From Hyphomonadaceae bacterium (GTDB taxonomy: Bacteria; Pseudomonadota; Alphaproteobacteria; Caulobacterales; Aquidulcibacteraceae), in assembly GCA_033764725.1 (NCBI GenBank), contig JANRIR010000073.1, positions 9,972 through 73,971 on the forward strand: a stretch of 64,000 bases of DNA. Direction: 5' to 3'. The notes beneath the pieces are model-generated. The model was given only the letters and a program-made list of their open reading frames with translations, had not been told where the DNA came from and ran no database searches. Made by a program: the position numbers and the translations under genes. Below, piece after piece: positions 1-64,000 of this stretch; positions within the stretch are counted from its first letter, which is position 1, and each line of letters begins with the position of its first letter.

Positions 1-792
1 GGCGTCCGCCAGATATTCGCGCCGTCGCGACAAGGAAAAGCGGATGACGATCGCCAGCGCATAGGCGATCGCGATCAGGGCGAGCGCGACAAGGATGGCC
101 AGCCCTGCACCCCCGCCGCCGCCCCCGCCGGACGCGGATCGCCGCCGCGAGCCGCCGCCGCTTGAAATCCCGCCGCGCGTCAGCCCGCGAAAGCTGATCT
201 CGGCGACGAAGGAAAAGATGCCGACGAAAATCACCGCGATCACCAGAAGCCGCACGTCGCGGTTGCGGATATGCGTCAGCTCGTGGGCGAGCACGGCTTC
301 GAGTTCCGCATCGTTCAGCGTATCCATCAGCCCGCGCGTGACGGTTATGGAATATTGCCCCTCATGCAGCCCTGTGGCGAAGGCGTTCAGCGCCGGTGTC
401 TCCATCACGCGCAGCGCCGGCATCGTCAGGCCGCGCGAAATGCAGAGGTTTTCGAGCAGATTGTAGACGCGCGGATTGGCGGCGCGCGCGAGCGGACGCG
501 CGCCGGTCGCTGCGTCGATCATGATTTGATAAAACGCATACGCGATGGCGAACCAAAGGCCGGCGCCGATCAGCGCATACGGCCAGGCGCGCGCGAGCGC
601 ATCGGCCGCCCACAGGAACGGCCCGCTCATGTCGCCCGGCGCAAGGCCCGGAAAGGTCTCGCCCGACAGGCCCGCATAAAGCAGGAACAAACCGTACGTG
701 ACGAGCATCAGCAAAATCGGAAACCCGAGCAGCAACAGCCCGGATCGCCAATTGTTGGCCCAGATGTGCGTTTGCAGCCCGTAGGCGCCCAT
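1..792 (-). CDS. M48-family zinc metallopeptidase (HtpX-like); C-terminus lies beyond the left edge
   Basis: Absent from the ORF track because it has no stop inside the window. Hand translation of the minus strand from the ATG at 792-790 gives MGAYGLQTHIWANNW..., with hydrophobic helices and an HELTH (HExxH) zinc motif around nt 271-285. It sits directly downstream of lemA, the usual LemA/M48 pairing. Confidence 0.75.
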   Translation of the reverse strand, partial: MGAYGLQTHIWANNWRSGLLLLGFPILLMLVTYGLFLLYAGLSGETFPGLAPGDMSGPFLWAADALARAWPYALIGAGLWFAIAYAFYQIMIDAATGARPLARAANPRVYNLLENLCISRGLTMPALRVMETPALNAFATGLHEGQYSITVTRGLMDTLNDAELEAVLAHELTHIRNRDVRLLVIAVIFVGIFSFVAEISFRGLTRGGISSGGGSRRRSASGGGGGGGAGLAILVALALIAIAYALAIVIRFSLSRRREYLADA

Positions 793-821
793 GGGGCCCG
801 ATCCTCAGGTGACGGCGCCCC

Positions 822-1394
822 TCAGGAGAAGCTGACCTTGGGGGCCTCCTCCAGCCTGCCGCGCTCTTCGCCCAGATCGAAGAAGTCGCGCTTGGCGAAG
901 CCGAACGGCCCGGCGATGAGTACGGCGGGGAATTGCTCGATGGCGGTGTTGAATTCGTTCACCGCATTGTTGAAGAAGCGCCGCGCGGCGGCGATCTTGT
1001 TTTCGATGTCGGACAATTCCGCCTGCAATTGCTGGAAGTTGGTGTTGGCCTTGAGGTCCGGATAGGCTTCCGCGATGGCGATCAGGCGGCCGAGCGCTGC
1101 GGTCAGCACGCTTTCGGCTTGCGCCATCGCGGCGGGGTTCTTGGAGCCTTCGGCGCTGACCGCGGCGGCGCGCGCTTGCGTCACCGCCTCCAGCGTGCCG
1201 CGCTCATGGCCGGCGTAGCCCTTCACGGTCTCGACAAGGTTCGGGATCAGATCGTGCCGCTGCTTGAGCTGGACGTCGATATCGCCGAACGCCTGGTTGG
1301 TGTTCTGCCGCAGCGCGACGAGCCGGTTGTAGATGAGGATCAACGCCAGCGCGAGAACCACGCCGATGATCAGGATGATCCAACCGATGCCCAT
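822..1394 (-). CDS. lemA: LemA family protein
   Basis: 190-aa ORF with an N-terminal TM helix (IILIIGVVLALALILIY) followed by NRLV..R......DVQLKRR.DLIPNLVETVKGYA.HE, the LemA signature as I know it. Confidence 0.9.
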   Translation of the reverse strand: MGIGWIILIIGVVLALALILIYNRLVALRQNTNQAFGDIDVQLKQRHDLIPNLVETVKGYAGHERGTLEAVTQARAAAVSAEGSKNPAAMAQAESVLTAALGRLIAIAEAYPDLKANTNFQQLQAELSDIENKIAAARRFFNNAVNEFNTAIEQFPAVLIAGPFGFAKRDFFDLGEERGRLEEAPKVSFS

Positions 1395-1448
1395 GGAGGC
1401 TCCTCTCGTTCGCTGCAGGCGGCCTATAGCCCAAATCGGGACGCGACG

Positions 1449-3695
1449 CTAACCGCCCAGCGCGTCATGGAAGCGGCCCGAGCGCGAAAAGCCGCGCGGC
1501 GCCATGCGGCCAGAGGAGGCGCGCTTGCCGCGGAACTCCTTCCAATCGGGCACTGCGCGTTGGCGACCCGCTGAATCCACCCAGAACAGGCCGGCCGCCT
1601 TGTCGAACACCGCCACGTCCGCCAGCCCGCCGGTCTGGTAGGATTGCAGCTTGACGCCCCGCCCGCGCGGCATTTCCGGCAATTCGGAAAGATCAAAGAT
1701 GAGCAATTTGCGGTTCTCGCCGATCACCGCGAGCTGATCGCCCTCCAGCGCGGCGACCGCGCGCGTCGGCGCCGTCATCACCTGCTTGCCCGCCTTGCGC
1801 GCCGAGAGCATGTCCTCCTCCGGCGCGATGAAGCCATAGCCGTCGAGGCTGGCCATGACGCGCTTGGCGCCGGGCGTGTGTGCGAACAGCGCAACGATCT
1901 CGTGATCTTCGTCGAGGTCGATCATCAGCCTGATCGGTTCGCCCGCGCCGCGGCCGCCGGGCAGCTTGTGGGCATCAAGCGTAAACGCGCGACCGTCGGA
2001 CGCGATGGCGATGATCTTGTCGGTGGTCTGGGCGTGGAACACGAAGGCGGGGCCGTCGCCCTCCTTGAACTTGGTGCTTTCCAGATCGGTCACATGCCCC
2101 TTGAGCGTGCGCACCCAGCCCTTCTCCGAGAGAACGACCGTCACCGGCTCGCGCACGATGAAGGCCTCGACGCTGATCTCTGCGGATTGCTCATCCACCG
2201 CGCCGAAGGTCGCGCGGCGGCGGCCGAGCTTCGTCTCCGGCGCGAACAATTTGCGCGTCTCTTTCAGTTCGCCGGCGATGCGGCGCCATTGCTTCTTGGC
2301 GTCCGCCAGCAGCGCCAGGAGATCTTTCTGCTCTTCGCGAAGCTTTTCATCCTCGCGGCGCAGCTCCATCTCCTCCAGCTTGCGCAACTGGCGCAGGCGG
2401 GTGTTGAGGATGGCCTCGGCCTGCACATCGCTCAAGGTGAAGCGCTGGATCAGCACCGGCTTGGGCTCATCCTCGGTGCGGATGATGCGGATCACCTCGT
2501 CGAGGTTGAGGAAAACGATCAGCAGGCCGGCGAGGATTTCCAGGCGCGCAGCGATCTTCTCCAGGCGATGCTCGGAGCGGCGGCGCAGCACGTCGCGGCG
2601 ATGGTCGAGAAACGCCTGCAGCGCTTCGCCCAGACCCATGACGCGCGGCACGCCGGCGGCGTCGAGCACGTTGAGGTTCAGCGGAATGCGCACTTCGAGA
2701 TCGGACAGCTTGAACAGGCTCTCCATCAGAACCGCCGGCTCGACATTGCGCGATTTCGGCTCGATCACGAGGCGGATGGTTTCGGCGCTTTCGTCGCGCA
2801 CATCGCCCAGAAGCGGCGATTTCTTCGTTTCGATAAGCGCGGCGAGCTCGGCCTCGAGCTTGTTCTTCTGCACCATGTAGGGAATTTCGGTGACGATGAT
2901 GCGCCATTGGCCGCGGCCGAGATCCTCAACCTCCCAGCGCGCGCGCAGGCGAAACCCGCCGCGCCCGGCAGCGTAGGCCTCGCGGATGTTCTCTTTCGGC
3001 TCCACGACGATGCCGCCGGTCGGGAAATCGGGGCCGGGAACGATCTCGATCAGCTCATCGATCGTCGCCTTCGGCTTGTCGATCAGCAGGAGGCACGCAT
3101 CGATGAGCTCGGCGGCGTTGTGCGGCGGGATCGACGTCGCCATGCCGACCGCGATGCCGGATGCGCCGTTGGCCAACAGATTGGGAAACGCCGCCGGCAG
3201 CACCACGGGCTCCTCGTCGGAGCCGTCATAATTGTCGCGGAAATCGACGGCGTTCTCGTCGATGCCTTCGAGAAGCGCTTCGGCCGCCTTGGTCAGGCGG
3301 CTTTCGGTGTAGCGCATCGCGGCGGGGTTATCGCCGTCGATATTGCCGAAATTGCCTTGCCCATCGACGAGCGGATAGCGCGAGGAAAAATCCTGCGCGA
3401 GGCGGACAAGCGCGTCATAGATCGCCTGGTCGCCATGCGGGTGGAACGTGCCCATCACGTCGCCGACCACTTTGGCGCTCTTCTTGAACGCCGCGTCGGG
3501 CGTCAGGCGCAGGCGGCTCATCGCATAGAGCACGCGCCGGTGTACCGGCTTCAGCCCGTCGCGCACGTCCGGCAGCGCGCGCGCCGTGATGGTGGAGAGC
3601 GCATAGGCGAGATAGCGGCGCGACAGCGCTTCGCCGATGGGTTCCTCGATGGTGCGTCCGCCCTCCGGCGGCGTGAGCGTGAGATCGTCGGCCAT
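1449..3695 (-). CDS. parC: DNA topoisomerase IV subunit A
   Basis: 748-aa ORF. The N-terminus ..[32 protein letters not shown].. and the FHPHGD motif are typical of GyrA/ParC. The size and the lack of a GyrA box fit alphaproteobacterial ParC. Confidence 0.9.
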
Positions 3696-3722
3696 TCTAG
3701 CGTCCTTCGCTGCGGGGCTTAC

Positions 3723-4451
3723 TCAGAGTCGCCCCGCAAAGCCTAATCGCTCGATCAGGCGCCGGCGTGCGTCGGGCAGGCCTTCGCCGCGCTGGTCGAA
3801 CACCCGCCGCTCCAGGAAATAACCCGCCAGCGCCAGCGCGTCGGCGACGTCGCCTTCGGCGATCTCGGCCTGCGCATCGCGCAAGAATGGCGGCAAGCGC
3901 AGCAGCTTGTCGGCGAAGGGCGCGCCGGCCGCGGCGCTCGCCGCCCGCCCGGTGCGCGGACTGACCCAGGCGAGGTCGTCGGTCTCGCCGGTGAGCGCGC
4001 AGGCGCTCAGATCGAGGCCGTAGCCGATCTCCGCCAGGAGCCCGATCTCGAAACGGGCATAGAGCGCGGGCCACAGCTCCGCCTCCGGCAGCGTCTGGAT
4101 CACGACATGCAGCGCGTCGAACAGGCCGGGATAGGCTTGGCGCTCCGGCGCGCAGGTGCGCACCAGCGCGATGGCGGTGGACAATCCCGCCAGCGCCGTC
4201 GGGTCGGCGAGCGCCTTGCCGGCATAGGGCTCGATCAGTTCAAGCGGTGAGAAGAAGCCGAGCTGTTCGCTCAGCCGCGCCTTCCAGCCCGCCCGCACGA
4301 GATTGCCCGCCTGAAGCGCCGGGGCCGCGCGGCGCCCGCCATGCACGACGCCGCCATAGCGGCCGTGTTCGCGCGAAAACAGATCGGCGACGAGCTTGCC
4401 CTCGCCGAACGGCCGCGCGCCGAGCACGATCGCGTCGTCAGTCCAGTCCAT
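3723..4451 (-). CDS. recO: DNA repair protein RecO
   Basis: The conserved part starts at MDWTDDAIVLGARPFGE (Met 93 of the 334-aa ORF 3723..4727). The upstream extension is Arg/Ala-rich junk. Position downstream of era is classical. Confidence 0.85.
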   Translation of the reverse strand: MDWTDDAIVLGARPFGEGKLVADLFSREHGRYGGVVHGGRRAAPALQAGNLVRAGWKARLSEQLGFFSPLELIEPYAGKALADPTALAGLSTAIALVRTCAPERQAYPGLFDALHVVIQTLPEAELWPALYARFEIGLLAEIGYGLDLSACALTGETDDLAWVSPRTGRAASAAAGAPFADKLLRLPPFLRDAQAEIAEGDVADALALAGYFLERRVFDQRGEGLPDARRRLIERLGFAGRL

Positions 4452-4974
4452 CGGCGCGGTCCCTCGCCGCATAAGCCGCGCGCAGCCTCCGCCCGCCCGG
4501 CTCGCCGCGCATGACGCAGGCGGGGCAGCCGCAGGGCGCGCGTTCATGCGCATCTGGGCGATGGCGCCAGCCGACGACGCCGCGCAACGGATAGATCGCC
4601 ATGATCGCGCTGGCCGGCACGGGAGCGTCGAGCAGCACCTCCCAGCCGCGCGGATCGGGGCGCGCCGCAATGTCCGCGATGGCGGCGCTGGCGCGCGCCT
4701 CGGTCCACACCTCATTGTAGCGCGCATAACGCACGATCTGTGCGTCGGGCACGCGCAGACGCACGCCGATCAAGGGTTCGCGGCGCCATTTCAGCACTTC
4801 GCGCGTCCACTGGTGCGTCAGCGTATGGCTCGGCAGAACTGGAAACGCGTAGATCCCCGCGCTGTCGTGCGCGCCGGGAAACAAGGCGCGCCCAGGCCGC
4901 AAACCGACGCGCCGGATCGTCTTCTCCAGACGCGCCGGCGCGATATGGACGAACATCGCCATCAGCTGTCCCAA
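4438..4974 (-). CDS. hypothetical protein wedged between era and recO (C-terminal CGCPAC motif)
   Basis: 178-aa ORF with protein-like composition (..IYAFPVLPSHTLTHQWTREVLKWRREPLIGVRLRVPDAQIVRYARYNEVW..). Its stop overlaps the recO ATG by 14 nt and its candidate starts (4974, 4962, 4956) abut the era stop. I recognise no family. Confidence 0.5.
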   Translation of the reverse strand: MGQLMAMFVHIAPARLEKTIRRVGLRPGRALFPGAHDSAGIYAFPVLPSHTLTHQWTREVLKWRREPLIGVRLRVPDAQIVRYARYNEVWTEARASAAIADIAARPDPRGWEVLLDAPVPASAIMAIYPLRGVVGWRHRPDAHERAPCGCPACVMRGEPGGRRLRAAYAARDRADGLD

Positions 4975-5879
4975 TCAAGCCCGATGGCGGAGAAGCGCGC
5001 GCGCTCCTCGCTCCAGTTTTCTTTCACCTTGACGTGAAGGAACAAATGGATCGGGCGCTCGAACAGCGCCTCCATCTCCTTGCGCGCGGCCTGGCCGATC
5101 GCCTTCACCGTCTGGCCGTTTTCGCCGATGGCGATTTTGCGCTGGCTGTCGCGCGCGACATAGATCGTCTGTTCGATGCGCGCCGAACCATCCTTGCGCT
5201 CCTGCCAGGTTTCGGTCTCGACGGTTGCTTCGTAGGGCACCTCGTCGTGCAGACGCAGCATGAGCTTTTCGCGCGTGATTTCGGCAGCCATCAGCCGCGA
5301 CGGCGCATCGGCGAGCTGGTCTTCGGGGAACAGCCACGGGCCCTTGGGCGCAAGGCCTGCGAGATGGTTTGCGAGATCGTCCACGCCGTCGCCGGAGAGC
5401 GCGCTGATCATGAACACGCCATCATAGGCGCCTGAATCGACAAGCCGCCTGGTCGCCGCCAACAGATCCTCGCGCGCCATCGCATCGATCTTGTTCAGCG
5501 CGAGAATGGCCTTCTTTCCGTGCTGCAGCAAATAATCGGTGATGCGCGCAACGTCCTCCTGCGCGTCGCCGCCCTCGCGGCGCACGAACGCGGCGGCGTC
5601 GACCAGATGGATGATCGCATCGGCGCCGTCGAGCGCCATCCAGGCGGAGCGCACCATGGCGCGGTCGAGCCGCCGGCGCGGCGCGAACACGCCCGGGGTG
5701 TCGATCAGCACCAATTGCGCTTCGCCGACGAGCGCCACGCCGCGCAAGGGAAAGCGCGTCGTCTGCACTTTGTGGGTGACGATCGACACCTTCTTGCCGA
5801 CGAGCCGGTTCACCAGCGTCGACTTGCCCGCATTCGGGGCGCCGAGAATGGCGACGACGGCGCAAGACCGCTCAGACAT
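4962..5879 (-). CDS. era: GTPase Era
   Basis: MSERSCAVVAILGAPNAGKSTLVN (G1), DTPG (G3), NKID (G4) and a KH-type C-terminus. The start is Met 52 of ORF 4962..6032 and overlaps the rnc stop. Confidence 0.93.
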   Translation of the reverse strand: MSERSCAVVAILGAPNAGKSTLVNRLVGKKVSIVTHKVQTTRFPLRGVALVGEAQLVLIDTPGVFAPRRRLDRAMVRSAWMALDGADAIIHLVDAAAFVRREGGDAQEDVARITDYLLQHGKKAILALNKIDAMAREDLLAATRRLVDSGAYDGVFMISALSGDGVDDLANHLAGLAPKGPWLFPEDQLADAPSRLMAAEITREKLMLRLHDEVPYEATVETETWQERKDGSARIEQTIYVARDSQRKIAIGENGQTVKAIGQAARKEMEALFERPIHLFLHVKVKENWSEERARFSAIGLDWDS

Positions 5880-6579
5880 CGAGACCCGCCTGACGCAACA
5901 ACGCCAACGCCGCGCTGCGTTCGGCGTCGCGCTTCGAGGAACCCTCCGCGCGCACGGGCTCGAGCCCTTCCACCGACGCCTCGACCACGAAGCGCGGGGC
6001 GTGATCTGGACCCTCGCGCGCAACGACCTCATAGCGCGGTTCGCTGCGTTTGCGCGCCGCCGCCCATTCCTGCAGCAGATTCTTCGGCGACCCCGGCGGG
6101 CGCGCGGCGGCGTCGAATTCCTCCGCCCAGTAGCGCTTGATGAACGCCTCGGCGGCGTCCAGCCCGCCTTCGAGATAGAGCGCGCCGATCACCGACTCGC
6201 ACACGTCCGACAGGATCGTCTCCGCCAGCGGCGTCGGCGCATCGCGCCGGCCGCGTGCGGCGATCACCGCTTCGCCCAAGCCCGCCCGCCGCGCCGCGCG
6301 CGCGCAGGCGTCGCGATCGACCAGCGCATTATAGCGCGCCGCCAGCTTGCCTTCCGCCTCGTCGGGATTCTGCGTGAACACCGCATGCGCCATCACCAGG
6401 CCGAGGACGCGGTCGCCCAGAAATTCCAGACGCTCATAGGTTTGCACCGTGCGGCCATCGCCGGCGGCGCTCGCATGGGTCAAGGCTTGCTGCAGCAGCG
6501 CCGGGTCGCGAAAGCGCCACCCGATGCGCGCGCTCAGCGCGTCGAAGCGCGCGATATCCGCGTCGGGTCCCGCGTTCAT
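5872..6579 (-). CDS. rnc: ribonuclease III
   Basis: Contains the ERLEFLGDRVLGLV signature and a dsRBD-like C-terminus. The start MNAGPDADIARFDAL (residue 18 of ORF 5872..6630) makes an ATGA overlap with the lepB stop. Confidence 0.92.
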   Translation of the reverse strand: MNAGPDADIARFDALSARIGWRFRDPALLQQALTHASAAGDGRTVQTYERLEFLGDRVLGLVMAHAVFTQNPDEAEGKLAARYNALVDRDACARAARRAGLGEAVIAARGRRDAPTPLAETILSDVCESVIGALYLEGGLDAAEAFIKRYWAEEFDAAARPPGSPKNLLQEWAAARKRSEPRYEVVAREGPDHAPRFVVEASVEGLEPVRAEGSSKRDAERSAALALLRQAGLDV

Positions 6580-7337
6580 TCCACCGGCTTCAGGAAGCGG
6601 TCGCCGCGAAAGCCGGTGACCAGCGTCCACGGCCGGAAAATGGATGTCGTGGAATCGAACGAGGCGAACGTGAATTGCGCCGGCCCGACGAGATTGTCGT
6701 TGGGCACGAAGCCGACGACATAGGTGCGGCTGTCCTGCGAATTGTCGCGGTCGTCGCCCATCATGAAGTAATGCCCTTCGGGCACTTCATAGACGCGGGT
6801 GTTGTCCCAATCGCCATCGGGCTGACGATCGAACGTGACATAGCTCACGCCGTTCGGCAGCGTCTCGCGATAGGCCTGCACCTCGATCGGCCCGCGCATG
6901 GGATCGTCGAACGGCGTCAGCCCCAGCGCTTCGCGCGTCACCGCCTCGCCATTGATGTGCAGCACGCCGTCGATCATCTGGATGCGGTCGCCCGGCAGGC
7001 CGATCAGCCGCTTGACGAAATCGCGATTGGGTTCCGGCTCGGGACGGAACACGACGACGTCGCCGCGTTCTGGCGGCGTCGCGAGAATGCGGCCGTGCGG
7101 CAAAAGACGCTCCAGCGGCGCGAAGGAATAGCGCCCGTAGCCGTACGTCCATTTGGTCACGACGATGTAGTCGCCGACCTCCAAGGTCGGCTGCATGGAG
7201 CCCGATGGAATGCGGAAAGGCTGCGCGATGGTGAAGCGGATCAGCATCGCCAAGGCGAGCGCGTAGAGGATCGTCCGTAGGTTTTCCCACAGGGCGTCGA
7301 GGGCGCTGGGCGCGGAGGTGCTGGACGTCATGGTCAT
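6576..7337 (-). CDS. lepB: signal peptidase I
   Basis: Contains PFRIPSGSMQPTL (catalytic Ser box), GDRI, and GDNRDNSQDSR-like (GDDRDNSQDSR) boxes. The start is taken at MTMTSSTS (residue 29 of ORF 6576..7421). Confidence 0.9.
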   Translation of the reverse strand: MTMTSSTSAPSALDALWENLRTILYALALAMLIRFTIAQPFRIPSGSMQPTLEVGDYIVVTKWTYGYGRYSFAPLERLLPHGRILATPPERGDVVVFRPEPEPNRDFVKRLIGLPGDRIQMIDGVLHINGEAVTREALGLTPFDDPMRGPIEVQAYRETLPNGVSYVTFDRQPDGDWDNTRVYEVPEGHYFMMGDDRDNSQDSRTYVVGFVPNDNLVGPAQFTFASFDSTTSIFRPWTLVTGFRGDRFLKPVE

Positions 7338-7482
7338 GCGCTTCTCGCACGCACGCTCCCGGACGCCCCCCGGGCGCGCCCGCAGCGGCGACTGTGTCCA
7401 TTCGTTTGGGCGAGCGCGCACGCTCCCGTCAAGCGGGGTGCGGCGGCCGGGCGCGGGCGGCGGCGGAATGCTGCGCAGGCGG

Positions 7483-7923
7483 TCATGGCGTGCGGACGCT
7501 CCCGGCCGCGGATGCGACGCTGGGCGCTGGGGTAGCCGAAATGATCACGAATCCCTGCGCCAGCGGCGGCTCGTCGCTGAGGCTGACATGGATGACGGCC
7601 GTGAAGCCGGGCGGCGTAATCGCGGCGAGACGCGCGGCGGCGCCGCCGGTCAGCGCCATGGTGGGCTGGCCGCCGCGCAGATTGATCACGCCCATGTCGC
7701 GCCAGAACACGCCGGCGCGCATGCCGGTGCCGAGCGCCTTGGCGCACGCCTCCTTCGCCGCGAAGCGCTTGGCGTAGGTGGCGGCGGCCTGCTCGGGGCG
7801 GCGTTCGGCGCGGGCGCGCTCGATGTCGGTGTAGACGCGCGCGACGAAGCGGTCGCCGAAGCGCGCCAGCGTCTGCTCGATGCGCCGGATGTCGCACAGG
7901 TCCGATCCCACGCCGAGGATCAT
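7483..7923 (-). CDS. acpS: holo-[acyl-carrier-protein] synthase
   Basis: [16 protein letters not shown]... and ..[14 protein letters not shown].. are canonical AcpS motifs. It carries a longer than usual Ala/Pro tail. Confidence 0.9.
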
Positions 7924-7930
7924 TGCGCCC

Positions 7931-8710
7931 TCATGCGGGCAGGCCCCGGGCGGCGCGCATGCGCCGGCGCATGTCGCGGACGGCCTCGTCCAGCCCGATG
8001 AAGATCGCCTCGCCGACCAGAAAATGCCCGATATTCAGCTCCTTGAGCTCCGGAATGGCGGCGACCGCCGCGACCGTGTCGAAGGTGATTCCGTGGCCGG
8101 CATGGGGCTCCAGGCCGCGCCTGTGGGCCTCCGCGGCGGCCCGGCGCAGCGCCTCGAGCGCGCGCTCGGCGCCAGCTGAGTCCCCTGCCGCAAAGGCGTC
8201 GCAATATGCGCCGGTGTGCAACTCCACGACCGGCGCGCCGAGCGCCTCGGCCACGGCGATCTGCACCGGGTTGGGATCGATGAACAGCGACACGCGGATG
8301 CCCGCCTCGCGCAGGCGCCGCACATAGGGGGCCACGGTCTGGTGCTGCACGGCGACGTCGAGCCCGCCCTCGGTGGTGCGCTCGTCGCGCCGTTCGGGCA
8401 CCAGGCAGCAGGCCCGCGGCCGGGTTTCGAGCGCGAGGTTCAGCATTTCCTCAGTGCACGCCATCTCCAGATTGATCGGCAAGGTGATGGCGTTTGCGAG
8501 GCGGGCGAGGTCCTCCTCGCGGACATGGCGGCGATCCTCGCGGACATGCAGCGTGATGCCGTCGGCCCCGGCGGCGGCGGCTGCGCGTGCGGCGCGCACC
8601 GGGTCGGGATGGGCGCCGCCGCGGGCGTTCCGGATCGTGGCGACGTGATCGATATTGACGCCGAGGCGCAAATCCTGGGCGGAGGCGGAACTGGACTCGA
8701 CGCTGGACAA
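7931..8710 (-). CDS. pdxJ: pyridoxine 5'-phosphate synthase
   Basis: [20 protein letters not shown]......[15 protein letters not shown] is the PdxJ signature. The ORF is 259 aa. Confidence 0.92.
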
Positions 8711-8833
8711 GGGCGGCTCTGCTCCCGGGCGCGGGCGTTGCGGCCGGCGTGGCCTTCAGTCGTAGCCCAGCCCGGCGGGCGCGTCACGGGAGCGCCGCAG
8801 AACGCGCCCCGTTTGCGGACGCCGCCGAGGGCC

Positions 8834-8918
8834 TGGTGCGGACGGCGGGAGTCGAACCCGCACGCCGTGAAGCGCTGGAACCTAAATCCAGTGCGTCTGC
8901 CAGTTCCGCCACGTCCGC
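8834..8918 (-). tRNA. tRNA-Leu, anticodon UAG, CCA encoded
   Basis: The minus strand reads GCGGACGTGGCGGAACTGGCAGACGCACTGGATTTAGGTTCCAGCGCTTCACGGCGTGCGGGTTCGACTCCCGCCGTCCGCACCA. It has a 7-bp acceptor stem, anticodon stem CTGGA/TCCAG with loop TTTAGGT, a long variable arm and a GGTTCGACTCC T-arm. Coordinates were cross-checked against the translation of ORF 8749..9456. Confidence 0.9.
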
Positions 8919-8972
8919 ATACGGCCCGGGAAGCTTAAAGCGGTTGCGGCGCGCGCCGCCAAGCCGGCAGGG

Positions 8973-11900
8973 TCACATCACCCGCTCGACGCCGCGCGCG
9001 GCCTTCAGCGCGGCGCGCGCCCCCGCCCCGGCCGGCACCAGCCCCGACGTGGCGAGCTCCACCTCGCGGCCGTCCTGCAGGCGCAACACGAGGCGCAGCC
9101 TGCGGGTCTCGGCGCCGCGCGCAGGCTCAAGCTGGGCGATCGTTTCTGCGAGCCCCGCCAGCGAGGCGCCTTCGCGCAGCACGATCTTCACATCGCCCAA
9201 TTGGCGCGCTTCGGCCGCCTCGACCGGCTCGAACGTATCGACCGACAATTTGAGATCGCCGTCGCGCCAGCGCGCGCGCGCGCGGAACACCAAAGGCTTG
9301 CCGACCTGCAACACGTCGCGCGCCGGCGCGAGATGCTCTGGCATCACCATCGCCTCGAAATCGCCGGTCGGATCGGACAGCGACACGAACGCGAGCTGGC
9401 CGCCCGATTGCGCCGGCCGCGTCTGCACCCGGCGCAGCACCGCCGCCATCGCATAGACGCGCGGCTCGGTTTCGCCCTCTTCCAATATGTCGGCGTAGGT
9501 CATGAATTTGCCGCTCGGCGCATCGGCGTAGAACGCCGACAGCGGATGGCCGGAGAGATAGAAGCCGACGCTCTCGCGCTCGTAATCGAGCCGCTCCTGC
9601 GCCGACCAGGCCGGCGCCTTGGGCATCACGGCGCGCACCGCGGGCTCTTCGGCGCCGAACAGGCTCGCCTGCGCGCTGGCGCGCGCCTCCGCCGCCCGCG
9701 CGGCTTCCTGTGCGATCACTTCGGCCGCCGCGAACGCGCGCGCGCGCTCGGGCTCGAGCGCATCGAATGCGCCCGCCTTCGCCAGATTCTCAAGCTGGCG
9801 CCGGTTGACGGTTTTCGCGTCGAGGCGTTCGGCGAAATCGTGCAGGCTTTTGAACGGGCCGCCCCGCGCGCGCTCGGCGGCGAGGCTCTCCATTGCGGCG
9901 AGACCGACATTGCGCACTGCGCCCAGCGCATAGCGCACCGCGAGGCCGTCGCCATGCGCCTCGACCGAGAAATCCGCAAGGCTGGCGTTGATGTCGGGCG
10001 CCAGCACCGTCACGCCGATGCGCCGCGCATCCTGGTGAAACGAGGCGAGCTTGTCGGAGTTCGACAGATCGAGGCTCATCGACGCGGCGACGAACGCCAC
10101 GGGATAATTCGCCTTCAGATACGCCGTCTGGTAGGCGATCACCGCATAGGCGGCGGCGTGCGACTTGTTGAAGCCGTAGCCCGCGAACTCGGCCACCAGA
10201 TCGAAGATGCGCTCGGCGGTGTGCGCCGCGACGCCGCGCTCGACCGCGCCCTGCAGGAAGCGCGACTTCTGCTTGGCCATTTCCTCGGGCTTTTTCTTGC
10301 CCATGGCGCGGCGCAGCAGGTCGGCCTCGCCGAGGCTGTAGCCCGACAAAACCTGGGCGATCTGCATCACCTGTTCCTGATAGATGATGACGCCGTAGGT
10401 CTCTTCGAGAATGGGCTGCAAAAGCGGGTGCAGATAATCGGGCTCCATGCGCCCGTGCTTCACGTCGGCGTAGGAGTCGATGTTCTTCATCGGCCCCGGC
10501 CGATAGAGCGAGATCAGCGCGATGATGTCTTCCAGCGTGGTGGGCTTCACCTTGCGCAGCGTGTCGCGCATGCCCTGGCCTTCCAGCTGGAACACGCCAT
10601 AGGTCGCGCCGGATTGCATGAGCGCGTAGGTCTTTTCGTCGTCCCAGGGAATGCGCGCAAGATCGACATGTTCGCCGCGCGCGCGCAGGAAACCGAGCGC
10701 GCGGTCGATCACGGTCAAGGTCTTGAGGCCGAGGAAATCGAACTTCACAAGCCCCGCCGGCTCCACCCATTTCATATTGAATTGCGTGGCGGGAATGTCG
10801 GAGCGGGGATCGCGATAGAGCGCGACCAGCTCCACCAGCGGGCGGTCGCCGATGACGATGCCGGCGGCGTGCGTCGAGGCGTTGCGGTGCAGGCCCTCCA
10901 ATTGCAGCGCCGTGGCCAACAGCGCGCCGACTTCCGGCTCCTCCTGCGCGGCCTGCTTGAGGCGCGGCTCGATCTCCACCGCCTGCGCCAACGTCACCGG
11001 ATTGGCGGGGTTGGCGGGAACAAGCTTGGCCAGACGATCGACCTGGCCGAACGGCAATTGCATCACGCGCCCGACATCGCGCAGCACCGCGCGCGCCTGC
11101 AGCGTGCCGAACGTGATGATCTGCGCCACCCGGTCGTCGCCATAGCGGCGGCGCACATAATCGATCACCTCGCCGCGCCGCTCCTGGCAGAAATCGATGT
11201 CGAAATCGGGCATCGACACGCGTTCGGGATTGAGAAACCGCTCGAACAGAAGGCCGAAGCGCAGCGGGTCGAGATCGGTGATGGTGAGCGACCAGGCCAC
11301 CAGCGAGCCTGCGCCCGAGCCGCGCCCCGGCCCCACGGGAATGCCTTGGCCTTTCGCCCATTTGATGAAGTCGGCGACGATCAGAAAGTAGCCGGGAAAC
11401 TTCATTTGGATGATGACGGACAATTCGTAGTCCAGCCGCTTCCAATAAGTCTCCTCATCGGCCGCGCGGCCGTCCGGCCCCAACGCTTCGAGGCGCGCGC
11501 GCAGCCCGGCTTCGGCCTGGGCGCGCAATTCGGCCGGCTCGTCGCGGCCTTCGTCGGTGGTGAAGCGCGGCAGGATCGGCGCGCGCGTCGGCGTGCGATA
11601 GGCGCAGCGCGCGGCGATCTCGTGCGTGTTGGCGATCGCCTCGGGCAGATCGGCGAACAGCGCGGCCATGTCCGCGCCCGATTTGAACCAGCATTCCGGC
11701 GTGACCCTGGGACGATCGTCTTCGCCCAGATACGAACTCGCCGCGATGCACATCAGCGCGTCGTGCGCGCCATGGCCCTCGCGCGCCGCAAAGCGCACGT
11801 CGTTGGTCGCCACGATCGGCAGCTCCAGCGCATAAGCGAGCGCCAGCGCGTGCTCTTCGCGCGCCGCCTCGCCGGGCGCGCCGACGCGCTGCAGCTCGAC

Positions 11901-12464
11901 ATAGAGCCGGCCGCGAAACCGCCGCGCCAGGCGCGTCAGCAGCGCTTCGCCCGCCGCGCGCCGGCCGTCGCCCAACGCCGCAGCCAACAGCCCATCGGCC
12001 CCGCCGGTCAGCGCGATGAGGCCCTCGGCATGCGCCTCGAGCCGCTCGAGCGTCACGTGTGGCGCGTCCTGGGATGCGACTTCCAGGTGCGCGGCGGTCG
12101 CCAGCCGCATCAGATTGGCGTAGCCGCGCTCCGATTGCGCCAACAGCGCCAGCGCCCCTTCGGCGCCGTCGGGCGTGCGCACGGTCACGCTGCATCCGAT
12201 GATCGGCTGAACGCCGGCCTCCGCAAACGCCTCGGAGAACTCCAACGCGCCGAACAGATTGTTGGAATCGGTCAGCGCCAGCGCCGGCATCGAGTGCTTG
12301 GCGCACAGCTTGGCCAGATCCTTCACATGCAGCGTGCTCTCAAGCAGCGAATAGGCCGAGCGCGCCCTGAGGTGCACGAACCCGCCGCCGTTCAACCGCT
12401 CCGCCATTGCCTGCTCCCCTGCGCCCGCACCAAAGCGCGATTCGCCTGCATCCAGGATATTCAT
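8973..12464 (-). CDS. dnaE: DNA polymerase III subunit alpha
   Basis: 1175-aa ORF containing a PHP domain (FVHLRARSAYSLLES), a PolIIIA core and an OB-fold tail. The start is ambiguous: ATG 12464 (MNILDAG, with GGAAGAG upstream) or ATG 12407 (MAERLNGGGFVHL, with GGGGAG upstream). Confidence 0.93.
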   Translation of the reverse strand: MNILDAGESRFGAGAGEQAMAERLNGGGFVHLRARSAYSLLESTLHVKDLAKLCAKHSMPALALTDSNNLFGALEFSEAFAEAGVQPIIGCSVTVRTPDGAEGALALLAQSERGYANLMRLATAAHLEVASQDAPHVTLERLEAHAEGLIALTGGADGLLAAALGDGRRAAGEALLTRLARRFRGRLYVELQRVGAPGEAAREEHALALAYALELPIVATNDVRFAAREGHGAHDALMCIAASSYLGEDDRPRVTPECWFKSGADMAALFADLPEAIANTHEIAARCAYRTPTRAPILPRFTTDEGRDEPAELRAQAEAGLRARLEALGPDGRAADEETYWKRLDYELSVIIQMKFPGYFLIVADFIKWAKGQGIPVGPGRGSGAGSLVAWSLTITDLDPLRFGLLFERFLNPERVSMPDFDIDFCQERRGEVIDYVRRRYGDDRVAQIITFGTLQARAVLRDVGRVMQLPFGQVDRLAKLVPANPANPVTLAQAVEIEPRLKQAAQEEPEVGALLATALQLEGLHRNASTHAAGIVIGDRPLVELVALYRDPRSDIPATQFNMKWVEPAGLVKFDFLGLKTLTVIDRALGFLRARGEHVDLARIPWDDEKTYALMQSGATYGVFQLEGQGMRDTLRKVKPTTLEDIIALISLYRPGPMKNIDSYADVKHGRMEPDYLHPLLQPILEETYGVIIYQEQVMQIAQVLSGYSLGEADLLRRAMGKKKPEEMAKQKSRFLQGAVERGVAAHTAERIFDLVAEFAGYGFNKSHAAAYAVIAYQTAYLKANYPVAFVAASMSLDLSNSDKLASFHQDARRIGVTVLAPDINASLADFSVEAHGDGLAVRYALGAVRNVGLAAMESLAAERARGGPFKSLHDFAERLDAKTVNRRQLENLAKAGAFDALEPERARAFAAAEVIAQEAARAAEARASAQASLFGAEEPAVRAVMPKAPAWSAQERLDYERESVGFYLSGHPLSAFYADAPSGKFMTYADILEEGETEPRVYAMAAVLRRVQTRPAQSGGQLAFVSLSDPTGDFEAMVMPEHLAPARDVLQVGKPLVFRARARWRDGDLKLSVDTFEPVEAAEARQLGDVKIVLREGASLAGLAETIAQLEPARGAETRRLRLVLRLQDGREVELATSGLVPAGAGARAALKAARGVERVM

Positions 12465-12496
12465 GTTTTGTTCTCTTCCGCAAGGGCTCGGCCCGC

Positions 12497-13180
12497 TCAC
12501 CCCCGCACCCGCAACTTGCCGTGATCCAGCGCCATGACGCGGTCCATGTAGCGGGTGAGTTCGAGATTGTGCGTCGCCACCAGGGCGCCGACGCCTTCCT
12601 GGCGGGCGAGCTGGAACAATTGCTCGAAGACGATTTTCGAGGTGTCGGGATCGAGATTGCCGGTGGGTTCGTCGGCCAGGAGCAGCCCGGGCTTGTTGAC
12701 CAGCGCACGCGCGATCGCCACGCGCTGCTGCTCCCCGCCCGACAATTGCGACGGCTGATGGCGCAGGCGTTAGCCGAGGCCGAGCGCCGTCAACAGACGC
12801 GCCGCCTCCTCCCGCGCCTGGGCGCGCGGCGCGCCGGCGATGAGTTGCGGCAAGGCGACATTATCGAGCGCGTCAAATTCCGGCAGCAGATGGTGAAACT
12901 GATAGACAAAGCCGATATGCGCGCGCCGCAGCGCCGTGCGCTCGCGATCCGGCAGCGACCACGCATCGGCGCCGGCGATGCGCACCGCCCCGCCCGTCGG
13001 CCGCTCCAGGAGGCCGGCGGCGTGCAGGAGCGACGACTTGCCCGAGCCCGAAGGCCCGACAAGCCCCACCAATTCGCCGCGCGCGACCGTGAGATCGACG
13101 CCGTTCAGCACGACGAGCTCGCGGTCTCCCGAGAGAAACCGCCGTTCAAGCCCGATCAGCTCCAGCGCCGCTTCATTCAT
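12497..13180 (-). pseudogene. lolD: lipoprotein-releasing ABC transporter ATP-binding protein LolD, interrupted by an in-frame TAA at 12770-12772
   Basis: Track ORFs 12770..13180 (Walker A GPSGSGKSS, Q-loop) and 12497..12745 ([31 protein letters not shown]) are in the same frame (13180-12745=435). Between them the minus strand reads ..[23 protein letters not shown]... Its position next to the LolC/E permease fits LolD. Confidence 0.8.
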
Positions 13181-14450
13181 AACGCAGCGCCTCCACCGGA
13201 TCGAGCCTGGAGGCGCGCCACGCCATCGGCAGCGTCGCCACGAACGACATGAACAGCGCCCACGCCGTGATCACCGCAACCTCGCCCCATTCGATGCGCG
13301 CGGGCAGCGCTTCGAGCGAATAGACGCTGCCGGGAAACACATCGAAGCCGAGCGCAGTGGACAGGAAATCCTGGATCGGGCCGATGAACAGGCAGACCGA
13401 GACGCCGAACGTCAGCCCCAGCGCGGTGCCGATCACGCCAATGCTTGCGCCGGCCATGAAGAACACGCGCAGGATCGACCCTTGCGTGGCGCCCATCGTG
13501 CGCAGGATGGCGATGTCGCGGCTCTTGTTCTTCACCAGCATGACAAGGCCGGACACGATGTTGAGCGCCGCGATCGCCACGATCATCATCAGGATGATGC
13601 GCATCACGTTACGCTCCACCACCAGCGCGTCGGCCAGCCCCTGGCTCTGCGTGCGCCAATCGAAGATGGTCAGCTCCGGGCCCACGCGCTGGCGCAGATC
13701 GGCCATGACAAAGCGCGTGACGTCGGGGTTCTGGATGCGCAGCTCAAGGCGATCGGCGTGTTCGCCCCGATTGAACAGGATCTGCGCTTGTTCGAGCGGC
13801 ATATAGATCAGCGCCGAATCGTATTCCGCCATGCCGACGCTGAAGATAGCGCCGACGACGAACGTTTTCCGCCGCGGCGTGAGGCCGAAGGGCGTCGCCG
13901 ACGCCTGCGGCGACAGGATCGACACCGCCATGCCCGGCGCCACGCCAAGCCGCGCAGCAAGGCGGTCGCCGATCACGATCGTGGGATCCTCAACGCCCTG
14001 GAAGCCGTCGAGCGAGCCGGTGTCGCGGATCGTATCGGCGATCAACGCCAGGCGCTCGAGATCGGCGCGCGGAATGCCGCGGATATAGACTCCGGTCGCC
14101 ACGCCGTCCGCCACCGCCAGCGCCTGCTCGTCGATGAGTGGCGCGACCGAAACCACGCCCGGCGTCTGCGCGGCGAGCGCGGCGATCTGGTTGCGCGCGG
14201 CTTCCGAAACATCGCGCGTGTCGATGAAGACATGGCCATTGACGCCGAGAATGCGCGACAGCAGCGTTTCGCGAAACCCGTTCATCACCGACATGGTGAC
14301 GATCAGCACCGCCACTGCGAGCGTGATGCCCACCACCGAGATGATCGAGATCAGCGCCACCCCGCCATGCGCCCGCTTGGCGCGCAAATAGCGCCCCGCG
14401 AGCAGGCGTTCGAACAATCCGAAGGGGCGCGCCGCGGCGGTCGTGGTCAT
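13173..14450 (-). CDS. lipoprotein-releasing ABC transporter permease (LolC/E family)
   Basis: MTTTAAARPFGLFERLLAGRYLRAKR..ISIISVVGITLAV.. is a MacB/FtsX-type permease N-terminus, followed by a periplasmic domain and three C-terminal TM helices. The start is Met 81 of ORF 13173..14690, and the gene overlaps the lolD start by 8 nt. Confidence 0.88.
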   Translation of the reverse strand: MTTTAAARPFGLFERLLAGRYLRAKRAHGGVALISIISVVGITLAVAVLIVTMSVMNGFRETLLSRILGVNGHVFIDTRDVSEAARNQIAALAAQTPGVVSVAPLIDEQALAVADGVATGVYIRGIPRADLERLALIADTIRDTGSLDGFQGVEDPTIVIGDRLAARLGVAPGMAVSILSPQASATPFGLTPRRKTFVVGAIFSVGMAEYDSALIYMPLEQAQILFNRGEHADRLELRIQNPDVTRFVMADLRQRVGPELTIFDWRTQSQGLADALVVERNVMRIILMMIVAIAALNIVSGLVMLVKNKSRDIAILRTMGATQGSILRVFFMAGASIGVIGTALGLTFGVSVCLFIGPIQDFLSTALGFDVFPGSVYSLEALPARIEWGEVAVITAWALFMSFVATLPMAWRASRLDPVEALRYE

Positions 14451-14454
14451 GGAA

Positions 14455-15993
14455 TCAATACGCGCGCGCGATAAGGATGGTCTGGTCCGCCGGCGCGCCG
14501 GTGAAGATGCACGCGCCGTGCACGTCAGGCTGCGCCAGCGGCGCGTTGCGCACGCTGAGCTTGAGCGCCTTGAGCTTCGCTTCGACATCCGCCAGGGCCG
14601 CCCCCTCCGCCTTGCGCCAACCGGCGCGCACCCAGCCGCGGAAATCAGGCGAATCTTCGTCATCGCCGAAATACTCCGCCAGCGCCGCATAGGTCGTCAC
14701 GTCGCTGCGGATGTTGGCGTCGAGACGCGCCTGCGCGGCCGCGCGCAAGCCCGCCTGGATCTCTTCAAGCAGCCCGGGCGCGGCGCCCACGAAGGCGGCG
14801 CGCGGGACGGTTTCGCTGCGCACCTTGCCATCCGCGCGCAACGCGTCGCGACGGATGAAGGTGACGTTGGCGCCCGCCGCGTCGCGCGGGCCGATCTCGC
14901 AGATGATGGGCGCGCCGCGGCGCACCCAGTCCCAGCGCTTATCGGCGGGTTTTGCCAGCTTGACGTCCACATGGGCGCGCAGCCTCGACCTGAACGCAGC
15001 CTGCGCGCCAAGCTCCGCGCACAGGCTCGCGCAATAGGCTTCGATCTCGGCGTCCTCGGGCTTGCCGCGCACCATCGGCACGATGACGATCTGATGCGGC
15101 GCAAGCGCAGGGGGCGTGCGCAGCCCGTCGTCGTCGCCATGCGTCATGATCAGGCCGCCGATCAGCCGCGTCGAGGCGCCCCACGACGTCGTATGGCAGA
15201 ATTTCACCTCGCCATCCTTGTCCTGGAAGCGAATATTTTGCGCTCTCGAGAAATGGGTGCCGAGATAGTGCGAGGTGCCGGCCTGAAGCGCCTTGCCGTC
15301 CTGCATCATCGCTTCGATGGAGAAGGTGTTGTCCGCGCCGGGGAAGCGCTCGTGCGGCGGCTTCTCGCCGGTGATCACCGGCATGGCGATCGCCTCTTCC
15401 GCGAACGCGCGATACACTTCCAGCATGCGCAGCGTCTCTTCCATCGCATCGGCCTTGTCGGCGTGGGCGGTGTGGCCTTCCTGCCAAAGGAATTCCGCGG
15501 TGCGCAGGAACAGCCGGGTTCGCATCTCCCAGCGCATCACATTGGCCCATTGGTTCATCAGCAAAGGCAGATCGCGATAGGATTTGATCCAGCGGCTGAA
15601 CGCGTCGCCGATGATCGTCTCAGACGTGGGGCGGATGATGTAGGGCTCTTCAAGCGCGGCGGACGGATCGGGCGCGAGCTTTCCGTCGATCGCCTTCAGG
15701 CGATGATGCGTGACCACCGCCATCTCCTTGGCGAAGCCATCGACGTGATCGGCCTCTTTCGCGATGAAGCTCATAGGGATCAGCAGCGGGAAATAATAAT
15801 TGTCGTGCCCGGTCTCTTTGATGCGGCGGTCGAGATCGGCCTGCATCCGCTCCCACAGGCCGTAGCCCCACGGCTTCATGATCATCGAGCCGCGCGTGGG
15901 CGAGGCTTCCGCGAGGTCGGCCTCGCGGCACACCGCCTGATACCATTCGGCGAAATTGTCGGCGCGGGCGACGGAAAGGGCGTGGGTGTGCAT
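14455..15993 (-). CDS. proS: proline--tRNA ligase
   Basis: ..NFAEWYQAVCREADLAE.SPTRGSMIMKPWGYGLWE.. together with class II motifs marks an archaeal/eukaryote-like ProRS. The start is at MHTHALS (residue 31 of the ORF). Confidence 0.9.
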   Translation of the reverse strand: MHTHALSVARADNFAEWYQAVCREADLAEASPTRGSMIMKPWGYGLWERMQADLDRRIKETGHDNYYFPLLIPMSFIAKEADHVDGFAKEMAVVTHHRLKAIDGKLAPDPSAALEEPYIIRPTSETIIGDAFSRWIKSYRDLPLLMNQWANVMRWEMRTRLFLRTAEFLWQEGHTAHADKADAMEETLRMLEVYRAFAEEAIAMPVITGEKPPHERFPGADNTFSIEAMMQDGKALQAGTSHYLGTHFSRAQNIRFQDKDGEVKFCHTTSWGASTRLIGGLIMTHGDDDGLRTPPALAPHQIVIVPMVRGKPEDAEIEAYCASLCAELGAQAAFRSRLRAHVDVKLAKPADKRWDWVRRGAPIICEIGPRDAAGANVTFIRRDALRADGKVRSETVPRAAFVGAAPGLLEEIQAGLRAAAQARLDANIRSDVTTYAALAEYFGDDEDSPDFRGWVRAGWRKAEGAALADVEAKLKALKLSVRNAPLAQPDVHGACIFTGAPADQTILIARAY

Positions 15994-16095
15994 GGGGTGC
16001 GCCTGAAGCGAGCGGGACAGCGGAAGAGCGGCTCTTTTAGAGCGTGACCGGCGAAAGGGGAAACCGGTTTTGGCGCCGGCCAAGCCGGCATTTTT

Positions 16096-16344
16096 CTAGG
16101 GCGCGCGGATGGCGAAAAGGTCCGCCTCGACCGCAACATACACGCCCGCCCAACACACCGCCGCCAGCCCCGCCGCCCACAGCGCCTTGCGGCCCAGATG
16201 ATGCTGAAGGGGCGCGCCCCGCTCCGCGCCAGGGACGATCTCGGTCTGCGTCTCCGCGGCGCTGCGCGCCCCGATCGGCAGGACGACGAAGAACGCCATC
16301 CACCACAGGAGGAAATAGATCCCGAAGCCCAGCAAGGAAAACAT
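16096..16344 (-). CDS. DUF1467-like small membrane protein
   Basis: MFSLLGFGIYFLLWWMAFFVVLPIGARS... is 82 aa with two TM helices. The proS-adjacent position next to mce recurs in alphaproteobacteria. The start is Met 73 of ORF 16096..16560. Confidence 0.7.
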   Translation of the reverse strand: MFSLLGFGIYFLLWWMAFFVVLPIGARSAAETQTEIVPGAERGAPLQHHLGRKALWAAGLAAVCWAGVYVAVEADLFAIRAP

Positions 16345-16382
16345 CGCGCCTATCCGCCCTTCCCGACCTGCCGCCCCGCCGC

Positions 16383-16808
16383 TCAATGATCGGCGTGCTT
16401 CGGCGTCTCCATCAATTCCACGAGCACGCCGTTGGAATTTTTCGGATGGATGAAAATGATCAGCGTGCCATGCGCGCCGATGCGCGGCTCGCCGAGCACG
16501 GTCGCGCCCTTTGCGATCATCGCATCGCGCGCCTTGTAGATATCCTCTACCTCGAAGCACACATGGTGCTGGCCGCCGGCGGGGTTCTTCTCGAGAAATT
16601 TCCGGATCGGCGACGCATCGCCCAGCGGCTCGATCAGCTCGATCTGGCTGTTGGCGACGTTCACGAAGGCGTAGCGCACGCCCTGCGATTCCATCTCGCC
16701 GGTCTTGGTGATCGCTTCCGGCCCGACGCCATAGAACTCCAGATAGGTGCGCTTGGCCTCCTCGATCGAGGGCACCGCAACGCCGACATGGTTCAGTCGT
16801 CCGATCAT
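16383..16808 (-). CDS. mce: methylmalonyl-CoA epimerase (VOC/glyoxalase fold)
   Basis: MIGRLNHVGVAVPSIEEA....Y.......QGVRYAFV...NSQIELIEPLG..SPI..FL....GGQHHVCFEVEDI matches Mce as I know it. Confidence 0.88.
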   Translation of the reverse strand: MIGRLNHVGVAVPSIEEAKRTYLEFYGVGPEAITKTGEMESQGVRYAFVNVANSQIELIEPLGDASPIRKFLEKNPAGGQHHVCFEVEDIYKARDAMIAKGATVLGEPRIGAHGTLIIFIHPKNSNGVLVELMETPKHADH

Positions 16809-16834
16809 GGCTGCATCCCTTTCCTTGCCGCGCG

Positions 16835-18511
16835 TCACACGCGCATCACCACCACGTCCACCAGCGGCCGCTTGCCCCAGGCGCGCTCGGCCGCCTTGCG
16901 CACCGCGCGCATGATCGCGTTCTCCACCGCGTCGTCGTCGGCGCGATCGGCGTGATTGAGGCGCTGATACGCCGCTTCCGCCGCATCGCCCATATCGTCG
17001 ACGGCGAGTTCGAACGCCTCCTCGTCGCTCGCCGGCAGGCCTTTGACGCGGACATCCGGGCCCGAAACGATGGCGTGCGATTTGGCGTGCACGGCGAGCG
17101 CGACGGTGACGAGCCCGTCGGCGCCGATGCGGCGGCGTTCGCGCAGCGCATCGTCCTCCGCATCGACGATCACGGTCCCGTCGACATAGAGCCGTCCCGC
17201 GGGGGTTTCATCGATCACTTCGGCCGGCCCGGGCGCAAGGCGTATCAGATCGCCATTGCGCGGCGCCATCGCCTGCGGCGTCTGCAGCGCGAGCGCGAAC
17301 GCTTGATGCTCGAGAATGTGGCGGCGCTCGCCATGCACGGGAACCGCGATCTTTGGGCGCGCCCAGGCGTACATCTGGGCCAGTTCATCGCGCGCGGGAT
17401 GACCGGATACATGCACCAGCGCGTCCTTGTCGGTGATGATGCGCACGCCGCGTTCGCTCAAGCGCTCCTGCAGCGCATAGATCGCGCTGTCGTTGCCGGG
17501 AATGACGCGCGAGGAGAAAATCACCGCATCGCCTGCGCCCAGCGTTACGTGGCGGTGATCGCCGGCCGCGATGCGCGAAAGCGCGGCGCTCGCTTCGCCC
17601 TGGCTGCCGGTGCACAGATAGAGCACGTTTTCCGGCGGCAGATGCCCCGCTTCGCTCTCGTCGGCGAGTTCTGGAAGCCCCTGCAGCAGGCCCACGCTGC
17701 GCGCGGCGGCGGCGATCCGGTGCATCGAACGCCCCACCAGCGCCACCGTGCGCCCGCAATCGTGCGCGGCGCGAATGACGCTGTCCATCCGCGCGACATT
17801 GGAGGCGAACGCGGTGACGACGACCTTGCGCTTCAAGGTGGCGATCAGCGCCGTCAGATTTTTGCGCACGTCGGCTTCGGAGCCCGATTCTCCCTCGACG
17901 AAAACATTCGTCGAATCGCAAACCATCGCCAGCACGCCCTCGTCGGCGATGCGCGTGAGCGCGGCCTCGTCGGTGGTCTCGCCCACGAGCGGATCGGGAT
18001 CGATCTTCCAATCGCCGGTGTGCCACACGAGCCCCAGCGGCGTGCGGATCGCCACGCCGTTCGGCTCAGGGATCGAATGCGTCAACGTGATCAGTTCGAG
18101 ATCGAATGGGCCGATCTGAAAGCGGCCTTTCAGGGGCACCACATTAAGCTTCACCCGGTCCAAAAGCCCGCGTTCGCGCAGCTTTTCGCGGATCAGGGCG
18201 GCGGTGAAGGGCGTGGCGTAGAGCGGCGCCTTCAGCCTGGGCCACAGCCAGCCGATGGCGCCGATATGATCCTCATGCGCGTGCGTCAGCACGATGGCCA
18301 GGATGTCCTTGCGGCGTTCCTCCAGGAAGCTCGGATCGGGCAGGATGAGATCGATTCCGGGCGTCGTGTCTTCGCGCCCGAAGGTGACGCCGATATCGAC
18401 GACGATCCATTTGCGCGCCTCCGGCGGGCCAAAGCCGTAGGCGTTGAGGTTCATGCCGATTTCGCCCGAGCCGCCGAGCGGCAGGAAGACCAGTTCGTTC
18501 GCGTCGGTCAA
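16835..18511 (-). CDS. rnj: ribonuclease J (RNA-metabolising metallo-beta-lactamase)
   Basis: Contains [24 protein letters not shown] (HxHxDH) and a beta-CASP region. There is no in-frame ATG after the coaX stop, so the most economical start is the TTG at 18511, which makes a TTGA overlap with the coaX stop codon. The upstream 64 codons of the track ORF overlap coaX. Confidence 0.85.
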
Positions 18512-19284
18512 AGCGATCCGCCGTTCCGTCTGAAGATTTCGAGCAGACCCCGCGAGGTCAGCTCCTGGTCGAAATGCTCGATCGTGGTGAATGCGCCCTC
18601 GAACAAGGACGCGACGCCGCCGGTCGCGATCGCGGCCATTGGCGCGCCATACTCGGTGCGGATGCGTTGCGTCAGGCCTTCGATCATGTCGATCGAGCCC
18701 CAATAGATCCCCGATTGCATCGCGCGCACGGTGTCCTTGCCGATGACGATGCCGGGATCGCGGATCTCCACGCGCGGCAGCCGCGCGGCCGCGTCGTGCA
18801 ACGCCTGCAGCGACAGATTAATTCCCGGCAGAATGATGCCGCCCTCGAACGCGCCGTCGGCGCCGACGATGTCGAACGTGGTGGCGGTGCCGCTGTCGAT
18901 CACGATTGCGGGCCCGCCATAGGCGATATAGGCGCCGATGGCGTTGACGAGGCGATCGGCGCCGGCCTCGCTGGGCTTGTCGATGCGCACTTCGATGCCG
19001 AGATCAAGCCCATCTTCGCCCACGACCATCGGTTCGACGCCGACATAACGGCGCGACAGGTTGCGCAGATTGAACAGCGCCTGGGGCACCACGGTGGAGA
19101 TGATGCACGCGCTCAGGGCGTCGAACGACAAGCCGTTGAGGCCCATCACCAGCGACAGCCAGGGGCCGTATTCGTCGGCCGTGCGCGAGGTGTCGGTAGA
19201 GGCGCGCCATTGGCCGCGCCAATCGGTTCCGTCATGGACGGCGAATTTGGTGTTGGTGTTGCCCACGTCGATGGCAAGCAGCAT
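18508..19284 (-). CDS. coaX: type III pantothenate kinase
   Basis: [16 protein letters not shown].. and ..[12 protein letters not shown].. are CoaX motifs. The ORF is 258 aa. Confidence 0.92.
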
Positions 19285-19290
19285 GGCCGG

Positions 19291-20043
19291 TCAGCTTTCC
19301 GTGGGCGAGAAATGCACGTCGCCCGCTGCTATGAGACGCAACCCTTCCGGGGTTTCAAGCTCAAGCTCGCCGCGGGGGGAAAGCCCGCGCGCGATCCCCT
19401 CGATCCGCGTCTCGCCGATCTGGGCGCTGGCGCGCGCGCCCAGGCCGTGCGCCCGCGCCAGCCATGCGGTGCGGATCGTGGCGAAGCCGTCCTGCTCGAG
19501 CGCGCCCGCCAGCGCTTCGAGGCGCCCGCGCACGGAGTCCAGAAAGACCTCCGGCGCCGGCGCGGCGACGCCCGGGGGCAGACGCAGCGCGAGCGCGGCG
19601 GTGGGATAGCCCGCATCACCCGGCGCGCCGGCCAGGTTCACGCCGAAGCCGAGCGCGAACCATGTCACGCCGGCGCCCGCGGCGCCGCTGTCGAGCAGCA
19701 CCCCGGCCGCCTTGCGCCCGTCGAGCAGCACGTCATTGGGCCATTTCAGCGTGGCGCAGGGCGCGCCCGCAGCGTCGTCGAGCGCCTCGGCGATGGCGAT
19801 GCCGGCGGCGAAGCCGAGCAGCGCGATCGCCGCCGGCGGCGCCGGCGTCGCGCCGAAATACGTCGCCATCAGATTGCCCGGCACGGTCGTCCAGGCGCGC
19901 CCGCGGCGGCCGCGTCCGGCGGTCTGCAGCCGCGCCAGAAGCCAGGCCGGGCCGAGATCGCCGAAATCGGCGCGCCGGCGCGCCTCGAGCATGGTGGAAT
20001 CGATCTCGTCGAACACGGCGAGCGGCGCGCCGAGCGCGAGCAT
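19291..20043 (-). CDS. birA: biotin--[acetyl-CoA-carboxylase] ligase (no HTH domain)
   Basis: Contains ..LLARLQTAGRGRRGRAW (GRGRxGR motif) and KWPNDVLL.GRK. The start MLALGAP (residue 212 of ORF 19291..20676) shares one base with the nuoN stop (TGATG). Confidence 0.88.
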   Translation of the reverse strand: MLALGAPLAVFDEIDSTMLEARRRADFGDLGPAWLLARLQTAGRGRRGRAWTTVPGNLMATYFGATPAPPAAIALLGFAAGIAIAEALDDAAGAPCATLKWPNDVLLDGRKAAGVLLDSGAAGAGVTWFALGFGVNLAGAPGDAGYPTAALALRLPPGVAAPAPEVFLDSVRGRLEALAGALEQDGFATIRTAWLARAHGLGARASAQIGETRIEGIARGLSPRGELELETPEGLRLIAAGDVHFSPTES

Positions 20044-21491
20044 CAGAAGCTTGTCGCCGCAGCGATGTCGGCCCAGCGTTCCAGCATGCCCAACGCGACG
20101 GCGAGGATCGGGAAGGTCAGCGCTGTGGCGGCCGCCGCCGTCAGCATCGCGCCGCCGGGCGCGCCGACCAGCGCCGGCGCCGGCGGGCGAAACCAGACGC
20201 TTGCCAGAATACGCAAATAGTACGCCGCCGCGATCACCGCGCACACGCCGCCCAGCACCGCAAGCCAGGCAAGACCGGCGCCCGCCGCCGCCGCGAACAC
20301 CGTGAACTTGCCGAAGAAGCCGGCGAGCGGGGGAATGCCGGCGAGCGAGAACAACAGCACGGTGAACATGGCCGCCGCGAACGGCTGGCGCGCGCCGACG
20401 CCGGCGAGATCGTCGATCGTCTCGACATGCGTCCCGTCGCGGCGCAAGGCGAGCACGAGCGCGAAGACGCCGATCGTCGCCGGCAGATAGAACGCCATGT
20501 ACAGCAGCGCCGAGGACGCGCCCTCCACGCCGCCCGCCGACAGCCCCATCAGCGCGAAGCCGACATTGGCGACCGACGAATACGCCATCAGCCGCTTCAG
20601 ATTGGTCTGCATCAGCGCAGCGATCGAACCCACCACCATTGAGATCGCCGACAGCGCGACAACGACCTGGCGCCATTGCTCGGTCATGTCTTCGAAAGGC
20701 GCATAAAGCACGCGCGCCATCAGCGCGATCGCGGCCATTTTCGGCGCCGCGGCGAAGAACGCCGTCACCGGCGTCGGCGCGCCTTCATAGACGTCAGGCG
20801 TCCACATGTGGAACGGCGCGGCGCTCATCTTGAAGGCGAGCGCGCACAGAACGAGCACCAGCCCGAACAATAGCCCCACGCCGCCGTCCTGCGCGGCCGC
20901 GGCGATGGCGTCGAACCGCACCGATCCGGTGAAGCCGTAGATATAGGACGCGCCGAACAACAGGAGGCCGGAGGCGATGGCGCCGAGCACGAAATATTTG
21001 ATGCCGGCTTCGGAGGATTTGGCGTCGTCGCGGCGCCACGCCGCCATGACATAGGCCGCAAGGCTTTGCAGCTCGAGCCCGACATAGAGCGTGATCAGGT
21101 CGTTGGCGGAGACCATCACGAACATGCCGAGCACCGCGAGCCCGGTCATGATCGGAAACTCGAAGCGGCTCTGCCGCGTCGCGCTGAAATAATCGGCGCC
21201 GAGCAGCAGCGTCGCGGCGGCGCAGAAGCCGATCACCGCCTTGGTGAAGCCGGCGAAGCCGTCGACCACGAGCGCGCCGCCGAACAGGATCTGCGGCGTC
21301 TGCGGGCTCCAGGAAAACGCCAGCGCGCCGGCGGCTGCGAAGGTCGCGGCGCCGAGCGCGGCCAGAAGGCCTGCTGCCTTGTCCTTGCCCCACGCGCCGA
21401 TCACGACGGCGATCAGCGCAAAGGCGGCCAGCGCCAGCTCCGGCGCCGCCCAATGCACGTTCCACAGGAACGGTTGCGCTTCGGCGGTCAT
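20043..21491 (-). CDS. nuoN: NADH-quinone oxidoreductase subunit N
   Basis: Polytopic antiporter-like subunit at the end of the nuo operon. The start [14 protein letters not shown] makes an ATGA overlap with the nuoM stop. Confidence 0.92.
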
Positions 21492-22984
21492 GGCGCAGCG
21501 CTCCGGGCGGCTGCAAGCGCCTCGACGATCGTCTGCGCCGAGACGCGCGTGAAATCCAGCGCAAGGCTCGGCGCGAGGCCCAGGATCAGCGCAGCGGCGA
21601 CCAGCGGCGCGAACGTGATCCATTCGCGCGCATCGAGATCGGCGATGGCGGCGAGTTTGGGATTGTCGAGCGTGCCGAAGGCGACCTTGCGATAGAGCGT
21701 CAACGCATAGACAGCCGACAGGATGACCCCCACGCACGCGCCCGCCGCGACCCACGGATTGACCTGGAACGCCCCCGTCATGGTCAGGATTTCACCGGGG
21801 AAGCCGCTCAAACCCGGCAGGCCGACATTGCCCATGGTGAACAGCATGAACACCGCGGCATACACCGGCATGCGGTGCACGAGCCCGCCATAGAAGGCGA
21901 TCTCGCGGGTGTGCATGCGGTCATAGACGACGCCGACGCACAGGAACAACGCGCCCGAAATCACGCCGTGCGACAGCATCTGGAAGATGGCGCCCTGCAC
22001 GCCCTGCTCGTTGCCGGCGAAGATGCCCATCGTCACGAAGCCCATATGGGCGACGGACGAATAGGCGATCAGCTTCTTGATGTCGGTCTGCCGGAAGGCG
22101 ACCAGCGAGGCGTAGACGATCGCGATCACGCTCAGGGCGAACACCAGCGGCGCAAACAGCGCCGAGGCATCGGGGAACATCGGCAGCGAAAAGCGCAGGA
22201 AGCCGTAGCCGCCCATTTTCAACAGAATCGCGGCGAGCACGACGGATGCGGCCGTCGGCGCCTCGACGTGCGCGTCGGGCAGCCAGGTGTGCACCGGCCA
22301 CATCGGCATCTTCACCGCGAAGGAGGCGAAGAACGCGAGCCACAGCCAGGTCTGCAGCGCGGGATCGAAGCCGTGCGCGGTGAGCTCCGGAATGCTCGTC
22401 GTGCCGGCCTCTAGCGCCATCACCACGATCGCCACGAGCATCAGGATCGAGCCCAACAGCGTGTAGAGAAAGAACTTGAACGCCGCATAGATGCGCCGCG
22501 CGCCGCCCCAAACCCCGATGAGAATGAACATCGGAATGAGGCCGGCCTCAAAGAAGACGTAGAACACCACGATGTCGAGCGCGGCGAACACGCCGATCAT
22601 CAGGGTTTCCAAAATCAGGAACAGCGTCATGTAGGACGCGACCTGCTTGTCAATCGACCAGCTCGCCAGGATGCACAGCGGCATGAGCGCCGTGGTCAGC
22701 ACGATCAGCGCCAGCGCCAGCCCGTCGACGCCCATATGGTACGACACGCCAAACGCCCATGGCGTGCGCTCGACGAATTGATAGCCGGGCGCTGCAGGAT
22801 CGAAGCCGGCCAGGATGATCATGCTGACGATGAACGCAGCGATCGTGACGATCAGCGCCATCAGCTTCACGCCGCGATCGAGCCCGGGATTGTCGCCCGA
22901 CGCGCTCCAGCGCGCGGCCATGATCAACAGCGCGCCCGCCGCCGGCAGGAACGTCATGATCGACAGAAGCGGCAGGCCGTTCAT
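21488..22984 (-). CDS. nuoM: NADH-quinone oxidoreductase subunit M
   Basis: [21 protein letters not shown].. is an antiporter-like subunit. It makes an ATGA overlap with the nuoL stop. Confidence 0.93.
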
Positions 22985-25038
22985 GGCGCCGCTCCCGCGC
23001 CGCCGGCCCAAATCGCGTAGGCGCCGAAGCCCACCGCCGCCGCCAGCATCAGGAAGCCGTAATGATAGACGTATCCGGTCTGCGCGCGGCGCATCTGGCG
23101 CGCAGCCAGTCGCGCCGTCGAGGCCACGCCGTCAGGGCCGAGCCCGTCGATGAGCCGCTGATCGCCGCCCTTCCAGAGGAGATCGCCGAGCGCGCGCGCG
23201 CCCTTCACGAAGATGAAGTCGTAGATCTCGTCGAAAAACCATTTGCGGTAGAGGAAGGCATGCAACGGCCCGCCCGCCGCGGCGATGCGCGCACCGAGAC
23301 CCTGGTTCAACAGGTAGAAGAACACCGCGAACAGAAAGCCCACGGCCGTGACCGCCAGCGGCGCCCAGATCACCCAGGCCGGGGGATGGTGGTGCTCGCC
23401 ATGCGCGAGATGCAGCGCATCGCGCCAGAACGGGCCCGACAATTCGCCGACGAAATATGGCTTGAACGCAAAGCCCGCAAATACCGCGCCGGCCGCGAGC
23501 ACGAACAGCGGCACGAGCATCACCCAAGGCGATTCATGCGCCGGCGCCGCGCCGTCGTCGCGGCCGCCGTGCTGCGCGGGCGCATGCGCGTCGGCGGCGT
23601 GGGCGCCATGATCGTCATGCGCATCATGGCCGTCATGGGCATGCGCATCGTGGGCGGCGCCCCGATAGCGTCCCTCGAACGTCATGAAGATCAGGCGCCA
23701 GGAATAGAAGCTCGTCAGCAGCGCTGCGCCGAGCCCCGCCCAGAACGCCAGTTCGCCGCCGATGCGCCCGGCATGTCCCGCCGCATAGGCCGCCTCGATG
23801 GCGGCGTCCTTGGAATAGAAGCCCGCAAAGCCGAACACGCCGGGAATGCCGAAGCCGATCAGGGCGAGCGTGCCGATCACCATCATCGCGTACGTGGTGG
23901 GCATGGGTTTGCGCACGCCGCCCATGTTGCGCATGTCCTGCTCGTGATGCAGGCCATGGATCACCGAGCCCGAGCCCAGGAACAAAAGCGCCTTGAAGAA
24001 GGCGTGCGTGAACAGATGGAACATCGCCACGCCATAGGCGCCGACGCCGGCGGCGAAGAACATGTAGCCGAGCTGCGAACACGTCGAATACGCCACGACG
24101 CGCTTGATGTCGTTCTGCGCCAGACCCACGGTGGCCGCGAAAAACGCCGTGATCGCGCCGATGATGGTGACGAAGCCGGCCGCGTTCGGCGCGAGTTCGA
24201 ACAGGTCCGAGCAGCGGCACACCATGAACACGCCCGCCGTCACCATGGTGGCGGCGTGGATCAGCGCCGACACGGGCGTTGGGCCCTCCATCGCGTCGGG
24301 CAGCCACACATGCAGGAAGAATTGCGCGCTCTTGCCCATCGCGCCGATGAACAGGAGCACCGCGATCGTCTCGACCGCCGGAACCTGCAGTGCGCCCACC
24401 ACGAGCATCAGATCAGGCCGGGCCTCCGCGGCGGCGAACACCTCGTCGAAGCGGATTGAGCCATAGCAGAAGAACGCCGCCATGATGCCGAGCGCGAAGC
24501 CGAAATCGCCTACGCGATTGACCACGAACGCCTTGATCGCGGCGTCATTGGCGGAGCGCTTGTCGAACCAGAAGCCGATCAGCAGATAGGACGCGACGCC
24601 CACGCCCTCCCAGCCGAAGAACATCTGCAGGAAGTCGTTCGCAGTCACCAGCGCGAGCATCGCGAACGTGACGAAGGACAGATACGAAAAGAAGCGCGCC
24701 TTGTGCGGATCCTCGGCCATGTAGCCGATGGAATAGACATGCACGAGGAACGACACGCTCGTGACGACGACGAGCATCACGGCCGAGAGCGCGTCGATGC
24801 GCACCGACCACGTGGAGCTGAAGCCGCCGACATCGATGAAGCGGAACAGCTCGATGACGCGCGCGTCGCCCCCGAACCAGGTGAAGTCGGCGAAAATGTA
24901 CAGCGACAGCGCCAGCGCCACGCCGACCGACGCCGTCGTCACCGCCATCGCCAGGCGATCGCCCAGATAGCGCTGGAACAGGCCCGCGATGAGCGCGCCG
25001 AGCAGCGGCGACAAGACGACGATGGGCTCGAACGGCAT
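22981..25038 (-). CDS. nuoL: NADH-quinone oxidoreductase subunit L
   Basis: 685 aa, with an antiporter-like core plus a His/Asp-rich insertion and a C-terminal lateral-helix region. Position fits operon order. Confidence 0.93.
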
Positions 25039-25041
25039 CCG

Positions 25042-25350
25042 TCAGCCCTTCATCAAATTGATGTCTTCGACGGCGATGCCGCCGCGATTGCGGAAATAGG
25101 TGACCAGGATGGCGAGGCCGACGGCGGCCTCTGCGGCCGCGACCGTCAACACCATCATGGCGAAGATCTGCCCCTCCAGATTGTTCAGGAAGGCGGAGAA
25201 GGCGACGAGGTTGATGTTCACCGAGAGCAGCACAAGCTCGATCGACATCAGGATGACGATGACGTTCTTGCGATTCACGAAAATGCCGAACACGCCGATC
25301 GTGAACAGCGCGGCGGCGACGAACAGATAATGCTCCAGCCCGATCTGCAT
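25042..25350 (-). CDS. nuoK: NADH-quinone oxidoreductase subunit K
   Basis: 102 aa with three TM helices. [31 protein letters not shown].. is canonical. Confidence 0.95.
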
Positions 25351-25354
25351 CGCC

Positions 25355-25975
25355 TCAGCCCTCTGCGCCCAGGCCCTGGCCGGGCTTGACGTCCTTCAGC
25401 TCCACGCCCTGTGCGCGCCGGCGTCCGACCTGGGCGGCGACGTCCTGACGGCGCACGCCGGGGCGCTCGCGCAAGGTCAGCACGATGGCGCCGACCATCG
25501 CCACGAACAGCACCATGCCGGCGAGCTGAAACACGACGATATAATCCGTGTAGAGCACGCGCCCGATGGCTTCGGCGTTGGTGACGCCGCTCTCGGCCGC
25601 AAGCGGCGTGGCGGGACGGCCTTGCGCGGCCTGCATGGCGGCGTTCGAGATGAGGCCAAGCTCGGCGAACATGGCGAGCGCCACCAGCGCGCCCAGGGGC
25701 AGATAATTCAGAAAACCCGATTTCAGTTCGGCGAAATCGACGTCGAGCATCATGACGACGAACAGAAACAACACCGCCACCGCGCCGACATAGACGACCA
25801 CCAGCAGCATCGCGAGAAATTCCGCGCCCATGAGCACGAACAGACCTGCGGCGGTGAAGAAGGTGAGGATGAGGAACAGCACCGAATGCACCGGGTTGCG
25901 CGCGGAGATCACCCCGAACGCAGAGACCACCGCGGTCGCCGCCAGCGCATAGAAGGCGAAAGCCGAAGCGATCAT
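25355..25975 (-). CDS. nuoJ: NADH-quinone oxidoreductase subunit J
   Basis: 206-aa membrane subunit. Position and sequence are typical of NuoJ. Confidence 0.92.
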
Positions 25976-26460
25976 CGGTAGGGCGCGTCCAGCTCGAGGT
26001 TGCGGGCGATTTCACGCTCCCAGCGGTCGCCGTTCGCGAGCAGGCGCTCCTTGTCGTAGAACAATTCCTCGCGCGTCTCGACGGCGAACTCGAAATTCGG
26101 CCCCTCCACGATCGCATCGACGGGGCACGCCTCCTGGCAGAAGCCGCAATAGATGCACTTCGTCATGTCGATATCGTAGCGCGTGGTGCGGCGGGAGCCA
26201 TCCTCGCGCGGCTCGGCCTCGATGACGATGGCCTGGGCGGGGCAGATCGCCTCGCACAGCTTGCACGCGATGCAGCGCTCCTCGCCGTTGGGATAGCGGC
26301 GCAACGCGTGTTCGCCGCGGAAACGCGGGCTCAAGGGGTTTTTCTCGAACGGGTAGTTCACGGTCGCCTTGCGGCGGAACATGTATTTGATCCCCAAAGC
26401 GAAGCCGCCCAGGAAATCCAGCATCAAGGCGCCGCGCGCCGCTTGGAGAAGCCTGTCCAT
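25972..26460 (-). CDS. nuoI: NADH-quinone oxidoreductase subunit I
   Basis: Two CxxCxxCxxxCP ferredoxin motifs ([24 protein letters not shown]). The start is at [16 protein letters not shown] (residue 24 of the ORF). Confidence 0.94.
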
Positions 26461-26467
26461 CAGAGCC

Positions 26468-27529
26468 TCACACCGCGCCCGCGGCGACCGCCGCGCTTTG
26501 GGGCGCCAGGAACGTGACATAGGCCGCAATCGCCACGACCGCGACGAGCGAGGTCGGCAGGAAAATCTTCCAGCCCAGCCGCATCAATTGATCGTAGCGA
26601 TAGCGCGGCACGATCGCCTTCACCATCGCGAACAGGAAGAACACCCCCCAAAGCTTCGCATAGAAGACGAGGAAGGCGAGGAAGGAATTGTCCACCGGCC
26701 CCCAAGGCAGATGCCAGCCGCCGAGGAACAGGATGTTGATCATCGCGCACATGAGCGCGATGTTCAAATATTCCCCGATCATGAACAGCAGATAGGGCGT
26801 GGACGAATACTCCACCTGATAGCCCGCGACCAGTTCGCTCTCGGCCTCTGGCAGGTCGAAGGGCGGGCGGTTGGTTTCCGCCAGCGCCGACACGAAGAAG
26901 ATCACCAGCATCGGCAGCATGACGACCACCGTCGGCGGCGCGAAAGCGTGCCAGGAGAGGATCCCGTCGCGCTGATTGTCGACGATGGCGGTCAAATTGA
27001 GCGTGCCCGCCAAAAGCAGCACGGTGATGATGATGAAGCCGATCGAGACTTCGTAGCTCACCATTTGCGCCGCGCTGCGCAGGCCGCCGAGGAAGGGATA
27101 TTTCGAGTTCGACGCCCAGCCGCCCATGATGATGCCGTAAACGCCGAGCGACGAGATCGCGAACAGGTAAAGGATCCCGACATTGAGGTCGGAGACCACC
27201 CATCCCGGCGCCAGCGGCACCACCGCCCACGCCGCAAACGCCAACGTGAACGTCAGCCAGGGCGCCAGGATGAACACCGTCTTATTGGCGCCTGCGGGAA
27301 TGATGATTTCCTTGAGCACGAACTTGAAGAAGTCCGCAAAGCTCTGCAGCAGCCCAAACGGGCCCACGACGTTGGGGCCCTTGCGCAGCATCACCGCCGC
27401 CCAGACCTTGCGGTCGAAGAGCAGCAGAAACGCCAGCGACAAAAGCAGCATGACCATCACGGCCAGGATCTGGCCGACGCCCAGCCACACGCCCCAGACA
27501 GGGCCGTATTGCGCAATCAGGTCGCTCAT
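26468..27529 (-). CDS. nuoH: NADH-quinone oxidoreductase subunit H
   Basis: 353 aa. ..[32 protein letters not shown].. is the NuoH/ND1 signature. Confidence 0.95.
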
Positions 27530-28002
27530 GACGCGTGCGCCATGGCGCGCCGCGCCGCCGCCAGACGCTCTACGCCGATCAGCTGCTCCCAGCCGAACGC
27601 GTGCTCGCTCGCGCCTTCACGGCGATAGCGCTCAAGCCGCGCCATGGCCTCTGCAGCGCTCGGGTGCGCACCCTCCGCCACGCGCCACATCACGACATGG
27701 GCGCTGTCCATCGCGTCGAACCATTCGCGCCGCCGCGCATAAAAGCGCTGGTGAACCGTGTGGAAGACGAACCGCTCAAGCGCCTCTGCGCTCTCCCATA
27801 CCGACACATTGATCAGCAGCAGCGGGTCGTCGTCGACGCGAATGCCGGTCGCGTCGCCGGCGTCGTCCTTGAGCCGCCACATAAAGCCCGGCGAGCGCTC
27901 GGCCAGCGCATTGATCCGCTCGAGATTGTTCGCGAAATCGGCCGAACGCGGATCGTCCAACGGATGGCGCAGGCGGGCGATGTTCAGTTCCGCGATCGGC
28001 AT
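27526..28002 (-). CDS. DUF3291-like protein inserted between nuoG and nuoH
   Basis: [44 protein letters not shown].. matches the DUF3291 N-terminal pattern as I recall it. The stop makes an ATGA overlap with the nuoH start. The start is Met 68 of ORF 27526..28203. Confidence 0.7.
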
Positions 28003-28006
28003 GGCG

Positions 28007-30121
28007 CTACTCCGCCGCCACGCGCGCGGCGCCGTGCGCGGCGCGCGCCTGCGCGCACGCCGCCATCGTCTTGGAGGCGCGCGCGATCGGGTTGGAGAAA
28101 TAGAAATCCGCCACCGCAGAGCGGAACGGCGCGTCGCGCATGGCGCCGGCGGCGCCAAGCTTGGCGGGATCGAAGCCGGCCGCCTCGGCCGCGCCGGGCG
28201 CATAATCGACCTGCCCGAAGCTTGGATGCTCGGCGATCATGCGCGCGCGCAGGGCGGCGAGATCGTCATACGGCAGCGTCTTGTCGAGACGCGCCGAGAG
28301 CGCGCGCAGGATCGCCCAATCTTCGCGCGCTTCGCCCTTCGGGAACACCGCGCGGCGGCCATATTGGACGCGGCCTTCGGTGTTCACCCAGGTCGCGTCC
28401 TTCTCGGTGTAGGCCGCGGCCGGCAGGACGATGTCGGCGCGATGGGCGCCCGCGTCGCCATGGCTGCCGAGATAGATCACCACGCCACGCCCCGGGGCAG
28501 GCAGCGTCAAATCGTCGGCGTTCAGCAGCAGCAGCGCATCGAGCGTGCCGGCGTTGCACGCCTCCACCATCTCGCTCGCATCGAGGCCGCCGGATTTCGG
28601 CGTGAAGCCCAGATCGAGGCCGGCGACGCGCGCGGCGGCGGTGTGCAGCACGCAGAAGCCGTTCCAGCCCTCGTCCGGCTTCACAACGCCGACCGCGGCG
28701 GCGAGTTCGCCGGCTGCACGCAACACCTGCGCGCTATCGCTGCGCGTCAACGCCCCCTGCCCGATCACGATCATCGGGCGCTTGGCCTGCTTCAGCACGT
28801 CGGCGAAGCCGCCGCCCTGCGCGAGTTCCGTAAGCGCAGACGGGCCGGCGCCGAGATGGGCGTAGCGATAGGTGAGGTCGGCCGCCTCGCCGATCACGCC
28901 GATCGCGGCGTCGCGCTTCAGCCACGCGCGGCGGATGCGGGCGTTGAGCGTCGGCGCCTCGATGCGCGGATTGGTCCCGATCAGCAGGATCGCGTCGGCC
29001 TCGTCGATCCCCGCGACCGACGCGTTGAACAGCCAGCTCTGACGCGGACCGGCGCCGAGCACGGTTCCGTCCGGCCGGCAATCGCGATTGGGCGAGCCGA
29101 GCGCGCCAAACAGATCGAGCGCGGCCTTCATGCTTTCCGCGCAGGCGAGGTCGCCCGCGATGACGCCGATGCGGCGCGGATCGCCGCCGAGCGCGCGCGC
29201 GGCGGCGTCGAGCGCCTCGTCCCAGCGCGCCGGACGCAGCGCGCCGTCGACGCGCACATAAGGCCTGTCAAGCCGTTGGCGCTGCAGGCCGTCGACGGCG
29301 AAGCGCGTCTTGTCGGAGATCCATTCCTCGTTGATCTCGTCGTTCACGCGCGGCAGCGCGCGCAGCACCTGATCGCCGCGTGCATCGATGCGGATGTTCG
29401 CGCCGAGCGCGTCCATCACGTCGACCGTTTCGGTTTTGCGCAACTCCCAGGGCCGCGCGTTGAAGGCGTAAGGCCGCGACGTCAGCGCGCCGACGGGGCA
29501 CAGATCAATCACGTTGGCCGACAATTCCGACGTGAGCGCGGCTTCCAGATAGGTGGTGATCTCCATGTCCTCGCCGCGCCCCGTGGCGCCGAGCTCGGGC
29601 ACGCCGGCGATCTCCTGGGCGAAGCGGACGCAGCGCGTGCATTGGATGCAGCGCGTCATCACCGTTTTGACGAGCGGGCCCATGTGTTTTTCTTCGACCG
29701 CGCGCTTGTTCTCGTCGAAGCGCGAGGCGCCGCGGCCATAGGCCATCGACTGGTCCTGCAGATCGCATTCCCCGCCCTGATCGCAGATCGGGCAATCGAG
29801 CGGGTGATTGATGAGCAGAAACTCCATCACGCCCTCGCGCGCCTTCTTCACGGCGGGCGATGCGGTGATCAATTCGTTGAGCGCGCCCTCCTTCGCGGGC
29901 GGCAGATCGCGCACCTGCTGGGCGCACGAGGCCACCGGCTTGGGGCCCAGGCGCCCGCCGACCTTCACCTCGATCAGGCACATGCGGCAATTGCCGGCGA
30001 TCGACAGCCGCTCGTGATAGCAAAAACGCGGAATCTCGACGCCCGCCGCTTCGCAGGCCTGCAGCAGAGTGAACTCAGGCGGGACGTCGACTTCAACGCT
30101 GTCGACGAGAATCTTCGTCAT
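28007..30121 (-). CDS. nuoG: NADH-quinone oxidoreductase subunit G
   Basis: 704 aa with 2Fe-2S and 4Fe-4S Cys clusters (CYHERLSIAGNCRMCLIE, CPICDQGGECDLQD, CIQCTRCVRF) and a molybdopterin-like domain. Confidence 0.95.
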   Translation of the reverse strand: MTKILVDSVEVDVPPEFTLLQACEAAGVEIPRFCYHERLSIAGNCRMCLIEVKVGGRLGPKPVASCAQQVRDLPPAKEGALNELITASPAVKKAREGVMEFLLINHPLDCPICDQGGECDLQDQSMAYGRGASRFDENKRAVEEKHMGPLVKTVMTRCIQCTRCVRFAQEIAGVPELGATGRGEDMEITTYLEAALTSELSANVIDLCPVGALTSRPYAFNARPWELRKTETVDVMDALGANIRIDARGDQVLRALPRVNDEINEEWISDKTRFAVDGLQRQRLDRPYVRVDGALRPARWDEALDAAARALGGDPRRIGVIAGDLACAESMKAALDLFGALGSPNRDCRPDGTVLGAGPRQSWLFNASVAGIDEADAILLIGTNPRIEAPTLNARIRRAWLKRDAAIGVIGEAADLTYRYAHLGAGPSALTELAQGGGFADVLKQAKRPMIVIGQGALTRSDSAQVLRAAGELAAAVGVVKPDEGWNGFCVLHTAAARVAGLDLGFTPKSGGLDASEMVEACNAGTLDALLLLNADDLTLPAPGRGVVIYLGSHGDAGAHRADIVLPAAAYTEKDATWVNTEGRVQYGRRAVFPKGEAREDWAILRALSARLDKTLPYDDLAALRARMIAEHPSFGQVDYAPGAAEAAGFDPAKLGAAGAMRDAPFRSAVADFYFSNPIARASKTMAACAQARAAHGAARVAAE

Positions 30122-30262
30122 GATGCGGCCGGTGAAATTTCGCCGCAGGGGATGGACGATTTGCGGCGCCGCATCAAGGGGGCGGCGTGCGCTCTAGCGT
30201 CGCCACCCCCGTTCGAACGACTATAGGCATTGGTTCCTAGGCATTGCGTCGCGCGGCATCCC

Positions 30263-31204
30263 TCAACGGGCCGACATGATCTCCTTGCGGCCATTGCGCC
30301 AAAGCTGCAGAAGGCGCGGGCCGAGCATCCAGTTGCGCCCGCTGGCGATGGTGGCCATCCGGTCGAGCGGCAAGGCGGCGACGGCCTCAGGCGGCCGCGA
30401 CACGTAGAGTTCGGCAAACAACAGGCCCTCGGCCTCGAACCCCTCTGCGTTGACCCCGCGGCGCTCCAACAGGTCCAACACATCGGCGGCCTCAGCGGCG
30501 TCACGAAAGCGGCGCTGGAGAAAGGCGGCCGAGCTGAGCTTCTCCGTCATCAGCCCCATCCGCGCGAGGCGATCGGTGACGGGCGCGTAATCGACCATGC
30601 GCAGCACGAACGAGACGATCCATGGCGGGCGCGTCGGCTGCGCGGCGATGTGGGCGAACGTTTTCTGCGTGACGTAGCCCACGGCGCCGGTCGACACCAC
30701 GATATCGACCCCCTCCAGCATGGCGCAGGCGCCCGCGCTGGGCGCGGCGCGTTCGAAATTCTCCGCGATTCCGGCGTCCAACAGGCCAACGGCCTCTGCA
30801 TAGGCGAGCGCCGGCTGCGAACTGTCGAGGCCGATCATCCGCTCCGAGCGCGTGCGCGGCCAGGATTGAAAATAGCAACGGTCGAGGCGCTGCAAGTCCT
30901 CGGTGGCGAGGCTCAGCATCTCGCGGCGCGCATAGCGGCGTCGGATCATGTCGAACGTCAACGGATAGCGCATCAGCGCCGCGTTGATGCCGTATGAGGC
31001 GCCGATGTCGAGGATGGTCGCGGAACGTCCAGATTGCGCGCGCCAAGCGTCCGCGATCTGCCTGATGATCGGTCGGGCCAGATCGGGGATCGCGTAGTCG
31101 AGAGACCCCAAGGTGGAATAATAGGCGCGCGGATCGGCGCTCACATAGATATCGTCGAACGACGCCTTGACCGCGTTGACGTCGATGCTGTGCGTTGACT
31201 TCAT
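30263..31204 (-). CDS. class I SAM-dependent methyltransferase-like protein (nuoF-nuoG insert)
   Basis: 313 aa starting at MKSTHSIDV (residue 50 of ORF 30263..31351). ILDIGASYG resembles SAM-binding motif I. The family assignment is tentative. Confidence 0.6.
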   Translation of the reverse strand: MKSTHSIDVNAVKASFDDIYVSADPRAYYSTLGSLDYAIPDLARPIIRQIADAWRAQSGRSATILDIGASYGINAALMRYPLTFDMIRRRYARREMLSLATEDLQRLDRCYFQSWPRTRSERMIGLDSSQPALAYAEAVGLLDAGIAENFERAAPSAGACAMLEGVDIVVSTGAVGYVTQKTFAHIAAQPTRPPWIVSFVLRMVDYAPVTDRLARMGLMTEKLSSAAFLQRRFRDAAEAADVLDLLERRGVNAEGFEAEGLLFAELYVSRPPEAVAALPLDRMATIASGRNWMLGPRLLQLWRNGRKEIMSAR

Positions 31205-31358
31205 CTCTTTTCTCCTGCGGACGCGCGTGAACGAGGTGCAAACGCGCGCGTACGGGGCGGGCCGCCCAAATCGATGCCCAGGACTCCTTGGTGAAGCGCA
31301 GGCCTTATAGGCCGCCGCGCGGCGGAACGCCAAACCGCAGCGCCCTAGCATCCGCCCG

Positions 31359-32162
31359 TCAGATCAGGCGCGCGCGAAAAAACGCAATTATTTCCTCGAC
31401 TGCGCGGCGCGTCGGCGAGCCCTGTTCATCGACCAGGTGTGTGGTCACCACCGAATGCGGGCTCTTGAGGAAGGTGTCGGGTTTGGCGGCGGAATCGGGC
31501 AGCGTCACGCCCTCGAAGCGCGGCCCGAAGGTGCGCGACAACGTCTCGAATCGCGCCGCGCGGCACAAGGGATCGCCCGCGAAACGATAGGCGCGGATGG
31601 TCAAATCCTCGCGCTCCAGACGCGCCTTCACCGCCGCCGCATCCTGCGGCGACATCCCCAGCCCGCCCGGCGCGTTCACCGGCAGGGAGGGCTGGCACAT
31701 CACCGGGGCGACGGTTTCGGGCTCGATCATCATGGCCACGGAGAAATTGCCGGAAAAGCACATGCCCAGCGCGCCGACGCCCGCGCCGCCGCACTCGGCC
31801 TTCGCCGTCTTCGCCAGCGCCGTCAGCCAGGCGACGATCGGGCTCGTCTTGCCCTCGGAGAGCAGCGTGAATTCTCGCGCGATGCAGGCCCGCGCCATGG
31901 ACGACAGCGCGTAACCGGCGCCGTTGGGCTGGCCGGGCCGGCCCAGAAGCGACGGCAGATAGACGCGAAAGCCCGCCTCCCGCACCCAGCGGGCGAAGCG
32001 CGCGACTTCCGGGGTGATCCCTGGAATTTCATGGATGATGATGACGCCCGGGCCGGCGCCGGAAACGAACGTGTCGCGCTCCTCGTCATGGAAGCGCAGC
32101 GCGCGTCGCTCGAAATCGCCGAGCCCGTCCCAGATCTCGCTCACGCCGCGCGCCATCGTCAT
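31359..32162 (-). CDS. dienelactone hydrolase family protein (nuoF-nuoG insert)
   Basis: Contains ..GPGVIIIHEIPGITPEVARFARWVREAGFRV.. and a nucleophile-elbow-like GMCFSG. The start is among the Met codons at 32162/32156. Confidence 0.7.
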   Translation of the reverse strand: MTMARGVSEIWDGLGDFERRALRFHDEERDTFVSGAGPGVIIIHEIPGITPEVARFARWVREAGFRVYLPSLLGRPGQPNGAGYALSSMARACIAREFTLLSEGKTSPIVAWLTALAKTAKAECGGAGVGALGMCFSGNFSVAMMIEPETVAPVMCQPSLPVNAPGGLGMSPQDAAAVKARLEREDLTIRAYRFAGDPLCRAARFETLSRTFGPRFEGVTLPDSAAKPDTFLKSPHSVVTTHLVDEQGSPTRRAVEEIIAFFRARLI

Positions 32163-32231
32163 CCTCCGCGCGCGCATGAAGCGCAGGCGGGCGCGGCCGT
32201 GCAAGGGCGGGCTGGTGGGCGCGTCCGGCCC

Positions 32232-32350
32232 GATCGCCCCCTCAGACCGCTTCGCGGCCAGCTCCCCCGTGAACGGGGGAGCAAAGAGGCGCTGTTTCTT
32301 TCCCCGTTTACGGGGGAAGTGGCCGGCGAAGCCGGTCGAAGGGGGCGATC
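32232..32350. repeat. composite palindromic (REP/MITE-like) element: two inverted ~52-nt copies, each with its own hairpin
   Basis: The left copy is GATCGCCCCCTCAGACCGCTTCGCGGCCAGCTCCCCCGTGAACGGGGGAGC. The reverse complement of the right copy is GATCGCCCCCTTCGACCGGCTTCGCCGGCCACTTCCCCCGTAAACGGGGAAAG. A perfect 9-bp hairpin (GCTCCCCCG-TGAA-CGGGGGAGC) lies at 32261-32282. Checked against the translation of ORF 32014..32454. Confidence 0.75.
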
Positions 32351-32369
32351 GAGCGACTACTTTTGCGGT

Positions 32370-32666
32370 CTATATCTTCGTCAGCGCTTCAGGACCGACC
32401 ACCGTGGTCCACTCGCGCACGCGCCAGGACGAGACGACGCCGTTCTGCACGTAAGGATCGCCGGCGGCGAAGGCCTCTGCGACCGCCGGCGTCTCGGCCT
32501 TGAACAGCAGCATGCCTTCAGGCGGGTCCTCCGCGAAGGCGCCGCCCAGCACCAGCTCGCCGCGCGCGACGGCGGCGCCGGCATGGGCGATGTGCGCAGC
32601 CCGAAACGGCCCCCGCCGCTCGCGAAAATCCGCTGGATACACATAGAAGAGAACGAAGTGCTTCAT
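32370..32666 (-). CDS. YciI family protein (nuoF-nuoG insert)
   Basis: MKHFVLFYVYPADFRERRGPFRAAHIAH......GELVLGGAF......GMLLFKAE....EAFAAGDPYVQNGVV..W.VREW is a YciI-like pattern, 98 aa. Confidence 0.8.
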   Translation of the reverse strand: MKHFVLFYVYPADFRERRGPFRAAHIAHAGAAVARGELVLGGAFAEDPPEGMLLFKAETPAVAEAFAAGDPYVQNGVVSSWRVREWTTVVGPEALTKI

Positions 32667-32812
32667 TCGGCGGGGTGGTTGTGCGGCGATCGGGCGGGTG
32701 GGCGCGCCCACAACCGCTTTCTGAGAAGGTCCCAAGCGAACGCAAACGCGCCAAACCCAATCACAAAGGCGGCGAGTTCGAAGAACTGGGCGTTGAGGCC
32801 GAAAACCGTCAT
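32663..32812 (-). CDS. unannotated 49-aa single-TM ORF, translationally coupled on both sides
   Basis: Hand translation gives MTVFGLNAQFFELAAFVIGFGAFAFAWDLLRKRLWARPPARSPHNHPAE. Its ATG (32812-32810) makes an ATGA overlap with the stop of the 80-aa ORF, and its TGA (32665-32663) makes an ATGA overlap with the yciI-like start. It is below the size cutoff of the ORF track. Confidence 0.5.
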   Translation of the reverse strand: MTVFGLNAQFFELAAFVIGFGAFAFAWDLLRKRLWARPPARSPHNHPAE

Positions 32813-33051
32813 GGCCGGTCTTCCATATCACGGACGAGCAAGCATGCAAAAAGATGGGCGCACCATCCGAGAACCACCATGCCCAACCGGACCGGAACGC
32901 TCAATTGCTCGGCGGCGACGGGATTGATCAGGTCGCCGACCAACGCCGTCGCCACCAAAGTGATCGCCACCGCGTTGAATGCAGCCCCGCGCAGCTTGCG
33001 CTGCTCGTTGCGCGCCTCGCGGCCGAGCGGAGCGGACCATGGCTCGTTCAC
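32809..33051 (-). CDS. small membrane protein (about 80 aa) immediately after nuoF
   Basis: This is the C-terminal part of track ORF 32809..33189. A GTG at 33051 sits 3 nt after the nuoF stop. It has a positively charged N-terminus (REARNEQRKLR) and two hydrophobic helices (AAFNAVAITLVATALVGDLI, LGMVVLGWCAHLFACLLV). The start is uncertain. Confidence 0.45.
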   Translation of the reverse strand: MNEPWSAPLGREARNEQRKLRGAAFNAVAITLVATALVGDLINPVAAEQLSVPVRLGMVVLGWCAHLFACLLVRDMEDRP

Positions 33052-33053
33052 AC

Positions 33054-34358
33054 CTACTCCGCGGCGACCATGCGCACCTGGTGGGCGCCCTTGGCGGCGC
33101 GGTAGCGGTCGATACGCTGCTCGATGTCGGCGCGGAAATGGCGGATGAGGCCCTGCACCGGCCACGCCGCCGCATCGCCCAGCGCGCAAATCGTGTGGCC
33201 CTCAACCTGGCCCGCGACGTCGAGCAGAAGATCGATCTCGCGATGCTCCGCCTCGCCGCGCGCCATGCGCTCCAGCACGCGCCACATCCAGCCGGTGCCT
33301 TCGCGGCACGGCGTGCATTGGCCGCAACTTTCATGCTTATAGAAATAAGACAGCCGCGCGATGGCGCGCACGATGTCGGTCGATTGATCCATCACGATCA
33401 CCGCCGCCGTGCCGAGACCGGATTTCACGTCGCGCAGCGCGTCGAAATCCATCAGCACGGTTTCGCAGATGTCGGCGGGGATGCACGGCACCGACGACCC
33501 GCCGGGAATGATCGCCTTGAGATTGCCCCAGCCGCCGCGCACGCCGCCGCAATGCGTCTCGATCAGGGTCTTGAGCGGGATGCTCATCTCCTCTTCGATG
33601 TTGCACGGCCGGTTTACATGGCCTGACACGCAGAACACTTTCGTGCCGGTGTTGTTGGCGCGCCCGAAGCCGGCGAACCATTGCGCGCCGCGGCGCAGGA
33701 TCGTGGGCACGACGGCGATGGATTCGACGTTGTTCACCGTCGTCGGGCAGCCATAAAGGCCCGCATTGGCGGGAAAAGGCGGCTTCAGGCGCGGCTGTCC
33801 CTTCTTGCCTTCGAGACTTTCGAGCAGCGCGGTTTCCTCGCCGCAGATATACGCGCCGGCGCCATGGTGGACGTAGAGATCGAAATCCCAGCCGTGGATG
33901 TTGTTCCTGCCGATCAGCTTCGCGTCATACGCTTCGCGGATCGCGGCCTCGAGAATTTCCCGTTCGCGCACATATTCGCCGCGGATGTAAATATACGCCG
34001 CATGCGCCTGCATCGAAAACGACGCGATGAGGCAGCCCTCGATCAGCAGATGCGGATCGTGGCGCATCATGTCGCGATCTTTGCAGGTGCCCGGCTCGGA
34101 TTCGTCGGCGTTGACCACCAGATAATGCGGCCGCTCCTTCACCTCTTTGGGCATGAAGGACCATTTCAGCCCGGTCGGGAAGCCGGCGCCGCCGCGCCCG
34201 CGCAAGCCGGAATCCTTGACCTGCTGAATGATCCAATCGCGCCCCGCCGCGATCATGTCGGGCGTGGCGTTCCACGCGCCGCGCGCCTTCGCCGCCTCAA
34301 GGCGCCAATCGTGCGCGCCATAGAGATTGAGGAAGATGCGGTCCTTGTCTGCGAGCAT
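33054..34358 (-). CDS. nuoF: NADH-quinone oxidoreductase subunit F
   Basis: 434 aa with [18 protein letters not shown] (FMN/NADH site) and the [12 protein letters not shown] 4Fe-4S motif. Confidence 0.96.
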
Positions 34359-34367
34359 CGCGGGATC

Positions 34368-34634
34368 CTAATCCTTCTCGGCCATGCGGCGGAAATGATG
34401 CCGCATGCGCGCGTAGAGCCCATAGAGCAACAGGCCGATCCCCGCCAAGCAGAGCGCGAGCGCCAGATAGCGCAAGCTCGGCGGCCAAGGATCGACGAAA
34501 TAGCGCGACGCGCCCACGCCGACGCCGGCCAGCGCCAGCACGACGCCCGCAAGGCGCGGCCCCGCCGCGACGCGGTTGATCTCGCGGCGATAGGCGGCGC
34601 GGCCTTCCGGTGTGGCGAGATCGGGCGGGCTCAT
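34368..34634 (-). CDS. small membrane protein (nuoE-nuoF insert 2)
   Basis: 88 aa starting at MSPPDLATPEGRAAYRREI, with two TM helices. Its ATG makes an ATGA overlap with the stop of the upstream 83-aa ORF. Confidence 0.55.
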   Translation of the reverse strand: MSPPDLATPEGRAAYRREINRVAAGPRLAGVVLALAGVGVGASRYFVDPWPPSLRYLALALCLAGIGLLLYGLYARMRHHFRRMAEKD

Positions 34635-34882
34635 CGGCGCCCAAAGCTCATCGCGGCGCGCAGCGCAAACCACGCCGCGCCGAACGCCGGCGCCAGCACA
34701 TAGCCGCTCATGATCGGACGATCCTCAATGAGCGCCATGTACGCCGCCGCCCCTGCGCCGCAAGCCGCCAGCATTCCATAAACGATCGCGAAGGCAGGCA
34801 GCGCCGCGCGCGTTGCGTGAGCGTTCGTCTCGAACGGCAGGCGCGTGCGCACCTTCAGCGGCGAGCGCGGCTCTTCGCTCAT
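34631..34882 (-). CDS. small membrane protein (nuoE-nuoF insert 1)
   Basis: 83 aa, MSEEPRSPLKVRTRLPFE.. followed by two TM helices. Its ATG makes an ATGA overlap with the nuoE stop. Confidence 0.55.
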   Translation of the reverse strand: MSEEPRSPLKVRTRLPFETNAHATRAALPAFAIVYGMLAACGAGAAAYMALIEDRPIMSGYVLAPAFGAAWFALRAAMSFGRR

Positions 34883-35532
34883 GGTTTCGCCGGCAGATTC
34901 GGCAGAGTCAGCGGTTGCGCGAGCGCGCCGCTATAGAGCGCGGGATCGGTCAAGGCGGCAGCACCCCCCTCCGGCGCCGACGCCATACGCCCACGCGCGG
35001 AGCCCGGCGCAGGCCGCTCGCCGCGCGCCAACGCGTCGATCAGCCGCTCGAGATCTTCAGCGGTGAGATCTTCATGATAATAGTCATCGATGGCGACGAC
35101 GGGCGCATTCACGCATGCGCCGAGGCATTCCATCTCTTCCCAGGAAAACTCGCCGTCCGCGGTCGGCGTGTGCGCAGGCCCGATGCGGCGCTTGCACAGC
35201 TCGATCAAGGCCTCCGAGCCGCGCAGCATGCACGGCGTGGTGCCGCACACTTGCAGATGATGGCGCCCGACCGGCGCGAGATGAAACATCGTGTAGAATG
35301 TGGCCACTTCGAGCACGCGGATCGTCGGCATGCCGAGCAGCGCTGCGACCGCGCGGATCGCCGGCTCCGAAACCCAGCCTTCCTGCTTCTGCACCAGCCA
35401 CAAGAGCGGGATGACCGCCGATTGCTTGCGCTCGGGCGGATATTTTTCCATCCACCAGCGCGCCTGATCCATGGTCGCGTCCTTGAAGGCGAAGCCAGCG
35501 GGCTGATCGGCGGCCAAACGACGAACGGACAT
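34879..35532 (-). CDS. nuoE: NADH-quinone oxidoreductase subunit E
   Basis: Carries the 2Fe-2S motifs (LQVCGTTPCMLRG, ECLGACVNAP). It has a long Ala/Pro C-terminal tail, common in alphaproteobacteria. Confidence 0.94.
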   Translation of the reverse strand: MSVRRLAADQPAGFAFKDATMDQARWWMEKYPPERKQSAVIPLLWLVQKQEGWVSEPAIRAVAALLGMPTIRVLEVATFYTMFHLAPVGRHHLQVCGTTPCMLRGSEALIELCKRRIGPAHTPTADGEFSWEEMECLGACVNAPVVAIDDYYHEDLTAEDLERLIDALARGERPAPGSARGRMASAPEGGAAALTDPALYSGALAQPLTLPNLPAKP

Positions 35533-35536
35533 GGGC

Positions 35537-35869
35537 TTACCTTGCGAAGTCGCAGCGGGCGATCAGCCCGCCGCGCAGCGTGTAGATGGCGGCGACCTGG
35601 AACCGCTCGCCGCCGGGCGCGCGGACGACGTCCTCGTGGTCGATCACGGTGTCGCCGACAACAATGCGATTCAGAATCGTCGCGCGATTGTGCGGATGTG
35701 TCTTGAACAGCTCCGCATAGCGCGCGCGGACCGCGTCTTTGCCGGCCTGCCGCACGGGACCGTTGAGGTCAGCGAGGATGCAATCGTCCGTGTAGAAGGA
35801 CAGCAGCGCGTCTAGGTCTTGGGCGTTATAGGCGTCGACCTGGGCCTGCACGATATCGGCCGCGCTCAT
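35537..35869 (-). CDS. NTF2/SnoaL-like fold protein (nuoD-nuoE insert)
   Basis: 110 aa. [30 protein letters not shown].. is a SnoaL/NTF2-like N-terminal pattern. The start makes an ATGA overlap with the nuoD stop. Confidence 0.65.
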
Positions 35870-37071
35870 CGGTCGATCTCACCGAACACGATGTCGAGCG
35901 ACCCCAGAACAGCCGACACGTCGGCCAGCATGTGGCCCTTGCAGAGATAATCCATCGCCGCGAGGTGCGGGTAGCTCGGCGCGCGGATCTTGCAGCGATA
36001 GGGCCGGTTGCCGCCGTCGGCGATGAGATACACGCCGAACTCGCCCTTCGGCGCCTCGACGGCGGCGTAATATTCGCCGGCCGGCACGTGGAACCCTTCG
36101 GTATAGAGCTTGAAATGATGGATGAGCGCCTCCATCGAGCGCTTCATCTCCGCGCGGCGCGGCGGGGCGACCTTGGATTTCTCCGGCATCACGGGCCCCG
36201 GCGTCTCGCGCAGAAGCTTCACGCATTGGAGAATGATCTTGGTGCTCTCCTTCATCTCCTCCATGCGGCACAGATAGCGATCCCAGCAATCGCCGTTCTT
36301 GCCGACCGGAATCTTGAAATCGAGCTCGTCATAGATTTCGTAGGGCTGGCTGCGGCGCAAATCCCAGGCGAGGCCTGAGCCGCGCACCATCACGCCGGAA
36401 AAGCCCCATTTGAAGCAATCCTCCTGCGTGACAACGCCGATATCCACATTGCGCTGCTTGAAGATGCGGTTTTCGGTGATGAGCGCCTCGATATCGTCCA
36501 TCGCCTTGGTGAAGGGGCCGCAGAAGGCTTCGATGTCGTCGATCAGGGCCGGCGTCAAATCCTGATGGACGCCGCCGGGCCGGAAATAGGCCGCATGCAT
36601 CCGCGAGCCGGAGGCGCGCTCATAGAACACCATCATCTTCTCGCGCTCTTCGAAACCCCAGGTGATGGGGGTGAGCGCGCCGACATCCATCGCCTGCGTG
36701 GTGACGTTGAGGATGTGGTTCATCAGCCGGCCGATTTCGGAGAACAGCACGCGGATGATCTTGGCGCGGCGCGGAACTTCGATGTTCGCCAGCTTCTCGA
36801 TCGCCAGGCAAAAGGCGTGCTCCTGATTCATCGGCGCGACGTAATCGAGCCGGTCGAAATAGGGCAGCGCCTGGAGATAGGTCTTGTACTCGATCAGCTT
36901 TTCGGTGCCGCGATGGAGGAGCCCGATATGCGGATCGATGCGCTCGACGACTTCTCCGTCCATCTCCAGCACGAGGCGCAAAACGCCATGCGCGGCCGGG
37001 TGCTGCGGACCAAAATTGATGGTGAAGGTGCGTTTGTCGTCTGGCGCGGCGGGGGTGTAGGTCTCTGACAT
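35866..37071 (-). CDS. nuoD: NADH-quinone oxidoreductase subunit D
   Basis: 401 aa. [22 protein letters not shown] and the C-terminal [13 protein letters not shown] are canonical. Confidence 0.96.
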
Positions 37072-37072
37072 G

Positions 37073-37747
37073 CTATTCTCGCAATGGTTCGACGGGTGGA
37101 GACGGCTCTCTCCGGTCGATCTGACGGATGCGCCAGTCCATCAGCGACGACACGGCAAACCACACGTAGATGATACAGCACACAAGCGTGACTGACGCGG
37201 CGCCAGAACGTGGCTCAAGCGGATCGTCAATCGTGGGACCAATATCCAGGAGCCATTCTGCGGTGACCCAGGTGGCGACTGCAGCGACAATCCAGACCAG
37301 ACTCGTCCGCCGCAATGCAGAGAACGAATGCCGCAACGCTGCAAAGGTTACGAGTGCAACGGCAAAACCGGCGAAGACAAGCGTTGAAAATTCCTTGCTA
37401 TCTGCGAACCAGTCCTCCCAGGTAACGTTGAAGAGCATGACATCGACACCGACGGCGACGATGATTAAGGTCATCAATACACTGATATACCGTACCAGCC
37501 GTCGCGAAGGCCGATGAGGATCGCCTGCGGTGACGCTCCACAGGTATGCCAATTGCGCGAGTGGAAAAAGCCACATCGTCCACCATGGAACAGACTGACC
37601 AGATCGCGCGGCGATCAGCCATCCCGATGAAAAAGTAAGCGCTGCGGTCGAAACGCCGATGGCTGCGCCTACCAGGCACAACTTTGCCAGCCGCTCTGCT
37701 TTGGCGACGATACGATCTCCGCGCGAGAGGCCGGGCATCGACATCAC
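37073..37747 (-). CDS. polytopic membrane protein of unknown family, lower G+C than neighbours (nuoC-nuoD insert)
   Basis: 224 aa with about 6 hydrophobic segments. The start makes an ATGA overlap with the nuoC stop, and the stop lies 1 nt before the nuoD start. Hand counts of three 60-nt lines give about 48-63% G+C against a visibly richer flank. Confidence 0.6.
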
Positions 37748-38337
37748 CCCGCCTTCTCATCCCCAGGAAGCGTCATCCCCTCCCAAGGGCTGAGAAAATC
37801 GAAATTGCGATACGCCTGCGTCAGCTTCACGGGCTCATACACCACCCGCTCCTGCTCGGGGTCGTAGCGGACCTCGACATAGCCTGTGAGCGGGAATTCC
37901 TTGCGCAGGGGGAAGCCCTCGAAGCCGTAATCGGTCAAGAGCCGGCGCAGGTCCGGGTGGCCGGAGAACAGCACGCCGTACATGTCGAACGTCTCGCGCT
38001 CGAACCAGTCGGCGCTGGGATGCACCCCGGTGACCGAAGGGACCGGCGTTTCGTCATCCGCCTCGATCTTCACGCGCAGGCGCAAATTCCTGCGCATCGA
38101 CAACAGGTGATAGACGACGTCGAAACGCTTCGGCGCGCGCTCGGGATAATCGACGCCGCAGATGTCGATCAAAGTCGTCATCTGCGTGCGCTTGTCGTCG
38201 CGCACGAAGGTCAGCACGGTGACGATGTCGTCCGCCTCCGCCAGCAACGTGAGCTCGCCATGCGCGACGTGATAGCCGCGGATCGCGCGGCCCAGCGCAG
38301 ACGCGATGTGGGCGCCCAGATCGTCCAGCGCGCTCAT
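37744..38337 (-). CDS. nuoC: NADH-quinone oxidoreductase subunit C
   Basis: Starts at [15 protein letters not shown] (residue 138 of ORF 37744..38748). Contains the ..[39 protein letters not shown] signature. It makes an ATGA overlap with the nuoB stop. Confidence 0.94.
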
Positions 38338-38888
38338 CGGTCGATGTTCCCTTCGCGGCGAATTTTGCGCTGCAATTGCAGGATGCCGTACACCAACGCC
38401 TCCGCGGTCGGCGGGCAGCCGGGCACATAGATATCCACCGGTACGATGCGGTCGCACCCGCGCACCACTGCGTAGCTGTAGTGATAATAGCCGCCGCCGT
38501 TCGCGCACGATCCCATCGAGATCACATAGCGCGGATTGGGCATCTGGTCGTAGACCTTGCGCAGCGCCGGCGCCATCTTGTTGGTCAGCGTGCCGGCCAC
38601 GATCATCAGATCGGACTGGCGCGGGCTGCCCCGCGGCGCTGCGCCGAAACGCTCGAGATCGTAGCGCGGATTGCCCGCATGCATCATCTCGACCGCGCAG
38701 CACGCCAGCCCAAACGTCATCCACATCAAGGAGCCTGTGCGCGCCCAAGTGATGACGTCATCCGCCGCGGCGACAAGAAAGCCTTTGTCGGCGAGTTCAT
38801 TCGACAGGCCCGTGAAGAACGGATCGTCTTCCTTAGCGGGATACCCGCCCTCAACGCCGGCGCGGGCAGGAGTTAGCGTTGAACTCAT
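38334..38888 (-). CDS. nuoB: NADH-quinone oxidoreductase subunit B
   Basis: 184 aa. [20 protein letters not shown] and the VPGCPP cluster N2 ligands are present. Confidence 0.96.
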
Positions 38889-38906
38889 GCGAATAACCCC
38901 AAGCGA

Positions 38907-38935
38907 GTCAGTAGGCAGTAGTCAGTAGTCAGTAG
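38907..38935. repeat. heptamer tandem repeat (TCAGTAG-like x4), left arm of an inverted repeat flanking the four-helix-bundle gene
   Basis: The plus strand reads GTCAGTAGGCAGTAGTCAGTAGTCAGTAG. It is complementary at 26 of 29 positions to 39342-39371. Checked against the translation of ORF 38671..38928. Confidence 0.8.
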
Positions 38936-38942
38936 CATGGCT

Positions 38943-39335
38943 CTATCCTGACGGGCTCTGGATGGACCGGATGAGGGAGCGCAGCATTTTGCCAAGTTCA
39001 TCGCTGTCCGACAAAATCTCTCGCACCTGGTCTTCATCGGTGAGTCCTACGCGCGATGTCAGCATAACGTGGGTCTCCAATTCCTTCAGAGAACCATTGG
39101 CGATCCTCAGATATTGCACGAACGTCGCGGTCCCATCACGTCCATACCCTTCCGCGATGTTGGCCGGGATGGAGGCTGCTGCGCGCCGAATTTGGCTGGT
39201 CATGCCGTACGTTTCATCACGCGGGAAACTCTTCGTCAGCACATAGGCCTGCGTGGCGATGCGCATGGCGCTCTGCCAGACCTTGAGGTCGCGATACGAT
39301 TGAACGTCGCTCGACACCTGACCCGCTCGCAGCAA
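38943..39335 (-). CDS. four-helix-bundle protein (23S rRNA intervening-sequence protein / Avd-like family) inserted between nuoA and nuoB
   Basis: ..SYRDLKVWQSAMRIATQAYVLTKSFPRDETYGMTSQIRRAAASIPANIAEGYGR......FVQYLRIANGSLKELETHV is the characteristic pattern of this family. The track start is a TTG at 39335, and a GTG at 39317 is an alternative. G+C is lower than the flanks. Confidence 0.85.
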   Translation of the reverse strand: MLRAGQVSSDVQSYRDLKVWQSAMRIATQAYVLTKSFPRDETYGMTSQIRRAAASIPANIAEGYGRDGTATFVQYLRIANGSLKELETHVMLTSRVGLTDEDQVREILSDSDELGKMLRSLIRSIQSPSG

Positions 39336-39341
39336 CTATTG

Positions 39342-39377
39342 CCTACTGACTAATGCCTACTGACTACTGACTTCTAC
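39342..39377. repeat. degenerate heptamer tandem repeat (CTACTGA-like), right arm of the inverted repeat
   Basis: The plus strand reads CCTACTGACTAATGCCTACTGACTACTGACTTCTAC, running directly into the nuoA stop codon. On the mRNA strand this is a run of NNNNTAG heptamers that puts TAG in all three frames. Checked against the translation of ORF 39069..39353. Confidence 0.8.
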
Positions 39378-39755
39378 CTACTCCCATTCCAACGCTCCCT
39401 TCTTCCATTCGTAGATGAAGCCAACGGTGAGCACGCCCAGAAACGCCATCATCGAGAAGAACGTGAACGCCGCCGCTTCGGGCGGCAGGTTCGTCAGCGT
39501 GATCGCCCAAGGGAACAGGAACGCCACTTCGAGGTCGAAGATGATGAAGAGGATCGACACCAGATAGAAGCGCACGTCGAACTTCATCCGCGCATCGTCG
39601 AAGGCGTTGAAGCCGCACTCATAGGCCGACAGCTTCTCCTTGTCCGGCGCCTTCGGGGCCAGCACCCAGGCGGCCAGGATGAACCCCGCCCCCATCACGC
39701 CCGCGACGCCCAGGAAGATGACGATCGGCAGATAATCCAGAAGGTCGAGCGTCAT
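39378..39755 (-). CDS. nuoA: NADH-quinone oxidoreductase subunit A
   Basis: 125 aa. ..[38 protein letters not shown] is canonical NuoA/ND3. Confidence 0.95.
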
Positions 39756-39804
39756 GGGCGTCCCAGCTTGTGCAGGCCGATTGCTGCCGGCGCGAAGGCT
39801 CTAA

Positions 39805-42165
<2,361 letters not shown>

Positions 42166-42190
42166 TCCAAACACACGCGCATCTGCTCTG

Positions 42191-42225
42191 CGCCCGCCCG
42201 GCCTCGCGCCGGGCGGGTTTTTTTT
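42191..42225 (+). terminator. rho-independent terminator of katG
   Basis: 10-bp GC stem CCCGCCCGGC (42193-42202) / GCCGGGCGGG (42208-42217), a 5-nt loop, then a run of 8 T (42218-42225), about 27 nt after the katG stop. Confidence 0.85.
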
Positions 42226-42231
42226 GGGCGC

Positions 42232-43203
42232 TTACGGCGCGCGCGACGCCGGCGGCGCCGCATGCGTGCGCGCCAAAGCGTACAGCACCGCAGACGGCCG
42301 GCTTGTCGGCGGCAACCGCGCATCCTGTTGGAAACGACCAAGCGCCAGCCGGCTCTGCGCATCCCAGCGCCCGCTCGGCGGCGCTTCCGACAGGTAACCC
42401 AGGCGGGTCAATTCTTCCTGCATCAGCCGATGGCGCTCCGCTGGCGCGGCGCGCTCATAAGCGCCGATCGCTGCAGAAAACGCCTCGGGCGACGCCGTCG
42501 CCGCATCCAGGCACGGGCGATAATCGATGCCGAAGAAATCCGCGAGATGGACGAGCGCGACGGCTTCCAAGACGCGCCGCTGCGCCATCTGCGCGCCCTG
42601 GACGCGGCGGCGATCCATACCGATTTCGGCCCCGTCGGCGCCGTCGTCGATCACCAGGAACGCTTCCTCGCCGCGACGCGGCAACGCCACGCCGACCGCC
42701 GTGGACAGACGAACGCGTCCATTCACCGAAGACGCGAAATCGCCGGCGATGAAATCATAGCTCGTGCGCCGCCCGAGCCCCGCGCGCACGTTTGCGCCCG
42801 CAACCCGCACGCCCATGCCGCGCTCGCCGGTGAACAGATCGTCCTGCGTCCACGCGCCCGACAGCGTCAATCGCCGCGCGCCCGCGCGCTGTTCGTCCAT
42901 GACGATCTGCACTTTCGACGTCTCGAGCCGCGACAGCGCGGTATGCAGCACGAACGATCCGCCCAAACTCAGCCGCCGCTCTTCATTCAAGAGCGGCACC
43001 GTCGCATCTTCGATGTCCCGCACCACCACGCTGACCGGCGCAGCCGGGCTCTGCTCGATGAGGCCGCCAAGGCACCGCAATCCCGCGCTGTGCTCGGTCA
43101 TGACCGGCGACACCGCGGGCGCATCACGCAACAACGCCGCCTGGGGCTCCACGCTGGCGCATGCCGAAGCGCCTAGCGCCATCGCCAATCCGAGATGCTT
43201 CAT
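42232..43203 (-). CDS. outer-membrane lipoprotein, CsgG/HfaB-like N-terminal region plus C-terminal peptidoglycan-binding-like repeat
   Basis: Has a signal peptide with a lipobox (MKHLGLAMALGASAC). ..PVSVVVRDIEDAT..., ..FVLHTALSRLE..VQIVMDEQ and later blocks follow the CsgG pattern from memory. The C-terminus LTRLGYL....GRWDAQSRLALGRFQ resembles PG_binding_1. The family call needs HMM confirmation. Confidence 0.5.
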   Translation of the reverse strand: MKHLGLAMALGASACASVEPQAALLRDAPAVSPVMTEHSAGLRCLGGLIEQSPAAPVSVVVRDIEDATVPLLNEERRLSLGGSFVLHTALSRLETSKVQIVMDEQRAGARRLTLSGAWTQDDLFTGERGMGVRVAGANVRAGLGRRTSYDFIAGDFASSVNGRVRLSTAVGVALPRRGEEAFLVIDDGADGAEIGMDRRRVQGAQMAQRRVLEAVALVHLADFFGIDYRPCLDAATASPEAFSAAIGAYERAAPAERHRLMQEELTRLGYLSEAPPSGRWDAQSRLALGRFQQDARLPPTSRPSAVLYALARTHAAPPASRAP

Positions 43204-43232
43204 CGCGCCGTCTCCCTGTCATTCGGATCAAG

Positions 43233-43257
43233 AACGACGCCTGCGGCGATCTATTCC
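43233..43257 (-). promoter_or_regulatory. ECF-type promoter P1 (GGAATAG-N14-CGTTCT) for the lipoprotein gene
   Basis: The minus strand reads TTTGGAATAGATCGCCGCAGGCGTCGTTCTTGATCC. The spacer between GGAAT and CGTT is exactly 16 nt, and the -10 element ends 29 nt before the ATG at 43203. Verified against the translation of ORF 43161..44033. Confidence 0.6.
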
Positions 43258-43269
43258 AAAGCCGGGAAA

Positions 43270-43294
43270 GGAATAAGCGACGGCGGTCTTCGTT
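43270..43294 (+). promoter_or_regulatory. ECF-type promoter P2 (GGAATAA-N14-CGTTCT) for the 234-aa protein gene
   Basis: The plus strand reads GGAATAAGCGACGGCGGTCTTCGTTCTGGG, with the ATG at 43329 34 nt downstream. It is divergent from P1. Verified against a supplied translation. Confidence 0.6.
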
Positions 43295-43328
43295 CTGGGT
43301 GCGACCGCAACACAACCAAGCGAGACCC

Positions 43329-44033
43329 ATGTTCGCCTTCGCCGCGCCCAAGCCCCGGATCAGCTTCACCTGCAGGCCCGAGGACAAAGGCGTCATCGCC
43401 GAGCCGATCCCGGCCAAGGGCGCCATGCCCGATTGGTTCAAGCGCATCCCGCCGGTCGATGTCGGCGTGCAGAGCCCGAGCAATAACGGGCTGACCATCA
43501 AGCGTTGCCTGCCGTTTCTCGACGCCATGACGCACGGCTGGATCATTCCGCTTGCGGCGTCCGTCCGGCTGGAGGTGTCCAAGGACGGCGCAGAGGTGAA
43601 CGCCGGCTGGGATTTCGACCGGGAGATGGTCAGCTTCCATCCGGACTTTCAGGTGTCGGGCCACCCTTTCGGCCCAGGTCCTGCATGCAAGTTTCACAAT
43701 TTCTGGACGATCCAGACGCCGCCGGGCTGGAGCGTGCTGATCACGCCGCCGCTCAATCGCCCGCATCCGACCTTTGAAATTCTCAGCGGAATCGTCGACA
43801 CCGACACGTACCGCTCGCCGATCCATTTTCCATTCTTCCTCAATGTCGGCGACGGCCTGCACGAGATCGAGAAAGGCGCGCCCATCGCGCAAATCATCCC
43901 GTTCCGCCGCACGCAGATCGCCGCCGACATTCGCGCCGAGACGCCGGAAGAAGCGGCCGAACGCGTGCGCATCCTGCGCAACACGCGCGCCGGCGGCGCC
44001 TGGTACCGCCAGCAGGCGCGGGCGCCGCGCTGA
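43329..44033 (+). CDS. conserved-looking hypothetical protein, no signal peptide
   Basis: 234 aa starting at MFAFAAPKPRISFTCRPEDKG (residue 57 of ORF 43161..44033). Composition is ordinary and rich in His/Trp/Phe (..FHNFWTIQTPPGWSVLITPPLNRP.., ..IVDTDTYRSPIHFPFF..). I could not confidently name a family. Confidence 0.6.
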   Translation: MFAFAAPKPRISFTCRPEDKGVIAEPIPAKGAMPDWFKRIPPVDVGVQSPSNNGLTIKRCLPFLDAMTHGWIIPLAASVRLEVSKDGAEVNAGWDFDREMVSFHPDFQVSGHPFGPGPACKFHNFWTIQTPPGWSVLITPPLNRPHPTFEILSGIVDTDTYRSPIHFPFFLNVGDGLHEIEKGAPIAQIIPFRRTQIAADIRAETPEEAAERVRILRNTRAGGAWYRQQARAPR

Positions 44034-44045
44034 AGCGAACCTCAC

Positions 44046-44079
44046 AAAAAAATCCGGAGCGGCGAGGAGGCCGCTCCGG
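44046..44079 (-). terminator. rho-independent terminator of the (SNSS)18 gene
   Basis: 10-bp perfect stem CCGGAGCGGC (44054-44063) / GCCGCTCCGG (44070-44079) with a 6-nt loop. On the minus strand it is followed by A-TTTTTTT (plus-strand A-run 44046-52). It lies about 25 nt after the stop at 44103. Confidence 0.8.
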
Positions 44080-44102
44080 TGAGAGGACCAAGCCGGCTTC
44101 GC

Positions 44103-44522
44103 TCAGGTCGAGCTGTTCGAAGAAGAATTCGAAGAGCTGTTCGACGAACTGTTCGATGAACTGTTCGAGCTCGAATTCGACGACGAGTTGGAGCTCGAGT
44201 TCGACGAGGAATTCGAGGACGAATTGGAGCTGGAGTTCGAGGAAGAATTCGAGCTCGAGTTCGACGAGGAATTCGACGAGGAATTCGAGGACGAGTTCGA
44301 CGAGGAATTGGAGCTGGAATTCGAGATTCCACGTCCGCCGCGGCGGCGCTCGCGCACCTCTTCGACGACCGCACCCTGTTCGGCGCGCGCGTCGGCCGCG
44401 CGTTCGATCTGCGCCGTCCGCGTCACGGAGGCGACGCCGTCATGGGTGGCGGCCTGCGCCCCCATGGCGGACACGCCCAGCGCCGCAGCGGACGCCGTTG
44501 CGATCCAGGTGAACTTTTTCAT
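44103..44522 (-). CDS. secreted protein with C-terminal (Ser-Asn-Ser-Ser)x18 repeat
   Basis: The start MKKFTWIATASAAALGVSAMGAQA-AT is a Sec signal with an AxA site, preceded by GGAAAGG 7-8 nt upstream. A charged linker of about 57 aa follows, then a 73-residue tail that is a perfect SNSS repeat plus a final T. The track ORF is 44103..44567. Confidence 0.7.
   Translation of the reverse strand: MKKFTWIATASAAALGVSAMGAQAATHDGVASVTRTAQIERAADARAEQGAVVEEVRERRRGGRGISNSSSNSSSNSSSNSSSNSSSNSSSNSSSNSSSNSSSNSSSNSSSNSSSNSSSNSSSNSSSNSSSNSSSNSST
44106..44324 (-). repeat. 12-nt-period coding tandem repeat encoding (SNSS)18
   Basis: The period is imperfect at the DNA level: all six Ser codons and both Asn codons are used. 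The peptide repeat is perfect. The tract contains several GAATTC, GAGCTC and CTCGAG sites. Confidence 0.85.
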
Positions 44523-44573
44523 ATCGAGCCTTTCCCTTTTCCACGCCCGATCGCAAACGTCGGGCATGAGGCA

Positions 44574-44598
44574 AACGCCGCCGCCGAAGTCCTATTCC
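44574..44598 (-). promoter_or_regulatory. ECF-type promoter P3 (GGAATAG-N14-CGTTTG) for the (SNSS)18 gene
   Basis: The minus strand reads GTGGAATAGGACTTCGGCGGCGGCGTTTGCC, with a 16-nt spacer. The ATG at 44522 is 51 nt downstream. Verified against the translation of ORF 44442..44771. Confidence 0.55.
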
Positions 44599-44664
44599 AC
44601 AGCATCAGCCTTAAAGCCCGGCAATGCGCTCTTCGGGCCGGGTCATTTAATTCGCCCACGAACC

Positions 44665-44689
44665 GGAATAAGAAGCGGGCTGCGGCGTT
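44665..44689 (+). promoter_or_regulatory. ECF-type promoter P4 (GGAATAA-N14-CGTTCT) for the porin gene
   Basis: The plus strand reads CCGGAATAAGAAGCGGGCTGCGGCGTTCTGGGG, with the ATG at 44720 30 nt downstream. Verified against the translation of ORF 44442..44771. Confidence 0.6.
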
Positions 44690-44719
44690 CTGGGGATCAA
44701 ACGCCAAGAGGGGATTTGC

Positions 44720-45763
44720 ATGCGTGGGTTGTTTGGGAGCGTGGCGCTCGCCGCGGTGTGGGCGGCGATGACGGGCGACGCGTCGGCCCAAGAGCTTCGC
44801 GCCAACGTCAACGGGGTCGAACTCACCGCCAACGGCGCGATCTCGCTGCAAGCCGGGGCCTATGAGGACCCTGAAACCGGGCGCTCCGACGAAGCCTCCG
44901 AATGGGACGCTTCGTTGATTGTCAATGCGGAATACGTCGCCCAATCGGGTCTCGTTTATGGTTTCCGTGCGGAGGTCGATACGGGCGACCGCGAGGCCGA
45001 GGATCTGCAGCGTGACGAAATTTATGTGTATCTCGCCGGCGGCTTCGGCCGCGTCGAATTGGGCGAGCAGGACGGCCCCGCCGACACCATCTCTCTGCAC
45101 GCGCCGCTTGTAGGCCTCGGCCAGATCCGCGGCGATTTCGTGCGCTATGCCGGAACCGCCGCGCTGATCAGCCCCTTCGACACCCGCGATGCGTTGAAGA
45201 TCCTCTATCTCTCCGCGCCCGTGCGCGGCTTCCGGTTCGGCGTCTCCTATGCGCCGGAACTGGAATCCAACAGCGACGATCCCAATCCGCGCCGGCGCAC
45301 GCGCCAAGAGAATGCGATCGAAACCGCCCTCGCCTACCAGACGACGCTCGGCGATTGGGTCGGCGGCGTGAGCGCGGCCTATGTGCATGGCGAAGCCGAT
45401 CCCGTCACGGAGCGGCAGGATCTTGAATCCTGGAGCATCGGCTCGGAATTCCGCCGCGGCCCCCTCGCCATCGGCGCCGCCTTCGTCAGCCGCGGCGACA
45501 GCAACAGCCTCACGCCCGGCCTCGACGAAGAAGAAATCAACGCCGGGATCGCCTGGCGCGCCGAGCGCTGGGGCGTCGCCCTCTCCGCCTCGGAGACGGA
45601 CTCCACGAACTTCACCAACCGGCTGATCGGCGTGGGCGGCTATTACGAACTGAGCGAGCATTGGGTGCTGCGCGCCGATTTCGTCAGCATCGAAGAGGAG
45701 CCCGTGGGCGCGCCGTCTGCGTCGGGTTCCGTGGCGATCGCTGAAATTTCTTTCAGATTCTGA
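44720..45763 (+). CDS. outer-membrane porin (beta-barrel)
   Basis: Has a signal peptide (..AAMTGDASA-QE), alternating amphipathic strands, acidic loops and a C-terminal aromatic signature (..IAEISFRF). 347 aa. Confidence 0.75.
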   Translation: MRGLFGSVALAAVWAAMTGDASAQELRANVNGVELTANGAISLQAGAYEDPETGRSDEASEWDASLIVNAEYVAQSGLVYGFRAEVDTGDREAEDLQRDEIYVYLAGGFGRVELGEQDGPADTISLHAPLVGLGQIRGDFVRYAGTAALISPFDTRDALKILYLSAPVRGFRFGVSYAPELESNSDDPNPRRRTRQENAIETALAYQTTLGDWVGGVSAAYVHGEADPVTERQDLESWSIGSEFRRGPLAIGAAFVSRGDSNSLTPGLDEEEINAGIAWRAERWGVALSASETDSTNFTNRLIGVGGYYELSEHWVLRADFVSIEEEPVGAPSASGSVAIAEISFRF

Positions 45764-45770
45764 AACGAAG

Positions 45771-45795
45771 GGAATAGGCGCTCTGCAGCGCCGTT
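45771..45795 (+). promoter_or_regulatory. ECF-type promoter P5 (GGAATAG-N14-CGTTCT) for the P-loop/ABC-like pair
   Basis: The plus strand reads GGGAATAGGCGCTCTGCAGCGCCGTTCTCCC, starting 8 nt after the porin stop. The ATG at 45847 is 51 nt downstream. Verified against the translation of ORF 45753..45935. Confidence 0.6.
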
Positions 45796-45846
45796 CTCCC
45801 TTGCATCCGCATCAGGAAAAAGCGGATCGACAAGGGGAAACATCGC

Positions 45847-46902
45847 ATGCGCCTCACGCTTCCGCCGGAACGGCTCGCCCGCGCAAAGCGCGCTTTCAGC
45901 ACACGGACGGCGCCCGATCGGGCGCTGCACGCCATCGAGACCGCCGACGTTTCGCCCCGCGCCGGCGATCTGGTTTTGGCGCGCGTGCTCGAGGTCGGCG
46001 CCCATCAGAGGCTCGAACTGACCACCAGCCGCAAGGCGCTGTTGTTTGAAGGCGATGAAATCATTCTCGCCTACGGCAACCGCTACGCGCCGGACCAGTT
46101 CGAAGCCGTGGCGCCGGATGATCTCGGCCCCTGCGATCTTGCCGCCGCCGGCGGCATCGCCGCGCGCGTCATCGCCAAGAACGAGCGCATGGAGGAGCCG
46201 ACGCGCATCCAGCCGATCGGGCTGTTCGTCGATGACGCGGGCAAGGCGCTCAATCTGCGCGGCTTCGCCCTCGCCGCTCCCGAAGCCGCCGCGGCGCCGG
46301 CGATGTTCACCGTCGTCGGCGGCTCGATGAACGCCGGCAAGACCACCACCGCCGCCTCGATCATCAAGGGCCTCACGCGCGCCGGATTGAAGGTCGGCGC
46401 AGCGAAGCTGACCGGCACCGGCGCAGGCAACGATTTCTGGCACATGCGCGACGCCGGCGCTTTCCGTGTTCTCGATTTCACCGATGTCGGCATGGCCACG
46501 ACCTATCGCGCCGATCGCGGCGAGCTGGCGCATGGCGTGCGCACGCTGATCGGCGCGCTGGCGCAGGACGGCGCCGACGCGCTGGTGCTCGAGGTCGCCG
46601 ACGGGCTCTTCCAGGACGAGACCGCGTGGCTCATCGCCTCCGGCCTGTTGAAGCAGCCGCGCAGCGGCTACCTCTATGCCGGCGAAAGCGCCGCCTCGTG
46701 CGCGATGGGCGTGCATTGGCTGCGCCAACACGGCCGCGTGCTGGGACTGAGCGGCCTGGTGTCGCAATCCCCGCTCGCGTGCCGCGAGGCCACGCAAGCC
46801 ACCGGCATGCGCTGCTACACGCGCGAGGCGCTGGCCTCGATGGAGGTCGCAGCAGCGCTCTACGACGCGCTCATGGAGCCCTGCGCGCAAGCGGCGGCAT
46901 GA
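45847..46902 (+). CDS. P-loop NTPase of uncertain family (possibly DUF1611-like)
   Basis: 351 aa. Walker A is VVGGSMNAGKTTTAASIIKGL, followed by KLTGTGAGND, with a Walker-B-like ALVLEVADG. The N-terminal domain of about 150 aa is unassigned. The stop makes an ATGA overlap with the next gene. Confidence 0.6.
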   Translation: MRLTLPPERLARAKRAFSTRTAPDRALHAIETADVSPRAGDLVLARVLEVGAHQRLELTTSRKALLFEGDEIILAYGNRYAPDQFEAVAPDDLGPCDLAAAGGIAARVIAKNERMEEPTRIQPIGLFVDDAGKALNLRGFALAAPEAAAAPAMFTVVGGSMNAGKTTTAASIIKGLTRAGLKVGAAKLTGTGAGNDFWHMRDAGAFRVLDFTDVGMATTYRADRGELAHGVRTLIGALAQDGADALVLEVADGLFQDETAWLIASGLLKQPRSGYLYAGESAASCAMGVHWLRQHGRVLGLSGLVSQSPLACREATQATGMRCYTREALASMEVAAALYDALMEPCAQAAA

Positions 46903-48410
46903 GACCGCGGCTGCTTGCGCCAGGGCGCGGCTGGCCGCTGGCGCGCCTTGGGGTGTTGACGCTTGCCGAAGCGGGGGCGCTGGCGGGCGGCGTCGTTGCG
47001 CTCAAGAGGTTTCTCGACGCCGCCGGCGCCGGCGCAGATCTGCGCGGCCCGAGCCTTATGCTGCTCGCCGTCTCCACCGCCTCCGCTGTCATTACCTGGG
47101 CGCGGGCGGTGACGGCCGAAGACGTCAGCATGGATTACGCCAACGATTTGCGCCGCTTTCTGGCGCGCCACGCTGTAGCGGCGAGCGAAGGCGCACGGCG
47201 ACTTGGCGCTTTGACCGCGCGCATGACGGGCGACGTCAATCCGATGCGCGAATGGGCCTCGATCGGGCTCGGCGAATCCGGCGCAGCGCTCGCCGCCGGC
47301 GTCGGCGCGCTTGCGGCGCTTGGGATGGCGGCAGGCGCAGGCGGGCTCGCCGCAGGCGTGGGACTGCTCGCTGCGTGTGGACTGGTCTGGATAGGACTTG
47401 GGCGCGCGCATCGCCGCGCCCTGCAGCGCTTACGCCAGGCCCGCGGCCGCGTGGCCGCCGTCGCCGGCGACATCGTTCTGGGCGCACGCACCTTGGCGCT
47501 GTTCCACGCGGCGCATCGCGAGCGGACGAGGCTCGATGCGCGCGCTGATGATGTGCGCGCCGCCGCCGTCCGGCGCACAGCGATCGCGAGCCTGGTCGAG
47601 GCGCCTGCGGCCTACGCCGTCGTCGCGACGTTTCTGGCCATGCTGTCGCTGGCGATGCACGCGGATCGCGCGATCGACTGGGCGATGGCGGCGTTCGCGG
47701 GCGGCTTTCTAGGCGCGGCGCTGCGCTCTGGCGCGCGTGCGCGCGATAGTTTCCTTGCAGCGCAACTTGGCGCCGCGCGGTTCGACCGTCTTGCCGCTGA
47801 AGCCGCGCGGGTTCGAACGGATCCGGCGCGTGCGCCGGCGCCGTCGGACGGCGCCATCGCGCTGCGTCTCGGGGGCGGCGATGATGTCGTTCTGCAGCGC
47901 GGCGAGGTCGCTTTCGTCAGCGGCGAGCTTCCGCGCGGCGCGCTTGCGTCTCTGGAATCGCTTGCACGCACGCCAGGCGCGGTGCGATTCGCGGGCGCAC
48001 AGGATGACGAGCGCGGCCTGCGCCGCCGCATCATGCTGGCGGCCCCCAGCGCGCCGCTGCTGCGCGGCTCGTTGCGCCGCAATCTATCGATCGGCCAGCG
48101 CGGACTATCGGACGATGTAATGGCGCAGGCGCTCGCCCTGGTCGGCCTTGCGGACATGGCCGCAGCGCTCGAGCGCCGCATCGATCCGGACGCGCCCAGC
48201 CTCGACGGCTGGACGCAAGCGCGGCTGCGCCTGGCGCGCGCCATCGCGCATGGGCCGTCACTGCTGATCGTCGCGGAGCCGGCGCTGTATTTCGATCCCG
48301 AATTGCCGGCGCTGTTGCGGGCTGCGGCGCAGGCGTCCGAGTGCGGCGTGATCGCCGCCGGCCCAGGCGCCAACGACAGCCGGGATCGGCGCTACACGAT
48401 CGCACTTTAG
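46899..48410 (+). CDS. ABC-exporter-like membrane protein with a degenerate (non-catalytic) nucleotide-binding domain
   Basis: 503 aa starting at MRPRLLAPG (residue 92 of ORF 46626..48410). The N-terminal region of about 300 aa is hydrophobic. In the C-terminal ABC-fold region, Walker A is replaced (GEVAFVSGELPRGALAS), the signature LSGGQ is replaced (LDGWTQARLRLARAI), and the Walker B Asp is replaced (LLIVAEP). Confidence 0.6.
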   Translation: MRPRLLAPGRGWPLARLGVLTLAEAGALAGGVVALKRFLDAAGAGADLRGPSLMLLAVSTASAVITWARAVTAEDVSMDYANDLRRFLARHAVAASEGARRLGALTARMTGDVNPMREWASIGLGESGAALAAGVGALAALGMAAGAGGLAAGVGLLAACGLVWIGLGRAHRRALQRLRQARGRVAAVAGDIVLGARTLALFHAAHRERTRLDARADDVRAAAVRRTAIASLVEAPAAYAVVATFLAMLSLAMHADRAIDWAMAAFAGGFLGAALRSGARARDSFLAAQLGAARFDRLAAEAARVRTDPARAPAPSDGAIALRLGGGDDVVLQRGEVAFVSGELPRGALASLESLARTPGAVRFAGAQDDERGLRRRIMLAAPSAPLLRGSLRRNLSIGQRGLSDDVMAQALALVGLADMAAALERRIDPDAPSLDGWTQARLRLARAIAHGPSLLIVAEPALYFDPELPALLRAAAQASECGVIAAGPGANDSRDRRYTIAL

Positions 48411-48455
48411 GCCTCACCCGAGCGCATGGATCTCCCGCAGCGCAGCGGCTTTGCG

Positions 48456-49181
48456 TCACCGCCAATCGCCGGCGATCAGCGCCGCTTCCGCTTCGGCGTC
48501 GAGCGGCGCCTGCGCATCGAGCCGCGACAAGGCGGCGTCGAGCACGCTTGCGGCGTCGTCGCCCACGGTTTCGTATCCGCCCGCAGTCGCCGGCGCAGCC
48601 GCGGTCAACACTTCGAAGCGCCAACGATCGTCCTGCCGGCACGCGACGCCTGCCGACGCCGACGCGCCGATCTGAACCTCCACCTCGCGGCAATACCGCC
48701 CATCGCCGATGCGGAAGGAGGACGACGCGCGAAACACGCCTGCCCCGTCAAGCGCGCGTTCAGCGCCGCTCGGCGCCTGCTCCAACATGGCGTGCAACGC
48801 GCCGCCGGCCGGCACGGCGGCGGGATCGAGCGCGCCGCCGCGCGGCGCAGCGATCATTCCGCCTGCCGCGCCGACGACGAGCGCTATGCCCGCGGCGATG
48901 GGAACACGCCAGCGGTCGGCGATGCGTTGGGCTGCAAACAGCCGGTCTTGCGGCGCGATCGCCGCATCGCGCACGAGCGCTGCAAGGCGCGGCGCAGGCG
49001 TGTCGAGGTCGGGCGCGGCATAGGCGGCGCGCACGGCTTCGTCCGCCTGACGCAAGGCCTGCAGGCGCGCACGCGCCGCAGCGTCGGTCTCAAGCGCGCG
49101 CTCGAGCGCGGCGCGCTGGTGCGGCGGCAGCGCGCCGTCGAGATAGGCGCTCAATTGCTCGTCGGAAATCTCGTCACTCAT
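48456..49181 (-). CDS. membrane-spanning anti-sigma factor
   Basis: N-terminal anti-sigma domain pattern (EQLSAYLDGALPPHQRAALERAL..D), a single TM helix (VPIAAGIALVVGAAGGMIAA) and a periplasmic domain of about 130 aa. The start overlaps the sigma gene stop by 8 nt. Confidence 0.8.
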   Translation of the reverse strand: MSDEISDEQLSAYLDGALPPHQRAALERALETDAAARARLQALRQADEAVRAAYAAPDLDTPAPRLAALVRDAAIAPQDRLFAAQRIADRWRVPIAAGIALVVGAAGGMIAAPRGGALDPAAVPAGGALHAMLEQAPSGAERALDGAGVFRASSSFRIGDGRYCREVEVQIGASASAGVACRQDDRWRFEVLTAAAPATAGGYETVGDDAASVLDAALSRLDAQAPLDAEAEAALIAGDWR

Positions 49182-49701
49182 GCACCGCGCTCCCCGCCGG
49201 CTGAAGTCTTTGCGCCACCGCCTTGCGCGCGCGCGACAGGCGGCTCATGACGGTGCCGATCGGTATTTTCAAAACCTCAGAAACTTCCTGGTAGCTCATG
49301 CCTTCGATCGCCACGAGCGTGAGGATCACGCGGTGATCGTCGGGCAGCGCATCCATCGCCGCGCGCGTGCGCTTGAGGTCGATTGCGGATTCGACCACGT
49401 CGCGGCCGTCGACGAGCGAGAGATCATACATGTCGTCGATGGCGACGACTTTGCCGCGTCGGCTGCGCGCGCGCACCTCGTCGATCCAGGCGTTGTAGGC
49501 GATGCGCAGCACCCAAGGCTCCATCCTGGAGCCTGGCGTCCAGCGATGCAGATTGCCGATCGCGCGCTCAAGCGCGATCTGCGCCAAATCCTCGCCGTCT
49601 TCGCGTGAACCGGTCATGGCGTAGCAAAACCGCTGCAGGCGAGGGATCGCCTGGAGAAGCAACGCCTTTGGGGAATCCGGTTCATCGCGGCTTTGCCTCA
49701 T
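49174..49701 (-). CDS. ECF-family RNA polymerase sigma factor
   Basis: Has sigma-70 region 2 (..EDGEDLAQIALERAIGNLHRW......PWVLRIAYNAWIDEVR) and region 4 (..LVAIEGMSYQEVSEVLKIPIGTVMSRLSRARK). The track ORF starts at ATG 49716. I prefer ATG 49701 (MRQSRDE, with GGGGAG 7 nt upstream) because the -10 of promoter P6 abuts 49716. Confidence 0.88.
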   Translation of the reverse strand: MRQSRDEPDSPKALLLQAIPRLQRFCYAMTGSREDGEDLAQIALERAIGNLHRWTPGSRMEPWVLRIAYNAWIDEVRARSRRGKVVAIDDMYDLSLVDGRDVVESAIDLKRTRAAMDALPDDHRVILTLVAIEGMSYQEVSEVLKIPIGTVMSRLSRARKAVAQRLQPAGSAVHE

Positions 49702-49716
49702 AAGATCGCTCCCCAT

Positions 49717-49741
49717 AACGCCGCGATGACGGTTTTATTCC
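49717..49741 (-). promoter_or_regulatory. ECF-type promoter P6 (GGAATAA-N14-CGTTAT), putative autoregulatory promoter of the sigma/anti-sigma operon
   Basis: The minus strand reads TCCGGAATAAAACCGTCATCGCGGCGTTATGGGGAGC, with a 16-nt spacer. This stretch is not covered by any supplied translation, so it rests on my reading of the raw sequence lines. Confidence 0.5.
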
Positions 49742-49769
49742 GGACGGTCGCCGTTCAGTGTGCGCCCAT

Positions 49770-49794
49770 GGAATAGGACGATTGCTTCAACGTT
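49770..49794 (+). promoter_or_regulatory. ECF-type promoter P7 (GGAATAG-N14-CGTTCT) for the S8 protease operon
   Basis: The plus strand reads ATGGAATAGGACGATTGCTTCAACGTTCTCTAACC, with the ATG at 49833 38 nt downstream. It is divergent from P6, with 28 nt between the two -35 elements. Verified against the translation of ORF 49760..49975. Confidence 0.6.
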
Positions 49795-49832
49795 CTCTAA
49801 CCATGTAGCTCCAGCCAGCGACAAGGACGCCC

Positions 49833-51506
49833 ATGCGACGCGCCTCGACCAGCACCCTCCTTGCGGCCACCGCCGGCTTCGCCCTGCTTTGGGGCGGATA
49901 TGCGCCCGGCGTCGGCCAAGAGCCCTCCGGCGCTGCGTTCGCGCAGGAGGCGCCGGACGACGACCCCGACGATGACGCCGATGACGACGATGACCTCGGC
50001 AGCGACGGCGCAGGCGAAGACGATCCCGGCAATGACGGCATCGACGACGCTGGGGGCGACGAGGCTGGGGGCGACGACGTTGGCGGCGATGACGCGGGCG
50101 GCGACGACGCGGGCGGCGATGACGCCGGCGCTGACGATGCGGGCGACGACGGCGCCGGCGGCGATGACGACGGACCCGGCGGAGACGATGGCCCAGGCGG
50201 CGATGATGATGGGCCCGGCGGGGACGATGACGGCTCCGGCGGCGCGCCTGGCAGCGATGACGACGATGGGCCGGGCGGCGATGACGACGACGCGCCCGGA
50301 TCGGGCGGCGGTCGCGACGATGACGACGACGACCCGCCTGGCGGCTCGGGCGTACGCGGCGTCGACGCCGACGGCGGCCAGCGCATTCGCGACGGCGACC
50401 GCGACGTCGCCGGACCGAGCGCGTTGCCTGACGGCGTCGAGGTCGATTTCGAAGGCTATTGGGTGAAGGCCGGCGAAGTGCTGGCGCTGGAGGCCGATCC
50501 CACCTCGCTCGAGTTCGCGCGTGCGCTGGGCTTCGAGGTGATCGAACGCCACCGCTTGACGACGCTCGGCCTGTCGATCGTGGAGCTGCGCGTGCCGCGG
50601 GGACAGCAGACGCGCGCCGCGCTCGAAACGCTGCAAAACGGCGACCCGGACACCGCCTACGATTTTAACCACATCTACACCGCAACCCAGAGCGGGCGCC
50701 CCGCTCCGGGCGGCGCGCGCCGACCTGCCGCGTCCGCAACGACGCCGCCGGCGGTGCGCGCCGGCGCCGTCGGCATTGTCGACACGCGCATTGACGCCGC
50801 GCATCCGAGTTTGCGCCAGGCGCGCATCGTGCAGTCCGACTTCGTCAACCGCACCGTTGCGCCGAACGATCACGGCACTGCGGTCGCGTCGGTGATCGTC
50901 GGCGAAGCGGCGTCGCGATCGACGGCGCTGTCGGTGTACGCCGCGGCCGTGGTCGATCGCTCCGGCGTGCGCGGGGCGGAACTCGCCTCCGCCGACCGTC
51001 TCGTGCGCGCGCTTGATTGGATCGCGCAGAACAATGTCGCGGTGGCCAATGTCAGCCTCGCGGGTCCGCCGAACCGTTTGGTGGAGGACGCCGTGCGGCG
51101 TGCGCAGGCGCGCGGCATGCTGATTGTCGCCGCCGTCGGCAATGACGGGCCGGCCGCGCCGCCGCTCTATCCCGCCGCCTATGACGGCGTCGTCGGCGTG
51201 ACGGCGGTGGACGACAACGGCGTCGTCTATCGGCGTGCAGGGCGCGGCGAGCATGTCGATTTCGCCGCCCGAGGCGTCGGCGTGCAGGTGGCGGCACCGG
51301 CGGGGCAGAGCATGGAGGTCAGCGGCACGTCCTACGCGGCGCCTTCGGTTGCGGCGGCGCTGGCGGAACTGCACACGCGGATGGACGCCGCCTCCGCCGC
51401 GGCGGCGGTGGCGGCGCTGCAGCAGCGCGCGCGCGACGCCGGCGACCGCGGACGCGATCCGGTCTATGGCGACGGCGTGGTGCCGACGGGTCGGGCGACG
51501 CCATGA
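49833..51506 (+). CDS. secreted S8 (subtilisin-like) serine peptidase with a poly-Asp/Gly N-terminal tract of about 150 residues
   Basis: Has a signal peptide (..AAFA-QE). The catalytic triad contexts are GIVDTRID (Asp), NDHGTAVASV (His) and SGTSYAAPSVAA (Ser), with the oxyanion Asn in AAVGNDG. 557 aa. Confidence 0.85.
   Translation: MRRASTSTLLAATAGFALLWGGYAPGVGQEPSGAAFAQEAPDDDPDDDADDDDDLGSDGAGEDDPGNDGIDDAGGDEAGGDDVGGDDAGGDDAGGDDAGADDAGDDGAGGDDDGPGGDDGPGGDDDGPGGDDDGSGGAPGSDDDDGPGGDDDDAPGSGGGRDDDDDDPPGGSGVRGVDADGGQRIRDGDRDVAGPSALPDGVEVDFEGYWVKAGEVLALEADPTSLEFARALGFEVIERHRLTTLGLSIVELRVPRGQQTRAALETLQNGDPDTAYDFNHIYTATQSGRPAPGGARRPAASATTPPAVRAGAVGIVDTRIDAAHPSLRQARIVQSDFVNRTVAPNDHGTAVASVIVGEAASRSTALSVYAAAVVDRSGVRGAELASADRLVRALDWIAQNNVAVANVSLAGPPNRLVEDAVRRAQARGMLIVAAVGNDGPAAPPLYPAAYDGVVGVTAVDDNGVVYRRAGRGEHVDFAARGVGVQVAAPAGQSMEVSGTSYAAPSVAAALAELHTRMDAASAAAAVAALQQRARDAGDRGRDPVYGDGVVPTGRATP
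49953..50402 (+). repeat. imperfect GGCGGCGAYGAC-type coding repeat encoding the acidic (GGDD/GPGGDDD)n tract
   Basis: Residues about 41-190 read PDDDPDDDADDDDD..GGDDAGGDDAGGDDAGADDAGDDGAGGDDDGPGGDDGPGGDDDGPGG..RDDDDDDPPGG. The antisense frames give poly-Ser/Pro shadow ORFs. Confidence 0.8.
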
Positions 51507-52171
51507 TGCGCCGCGCCTTTCTCGCTTTCGCGCTCGCGTGCGGTCTCGTTGGCGCCGCGGACGCCGCGCCGCTGCCGCGCTACGCCGCCGGCCAGGCCTT
51601 CATCTTCGACAACGGCCGCGTCGAACTGGTTCGCGAGGTCAGAAACGATCGCGTCGTCTGGTCGGCGCGCAGCGGTCGGCCGTACGTACGCAGCGCCAAT
51701 CCGGTCGTGCCCATTCTGGAATGGTCGTTTCGCGGCCAGACGGGACGGCGCACGGTGCTCGGCGATCCCGATCGCCTCTGGCCGCTGCGCGCCGGGCGAC
51801 GCGTCGAGTTTCGCACGTTGAACGTCGCCACCGATGCCGACGAGCGCGCGCGACGCAGCATCCATTTGTGGAGCTGCGCTGCGCGCACGCCGGTGACGCT
51901 CGATGTCCCGGCCGGACGATTCACCGCCATCCCGGTCGTGTGTGATCGCTTCAGCCACAATTCGATGCGCGTGCTGGAACGGCTGACATGGCACTATTCT
52001 GAAGAAGTCGGGCACTATATCCGGCGCGAGGCGCGCGACATGAGCGACGGCAGCGTCGAAACCTACGCGCTGTTCGCCACGCTGCCGCCGCACGCCGCCA
52101 ACGACGTCCGCATCGAAACGCTGGCGCGGCAGGCGCGCGCGGCCTCCGCCGGCTCGCGGCCTCAGCGCTGA
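51503..52171 (+). CDS. secreted hypothetical protein co-transcribed with the S8 peptidase
   Basis: 222 aa with a signal peptide (MMRRAFLAFALACGLVGAADA-AP). Its ATG makes an ATGA overlap with the protease stop. I recognise no family. Confidence 0.6.
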   Translation: MMRRAFLAFALACGLVGAADAAPLPRYAAGQAFIFDNGRVELVREVRNDRVVWSARSGRPYVRSANPVVPILEWSFRGQTGRRTVLGDPDRLWPLRAGRRVEFRTLNVATDADERARRSIHLWSCAARTPVTLDVPAGRFTAIPVVCDRFSHNSMRVLERLTWHYSEEVGHYIRREARDMSDGSVETYALFATLPPHAANDVRIETLARQARAASAGSRPQR

Positions 52172-53583
52172 ACGCCGCGCGCGGCGATATCGGCGCGGAT
52201 GCGCGCGTGCGTGGCTTGATCGAGACGATAGCCCCACATGATCCAGGCAGAGAGCGCAAGCCCGATGAGCGGCGCGATGGTCATGATCGCCTTGACGCCT
52301 GCGACCGCCTCGGCGCTCTGGCGCGCGCCGCCTTCGACATAGCCGACCGCGGTCAAGAGTGCGCCGAGAGCGAAACCGTTCACGCCGAGCGCAACCTGTT
52401 TGGCCCAGGACGCCACGCCGAACACTTTCGCGTCGTGACGCTGGCCGGTCGTCCATTCGGTGTATTCCACCGTGTCCGGCAGCATCGCCCAGATCAGCGT
52501 GAGATAGGCGGCGTTGGCGCACGCGATGAAGCCCAGGAGCGCGGCTGCGATCACAGGATCGCGGCTCTCGTTGAAATAGAACGCGGCGTACGCCACGACG
52601 CTCACGAGATTGGCGCTGAGCCAGGCGGCGCGTTTCGACGTGCGCTGCGCCACGGCCGCCCAGACCGGGCAGAACAGGAATTGCACGAACAGCGTGAAGG
52701 GCAGGATGTATTGGCGCAGATCGGGCCGCTGCAGATCGTGGATGATGTAATAGGTGAGACACTTGTTCGTCATCGTGAACGCCAGCGAGCTCACGATCAT
52801 GCACGCGAACACGCGCAGGAGCGGCCCGTTGCGCGACAGGATCACGCCGACGGTGCGGATATCCTCAGCAATCGCACCGAGATGAAAGCCTTTCGGATTG
52901 GCGTCGACCATGGCGGACGGCTCGCGGGTCGCGGCAAAGCACAGCCAGAACACGGGCAAGGATGCGAAGCCCACGACGCCCGCCGCGATGACATAGGCGT
53001 AGGCGTTGTCCGGCCCCGTTTGCGCTTGCAGCGCGTCGACGATGCTTGGCATCGCGAACGTCACGGTCATGCCCCCCAGCATCGCGAAGGCGATGCGCCA
53101 GCCTGCCATTTCGGTGCGTTCGTTGCTGTCGGCGCTGATCCGCGCGGCCAGGGAGGAATACGGAATCTGCACGACGGAATAGGCCGTGCGCAGCAGGATT
53201 TGCGACAACAGCGCGTACAGGAATAGCCCGCCCTGCTCGCCCTGCGGCGTCAGGAACGACGCCATGAAGCACACCGCCAGCAAGGGGCTCGCGAAGATCA
53301 GATAGGGACGATACGAGCCGTATCGCGTGCGCGTGCGGTCGGCGATGGCGCCGATGACGGCGTCGGCGAACCCGTCCCAGAAACTCGCGAGCAGAAACAC
53401 CAGGCCCGCCAGCGCCGGGCTCAAGCCCAGCACGTCGGTGTAGAACGGCATCATCAGCAGATTGAGCGACTGCCAATAGATGTTGAAGCCGAAATCCCCC
53501 ACCGCCCAGCCGAGCTTGGCGGATCGCGCCAGCGGCGCCGATGGCGCACGCGCCGCTTGCGGCGGATCGATGCTTATCGCCAT
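52162..53583 (-). CDS. glycoside-pentoside-hexuronide (GPH):cation symporter family transporter
   Basis: Starts at MAISIDPPQ (residue 266 of ORF 52162..54378). ..KLGWAVGDFGFNIYWQSLNLLMMPFYTDVLGLSP..AG.VFLLASFWDGFADAVIGAIADRTRTRYG..RPYL is the GPH/MelB-type signature. It lies downstream of the beta-glucuronidase gene. Confidence 0.85.
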   Translation of the reverse strand: MAISIDPPQAARAPSAPLARSAKLGWAVGDFGFNIYWQSLNLLMMPFYTDVLGLSPALAGLVFLLASFWDGFADAVIGAIADRTRTRYGSYRPYLIFASPLLAVCFMASFLTPQGEQGGLFLYALLSQILLRTAYSVVQIPYSSLAARISADSNERTEMAGWRIAFAMLGGMTVTFAMPSIVDALQAQTGPDNAYAYVIAAGVVGFASLPVFWLCFAATREPSAMVDANPKGFHLGAIAEDIRTVGVILSRNGPLLRVFACMIVSSLAFTMTNKCLTYYIIHDLQRPDLRQYILPFTLFVQFLFCPVWAAVAQRTSKRAAWLSANLVSVVAYAAFYFNESRDPVIAAALLGFIACANAAYLTLIWAMLPDTVEYTEWTTGQRHDAKVFGVASWAKQVALGVNGFALGALLTAVGYVEGGARQSAEAVAGVKAIMTIAPLIGLALSAWIMWGYRLDQATHARIRADIAARGVQR

Positions 53584-55373
53584 GGCGAACCATCCTCCCC
53601 AGCGGCGCGCCGCGCCCACAGAGCGCGCACGCGAAAGGCGGCGGCTTTCGGGCGGCGGTCGCGCGTCAAGACGCCCTTGAGATTCAAGACGACGCGCCGT
53701 CCGTGCTGTGCGGTTCGGAAATCCGCGAAGCACCAGACATGCCCGCCGATCGCGGCCGGATGCGCAGCGATTGCGCGCCAATAGGCCTCGATGAGATCGG
53801 CCTGATACTCCTCGGCGAACAATTGGGGATAGGCGGCGTGCTCTCCCGCCAGCGCGTCGGCGCCGAACTCGGAGACGAACACCGGTTTGCCGAATCGGCC
53901 GGAAAGATCGTCGATGTCGGCGGTGAGCGCGGCGGCTGCGACCTCGAGCTGCGCGGGATGGGTGTACCAGCCGTAATAGCGATTGATCGAAATGAAATCG
54001 TCTTCCGCGAAGGCGGGATCGTCCGGCCCGGCATAGGCGACATGCGCATGCGTCAAGGGCCGCGAAGGATCGAGCGCCCGCGCGTGCGCGTAAAGCGCGC
54101 GCCAATAGGGCCCGCTGCCGGCATAAGCCTCTTCGCCGAGATAGCCCGGCTCGTTGGCAAGCGACCAGGCGATGACGCAGGGATGGTTGCGGTCGCGCGC
54201 AATCATCTGCGTCACGGCCTGCTTGTGCCGCACGAGCGTCTGTTCGGTGGTCCGGCGAAAATCCAGATTGACGGCGAAGGCCTCGCCGATCACCAGCACG
54301 CCCGCTTCGTCGCAGGCGTCGTAAAATTCTTCCGCATAAGGGTAATGCGCCGTGCGCACGGAGTTCGCGCCCAGCCATTTCAGGAGCGCCAAGTCCTTCA
54401 CCAGTAGCGGCAAATCCAGGCCGCGCCCGCGGATTGCGGAATCCTCGTGCTTGCCGAAGCCGCGCAAGGTCAATGGCGCGCCGTTCAGCATCAGCGCGCC
54501 GTCGGCGATTGCGATTTCGCGCACGCCGATGCGCAGATCGACTTGATCGAGGAGCGCGCCATCGAGCGCCCGCGCAAGCAGGCGCAACGGCAGCAGTACG
54601 GGATTATCGGGACTCCACACCGGACACCCCGTCGCCCGCACGACAAGATGCGCCGACGTTTCGTTGGGCGCGCACTCGACTTGCACGGCGCGTCCATCCG
54701 GCAAAGTGAGAACGGCCTCGATTCGTGTGGCGGCGGCGAGCCGGCCAACGCACGATACATCGATCAGCCCCGCATCACCCTCGATGCGTGTCTCGACGGC
54801 GACAGCGTCGAAGCCGCATTGCGGCGCGATCATGAGATGAACGGGCCGCGCGAGACCGCCATAGGGATAAAAGTCAAACCGCACCGCCGGCAGATACTCG
54901 TCCTTGAGCCGCCCTTCGGCGACATAGTCCGTTTTGGCGATCGGCGGCGTCGGGCTGTCGGGCGGCAGGCGATTGTCGACACAGACGACAAGACGCGCCG
55001 TCGTTCCCGGCGCGGCGTCGTCGAGAACGATGTCGAACGGCAGATGCGCCGCCGCCGATGCGCCGCGCAGGCGCCCATCGACGAACACGCGCGCATGATA
55101 ATCGGCCGATCCGAAGCGCAGCGACACGCGCCGTCCCGCCGCATGGAGGGGAATGAAGATGTCGGTCTGCAGCCAAGCGGCGCCGACATAGGTCATCGCG
55201 CCGACTTCCGCGAGCTGTTCGTTCCACGATCCCGGAACGGCGATAGCATGGCCGCCCTCGACGCCCGCCGCCCAACCCTGCGCATCGCCTTCATCGGCGG
55301 GATCGAAGCGAATGCGCCACAGGCCCGAGAGATCGACCGCATCGCGCGCGGCGTTGCGTTGCGGGCGGATCAT
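53574..55373 (-). CDS. uidA: beta-glucuronidase (glycoside hydrolase family 2)
   Basis: 599 aa starting at [19 protein letters not shown]. Contains ..GANSVRTAHYPYAEEFYDACDEAGVLVI.E.. and ..HPCVIAWSLANEP (acid/base Glu), and later FVSEFGAD (nucleophile Glu), as in GH2 GUS enzymes. It makes an ATGA overlap with the kdgK stop. Confidence 0.85.
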   Translation of the reverse strand: MIRPQRNAARDAVDLSGLWRIRFDPADEGDAQGWAAGVEGGHAIAVPGSWNEQLAEVGAMTYVGAAWLQTDIFIPLHAAGRRVSLRFGSADYHARVFVDGRLRGASAAAHLPFDIVLDDAAPGTTARLVVCVDNRLPPDSPTPPIAKTDYVAEGRLKDEYLPAVRFDFYPYGGLARPVHLMIAPQCGFDAVAVETRIEGDAGLIDVSCVGRLAAATRIEAVLTLPDGRAVQVECAPNETSAHLVVRATGCPVWSPDNPVLLPLRLLARALDGALLDQVDLRIGVREIAIADGALMLNGAPLTLRGFGKHEDSAIRGRGLDLPLLVKDLALLKWLGANSVRTAHYPYAEEFYDACDEAGVLVIGEAFAVNLDFRRTTEQTLVRHKQAVTQMIARDRNHPCVIAWSLANEPGYLGEEAYAGSGPYWRALYAHARALDPSRPLTHAHVAYAGPDDPAFAEDDFISINRYYGWYTHPAQLEVAAAALTADIDDLSGRFGKPVFVSEFGADALAGEHAAYPQLFAEEYQADLIEAYWRAIAAHPAAIGGHVWCFADFRTAQHGRRVVLNLKGVLTRDRRPKAAAFRVRALWARRAAGEDGSPWR

Positions 55374-56293
55374 GCGCCGCGACCAGGCGGGCGGCGCGGC
55401 GGGATCGCGCCCGGCGCAGCCACCACCTCCGCCGCGAGAGCGTGCCCGCGCGCGGCCGCGGCCAGCGGCGAAAGCCCGCTCAAGCGCGCCGAAACGTACC
55501 CTGCATTGAAACCGTCGCCGGCGCCGGTCGTGTCGACGACATGCGCCGGCGGCGCCGCGACAAACCCTTCCTCGCCGTCCCGCGCCCGCACGAAACTGCC
55601 GCGCGCGCCCAGCTTCACCGCGACCTCGTCTGCGCCCCAGGACATCCAGCGCCGCGCGGCGTCCTCCGGCGCGCCGTCGCCCCACAACAGGGCTTCGTCA
55701 TCGAGCGTCGGCAACGCGAGCGACACGTGTGGCGCGAAGGCCTCGATCGCGGCGCGTGCGGCGTCCGCATCGGGCCACAGGGATGGGCGATAATTGGGGT
55801 CGAACGCAACGAGGCCGCCGCGCACGCGCACCGCCGCTGCAAGCCCCGCAAGCCGCGCGCGCCCGCCCGCATCGAACAGCGAGAGGGTGATTCCCGTGAG
55901 AAACAGAGCGTGCGCGCGTGCGGCGTTGTCGAGCGCGGCGTTTATTTCGGGCAGTGCGAACATCTCGCGCGCGGCGCTGTGCGCGCGCCAGTACTGAAAA
56001 CGACGCTCGCCGTCATCGTCGACATGGATGGCGTAGAGGCCAGGCTGGCGCGACGGATGCGTCAGGGTCAGATCGGACTTCAGCCCCTCTTCGCCCCACG
56101 CGGCGCGCAGGCTTTGCGACAGCGGATCGCGCCCCAACGCCGTAAGCAGCGCAACGTCCTCGCCGAGCCGGGCGAGATGGATCGCCGTATTCAGCGCATC
56201 GCCGCCATAGCCGAAGCGCGCCGCACCCATCAGCGGGCCGCTGATCTCCAGCATGCCTTCGCCGATGCACACCAGCCGCGTCACCAGTTCCAC
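55370..56293 (-). CDS. kdgK: 2-dehydro-3-deoxygluconokinase (PfkB family)
   Basis: ..[10 protein letters not shown].. and the C-terminal [15 protein letters not shown] motif are present. The track start is a GTG at 56293. A GTG at 56284 would make a GTGA overlap with the manD stop and is equally plausible. Confidence 0.85.
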
Positions 56294-57558
56294 ATCGTGC
56301 CGTCGGCGAGGCGCGCGATCGGCAATTGCTTGGGATCGTAGGGGTAGCGTGCGGCCTTCGCCTCATCGATGTCGACGCCATGCCCGGGGCTTTGCCCTGC
56401 ATGCAGAGAGCCGTCGGCGAAATGATAATCGTGGGGAAACACCTCATCGGTTTCCGGCGTGTGGCGCATATATTCCTGGATGCCGAAATTCGGGACCCAG
56501 GTGTCGAAATGCAGCGCGCATCCCATCGTCACCGGCGAAAGATCAGTTGCGCCGTGACACCCCGTGCGCACCTGCCAGACCGCGGCGAAATCGGCGATGC
56601 GGCGCAGATGCGTCAAGCCGCCGGCGCCGAGCACGGTGGTGCGGATATAGTCGATCAGCTGGTTCTGTATGAGATCCTTGCAGTCCCAGACGGTGTTGAA
56701 AATCTCGCCCACCGCAATCGGAGTCGTGGTGTGGCGACGGATGAGCGCGAAGCTTTCCTGGTTTTCCGCCGGCGTCGGATCCTCCATCCAGAACAGGCGA
56801 TAGGGTTCGAGCGCCTTGCCGAGTTGTGCGGCTTCATTGGGCGTCAGGCGATGATGTACGTCGTGCAGGAGAAACGGCGTCGGCCCGTGGGCGACGCGCA
56901 GCGCCTCGAACAGTTTCGGCGCATAGGCCAGATAATCCGGCGTCGACCAAAGCGTTTCGGTCGGCAGCGCGGAATCGGCGGGCTCGTAATACATCGCGCC
57001 GCGTCCGACACCGTAAGCGCCGCGCACGCCGGGCACGCCCGTCTGCGCACGCACCGCCTTGTAGCCGAGCGAAAGATAACGGCCGACCTCATCGACCGTC
57101 TCGTCGATGTCGCGGCCATTGGCGTGGCCATAGACCAGGACCCGGTCGCGCGATCGGCCGCCCAGCAGGTCGTAGAGCGGCGCGCCATAGGCTTTACCCT
57201 TGATGTCCCATAGCGCCATGTCGACGGCCGCGATCGCGCGCATGGTGACCGGACCGCGCCGCCAATAGGCGCCGCGATAGAGCAATTGCCAGATGTCCTC
57301 GATGCGCCGGGCGTCGCGCCCGATCAGGAGCGGAATGACGTGGTCCCGCAGATAGGCGACCACCGCCATTTCCCGGCCGTTCAGCGTGGCGTCGCCGATG
57401 CCGGTTATGCCCTCCGCCGTCTCGATTTTGAGGGTCACGAAGTTCCGACCCGGACAGGTCACAATGACCCGCGCGGCGCTGATGGTCAGGGCGGGCAGCC
57501 CGCCCTCCGATGGTTGGTCCGCCTCGGCGGGGCTGCGCTGAACCTGTTGATTCGTCAT
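56281..57558 (-). CDS. manD: D-mannonate dehydratase, enolase-superfamily type (ManD)
   Basis: 425 aa. ..[66 protein letters not shown] is the ManD pattern. Contains metal-ligand blocks (HDVHHR, WMEDP). Confidence 0.88.
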
Positions 57559-57680
57559 AGGTTAATCCCGCACTCGACCTGCCGAGACCGCCGACGGCGC
57601 CACGTCCGGGCGATCGCTTACAGGTCTGACCAATCAGGACCGCGAAATTGATGCTAGCGTCGGCGTTGTGTCCTGTCTAT

Positions 57681-57695
57681 ATTGGCCTGACCAAT
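57681..57695. promoter_or_regulatory. candidate GntR/UxuR-type operator (ATTGG-N5-CCAAT palindrome), with a half-site copy at about 57620-57634
   Basis: ATTGGCCTGACCAAT sits 20 nt upstream of the regulator ATG. A second copy of CTGACCAAT (GGTCTGACCAAT, 57623-57634) lies in the same manD/regulator divergent spacer. Checked against the translation of ORF 57648..58208. Confidence 0.35.
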
Positions 57696-57714
57696 AAGGG
57701 CGCGGGTGCACGCG

Positions 57715-58476
57715 ATGGCCAAAGATCAGCGCAAACGCTTGTATCAGCAGGTCGCCGACCGCCTGGCCGAGGACATCGCCGCCGGCCGCTATCAGATCGG
57801 CGACCGGCTGCCCTCCGAGCGCGACCTGGCCGTCAGCCTCGGCGTGAGCCGCCCCACGCTGCGCGAGGCCGTGATCGCGCTGGAGCTCGACGGGCTGGTC
57901 GACGTGCGCACCGGCTCGGGCGTGTATGTCGTGGCCACCGCGCCGAACGCCGCGGCCGCTGCGCCGCGCGCCTCCGAGATGGGCCATTTCGAGGTGCTGG
58001 AGGCGCGCCGCATCATCGAGCCGGAGGCTGCAGCGCTCGCGGCGCGCGGCATCACCGCGCAGGAATTGCGCGAGCTGCACGCGCTGGTCGCCGAGATGGA
58101 GACGCAGAACGATCGCGGCGACGTGGTGATGTCGGAGGACGCGGACCGCCGCTTTCACATTTCCATTGCGCGCGCCTCGCAGAACAGCGCCGTCGCCGCG
58201 GTGGTTGAGATGCTGTGGGATGCGCGCACCCACTCCAACCAGTCGCAGCGCGTGCTGGAGAAAGTGCGCGCCGTCGGCGTCAAGCCGCGCATCAACGAAC
58301 ACGAAGCGGTGCTCGATGCGCTGGCGCGGCGCGACAGCGAGGCCGCGCGCGCCGCGATGGCAGAACATCTCGACCAGGTGCTCGACGTCATGCTCGAAAC
58401 CCAAGAGCACGAAGCCATCGAGCGCGCCCGCGCGGACATCGCCGCCAAGCGGCAACGCTACCGCGTTCGGGGCTGA
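57715..58476 (+). CDS. GntR-family (FadR-subfamily) transcriptional regulator, likely hexuronate regulator
   Basis: MAKDQRKRLYQQVADRLAEDIAAGRYQIGDRLPSERDLAVSLGVSRPTLREAVIALELDGLV is a GntR winged-HTH, followed by an FCD-type C-terminal domain. Confidence 0.88.
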   Translation: MAKDQRKRLYQQVADRLAEDIAAGRYQIGDRLPSERDLAVSLGVSRPTLREAVIALELDGLVDVRTGSGVYVVATAPNAAAAAPRASEMGHFEVLEARRIIEPEAAALAARGITAQELRELHALVAEMETQNDRGDVVMSEDADRRFHISIARASQNSAVAAVVEMLWDARTHSNQSQRVLEKVRAVGVKPRINEHEAVLDALARRDSEAARAAMAEHLDQVLDVMLETQEHEAIERARADIAAKRQRYRVRG

Positions 58477-58483
58477 CGCCGCG

Positions 58484-59908
<1,425 letters not shown>

Positions 59909-59911
59909 GCG

Positions 59912-60898
59912 ATGCGCAGGCGCGCCCTCCTCGCGGCGGCGGCGTCCGCCGGCTTGGGCGCATGCGGCGCAACGCCGGGCGCCCGCCCGCTCTACGCCGC
60001 CGACACCCATCCCGGCGATTACCCCACCGTCGCCGCGGTGGGCTGGTTCGCCGAAGAAGTCGCGCGCAGAAGCCATGGGCGCCTGGGCGTGCGCCAATAT
60101 CCGGGCGGCCAATTGGGCGAAGAAAAAGACACGCTCGAACTGACGATCTTCGGCGGCGTCGACATCAATCGCGTCAATCTCGCGCCGTTGAACGCGATCG
60201 CGCCGGAAACCATCGTGCCGACCTTGCCGTTCCTGTTCCGCTCGGAAGCGCATATGCGCGCGGCCATGGCGGGCGATCCCGGCAAGGCGGTGTTCGCCGC
60301 GCTGCGCCGCCATCGCCTCATCGGTCTATGCTTCTATGACAGCGGCGCGCGCTCCTTCTATACGACGCGGCGGCCGGTTCTTGCGCCAGGCGATCTGCGC
60401 GGCATGAAAATCCGCGTGCAGAATTCCGACGTGTTCGTGGCCATGGTCGATGCGTTGGGCGGCGACGCCACGCCGATGAGCTATGGCGAAGTCTATGGCG
60501 CGCTATTGCAGGGCGTGGTCGACGGCGCGGAGAACAATTGGCCGAGCTACGAATCCTCGCGTCATTTTGAGGCGGCGAAGCATTATTCGCTGACGCGCCA
60601 CGTCATCGCGCCGGAGGCGCTCGTCATGTCGGCGCGCCGCTGGGACAAGCTCGCGCCGGAGGACCAGGCGCTGATCGCCGGCGCCGCCGCAGACTCCGTC
60701 GCCGTGATGGCGCAGCTGTGGACCGAGCGGGAAACGGGCGCCGAAGCGCGCCTGCGCGCCGCCGGCGTGTCGGTCGCCGAACCGCCCGATCGCGACGCCT
60801 TCGCGCGCCTGATGGCGCCTGTGTGGGCGCGCTTCCTGCGCGCCGGCCCGTTGCGTCGATTGTCGGAAGACATCCTCGCGCTCGGCGCTGCGCCATGA
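59912..60898 (+). CDS. TRAP transporter substrate-binding protein (DctP family)
   Basis: 328 aa with a signal/lipobox-like N-terminus (..SAGLGAC). ..GMKIRVQNSDVFVAMVDALGGDATPMSYGEVYGALLQGVVDGAENNW is typical of DctP. Confidence 0.88.
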   Translation: MRRRALLAAAASAGLGACGATPGARPLYAADTHPGDYPTVAAVGWFAEEVARRSHGRLGVRQYPGGQLGEEKDTLELTIFGGVDINRVNLAPLNAIAPETIVPTLPFLFRSEAHMRAAMAGDPGKAVFAALRRHRLIGLCFYDSGARSFYTTRRPVLAPGDLRGMKIRVQNSDVFVAMVDALGGDATPMSYGEVYGALLQGVVDGAENNWPSYESSRHFEAAKHYSLTRHVIAPEALVMSARRWDKLAPEDQALIAGAAADSVAVMAQLWTERETGAEARLRAAGVSVAEPPDRDAFARLMAPVWARFLRAGPLRRLSEDILALGAAP

Positions 60899-61392
60899 GC
60901 GACCTCCTCGCGGCAATCTCGCGCGCCTTGAGCCGCATTGCGCTGGTCGCCGCAGGCCTTGGCCTGATCGCGATGACCGGCATTCTGTTCTGGCAGGTGT
61001 TTGCACGCTATGCGCTGCAAGCGAGCCCTGCGTGGTCCGAGCAGGCTGCTTTGGCGCTGCTGATCGGCGTCATCAGTCTCGCCGCGGCGGCGGGCGTGCG
61101 CGAGGGCTACCATATCGGCATGACGATCGTCGTCGACGCGCTGCCGCCGCTGCCGGCGCGCATCGCGCGCGTCTTGTCGATGGGCGTCACGGCCGCGTTC
61201 GGCGCAGCGCTCGGCGTCTATGGCGGCGATCTTGTCGCACAGACCTGGTCGCATGCCTTGCCGTCGCTGCCTTTGTCGCGCGGTGCGGTGTACGCGCCCT
61301 TGGCGGCGGCGGGCTGGTTGATGGCGTTTTTCGCCATCGAACAGGCGATCGCGGCGGCGCGCGGCCGAACGATTGCGCCGCTATGGAATTGA
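60895..61392 (+). CDS. TRAP transporter small permease (DctQ family)
   Basis: 165 aa starting at MSDLLAAISRAL (residue 60 of ORF 60718..61392), with four TM helices. It makes an ATGA overlap with the dctP-like stop. Confidence 0.85.
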   Translation: MSDLLAAISRALSRIALVAAGLGLIAMTGILFWQVFARYALQASPAWSEQAALALLIGVISLAAAAGVREGYHIGMTIVVDALPPLPARIARVLSMGVTAAFGAALGVYGGDLVAQTWSHALPSLPLSRGAVYAPLAAAGWLMAFFAIEQAIAAARGRTIAPLWN

Positions 61393-62663
61393 TCGTTCTG
61401 TTCGGCGCGTTGGCCGTCTTGCTGGCGCTCGGCGTTCCGGTCGCTTTCGCGCTTGGCGCCGCGTCGCTGGCGACGTTCGTGTTTCTCGACATTCCCCCCA
61501 TCGTCGCGTTCCAACAGATGGCGGCGGGCATGAGCGCGTTTTCGCTCCTGGCGATTCCGTTCTTCGTGTTCACCGGCGAGCTGATGACGCGTTCGGGGAT
61601 CGCCGATCGCATCGTCGATGTGGCGACCGCGCTGTTCGGGCGCTCGCGCGGCGGCCTGGGGCAAGTGAGCGTCGGCGCGGCGATGATGTTCGGATCGGTT
61701 TCGGGTTCGGCCGTCGCCACCGTTTCCGCCGTCGGCGCCACGCTCATTCCGAAGATGAAGGCGGAGGGTTATGGCGCAGACTACGCCGTCAACGTCATGA
61801 CCTGCGCGGCCATTCTCGGCGTTCTGGTTCCCCCGTCCCACAACATGATCCTCTACGCGGCCTCGGCGGGCGCGGGCGTTTCGGTCGTCGATCTGTTTCT
61901 CGCCGGCGTGATCCCGGCCTTGGCCACAGGGCTTGCGCTGATGATCGCCGCGCGCTGGGTCGCGGCGCGGCGCGGCTACAAGGCGGGCGTCTTTCCAGGC
62001 TGGCGCGCGTTGGCGCGAGCGCTTGCGGGCGCAGCGCCGGGCTTCATGATCATCGTGATCATTTTCGGCGGCATTCTGGGCGGCGTGTTCACGCCGACGG
62101 AATCCTCCGCCATCGCCGTGGTGTACACCGCCATCGTGGCGCGCCTCGTCTATCGGGCGCTGGGCGCGGCCGCGTTCGCGCGCGCCGTCGCGGGCGCGGT
62201 GCAAACCACCGCGATGGTCATGCTGATCATCGGGGCGGCTGCGTCGTTCGGCTGGCTCCTGGCGCTGACGGAATTTCCCCAAACGCTGGCGAACGGCATG
62301 GCCGCGCTGACCGACAATCCGATCGCCACGCTGTTGCTCATCAACCTGATCCTGCTGGTCCTCGGCACGTTCATGGACATGGCGCCGCTGATCATCATCG
62401 GCACGCCGATCTTTCTGCCGGTCGCCATGGACGCCGGCATGGATCCCGTACAGTTCGGCGTCGTCATGCTGCTCAATCAAGGCATCGGCCTCGTCACGCC
62501 GCCGGTCGGCAGCGTGCAATTCGTCGGCTGCGGCATCGGCAAGATCCGCATGGAGGACGCGATGCGGACGATCTGGCCGTTCTACGCCGCCCTGTTCGCC
62601 GCTCTGATGCTGGTGACCTACGTGCCGGCCGCATCGCTCTGGCTGCCGGGATTGCTGCGATGA
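61383..62663 (+). CDS. TRAP transporter large permease (DctM family)
   Basis: 426 aa starting at MELIVLFGALAVLLALGVPVAFALG (residue 118 of ORF 61032..62663). ..AIPFFVFTGELMTRSGIADRIV.. is typical of DctM. Confidence 0.9.
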   Translation: MELIVLFGALAVLLALGVPVAFALGAASLATFVFLDIPPIVAFQQMAAGMSAFSLLAIPFFVFTGELMTRSGIADRIVDVATALFGRSRGGLGQVSVGAAMMFGSVSGSAVATVSAVGATLIPKMKAEGYGADYAVNVMTCAAILGVLVPPSHNMILYAASAGAGVSVVDLFLAGVIPALATGLALMIAARWVAARRGYKAGVFPGWRALARALAGAAPGFMIIVIIFGGILGGVFTPTESSAIAVVYTAIVARLVYRALGAAAFARAVAGAVQTTAMVMLIIGAAASFGWLLALTEFPQTLANGMAALTDNPIATLLLINLILLVLGTFMDMAPLIIIGTPIFLPVAMDAGMDPVQFGVVMLLNQGIGLVTPPVGSVQFVGCGIGKIRMEDAMRTIWPFYAALFAALMLVTYVPAASLWLPGLLR

Positions 62664-64000
62664 TGCGCCTCTCAGACGCCACACTGCATCGCGCGCCGCC
62701 CGCCGTGCGCAGGCCAGCCTATGACCGCGCCGCGATGGCTTGCGGCGTCGTGCATCTCGGCGTCGGCGCGTTTCATCGCGCGCATCAGGCGGCCGTGTTC
62801 GACGACGCGCTCGCGGCGGGCGATCGCCGCTGGGGCGTGCTCGGCGCCTCGCTGCGCAACGCGCATGTACGCGATCAACTCGCCCCGCAAGACGGCCTCT
62901 ACACCCTGCGCGTCCTTGACGGCGACCGCGCCGATGATCGCATCATCGGCGCGCTGCGCGATGTGATCGTTGCGCCGCACGATCCGGCTGGGCTGATCGC
63001 GGCCATGCGCAGTCCCGACGTGCATCTCGTGACGCTGACCATCACCGAGAAGGGCTATTGCCTCGATCCGGCCTCGGGCGCGCTGCGCGTCGACGATCCT
63101 GACATCCGCCACGATGCGGCGCATCGCCACGCACCGCGCACGGCGCTGGGATTTCTCGTCGCTGCGCTCGCCGCCCGCCGCGCCGACGGCGCAGCGCCCT
63201 TCACCGTGATGTCGTGCGACAATCTCCCCCACAATGGCGACCGCACGCGCAGCGCTGTCGTCGGCATGGCGCGCCTGCAGGACCGCGACCTTGCGGCCTG
63301 GATCGCCGATGCGGTGCGCTTTCCCAATGCGATGGTCGATCGCATCGCACCTGCGACGACGCCGGACGACATCGCCGCGCTACGCGCAACGCTTGGGCTC
63401 GACGACCTTGCGACGATCAAGACCGAGCCGTTTCTGCACTGGGTGATCGAAGACCGCTTCAGCGGGCCGCGCCCGGACTTCGCAACGCCCGGCGTGCAGA
63501 TCACCCGCGACGTGGCGCCGTGGGAGGCGGCGAAGCTGCGGCTGTTGAACGGCGCGCATTCCGCGCTCGCTTATCTCGGCGCGCTGGCAGGCCACGAGAC
63601 GGTGGCCGAAGCCATCGCTGCGCCGGGCTTTGGCGCTCTTGTCGATGCGCTCTGGGACGAAGCGGAAACGACTTTGTCGCCGCCCGCCGATCTCGACATC
63701 GCCGCCTATCGCGCCGCGCTCAAGCGCCGCTTCGCCAATTCCGCGCTGCGCCATCGCCTGCGCCAGATCGCCATGGACGGCTCGCAGAAGCTGCCGCAGC
63801 GCCTGCTCGAGACCGCGCGCGCGCGGCTGCGCAGCGATCGACCCATCGCTGCGCTCGCGCTCGCCATTGCAGGTTGGATGCGCTGGCAAATCGGCCGCGA
63901 CGAACGCGGCGCGGCCTTCGTCGTCGACGATCCGCTCGCCGCGCGCACCGCAGCGCTGATCGCCGGCGCCGGCGCGCCCGCCGCCATGGCGCAGGCGCTG
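62660..64000 (+). CDS. uxuB: mannitol dehydrogenase family oxidoreductase, likely fructuronate (D-mannonate) reductase; runs off the right edge
   Basis: Absent from the ORF track because it has no stop in the window. Hand translation from ATGATG at 62660 (overlapping the dctM-like TGA) gives MMRLSDATLHRAPPAVRRPAYDRAAMACGVVHLGVGAFHRAHQA.., ..VTLTITEKGY.., ..MSCDNLPHNG.., ..FPNAMVDRI.. and ..KLRLLNGAHSALAY... The frame stays open for 447 codons to nt 64000. Confidence 0.8.
   Translation, partial: MMRLSDATLHRAPPAVRRPAYDRAAMACGVVHLGVGAFHRAHQAAVFDDALAAGDRRWGVLGASLRNAHVRDQLAPQDGLYTLRVLDGDRADDRIIGALRDVIVAPHDPAGLIAAMRSPDVHLVTLTITEKGYCLDPASGALRVDDPDIRHDAAHRHAPRTALGFLVAALAARRADGAAPFTVMSCDNLPHNGDRTRSAVVGMARLQDRDLAAWIADAVRFPNAMVDRIAPATTPDDIAALRATLGLDDLATIKTEPFLHWVIEDRFSGPRPDFATPGVQITRDVAPWEAAKLRLLNGAHSALAYLGALAGHETVAEAIAAPGFGALVDALWDEAETTLSPPADLDIAAYRAALKRRFANSALRHRLRQIAMDGSQKLPQRLLETARARLRSDRPIAALALAIAGWMRWQIGRDERGAAFVVDDPLAARTAALIAGAGAPAAMAQAL

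Follow-up and report, generated by a model that had tools for sequence, protein, structure and literature searches.

The 64-kb stretch of DNA analyzed here (the window) carries a small extra gene between nuoA and nuoB, both of which lie on the same strand as this gene, and the gene is bracketed by two arrays of 7-nt units in inverted orientation. The features of the locus are as follows.

38334 to 38888, minus strand: nuoB, 184 aa, the downstream host gene (PF01058)
38889 to 38905, minus strand: short spacer from the downstream arm to the nuoB ATG, not conserved in an alignment with the related locus L001
38906 to 38935, minus strand: downstream (mRNA 3') arm, 4.3 units of CTACTGA/CTACTGC, the reverse complement of the upstream arm (inverted-repeat search, 13-mer search, and TRF)
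38943 to 39335, minus strand: four-helix-bundle protein gene (PF05635/TIGR02436), 130 codons from the TTG at 39335 or 124 aa from the GTG at 39317
39336 to 39382, minus strand: upstream (mRNA 5') arm, degenerate, about six units of 7 nt (TRF period 7; inverted repeats I1 to I5; frame check)
39378 to 39755, minus strand: nuoA, 125 aa, the upstream host gene (PF00507, E 6.9e-38), with its TAG stop inside the first heptamer-like unit (GGGAGTAG)

The protein encoded between the arms belongs to the PF05635 family (E 6.3e-38, 129.7 bits against a cutoff of 33.8), scores above the cutoffs of TIGR02436 (125.2 bits; cutoff, 24) and NF008911 (167.1 bits; cutoff, 137), and has bAvd as its sole other Pfam match, with no homology to Y1 (HUH) transposases. 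The corresponding database protein (P0001) is 124 aa long, which fits the GTG start at 39317. The AF2 monomer model (pLDDT 88.9) contains helices at residues 13 to 34, 45 to 63, 69 to 95, and 101 to 126, and Foldseek aligned it with 2GSC (TM 0.75 to 0.91, rmsd ~1 Å) and 2RLD (TM 0.68 to 0.89), the former also being recovered by phmmer (E 1.1e-21). These matches confirm the placement, proposed in a first-pass annotation of this DNA, in the 23S rRNA intervening sequence (IVS) protein/four-helix-bundle family. Both 2GSC and 2RLD have five chains, which agrees with the published homopentamer (PMC4990558). The protein encoded here is near neutral (pI ~6.8) and contains many invariant polar residues. 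As the annotation had also stated, the G+C content of the gene (0.58 overall; GC3 0.70) is below that of its flanks, with GC3 values for nuoA to nuoD ranging from 0.78 to 0.89.

Avd proteins of DGRs (PDB entries 4DWL and 8UB7) share the four-helix-bundle fold (TM ~0.72 to 0.86), and weak profile matches to bAvd (PF22296, E 0.0018), to NF033474 (26.7 bits), and to the PHROGs annotation "Avd protein of DGR," the only one that this library returned, could suggest that the gene is a DGR accessory gene or the remnant of a DGR. Such an origin is very unlikely and was rejected. The NF033474 score is far under the cutoff of 80, the best structural and sequence matches, 2GSC and 2RLD, are both non-DGR proteins, and the neighbors are nuoA and nuoB, whereas the reverse transcriptase and the template/variable (TR/VR) repeat pair that accompany Avd in DGRs are absent from the locus. 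Avd is basic, in contrast to the near-neutral nuo-resident protein, and heptamer arms are not known to be among the features of DGRs. By analogy with Avd as a structural relative, the four-helix-bundle protein probably binds nucleic acid.

Searches of the surroundings found no second PF05635 gene within the 64-kb window and, using Rfam, no rRNA or known RNA family over its whole length; between 38000 and 40200, Rfam returned only two chance-level matches (E ~0.2), both outside the arms and loop. A promoter and terminator scan found nothing on the sense strand within the cassette, and the PADLOC library gave only a sub-threshold ThsC match. The window has a second extra open reading frame, of 224 aa, located between nuoC and nuoD; it has neither heptamer arms nor a match to any library family and was rejected as a cassette of the same kind.

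The inverted arms (38906 to 38935 and 39343 to 39372) are 30 nt long, lie 407 nt apart, and are complementary at 27 of 30 positions (90%), and alternative registers shifted by 7 nt pair as well. Arrays of period 7 were reported by TRF on both sides, at 38906 to 38935 (4.3 copies) and from 39335 to 39372 or 39382 (5.4 copies), with AGTAGTC, AGTAGGC, ATTAGTC, and AATAG units making up the upstream array, which extends into the nuoA stop codon (to ~39382). The head-to-tail 7-nt copies in an intergenic region make these arrays tandem heptanucleotide (STRR-like) repeats. No other period-7 arrays of this kind occur in the 64-kb window, and the 13-mer CAGTAGTCAGTAG, allowing up to two mismatches, has eight matches, all at this locus, versus 0.08 expected. 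When the minus strand is folded, the minimum free energy (MFE) structure has the two arms base-paired with each other, with an arm-arm duplex energy of -49.9 kcal/mol; the stability of the fold of the whole region is unremarkable (z = -1.48). Both the inverted heptamer arms and the closing duplex predicted in the first-pass annotation were therefore recovered. Its further claim, that the units place stop codons in all three frames, holds for the upstream arm (TAG) but not for the downstream arm, where TGA occurs in only two of three frames; among related loci, three-frame stops were found in 16 of 30 intergenic upstream arrays and are common but not universal. In comparison with L001, a 46-nt stretch running from the gene end across the downstream arm is 100% identical, and the gene itself is ~82% identical.

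Heptamer simple-sequence repeats are common in bacteria (PMC4692102, PMC4679880), and ordinary repeats of this type might happen to lie on either side of a hypothetical open reading frame. This reading was examined against 84 related PF05635 loci from many phyla and is refuted, with a negligible likelihood remaining, by the 13-mer enrichment at the locus together with the bracketing, the partner-specific matching of the arms, and their covariation across the family. Flanking inverted repeats exceeded the 99th percentile of shuffled sequences in 71 of the 84 loci; relatives possessing the gene and no repeats had been named as grounds for abandoning the cassette interpretation, and this proportion favors it. 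Arms match their own partner specifically, with a median arm-match score of 19 within elements and 7.5 between elements. The elements comprise 36 unit types with the consensus A-R-T-R-G-N-S, and the upstream unit is the reverse complement of the downstream unit (≤1 nt difference) in 52 of 57 elements, versus 14% for mismatched partners. In 10 of 14 pairs compared, both sides had changed, and double changes occupied 111 cells versus 43.5 ± 4.6 in shuffles. The A-R-T-R-G core is retained from phylum to phylum, and only positions 6 and 7 of the unit vary and do so in concert between arms. Period-7 arrays are >30-fold enriched at the ends of PF05635 genes, a family so large that nearly 8,000 of 8,000 scored search candidates were significant. 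Bracketing by inverted heptamer arrays is a trait of the whole PF05635 cassette family, and the identity of the nuo element as a portable PF05635 gene cassette with inverted 7-nt arrays as its component parts can be stated with high confidence.

The nuo operons of Alphaproteobacteria commonly host a PF05635 gene and are a recurrent home of the cassette. A cassette lies between nuoC and nuoD in 22 of 80 genome matches, a sample biased toward relatives of the query, and also at L002, L003, L205, and L207; carriers of this arrangement include Rhizobium, Bradyrhizobium, Rhodopseudomonas, Methylobacterium, Mesorhizobium, and Bosea, among others. The nuoA-nuoB site recurs in two metagenome contigs. 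In Terricaulis (L029; nuoB 87% and nuoD 84 to 85% identical), the nuoB start overlaps the nuoA stop in a cassette-free junction (4-nt GTGA), supplying the empty site that had been sought in relatives, and the same locus carries its own cassette between nuoC and nuoD. A still closer nuoB relative (L204; 90%) has the cassette between nuoA and nuoB and an empty nuoC-nuoD junction. No target-site duplication is recognizable at the nuoA-nuoB junction. Other homes of the cassette are unrelated operons and the interior of open reading frames. In 12 loci it lies within a restriction-methylase open reading frame, and the host frame stays open through the cassette; the resulting giant open reading frames run off the end of the locus and were reproduced by a second open reading frame caller, and Rfam identified no known RNA family in these intragenic loci. 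The first-pass annotation had proposed a portable cassette that landed in a protein-coding operon. Its portability is supported by the other sites and by the empty Terricaulis junction, but the notion of a one-off landing is not, given how commonly nuo operons host the gene.

This recurrence raises the alternative that the cassette is a domesticated complex I module, long fixed in alphaproteobacterial nuo operons, in which the stem, the protein, or both tune Nuo expression or assembly. Small extra open reading frames among the nuo/nqo genes of Alphaproteobacteria (e.g., Paracoccus and Rhodobacter), known as URFs, are cotranscribed with their neighbors, and the cassette gene is likewise a small extra open reading frame among complex I genes. 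Domestication would be consistent with the abundance of nuoC-nuoD cassettes, with the correlation between four-helix-bundle and nuoD distances (Mantel r = 0.39; 0 of 2,000 permutations), and with selection on the gene, whose dN/dS is 0.18 relative to L001 and 0.04 to 0.21 in other pairs. However, the abundance comes from the biased sample described above, the same cassette type occurs in unrelated operons and in restriction-methylase genes, the insertion site differs within one lineage, and the GC3 of the four-helix-bundle gene never equals that of the host genes, being lower than that of nuoD in 26 of 26 loci. No connection between the protein and complex I is apparent, and this alternative is improbable. 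The dN/dS values indicate that the four-helix-bundle gene is under purifying selection, and because of this selection and its many invariant polar residues, the protein appears to be made and to matter.

The closest counterpart of the nuo element is the 23S rRNA IVS of Coxiella burnetii (IVS/S23p) and Leptospira, which shares the PF05635 family, the sense-oriented open reading frame, the terminal inverted repeats, and a loop of ~400 nt. In Coxiella, the terminal stem is 28 bp long, three GACAGAT heptamers precede the open reading frame, and RNase III cleavage has been mapped to the first heptamer repeat (PMC4990558). The Coxiella stem is thus heptamer built, as at the nuo locus, and RNase III cutting, known in Coxiella, would apply to the nuo element by extension. 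The two differ in location and in the state of the gene: the rRNA elements sit in helix 9, 25, or 45, whereas the cassette described here occupies the nuoA-nuoB spacer of a protein-coding operon, and the Coxiella open reading frame is reported to be decaying and probably untranslated, in contrast to the nuo-resident gene with its signature of purifying selection.

In the explanation favored here, to which a probability of roughly 0.5 is assigned as a whole, an intact PF05635 cassette resides in the nuo transcript and its arm duplex is a candidate RNase III or structural processing site. The locus represents, in intact form, a widespread class of PF05635 cassettes for which no promoter is predicted; it uses AGTAGTC/AGTAGGC as its local unit and is inserted in sense orientation at a nuoA-nuoB junction that, in a cassette-free close relative, is the 4-nt overlap. 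Given this orientation and position, the cassette is therefore expected to be read within the nuo polycistronic transcript, on which the arms would pair into a duplex of ~30 bp closing the 407-nt loop around the gene. At the duplex, RNase III or structural processing may separate nuoA from nuoB-N, and the duplex may also release, stabilize, or gate the four-helix-bundle message. For RNase III cleavage at the predicted duplex of the nuo transcript, which is proposed by analogy with Coxiella, the odds are even at best. Structured foreign cassettes of this type seem to lie midway along the nuo transcript in many model rhizobia and phototrophs, and they may affect subunit stoichiometry.

Two observations weaken a reading confined to RNA. 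First, mismatches between the arms on the sense strand show no wobble bias (74 G·U versus 74 A·C), and the sense duplex was the more stable in 48 loci and the antisense duplex in 35, a difference that is not significant (P = 0.08); the complementarity could therefore be maintained at the DNA level. Second, the open methyltransferase frames through the intragenic cassettes make sense only if many transcripts are left uncut there. The ordinary stability of the whole-region fold, the near-neutral pI of the protein, and the prevalence of gene-less arrays also count against the favored explanation. The main competitor of the transcript-processing explanation, appreciably less probable but deserving serious consideration, is a DNA-level element, in which a DNA repeat system that moves or propagates itself has the inverted arrays as its functional termini, much like the terminal repeats of a transposon or REPIN hairpins served by a RAYT gene, the four-helix-bundle protein is an element-encoded factor that recognizes or maintains the arrays, and the RNA duplex is a by-product. 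In addition to the G·U count, this alternative would accommodate a conserved A-R-T-R-G core with covarying positions 6 and 7, which looks less like a plain stem than like a recognition motif, as well as the occupation of different spacers of one operon in related lineages and the low GC3 of the gene relative to nuoD. Two Rhizobium loci whose nuoD genes are 95% identical, and whose four-helix-bundle proteins are <63% identical and flanked by different units, point in the same direction. On the other hand, no recombinase or nuclease chemistry is known for a helical bundle of 120 aa, the nuoA-nuoB junction lacks a target-site duplication, the 64-kb window contains no further arrays, and the cassette runs codirectionally with its host transcript in 73 of 84 loci, a bias expected of a transcript-dependent element and not of one acting purely at the DNA level.

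Heptamer arrays without the gene are plentiful, which is also in keeping with a DNA-level element. Among 120 metagenome matches of the same heptamer arrays, the PF05635 gene was present at 2; because the arrays are mostly gene-less, the arms are not simply part of the gene. The gene-less hairpins included 46 convergent pairs with spacers of 4 to 110 nt, many sharing a core of ~60 nt, and a search of these loci with Rfam found nothing. Near cassettes, gene-less arrays use the unit of the cassette arms (L018, L019, L026, L034, and L011), a further point for a DNA-level system. Three pairs of AGTAGTC arrays separated by 1.1 to 1.3 kb bracket a GHMP kinase gene, an ETF-alpha gene, and a DDE transposase gene; another type of cargo between such arrays was rejected, as the three pairs enclose ordinary genes or an insertion sequence. 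The arrangement resembles REPIN/RAYT systems (REPtrons) in having a single-copy gene between inverted repeats and the same repeat in many gene-less hairpin doublets within tight intergenic spacers, but the gene here does not encode a Y1/HUH transposase and each arm repeats a short unit in tandem instead of consisting of one palindromic REP. A tentative extension, less likely than not to be correct, is that PF05635 cassettes and gene-less heptamer hairpins form one unrecognized class of transcript-dwelling elements whose four-helix-bundle protein recognizes A-R-T-R-G-N-S repeats, as DNA or RNA, and maintains or spreads them. If so, such a class would colonize not only rRNA helices and operon spacers but also open reading frames, with every insertion sense oriented. 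The relationship would be REPIN/RAYT-like but built on a wholly different protein, and a function would be available for the 30-year-old "IVS protein."

Since the 1990s, PF05635 has been described only as the "open reading frame in the 23S rRNA IVS" and as a relative of Avd, and it is among the most abundant bacterial families with no assigned function. The recurrence of the IVS architecture, a sense open reading frame between inverted heptamer arms, in mRNA operons and open reading frames makes what looked like a peculiarity of rRNA a general insertion module. In the literature searched, the bracketed cassette inside the transcripts of other genes, represented here by ~90 relatives, is described only in fragments: PF05635 is mentioned only in one DGR review, no paper connects either heptamer arrays or nuo operons with PF05635 genes at large, and the heptamers of the Coxiella IVS were noted only by Warrier et al. 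(2016). Two reports on heptanucleotide repeats (PMC4692102 and PMC4679880) make no mention of S23, intervening sequences, or four-helix proteins.

The cassette may connect scattered reports, as its arrays resemble long-unexplained heptanucleotide repeats of Xanthomonas, cyanobacteria, and Beggiatoaceae. The Xanthomonas GGGAATC, cyanobacterial STRR/GGGGA(C/T)T, and Beggiatoaceae TAACTGA arrays likewise have a period of 7, are G/purine rich, and are intergenic within operons; they differ from those described here, which bracket a conserved gene and have two covarying arms. In Xanthomonas, 70 to 75 convergent (inverted) pairs of GGGAATC arrays have been reported (PMC4692102). The cyanobacterial cassettes found in this analysis use GGGAATA, GGGTGTA, and GGGAACA units, which, like the GGGGA(C/T)T units of Nostoc, are G-rich heptamers.

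The minus strand of the window from 38300 to 39800 carries nuoA, a 130-codon open reading frame, and nuoB, in that order, with inverted arrays of 7-nt units ("arms") on either side of the central gene.

39378-39755, minus strand: nuoA (PF00507)
39335-39382, minus strand: upstream arm, a period-7 array reaching into the nuoA stop codon
38943-39335, minus strand: 130-codon four-helix-bundle (4HB) gene between nuoA and nuoB (PF05635)
38906-38935, minus strand: downstream arm, a period-7 array beyond the end of the 4HB gene
38334-38888, minus strand: nuoB (PF01058)

By both score and fold, the 4HB protein is a member of PF05635/TIGR02436. A profile search matched it to PF05635 ("23S rRNA-intervening sequence protein") with an E value of 6.3e-38, and PF05635, TIGR02436 ("four helix bundle protein"), and NF008911 all scored over their curated cutoffs. 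Its AlphaFold model contains four helices (pLDDT, 88.9) and superposes at ~1 Å on 2GSC (Xanthomonas XCC0516), followed by 2RLD, with Avd, the accessory protein of diversity-generating retroelements, more distant. The Avd equivalog model scored far under its cutoff, and the window protein is not a retroelement Avd. The gene (GC, 0.58; GC3, 0.70) is lower in G+C than nuoA to nuoD (GC3, 0.78 to 0.89), as the first-pass annotation had stated. The 64-kb window contained no second PF05635 copy and no rRNA.

The arms show 90% complementarity across 30 nt, with 407 nt between them, which, with the PF05635 match, confirms the original observation of a 4HB gene and inverted heptamer arms between nuoA and nuoB. 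The arrays do flank the gene as first described, although the upstream one extends farther, into the nuoA stop codon. The arm motif occurs eight times in the window (0.08 expected), always at the 4HB locus, and no further period-7 array of this type was found elsewhere in the 64 kb. The proposed duplex closing a loop around the gene is borne out by prediction: the minimum-free-energy fold of the locus pairs both arms, with a duplex energy of -49.9 kcal/mol. Stop codons in all three frames, claimed for both arms, are present in the upstream arm only; TGA fills just two frames of the downstream arm.

Sequence comparisons show that the gene and its arms are under constraint. In L001, a locus with an 83% identical 4HB homologue and the same nuoA-nuoB site and AGTAGTC unit, the 46 nt from the gene end through the downstream arm are identical to those of the window, the gene is ~82% identical, and 8 of the 17 nt past the arm differ. 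The dN/dS of the 4HB gene is 0.18 in this pair (0.02 for nuoA and nuoB) and 0.04 to 0.21 in other pairs, and 25 homologues share 33 invariant columns, polar in many cases.

Bracketing by inverted heptamer arrays is a property of the family. A profile scan taking one genome per species yielded 80 loci from Alphaproteobacteria, Cyanobacteria, Acidobacteriota, Planctomycetota, Chloroflexota, Bacteroidota, and others; family-wide counts cover 84 loci, and all of them draw on these 80 loci, which are the top hits of a profile made from relatives of this gene and hence a biased sample of PF05635. Period-7 arrays numbered 123 in the ~25 kb adjoining the genes versus 70 in the remaining ~460 kb, and in 71 of the 84 loci the flanking inverted repeat exceeded the 99th percentile of shuffled controls, the result expected of a cassette (gene plus arms). 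Upstream arms paired with their own downstream arm at a median score of 19 and with the arm of other elements at 7.5 (Mann-Whitney P = 3e-36). There were 36 heptamer unit types (consensus, A-R-T-R-G-N-S), and the upstream unit was the reverse complement of the downstream unit, to within one base, in 52 of 57 elements compared with 14% of random partners. When the arms were aligned as two phased units, 10 of 14 pairs varied on both sides and 111 cells were doubly changed (43.5 ± 4.6 in shuffles); because the arms were chosen as the best inverted repeats, the percentage paired is inflated, whereas the covariation at positions 6 and 7 is not. At L206, a related locus (2455-2930), complementarity reaches past the heptamers: a purine-rich stretch with the likely ribosome-binding site (GGAAGAGAAGAAAGG before the ATG) faces CCTTCTTCTTTCC right after the stop codon, and the stem could therefore hide the ribosome-binding site of the 4HB gene. 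AGAAGA is likewise present in the stem of the Coxiella intervening sequence (IVS).

The nuo operons are a recurrent home of the cassette, and the site within them shifts. The gene lies between nuoC and nuoD in 22 of the 80 genome loci and also in L205, L207, and the metagenome-assembled genomes of an Alsobacter (L002; arms of GGCAGTA) and a Rhodopseudomonas (L003; GCGAATA/CGAGTAG). Carriers at this junction include Rhizobium tropici, R. leguminosarum, Bosea, Rhodopseudomonas, Bradyrhizobium, Methylobacterium, Mesorhizobium, Pseudaminobacter, Cucumibacter, Mongoliimonas, Terricaulis, and Parvularculaceae. The nuoA-nuoB site is used in the window, L001, and L204. The nearest relatives of the window Nuo proteins are those of Terricaulis L029 (NuoB, 87%; NuoD, 84 to 85%), where a GTGA overlap joins nuoA to nuoB and the nuoC-nuoD junction holds the cassette, and of L204 (NuoB, 90%; NuoD, 83%), where it is between nuoA and nuoB and the nuoC-nuoD junction is empty. 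Each junction is thus found both occupied and empty inside one lineage, and we read this as insertion or relocation. The empty nuoA-nuoB junction in Terricaulis and the armed copies of this gene type at other sites support the first-pass proposal of a portable cassette. No target-site duplication was recognizable at the nuoA-nuoB insertion; the insertion point at the nuoA end is a natural heptamer-like GGGAGTG/A.

Distances between 4HB proteins correlate with those between NuoD proteins (Mantel r = 0.39; 0 of 2,000 permutations), with the 4HB proteins evolving faster (mean identity, 61% versus 82%) and GC3 lower in the 4HB gene than in nuoD in all 26 of 26 loci. In R. tropici (L014) and R. leguminosarum (L030), with cassettes at 3001-3390, NuoD is 95% identical, and the 4HB proteins at the nuoC-nuoD junction are less than 63% identical, are not mutual nearest relatives, and have different units (AATAGGC versus AGTAGTG), a pattern that points to exchange of the cassette at a constant site and away from simple vertical descent.

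Cassettes were codirectional with both neighbors or the host reading frame in 73 of 84 loci (26 nuo, 35 other spacers assigned by an open reading frame heuristic, and 12 within reading frames), and both neighbors were on the opposite strand in only 3 of 84. Given this orientation, and since a promoter scan detected no promoter-like site on the sense strand within the window cassette, we infer that the 4HB gene relies on host transcription, as noted likewise for the reading frames of rRNA IVSs. Other host gene pairs included the following.

Glutamine-synthetase-like gene and FAD oxidoreductase
CP_ATPgrasp and Alpha-E
Cys/Met-PLP enzyme and threonine synthase
Metallophos protein and AAA_23 ATPase, in our reading an SbcCD-like pair
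Cyclase and a protein of unknown function

The first pair was identified by Pfam in L028 and L067; L068 and L082 have neighbors matching in size (474 to 478 and 428 amino acids), and by these sizes the four loci (Mesorhizobium and relatives) appear to share one context. If so, the cassette would have another conserved operon setting in addition to nuo.

Twelve loci (L004, L018, L019, L026, L036, L042, L047, L055, L066, L069, L072, and L075; ~3001-3400 in most) have the complete cassette with both arms embedded in a long restriction-modification methyltransferase reading frame of the Eco57I/MmeI/Type ISP/DUF1156 type. The host frame is stop-free through all 12 cassettes at a constant offset to the 4HB frame, even at 36 to 43% GC, where the other frame has 12 to 17 stops, and the array units lack in-frame stops. 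This openness would be expected only of transcripts that are translated across the cassette and hence are not cut efficiently. A 7-nt unit in a reading frame would also permit frame-shifting phase variation.

Among elements studied by experiment, the Coxiella IVS comes nearest. It has a PF05635 reading frame, three GACAGAT heptamers ahead of the start codon, and a terminal stem of 28 bp, with RNase III cleavage mapped to the first repeat (PMC4990558). By analogy, the 30-bp arm duplex of the window may be an RNase III substrate, and cleavage would part nuoA from nuoB-N and release a 4HB message with panhandle ends. The window cassette shares the architecture of rRNA IVSs but, lying outside rRNA, not their defining location. 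A reading based on RNA only finds no support in two comparative results. The 277 non-Watson-Crick positions of 75 arm pairs included equal numbers of sense-strand G·U and A·C (74 each), whereas a selected RNA stem should favor G·U, and sense duplexes had no significant advantage in stability over antisense duplexes; the second result is the set of cassettes within reading frames. RNA processing, as first proposed, is thus plausible by analogy and partly contradicted. The A-R-T-R-G core is conserved and just two positions covary, which is closer to the look of a recognition motif. This therefore raises a rival reading, a REPIN/RAYT-like repeat system acting at the DNA level and served by the 4HB protein; we consider this reading possible, though less likely than not. 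The layout is similar to that of REPtrons, but the window cassette has no transposase.

Heptamer arrays also occur without the gene. The window 20-mer array matched at least 120 metagenome contigs, with an adjoining PF05635 gene in 2. Gene-less AGTAGTC hairpins among these loci (L084-L203) include the following.

L102: 280-385, 11294-11400, and 12412-12535
L175: 5325-5436 and 7857-7984
L124: 6731-6838
L172: 624-777

There were 46 convergent array pairs with spacers of 4 to 110 nt, many of 55 to 66 nt with the common core AAAGAC...GTGTCAGCGTCAGC...GCGCGG. The hairpins sit in very tight spacers between codirectional genes, core orientation relative to transcription was consistent in ~9 of 11 scorable cases, and the hairpin loci matched no Rfam family. 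In other phyla, gene-less arrays near cassettes have the unit of that cassette. Published heptamer families in Xanthomonas (GGGAATC; 70 to 75 convergent pairs), Nostoc (GGGGA(C/T)T), and Beggiatoaceae (TAACTGA) (PMC4692102, PMC4679880) look like the same phenomenon viewed from the repeat side; a term search of these two papers returned no mention of S23, intervening, four-helix, or IVS. The searchable literature yielded no general account of heptamer arrays flanking PF05635 genes and no report of such genes residing in nuo operons or lying within reading frames. We put the probability that the cassette is a distinct, unrecognized class of transcript-dwelling element at roughly 0.3.

Four other features of the window deserve mention.

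37073-37747, minus strand: second extra nuo-operon gene (224 amino acids; GC3, 0.63) between nuoC and nuoD
39895-42165, plus strand: 756-amino-acid reading frame upstream of nuoA, on the opposite strand
44113-44325: long tandem repeats of in-frame period (12/36 nt)
50013-50244: long GAC/GGC-rich tandem repeats of in-frame period (15/21/45 nt)

The start of the 224-amino-acid frame overlaps the nuoC stop, and nuoD starts within 4 nt of its end; it lacks heptamer arms and matches nothing in Pfam, NCBIfam, PADLOC, or PHROGs, and L001 has a 163-amino-acid frame at this position. The 756-amino-acid frame is probably a catalase-peroxidase gene, because its L001 equivalent encodes a 731-amino-acid protein with PF00141 (peroxidase). 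Both tandem repeats probably encode repetitive acidic or Gly-Asp segments and bear no relation to the cassette.

Follow-up and report, generated by a model that had tools for sequence, protein, structure and literature searches.

What controls the ten genes of a 10-kb island that lies within the 64-kb stretch of Hyphomonadaceae DNA analysed here (the window), and has such a control system been described before? An initial annotation had noted the same ECF-type promoter motif in front of each transcription unit and no match to any described ECF regulon. Here, we show that the motif sites exist, that within the window they are exclusive to this stretch, and that they are conserved across lineages. 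At the level of sequence they match promoters mapped experimentally for a Sinorhizobium meliloti homologue. Our analysis suggests that the island is very probably controlled, as a local regulon, by an RpoE6-type ECF sigma factor (group ECF26).

Results

Seven motif copies in the window

A pattern search of both strands for GGAAT-N16-CGTT returned seven matches in the window, in agreement with the initial annotation in count, coordinates and strands, and in the gap of exactly 16 nt between GGAAT and CGTT (Table 1). All seven are intergenic, confined to 42.2-52.2 kb and aimed into a gene, and three back-to-back divergent pairs are correctly described among them. The -35 element reads GGAATA(A/G) in every site and the -10 element CGTTCT in five of the seven, as had been claimed. 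The earlier estimate of less than one chance occurrence per 64 kb also agrees with dinucleotide-preserving shuffles, which give an expectation of 0.39 and a maximum of 3, none of 100 reaching seven.

Table 1. Genes, predicted promoters and terminator of the island (positions in the window)
Feature	Positions	Strand	Basis
g1, probable lipoprotein, C-terminal PG_binding_1	42232..43203	-	Pfam PF01471, E 9e-8
g2, DUF6065 protein, 234 aa	43329..44033	+	Pfam PF19541
g3, small secreted protein, signal peptide and (SNSS)18	44103..44522	-	translation
g4, outer-membrane porin (Porin_4)	44720..45763	+	Pfam PF13609, E 9.5e-29
g5, SIMIBI-class P-loop NTPase	45847..46902	+	weak MobB match; AlphaFold model; Foldseek
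g6, ABC-exporter-like membrane protein	46899..48410	+	ABC_membrane match; CydD/CydC-like C-terminus
g7, membrane anti-sigma	48456..49181	-	zf-HC2, E 1e-4; NF052375 anti-sigma
g8, ECF sigma factor, RpoE6-like	49174..49701	-	Pfam Sigma70_r2 and r4_2
g9, exported S8 serine protease	49833..51506	+	Peptidase_S8, E 1.5e-27
g10, exported beta-barrel protein, YmcC/GfcB (DUF3108-like) fold	51503..52171	+	model and Foldseek
Terminator between convergent g2 and g3 (G+C-rich hairpin, T-run)	44054..44079	not assigned	
Promoter of g1	43233..43257	-	GGAATAG-N14-CGTTCT, ECF26/RpoE6-type
Promoter of g2	43270..43294	+	GGAATAA-N14-CGTTCT
Promoter of g3	44574..44598	-	GGAATAG-N14-CGTTTG
Promoter of g4	44665..44689	+	GGAATAA-N14-CGTTCT
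Promoter of g5-g6 operon	45771..45795	+	GGAATAG-N14-CGTTCT
Autoregulatory promoter of sigma/anti-sigma operon	49717..49741	-	GGAATAA-N14-CGTTAT
Promoter of g9-g10 operon	49770..49794	+	GGAATAG-N14-CGTTCT

In front of six genes the measured gaps from CGTT to the start codon are 29, 34, 51, 30, 51 and 38 nt, which reproduces the reported range of 29-51 nt. At the sigma gene, the -10 element had been described as directly abutting the start codon. The gap to ATG 49716 is 0 nt, an artefact of choosing the longest ORF: homologues align from the second ATG, 49701, which is probably the start of the gene and would leave a leader of roughly 7 nt. In six further loci the motif stands 6-15 nt ahead of the sigma ATG.

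With a PWM derived from the seven sites, these score 31-39 bits, whereas the runner-up in the 64 kb reaches 13 bits. The scan is circular for its seven training sites and informative on the absence of an eighth copy, which it did not find in the window, in line with the earlier inspection by eye. Relaxed patterns (GGAAY, N15-17, CGTY) gave extra matches in the 64 kb only inside coding sequences and without the extended motif. No sigma-70-like promoter was found in the island, where only 0.8 would be expected anyway.

Genes of the island

The sigma factor g8 is 40-46% identical to the products of sigma genes that adjoin an S8 peptidase in Aminobacter and on Sinorhizobium pSymA. All of the best plasmid matches inspected (40-46% identity) have this neighbour, and the best match, from Tritonibacter, is S8-linked too. 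The anti-sigma gene g7 overlaps the stop codon of the sigma gene, and its translation contains the hydrophobic stretch VPIAAGIALVVGAAGGMIAAP. The S8 protease g9 has an Asp/Gly-rich, low-complexity N-terminal tract, and an Asp-rich tract follows the signal peptide in all g9 homologues examined. Its neighbour g10, which is presumably co-transcribed with it, has a model (pLDDT 94.3) that Foldseek matches to YmcC (2in5, E 1e-5, TM 0.49-0.56); the family comprises 63 proteins, members of which match PF21347.

The model of g5 (pLDDT 94.7) resembles SRP54/FtsY, dethiobiotin synthetase and HypB in its C-terminal domain only, while the N-terminal domain is beta-rich and of no recognised kind; in Walker A, residues G164, K165 and T166 do not vary. 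The stop codon of g5 is overlapped by the start of g6, in which the nucleotide-binding domain is degenerate: its clade has lost Walker A, the signature and the Walker B aspartate, all of which relatives retain. The g2 protein shows no evident signal peptide and is 59-60% identical to a DUF6065 protein of pSymA; this family has 2114 cluster representatives, and we found no solved structural relative of g2. In g3, the 12-nt DNA repeat units are only 69-82% alike, so that the (SNSS)18 repeat is kept at the protein level. The family of g1 is small (30 proteins); solved structures match only its PG-binding part, and the N-terminal domain matches no known kind.

Conservation in related loci

The genome of origin is uncultured and Caulobacteraceae-like: the nearest related loci are MAGs, and the exact island proteins are absent from the collections searched. 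The initial annotation had proposed looking for the island and its motif in related genomes, and the motif stands before orthologous units, with differing spacers, in ten loci (L002, L005, L012, L014, L015, L017, L047, L061, L076 and L080). The first six of these and L001 have it before a porin homologue; L001 also has the g1 site, and in L095 a distant g1 homologue is part of an operon with GGAATAA-N14-CGTC in front of it. Another 19 loci (18 distinct) have the motif ahead of a g5 homologue, among them one from a gammaproteobacterial MAG of 50% G+C, and 15 of 77 metagenomic g5 homologues carry it 44-131 nt upstream. In the 956 kb collected there are 59 N16 sites, where composition would predict about 4.7; 56 of the 59 continue as GGAATA, although the last A was outside the search pattern.

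Conservation before orthologous genes, with unconserved spacers and at 35-75% protein identity, backs the earlier readings of the motif as an ECF-type promoter and of 42.2-52.2 kb as a single candidate regulon under the local sigma. It likewise backs autoregulation, which is implied by the motif copy that the sigma operon itself carries.

Comparison with S. meliloti RpoE6

The view that no described ECF regulon matches has to be given up. The closest known system is RpoE6-EcfR6 of S. meliloti (SMa0143/SMa0144) with its targets SMa0142, SMa0146 and SMa0148, and the motif matches RpoE6 (ECF26) promoters mapped there by 5'-RACE (Lang et al. 2018, PMC6180224). These are GGAATAA-N14-CGTTCT for ecfR6, GGAATAG-N14-CGTTCT for the serine protease SMa0142 and GGAATAG-N14-CGTTAC for SMa0148; overexpression of RpoE6 induces genes with these mapped promoters, SMa0142 by 4.7 log2 and SMa0148 by 6.5 log2 (PMC6180224). 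On pSymA, the mapped promoters stand in front of genes homologous to g9 (38% identity) and g2 (60%), and the exact motif also precedes an (SNSS)n ORF on pSymA of both S. meliloti and S. medicae. RpoE6 is assigned to ECF26, with a cross-species consensus of -35 GGAATA and -10 GT, and a serine protease divergent from an RpoE6-type sigma is a conserved context (PMC6180224; PMC10880074).

The window and the S. meliloti system share the pattern GGAATAR-N14-CGTT(C/A)(T/C), a sigma/anti-sigma pair divergent from an S8 protease whose signal peptide is followed by a poly-Asp tract, and four units that have homologues behind this motif on pSymA: sigma/anti-sigma, S8 protease, DUF6065 (60%) and the secreted (SNSS)n protein. 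They also differ, and the two sigma factors are only about 40% identical. In the window, the sigma gene has the predicted ECF promoter in front of it, with the leader of about 7 nt, whereas the rpoE6 promoter is RpoD-like and the ECF motif lies inside rpoE6, ahead of ecfR6 (PMC6180224), which suggests that autoregulation is wired differently. The porin, the SIMIBI NTPase/ABC-like pair, the YmcC-like g10 and the PG-binding lipoprotein are extra in the window; the 9 kb of pSymA that surround rpoE6 yielded none of them.

Discussion

Which factor, if any sigma factor, reads the seven boxes? The window promoters are predicted from sequence, and the box could instead be a transcription-factor site, or a dispersed repeat that was duplicated together with the genes. 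We consider this extremely improbable. The box has two parts, always 16 nt apart, and the spacer between them is not conserved. It is directional and non-palindromic, and its distance to start codons is that of a promoter; identical elements are found at promoter distance upstream of the 5'-RACE starts of S. meliloti (PMC6180224). No repeat was seen beyond the two boxes at the seven sites.

If the boxes are promoters, they could belong to EcfG/SigT (ECF15), which would place the island in the general stress response. The resemblance pointed out in the initial annotation is real on the surface: the EcfG core GGAAC-N16/17-CGTT is similar and also alphaproteobacterial, and 27 of 40 (67%) RpoE6-induced S. 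meliloti genes overlap the RpoE2 regulon, whose motifs the authors note are similar (PMC6180224). It ends at the fifth base, where all window sites have T for C, followed by A-R; GGAATA is found in 7/7 sites here and 56/59 in relatives, and GGAAC never. As the annotation had stated, the local anti-sigma is a transmembrane protein (by its zf-HC2 and NF052375 matches and hydrophobic stretch) and not a NepR, and no PhyR is nearby. In addition, tblastn finds no second sigma-like ORF in the window. The candidate regulon is small and local, unlike the global EcfG regulon. Moreover, the motif accompanies the local sigma/anti-sigma pair into lineages of 48-51% G+C. The promoter is also present in L011, a gene-pair-only locus from a MAG named Gammaproteobacteria, outside the EcfG-bearing class. 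For SMa0142 and SMa0148 the published table lists RpoE6 only (plus 0.7 for RpoE4) and no RpoE2 value (PMC6180224). Control by EcfG instead of the local sigma is therefore very unlikely.

The 27/40 overlap does suggest that some cross-recognition between the sigma types is possible. An arrangement in which the local ECF26 sigma is the main driver and EcfG adds input, which overlaps with our preferred reading and is compatible with it, is somewhat easier to conceive, though still unlikely. In the -35 core, essentially a single position separates the two motifs, and limited RpoE6/RpoE2 cross-talk occurs in S. meliloti; the reported direction, however, is RpoE6 onto GGAAC promoters, and the GGAATA promoters have no listed RpoE2 value (PMC6180224).

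We argue that in the local ECF26 regulon the membrane anti-sigma g7 would keep g8 inactive until, by a presumed release mechanism, an envelope signal frees it. We infer that this particular sigma recognises the sites: free g8 would steer RNA polymerase to the seven GGAATAR-N14-CGTT promoters, with transcription probably starting about 9 nt past CGTT. From the sigma promoter, the sigma/anti-sigma operon would be transcribed into an mRNA with almost no leader, providing positive feedback and resynthesis of the anti-sigma. The other six would drive the protease and its YmcC-like partner, the porin, the NTPase/ABC-like pair, the DUF6065 protein, the (SNSS)18 protein and the lipoprotein. It is conceivable that the products act jointly on or in the envelope; our guess is that they most plausibly form an export and processing module. 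Sites were scanned within the 64-kb window, and the regulon may extend beyond the island.

Other ECF26 members, S. meliloti RpoE1 and RpoE4 and Starkeya novella SigE (sulfite response), share a -35 of GGAAT(A), a -10 of CGTC/CGTT and a membrane anti-sigma co-transcribed with the sigma (PMC3511301, PMC6527743). Their targets are sulfite-oxidising enzymes, no genes for which occur in the window, and rpoE6 is reported to be unresponsive to sulfite-generating compounds (PMC3511301, PMC6527743).

The YmcC-like barrel of g10, a modest fold match (TM ~0.5), brings to mind the envelope operons Gfc/Ymc and Yjb of E. coli. Their further products include a small secreted protein rich in hydroxyl residues and a barrel of the outer membrane, reminiscent of g3 and g4. 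No homologues of GfcC/GfcD or YjbG/YjbH were seen, and the resemblance is a lead only.

A regulon of this type has already been described for RpoE6, and what is added here is a conserved cell-envelope gene cassette. The cassette consists of the porin, SIMIBI-type NTPase, ABC-like protein, sigma/anti-sigma, S8 protease and YmcC-like protein. Distant lineages with 48-67% G+C show this gene order again, and there, too, every unit has the same promoter in front of it.

Promoter sites and gene organization of the island

The initial annotation proposed that one ECF-type promoter motif, present in seven copies, ties the genes between 42.2 and 52.2 kb into a single candidate regulon. The observation is confirmed, and the set of sites is real and cleanly delimited. 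The pattern GGAAT-N16-CGTT has exactly seven matches in the 64-kb window, with the coordinates and strands first reported, compared with 0.39 expected from dinucleotide-preserving shuffles, and none of 100 shuffles reached seven. The extended -35 element is GGAATA(A/G) in all seven sites, and the -10 element reads CGTTCT in five. Reading the four intergenic regions also bore out that every site aims into the neighbouring gene, that CGTT lies 29-51 nt before the start codon in six genes, and that three pairs of sites stand back to back. In the PWM scan that had been suggested, scores were 31-39 bits for the seven sites, from which the matrix itself was built, and at most 13 bits everywhere else in the window. 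Relaxed patterns gave extra matches only in coding regions, all lacking the extended motif, so the 64 kb contain no eighth copy. No sigma-70-like promoter was detected in the island, though only 0.8 would be expected there by chance.

Genes of the island and the motif site preceding each transcription unit
Gene	Coordinates	Strand	Product	Motif site (strand)
g1	42232-43203	-	probable lipoprotein, C-terminal peptidoglycan-binding domain	43233-43257 (-)
g2	43329-44033	+	DUF6065 protein	43270-43294 (+)
g3	44103-44522	-	signal peptide and (SNSS)18	44574-44598 (-)
g4	44720-45763	+	Porin_4 porin	44665-44689 (+)
g5	45847-46902	+	P-loop protein, weak MobB match	45771-45795 (+)
g6	46899-48410	+	ABC_membrane domain and CydDC-like C-terminus	
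g7	48456-49181	-	anti-sigma factor: zf-HC2 anti-sigma domain, one transmembrane segment	
g8	49174-49701 or 49174-49716	-	ECF sigma factor, sigma-2 and sigma-4 domains	49717-49741 (-)
g9	49833-51506	+	S8 protease, Asp/Gly-rich N-terminal tract	49770-49794 (+)
g10	51503-52171	+	exported protein without Pfam match	

Since their stop and start codons overlap, g5/g6, g8/g7 and g9/g10 are evidently operons. The neighbours of the island are katG and an MFS transporter gene, and the motif is absent from both. With such neighbours, and with no tRNA or integrase found at the borders, nothing points to a mobile element. A strong hairpin terminator lies between g2 and g3. The left border of the island is marked by a second hairpin, very strong and G+C-rich, with 11 pairs and a T-run (42192-42218), located between the end of g1 and katG. 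An Rfam search over 41.5-52.8 kb found no known RNA. Elsewhere in the window, the AT skew of positions 20001-26000 is unusually high (+0.25 to +0.29, vs ~0 to 0.1 in the rest).

Match to the RpoE6 branch of group ECF26

The sigma factor g8 (175-180 aa) carries Pfam domains Sigma70_r2 (residues 24-87) and Sigma70_r4_2 (117-166) alone, which is the domain content and size (~170-190 aa) of an ECF sigma factor. It is 40-46% identical to sigma genes that adjoin an S8 peptidase, the rpoE6 locus of pSymA included, and by this identity it is a probable member of ECF26. In a search of 72,556 plasmids, the best matches that were inspected likewise adjoin an S8 peptidase. Exact-sequence searches of the protein collection with the sigma factor, translated from either start, and with g5 found no match. 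That g7 is the anti-sigma factor is supported by a zf-HC2 match at residues 8-32, by its overlap with the sigma stop codon and by a single hydrophobic segment that the translation shows around residues 93-113. On the opposite strand, 131 bp separate the start of the protease gene g9 from that of the sigma gene. A serine protease gene divergent from rpoE6 is a context conserved in ECF26 (PMC6180224), and the divergent sigma/S8 layout is also found in eight of the homologous loci collected from other genomes, MAGs and plasmids (L003, L093, L094, L005, L015, L017, and the pSymA plasmids of Sinorhizobium medicae, L004, and S. meliloti 1021, L092).

The promoters of the RpoE6 branch have been mapped by 5'-RACE in S. 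meliloti, without a known signal or function for the branch (Lang et al., PMC6180224). They read GGAATAA-N14-CGTTCT for ecfR6, GGAATAG-N14-CGTTCT for the serine protease SMa0142 and GGAATAG-N14-CGTTAC for SMa0148, and the cross-species consensus of group ECF26, to which RpoE6 belongs, is GGAATA at -35 and GT at -10 (PMC6180224). A later study retains RpoE6 in group 26 of the newer classification and shows strong activation of a heterologous ECF26 promoter by RpoE6 (PMC10880074). All seven window sites read GGAATAR-N14-CGTT and so agree with ECF26 target promoters (-35 GGAATA, -10 (C)GT(C/T)). When the published sequences were placed on pSymA of strain 1021, the SMa0142 promoter fell upstream of a g9 homologue (38% identity), the SMa0148 promoter upstream of a DUF6065 protein 60% identical to g2, and the ecfR6 promoter inside the sigma gene. 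The motif occurs in one more exact copy ahead of an ORF encoding a g3-like secreted (SNSS)n protein, which we infer is probably the RpoE6 target SMa0146. With these homologues behind RpoE6 promoters, four transcription units of the window are common to the experimentally defined RpoE6 regulon. The initial annotation knew of no described regulon that matched, a view that the mapped promoters and the four shared units overturn. Judged by sequence, this is no undescribed regulon but one that belongs to the RpoE6 branch of ECF26. Sigma-dependent transcription of the targets has been shown for the S. meliloti homologue only (PMC6180224).

The layout on S. medicae pSymA is as on that of S. meliloti, and an Aminobacter plasmid has a pSymA-like layout without the DUF6065 and SNSS genes. 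On both pSymA plasmids (L004 10363-10803, L092 5313-5773) an ECF26-type promoter aims into a plus-strand secreted (SNSS)n ORF. In the S. medicae record a 'hypothetical protein' is annotated on the opposite strand over the repeat (L004 10386-10739), probably a strand mis-call.

The motif had initially been likened to the EcfG box, and it could be argued that the sites are promoters of the EcfG (ECF15) general stress response. The RpoE6 promoters are closer and the better fit. GGAAT stands in all seven sites; GGAATA is found in 7/7 window sites and in 56 of the 59 GGAAT-N16-CGTT sites from relatives, with the A lying outside the search pattern, and GGAAC in none. Two GGAAC-N-CGTY matches do occur in the window, away from the sites and without the extended motif. 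As had been pointed out at the start, the anti-sigma factor is not a NepR, g7 being a 241-aa membrane protein with a zf-HC2 match. A tblastn search with the sigma factor, which a very diverged PhyR could escape, turned up no further sigma-like region anywhere in the window. In S. meliloti, the published table gives values for SMa0142 and SMa0148 under RpoE6 (0.7 for RpoE4) and none under the EcfG-type RpoE2 (PMC6180224). Some cross-talk between the local sigma factor and EcfG on the island promoters may nevertheless exist, as 27 of the 40 RpoE6-induced S. meliloti genes overlap the RpoE2 regulon (PMC6180224). The SigV/CaBP circuit of Caulobacter was considered as well and set aside, its boxes being different (GGAAA-N13-CGTTCA and GGAAGCTTCG-N16-GCTTCA; PMC13171946).

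The RpoE6 comparison also bears on the start of the sigma gene. It had been placed at ATG 49716, which abuts the -10 element and would thus lie outside any transcript from the sigma promoter; homologues align with g8 from the second ATG, 49701. In seven lineages (the window, 49701-49741, and L002, L005, L015, L017, L047 and L061) the first plausible sigma ATG lies 6-15 nt after CGTT. Since mapped S. meliloti transcripts start ~9 nt after CGTT (PMC6180224), a leader of about 7 nt is predicted for the sigma mRNA, which would make it leaderless or nearly so.

Conservation of the cassette and its promoters

Conservation in related genomes had been suggested as a check, and we found that motif and cassette (porin, the SIMIBI NTPase g5, the ABC-like protein g6, sigma/anti-sigma, S8 protease and g10) recur together in relatives, e.g. 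L002, L012, L015 and L017. A search of genome contigs with g5 alone gave two loci, the nearest relatives being two Caulobacteraceae MAGs. In L001 the proteins are 93-98% identical and the order g1-g6 is kept with five sites. In L002 the proteins are 35-74% identical and the order porin, NTPase, ABC-like protein, anti-sigma/sigma, S8 protease, g10 is kept; the motif stands before the porin, NTPase, sigma and S8 genes and before an extra gene for an RTX calcium-binding-repeat protein, and its spacers bear no relation to the window's. L005 contains this gene set as well, its sigma operon being inverted; here sigma, porin and NTPase genes have the motif in front of them.

Scanning metagenomes with an alignment of g5 homologues gave 80 loci, 77 of them with upstream sequence. 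Of the 77, 15 have GGAATA(A/G)-N14/15-CGTT at a distance of 44-131 nt upstream of the g5 homologue. As motif-like sites without the A number about 8 in the 678 kb of metagenomic loci, we estimate that far less than one site would be expected in 77 short upstream stretches. The whole cassette, in window order and with the motif before each unit, is present in several contigs of 48-51% G+C (L012, L015 and L017 among them). The motif precedes the g5/g6 pair also in L009 and in the MAG L011, which is labelled Gammaproteobacteria; in both, the stretch examined contains no sigma gene. Among cultured hosts, Tritonibacter mobilis p2 has the cassette, and a Paracoccus liaowanqingii plasmid carries S8, divergent sigma, anti-sigma, alpha/beta hydrolase, NTPase and ABC-like genes with CGTC or CGTA at -10. 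In L095 a distant g1 homologue lies in an operon behind GGAATAA-N14-CGTC, and the adjoining operon (Asp/Asn hydroxylase, alpha/beta hydrolase, ABC, NTPase) lies behind GGAATAA-N15-CGTC, with an S8 gene nearby. Over the 956 kb collected, the N16 pattern has 59 sites vs ~4.7 expected from base composition, and the consensus derived from the collected sites is GGAATAR-N14-CGTTnT.

Gene products

The model of g5 (pLDDT 94.7) has a C-terminal domain with the fold of SIMIBI NTPases, matched by Foldseek over ~230 residues at E 1e-7 to 1e-5 (SRP54/FtsY, dethiobiotin synthetase, HypB), and a beta-rich N-terminal domain without a Foldseek match. Its Walker A is intact, and none of the 43 homologues differs at G164, K165 or T166. 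The partner g6 lacks the motifs of a functional ABC nucleotide-binding domain (Walker A GxxGxGK[ST], LSGGQ, Walker B hhhhDE): the equivalents in the window are SGELPRGALAS, LDGWTQ and LLIVAEP. Comparison of g6 with its homologues (window, L002, L005, L009, L014, L015, L017, L011, L013, L007) showed that Walker A, signature and the Walker B aspartate are gone from g6 and its Caulobacteraceae-like/alphaproteobacterial relatives, that gamma-like homologues retain Walker A, have DD as Walker B and have lost the signature, and that the cyanobacterial homologue has canonical motifs. The domain thus shows a stepwise decay from the cyanobacterium through the gamma-like to the Caulobacteraceae-like proteins.

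The g5/g6-type pair is widespread, with more than 3000 matches. On the Chlorogloeopsis chromosome (L007 5539-15599) it lies downstream of a histidine kinase and a response regulator, and after it come genes for a small ORF, a CapA-like (PGA_cap) protein, an OprB porin and an M36-like peptidase. Pair, porin and secreted peptidase are thus again found together, here with another kind of regulator.

The g10 model (pLDDT 94.3) is a YmcC/GfcB-like barrel (Foldseek E 1e-5, TM ~0.5), and some members of its family match a DUF3108-like Pfam model. Every S8 protease examined that is linked to this type of sigma factor (window 49833-50350, L092, L003, L005, L017, L094) has, straight after the signal peptide, an Asp-rich low-complexity tract of poly-D, DG or DS repeats that varies in length. 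The 12-nt units of the (SNSS)18 repeat in g3 are only 69-82% alike, which argues for upkeep at the protein level and not for a recent product of slippage. No solved relatives were found for g1 or g2 beyond the peptidoglycan-binding domain of g1. The idea that g1 might be a CsgG-like secretion lipoprotein found no support, as Pfam (E <= 5) and the family profile against the PDB match only this C-terminal domain. Similarly, g2 as a diverged Asp/Asn beta-hydroxylase, like the motif-bearing gene of L061, was dismissed at an hhalign probability of 0.1, and the DUF6065 profile gave only insignificant dUTPase matches in the PDB (E >= 0.33).

Discussion

ECF26 is a large group of sigma factors, and the window gives an unusually clean view of its RpoE6 branch, with seven promoters, ten genes and no further motif in 64 kb. 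The comparison shows that one gene set recurs with this branch in distantly related proteobacteria, with the SIMIBI NTPase/ABC-like pair as a target even where the stretch examined has no sigma gene. It defines a concrete pan-regulon and reveals a conserved cassette, and S. meliloti, T. mobilis and P. liaowanqingii are cultured hosts in which signal and function can be tested. It reveals no new regulatory principle.

We propose that the membrane anti-sigma factor g7 would sequester g8 until an envelope cue frees it. Other single-pass anti-sigma factors release their sigma factor through proteolysis, and by analogy g8 may be released from g7 in this way. Freed sigma factor would then transcribe its own operon, a positive feedback reset by fresh anti-sigma factor, together with six more units; nearly all of their products are exported proteins or membrane proteins. 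This regulatory part of the mechanism is well supported. We hypothesize that the products work together as a single system for export or processing, and that the S8 protease cleaves the anti-sigma factor or the repeat protein. A tentative and rather doubtful reading is that the core of the cassette (porin, g5 with its novel N-terminal domain, g6, S8 protease and g10) is an undescribed envelope export/processing system, recruited repeatedly under RpoE6-type ECF control and under two-component control in cyanobacteria, in which g5 would replace or regulate the dead ABC ATPase and the S8 protease would mature a client, e.g. (SNSS)n, or cleave the anti-sigma factor and so close a positive loop.

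Beyond the cassette, the motif precedes several accessory genes, encoding the RTX protein (L002 16251-17265), an Asp/Asn beta-hydroxylase (L061 8194-8219), an OprO/P phosphate porin with a 330-aa protein of unknown kind (L080 7083-8864), a DUF4956/VTC-like polyphosphate/phytase-like operon (L003 7071-7095) and a DUF5666 protein (L095 9302-9327). These accessory genes may point to a calcium or phosphate theme.

Follow-up and report, generated by a model that had tools for sequence, protein, structure and literature searches.

A CsgG-like lipoprotein in a conserved ECF sigma/subtilase regulon and a neighbouring (SNSS)18 protein that is probably not its cargo

The window, the whole stretch of 64,000 nucleotides from a Hyphomonadaceae bacterium that was analysed, carries a gene for a predicted outer-membrane lipoprotein close to one for a Ser/Asn-repeat protein. 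The explanation favoured here, with a probability of about 0.6, is that the lipoprotein has a CsgG fold and belongs to a conserved sigma/subtilase regulon, and that the neighbouring (SNSS)18 protein comes from a separate DUF6065 unit and is not its cargo. The lipoprotein is a core member of this regulon in Alpha-, Beta- and Gammaproteobacteria. The other members are an autoregulated ECF sigma factor, its anti-sigma factor and a secreted subtilase that has a poly-acidic tract, usually joined by a P-loop protein and a degenerate ABC exporter. The DUF6065/(NSSS)n unit also attaches to the sigma/subtilase core, almost always without the lipoprotein, and in this genome the two accessory sets stand side by side. 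Because the repeat unit is separate in this way, the lipoprotein is unlikely to have the (SNSS)18 protein as its dedicated cargo; the one sigma factor common to both genes makes a local functional link possible. The features are the following.

42232..43203, minus strand: CsgG-like lipoprotein gene, an ORF of 323 aa
within 42232..43203, minus strand, residues 1-15: lipoprotein signal peptide and lipobox
42469..43158, minus strand, about residues 16-245: CsgG-like fold domain of the lipoprotein (AF2, Foldseek and family alignment)
42265..42444, minus strand, about residues 254-313: PG_binding_1 domain of the lipoprotein (Pfam)
43233..43257, minus strand: ECF-type motif of the lipoprotein gene, GGAATAG-N14-CGTT, 29 nt upstream of its start codon
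43270..43294, plus strand: ECF-type motif of the DUF6065 gene
43329..44033, plus strand: DUF6065 gene, 234 aa, lacking a signal peptide, with a beta-barrel fold like that of dUTPase
44054..44079, minus strand: intrinsic-terminator-like hairpin and T-run, directly 3' of the repeat gene and facing the DUF6065 end
44103..44522, minus strand: repeat gene, an ORF of 139 aa, Sec signal, (SNSS)18 at residues 67-138
44574..44598, minus strand: ECF-type motif of the repeat gene
44665..44689, plus strand: ECF-type motif of the porin gene
44720..45763, plus strand: Porin_4 outer-membrane porin, 347 aa (Pfam E 9.5e-29)
45771..45795, plus strand: ECF-type motif of the P-loop/ABC-like operon
45847..46902, plus strand: P-loop protein, 351 aa, weak MobB/DUF1611-like matches
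46899..48410, plus strand: membrane protein resembling ABC exporters, its nucleotide-binding domain degenerate
48456..49181, minus strand: anti-sigma factor with zf-HC2, a single membrane span and a periplasmic domain
49174..49716, minus strand: ECF sigma factor, preceded by a promoter motif of its own
49717..49741: ECF-type motif of the sigma gene
49770..49794, plus strand: ECF-type motif of the S8 protease operon
49833..51506, plus strand: secreted subtilase (S8), 557 aa (Pfam S8 E 1.5e-27)
51503..52171, plus strand: signal-peptide protein, 222 aa, without a family match, transcribed together with the S8 protease

From 43.2 to 49.8 kb there are seven sites of the form GGAATAR-N14-CGTT, where chance would give 0.02, and they precede the lipoprotein, DUF6065, repeat, porin, P-loop, sigma and S8 protease genes. 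The same motif stands before the sigma, lipoprotein, P-loop and S8 genes in distant loci. To judge from these sites, one ECF-type motif appears to drive the lipoprotein gene, the repeat gene and their neighbours, which bears out an earlier sequence-only reading of this DNA that placed both genes, the porin, the S8 protease and the degenerate ABC pair under a common promoter motif. The ABC-like protein, which probably starts at the ATG at 46899, overlapping the P-loop stop codon, matches ABC_membrane at E 2e-11 and ABC_tran only at E 0.057 (Pfam), with weak CydD/CydC-like matches, and its Walker A and signature motifs, judged by eye from the translation, are degenerate. The P-loop protein has no sequence relative in the PDB, and the subtilase bears a long Asp/Gly-rich acidic tract after its signal peptide. 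A scan of 41500..45500 against Rfam gave no RNA family. The sequence-only reading had seen no homologue of CsgA, CsgB, CsgE, CsgF, HfaA or HfaD, and indeed Pfam and NCBIfam returned no match to any of them among the regulon proteins scanned.

The lipoprotein begins with MKHLGLAMALGASAC (translation of the ORF) and has the lipobox LGASAC, of the usual pattern, as had been read from the sequence. The lipobox is kept in 22 of 28 complete relatives; the other six, which are the closest, have a type-I signal peptide and no lipid anchor. At the other end of the protein, PG_binding_1 (PF01471) matches residues 259-301 (E 9e-8, 32.6 bits against a Pfam cut-off of 23) and is found in all 29 family members, so that of the C-terminal peptidoglycan-binding-like repeat proposed earlier the binding domain stands and the repeat does not: the domain is single. 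Searches of PDB sequences with the lipoprotein and with its profile gave nothing beyond such peptidoglycan-binding domains. The family also has an invariant Cys pair (C44 and C231), and 30 protein clusters were found for it, compared with at least 1426 for DUF6065.

The lipoprotein is related to CsgG through its predicted fold. The AF2 model of the lipoprotein monomer (pLDDT 81) was compared with the PDB by Foldseek, and the ten best matches were all CsgG (4uv2, 4uv3), with probability 1.00, E-values from 3.6e-4 to 2.2e-3 and 224-241 aligned columns. Since the matched CsgG chains are 216-248 residues long, nearly the whole chain is covered; the CsgG-like fold is confined to about the first 235 residues of the lipoprotein. 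The next matches were HpaA (probability 0.23) and the ring lipoprotein PelC (5t11; probability 0.94, E 0.034, 135 columns), the latter about 100-fold weaker than CsgG, and neither PqiC nor LptE was among the PDB matches at E<1. A PqiC-like lipoprotein has been reported to match CsgG at about E 4e-4 through a shared alpha/beta core (PMC13631591), and an E-value of this size alone is therefore no proof of a CsgG-type pore.

In sequence the relationship is remote. Pfam CsgG (PF03783) has no match in the window lipoprotein at E<=0.1 or in the 29 members at E<=10, and hmmsearch between the lipoprotein family and enterobacterial CsgG gave 0-4 bits in both directions. The only recurrent NCBIfam match is to HfaB, the Caulobacter holdfast-anchor lipoprotein (NF037935), which covers residues ~28-100 in 22 of 29 members, the best of them at E 3.8e-4. 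After removal of the signal peptide HfaB still matches four of ten mature domains (E 0.002-0.11) in the same register, and the host, as a member of the Hyphomonadaceae, is a relative of holdfast-forming bacteria; the scores, however, are 12-17 bits (12.9 for the window lipoprotein) against a cut-off of 300. A profile-profile comparison with CsgG reached a score of 35 (E 2e-4), above 20 shuffles, but fell to 18.6 without the signal peptide and lipobox columns, where the maximum of the 20 shuffles was 19.6; being noise without these columns, it is not counted as evidence of homology. The CsgG profile used there was shallow (Neff 1.4), because the search with E. coli CsgG listed only relatives of more than 83% identity. 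A search of representative proteins with the full-length lipoprotein alignment was dominated by repeat proteins with PG_binding_1 and provided no link to CsgG. As no HMM of CsgG or HfaB is significant, the lipoprotein is best described, on its modelled fold, as a distant structural relative of CsgG, outside the family proper. The CsgG/HfaB sequence blocks named in the sequence-only reading agree in position with the full-length fold match, and the collinear profile alignment, not significant without the signal peptide, puts them likewise, whereas curated HMMs lend them no support.

Like CsgG of the E. coli curli system (4uv2, 4uv3, 3x2r), the protein is a predicted outer-membrane lipoprotein, and in the same collinear alignment, which is not significant without the signal peptide, the order of first strand, loop, helix and two putative hairpin insertions at TM1 and TM2 agrees. 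Hydrophobicity alternates family-wide at residues 130-145 and 181-197, which in that alignment fall on TM1 and TM2 as two insertions of matching length; the strands that might cross the membrane are short (about 5-7 residues). The first hairpin, disordered in the CsgG pre-pore, is modelled by AF2 at low confidence. Unlike CsgG, the lipoprotein is shorter by about 30 residues in the stretch from the first helix to the central strand, carries the extra PG_binding_1 domain and the Cys pair, and is encoded in an ECF-sigma/subtilase regulon without csgE, csgF, csgA and csgB partners. The loop at the constriction position also differs, since the Tyr/Asn/Phe stack of CsgG is not present there and the family instead has a conserved charged loop, P-x-R-F/N-E-E-R-R-L-S-x-G-G (P70, R/L72, F/N73, E74, E/D75, R76, R77, L78, S79, G81, G82). 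On this picture, the lipoprotein would assemble as a peptidoglycan-tethered ring at the inner face of the outer membrane, in which the two putative amphipathic hairpins may make a pore, and the ring would serve the envelope function of the regulon, either export or signalling to the anti-sigma factor.

The company that the gene keeps is consistent across genomes. Among 23 well-flanked lipoprotein loci, the S8 protease, which bears a poly-acidic tract, and the sigma factor are each found in 20, the anti-sigma factor in 18, the P-loop protein in 15, the ABC-like protein in 13 and the 222-aa signal-peptide protein in 10, compared with four for the porin and one for a S/N-repeat gene. Conversely, in 31 well-flanked DUF6065 loci an S/N-repeat ORF adjoins DUF6065 in 30, the S8 protease, sigma and anti-sigma genes are present in 19 each, and the lipoprotein gene is present in one. 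DUF6065 and the (NSSS)n protein thus form a two-gene unit of their own, widespread in Alphaproteobacteria. The DUF6065 gene lies in the 900-bp gap between the lipoprotein and repeat genes and had been missed in the earlier reading. Its product matches PF19541 at E 8e-12 (45.6 bits against a gathering score of 26.6), and its AF2 model (pLDDT 85) gave 34 dUTPase/dCTP-deaminase matches at E<1e-3 in Foldseek. An Asp_Arg_Hydrox gene in one locus (L003) raised the idea that DUF6065 is an Asp/Asn hydroxylase, which was dropped because the fold is dUTPase-like.

The (SNSS)18 gene is a real one with a Sec-exported product. The 139-aa protein consists, as had been described, of a Sec signal (MKKFTWIATASAAALGVSAMGAQA), a short charged linker, here of 42 aa, and the (SNSS)18 tract, which ends in NSST, and it should be unfolded and polar. 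Its 18 units are written in 15 different DNA versions that use six Ser codons; the peptide repeat is kept perfect through synonymous codons. Orthologues occur in loci L001, L007, L008 and L052, all of which also contain the lipoprotein gene, and in about 70 DUF6065 loci, and an ECF-type motif lies at most 160 bp upstream in 46 of 63 related repeat genes. The sole Pfam match of the repeat protein is a sub-threshold one to DUF4148 over the signal peptide, with none of curlin or HfaA type. Acidic ORFs of ELEF/DEEF type run antisense to the repeat and were rejected as genes, since only the S/N frame is perfectly periodic and comes with signal peptide, promoter and terminator. The antisense strand of (NSSS)n genes is sometimes annotated instead by gene callers. 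Being Ser-rich, of low complexity and exported, the protein resembles the serine-rich repeat adhesins and SD-repeat MSCRAMMs of Gram-positive bacteria, and ClfA/Sdr models give weak, composition-driven matches (15-20 bits against cut-offs of at least 999). In contrast to these adhesins, it has 139 aa, a perfect NSSS unit and no ligand-binding domain, LPXTG motif or accessory Sec system, and it is found in a Gram-negative host, under ECF-sigma control and paired with DUF6065.

A possible, though unlikely, alternative is that the lipoprotein makes no pore and would instead, as a periplasmic ring or sensor anchored to peptidoglycan, modulate the anti-sigma factor or position the subtilase; such a role might be compared with those of RseB/MucB-type or lipoprotein co-regulators of ECF systems. 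In its favour, the anti-sigma gene is followed immediately by the lipoprotein gene, in the same orientation, in 14 of 24 loci. In L003 and L047 the end of a response-regulator gene of OmpR type overlaps with the lipoprotein gene, and the lipid anchor is dispensable in the six relatives mentioned above. The same alpha/beta core is also used by the non-pore lipoproteins PelC, PqiC and LptE (PMC13631591), which are about 130-190 residues long. Lipoproteins of this kind, however, lack the two insertions of alternating hydrophobicity that seem to correspond to the CsgG pore hairpins, and the top fold matches extend over nearly all of the CsgG chain.

A bolder and rather improbable proposal treats the two accessory sets as parts of one envelope module, widespread but hitherto undescribed, with the CsgG-like protein as a new peptide-diffusion channel for unfolded low-complexity polypeptides. 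Such a channel would thread its substrates to the cell surface, and these would be the protease's poly-Asp leader and, in genomes that have it, the (NSSS)n protein. The core of the module would be the ECF sigma and anti-sigma factors driving the secreted subtilase with its poly-acidic leader. One set would then comprise a peptidoglycan-anchored CsgG-fold pore with a constriction lined by conserved Arg/Glu, the P-loop protein and the degenerate ABC exporter in the inner membrane, and the other the dUTPase-fold protein and the Sec-exported, perfectly repeated (NSSS)n polypeptide.

The proposal of the sequence-only reading, that a CsgG-type nonameric channel exports unfolded (SNSS)18 for a surface fibre or matrix with the help of the porin, S8 protease and ABC pair, is now very doubtful. 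The CsgG-like fold, the common sigma-dependent promoter motif of two genes 900 bp apart, the nature of the candidate cargo and the four loci that have both genes speak for it. However, the co-occurrence test that it had suggested fails in both directions, as the repeat gene is missing from 22 of 23 lipoprotein loci and the lipoprotein from 30 of 31 DUF6065/repeat loci. Furthermore, in three of the four species with both genes (L001, L008 and L052) the CsgG-like protein begins with a signal peptide of type I and lacks the lipobox Cys, and the lipid anchor is reported to be essential for membrane insertion of CsgG (PMC13397529). The absence of CsgE, CsgF, CsgA and HfaA/D matches among the regulon proteins scanned also counts against this export route. 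The supposed accessories do share the regulon, but the S8 protease and the P-loop/ABC pair, like the sigma and anti-sigma factors, are conserved partners of the lipoprotein and not helpers of a repeat cargo. A PelC-like funnel, in which a periplasmic lipoprotein ring docks under the co-regulated Porin_4 and guides substrate through it, is the least probable reading, for although the fold matches include just one further ring lipoprotein, PelC, which reportedly acts together with the porin PelB (PMC13631591), and a porin with the same promoter motif lies nearby, the PelC match is short and weak and the porin is present in just four of the 23 loci.

The reading of a CsgG-fold lipoprotein in a sigma/subtilase regulon, beside a separate DUF6065/(NSSS)n unit, concerns genes on which a literature search for DUF6065, SNSS repeats and ECF/S8/CsgG-like contexts found nothing specific, and both the ECF/subtilase regulon and the secreted (NSSS)n family are undescribed. 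To our knowledge, the outer membrane has no known energy-independent peptide-diffusion pores other than CsgG-type channels, which also serve as sequencing nanopores. A remote CsgG branch with a peptidoglycan anchor, a charged equivalent of the constriction loop and a place in a stress-sigma/subtilase regulon would broaden the known roles of this fold. The analysis also reveals a family of secreted (NSSS)n proteins with perfect repeats, so far unannotated, paired with DUF6065 and ECF-controlled, and the lipoprotein, its regulon and the (NSSS)n/DUF6065 genes now form a defined and testable gene set.

The sequence-only reading proposed a CsgG-like lipoprotein channel exporting a Ser/Asn-repeat cargo, with both genes under a common promoter motif. 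Its sequence observations hold, because the ORFs, the (SNSS)18 run and seven ECF motifs were found in the window. The 900-bp gap between the two genes is right as a distance but not empty, as it contains an unmentioned DUF6065 gene. The genes concerned are:

42232..43203 (-), lipoprotein ORF, 323 aa, N-terminus MKHLGLAMALGASAC
43329..44033 (+), DUF6065 gene, between the lipoprotein and repeat genes
44103..44522 (-), repeat-protein ORF, 139 aa: Sec signal peptide, 42-aa charged linker and (SNSS)18 at residues 67-138
45847..46902 (+), P-loop protein, translationally coupled to the next
46899..48410 (+), ABC-like protein
49833..51506 (+), S8 protease, ordinary subtilisin-type catalytic domain

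Elsewhere in the window, nuoA and nuoB of the NADH dehydrogenase operon are separated by a gene for an Avd-like four-helix-bundle protein (38943..39335 (-); TIGR02436; NF008911, 167 bits), around which GC content falls to about 0.60-0.62. The region 20000..28000 has a strongly positive AT skew (0.16-0.29); its long minus-strand ORFs, being downstream of nuoA-C, probably encode this operon's membrane subunits.

The lipoprotein combines a CsgG-like fold with a peptidoglycan-binding domain. An identical sequence from a Hyphomonadaceae MAG was deposited as 'peptidoglycan-binding domain-containing protein', and the HMM searches recovered PG_binding_1 as the sole Pfam domain (residues 259-301, E 9e-8) but not CsgG, which gave no match in 29 family members even at E<=10. 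Structure prediction did bear out the fold: CsgG chains take all ten top places among the Foldseek PDB matches of the AF2 model (pLDDT 81; residues 123-145 disordered), at probability 1.00, E-values of 4e-4 to 2e-3 and 224-241 aligned columns for chains of 216-248 residues. HpaA and PelC come next, about 100-fold weaker, and neither PqiC nor LptE is among these matches. CsgG, PelC, PqiC and LptE have one common alpha/beta core, and a PqiC-like protein also matches CsgG at about E 4e-4 (PMC13631591); thus, the E-value alone is not CsgG-specific. What points to CsgG is that the matches of the predicted model cover almost the full length and that CsgG alone fills the top ranks.

The family, i.e., the lipoprotein and its aligned relatives, is small (30 clusters among 5.8 billion proteins; 42 loci in 185,579 species genomes) and well conserved, with invariant TEHS..L.CLG, RLS, GAWTQDD, D.IAGDF and QMAQRR motifs and two Cys. 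These cysteines, C44 and C231, are invariant throughout the family alignment and may form a disulfide; CsgG has no counterpart of the pair. Searches with hmmsearch between the family and enterobacterial CsgG returned noise in both directions, and a collinear hhalign alignment of 207 columns, which scored 35 against a maximum of 19.6 in 20 column shuffles, fell to 18.6 without the signal peptide and lipobox columns and was therefore discounted as evidence of homology. In this alignment, at shuffle level once the signal peptide is removed, residues 130-145 and 181-197 correspond to CsgG TM1 and TM2; column hydrophobicity alternates strictly in both segments across the family. HfaB is the sole NCBIfam match of the lipoprotein, very weak and far under the cut-off (12.9 bits vs 300), and the only model recurring in the family (22 of 29 members); with signal peptides removed it matches four of ten mature domains (E 0.002-0.11), with the register the same each time. 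The lipoprotein thus belongs remotely to the CsgG-fold superfamily, with CsgG/HfaB as its nearest relatives, and is outside the curated CsgG/HfaB family; the CsgG likeness first proposed stands by fold, while the sequence evidence for it is weak.

The lipoprotein is also a member of a conserved, autoregulated ECF regulon. The motif GGAATAR-N14-CGTT has 7 copies in the window vs 0.02 expected, all within 43.2-49.8 kb, and precedes the lipoprotein, DUF6065 and repeat genes, a Porin_4 porin gene, the P-loop gene with its degenerate ABC exporter, the ECF sigma gene and the S8 operon; it is also found 5' of the sigma, lipoprotein, P-loop and S8 genes in Alpha- and Gammaproteobacteria. Among the 23 genome loci flanked by 5 kb or more on each side, the S8 protease and the ECF sigma each accompany the lipoprotein at 20, the anti-sigma at 18, the P-loop protein at 15, the ABC-like protein at 13, a 222-aa protein at 10, the porin at 4 and DUF6065 at 1. 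At 14 of 24 loci, the anti-sigma gene is immediately upstream of the lipoprotein gene and shares its strand. In a Parvularculaceae genome (loci L003 and L047, 7297..8981 and 9367..11325), the lipoprotein gene overlaps an OmpR-type response-regulator gene at the latter's 3' end, and the lipoprotein gene is itself followed by one for a DUF5666 repeat protein of 652 aa; the same cluster holds an Asp_Arg_Hydrox gene.

The S8 protease is nearest to the mycosin, QhpE and PatA models, under their cut-offs. In many loci (L001-L048, L050) a long Asp/Glu-rich tract directly follows its signal peptide; 13 of 20 S8 genes from the flank-filtered lipoprotein loci (at least 5 kb) pass a simple acidity filter, and the only S8 protein read from a DUF6065 locus (L050) has the tract. 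Its composition varies (poly-D, D/G, D/F or D/E/I), and charge rather than sequence seems to be conserved. The ABC-like protein has a transmembrane domain and matches ABC_tran only at E 0.057 (Pfam); in its translation, read by eye, Walker A (here SGELPRGALAS) and the signature motif (here LDGWTQ) are lost, as is the aspartate of Walker B.

The repeat gene is part of a separate, DUF6065-linked unit. Its 18 identical (SNSS) units are encoded by 15 different DNA versions using six serine codons, and only the (SNSS)18 frame of the six is perfectly periodic; therefore, selection acts on the peptide repeat itself. A hairpin and T-run directly follow the stop codon. The DUF6065 protein lacks a signal peptide and is modeled (pLDDT 85) as a dUTPase/dCTP-deaminase-like barrel, which excluded a hydroxylase. 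The repeat gene always neighbours DUF6065. The latter is far commoner than the lipoprotein (at least 1426 clusters), and an S/N-repeat ORF, i.e., a related (NSSS)n or (SN)n gene, adjoins it in 71 of 84 loci inspected. Where at least 4 kb flanked both sides (31 loci), S8, sigma and anti-sigma each occurred at 19. S/N-repeat proteins have a common design of Sec signal, variable linker, (NSSS)n or (SN)n and often an acidic or basic tail, and in 46 of 63 genes the ECF motif lies no more than 160 bp upstream.

In loci L049-L132, many C-termini are acidic (DDDD, DSDGDDD) or basic (RRWR, KYRR), some proteins carry SN dipeptide runs instead of NSSS, and a few contain a pair of repeat blocks on either side of a conserved segment …RGDTAVHGFFRGWENGMNRAA…. 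Public gene calls were placed on the antisense acidic frame (LELELDELLE...) opposite S/N-repeat genes (L001 6512..6997 (-); L051 4333..4887 (-); L052 5815..6150 (+)), and because gene callers sometimes choose this frame, the family is probably under-represented in protein databases. In one Gemmobacter genome (L049), the DUF6065/(NSSS)n pair has immediately upstream an ORF of 104 aa that contains long stretches of Asp (4599..4913 (+)); within 5 kb this locus lacks subtilase, sigma and lipoprotein genes.

The element common to the lipoprotein and the repeat gene is the sigma/anti-sigma/subtilase core. They occur together in four species, but an S/N-repeat ORF lies at just 1 of the 23 lipoprotein loci, and the lipoprotein at just 1 of the 31 DUF6065 loci, 30 of which have the repeat. 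Furthermore, in three of those four species (L001, L008, L052) the signal peptide of the CsgG-like protein is of type I and the lipobox cysteine is missing; CsgG itself reportedly needs its lipid anchor to insert into the membrane (PMC13397529). For these reasons the repeat protein is not a dedicated cargo of the lipoprotein family, and export of (SNSS)18 through it is very improbable.

The lipoprotein would form a ring at the outer membrane, tethered to peptidoglycan, and its two putative hairpins may make this ring a pore. Pore formation is plausible, and we give a true pore a probability of about 0.4. At the constriction position the lipoprotein has a highly conserved, charged loop (P-x-R-F/N-E-E-R-R-L-S-x-G-G), whereas CsgG has a Tyr/Asn/Phe stack there. 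A regulatory ring that is not a pore is rather unlikely, and a PelC-like funnel hardly to be expected. No description of the ECF/subtilase regulon or of the DUF6065-(NSSS)n pair was found in the searchable literature. The novelty of the lipoprotein lies in the fusion of a remotely CsgG-like protein with PG_binding_1 and in its new genomic context. Within the regulon it would act either as a route of export or as a partner in the anti-sigma/protease signaling step.
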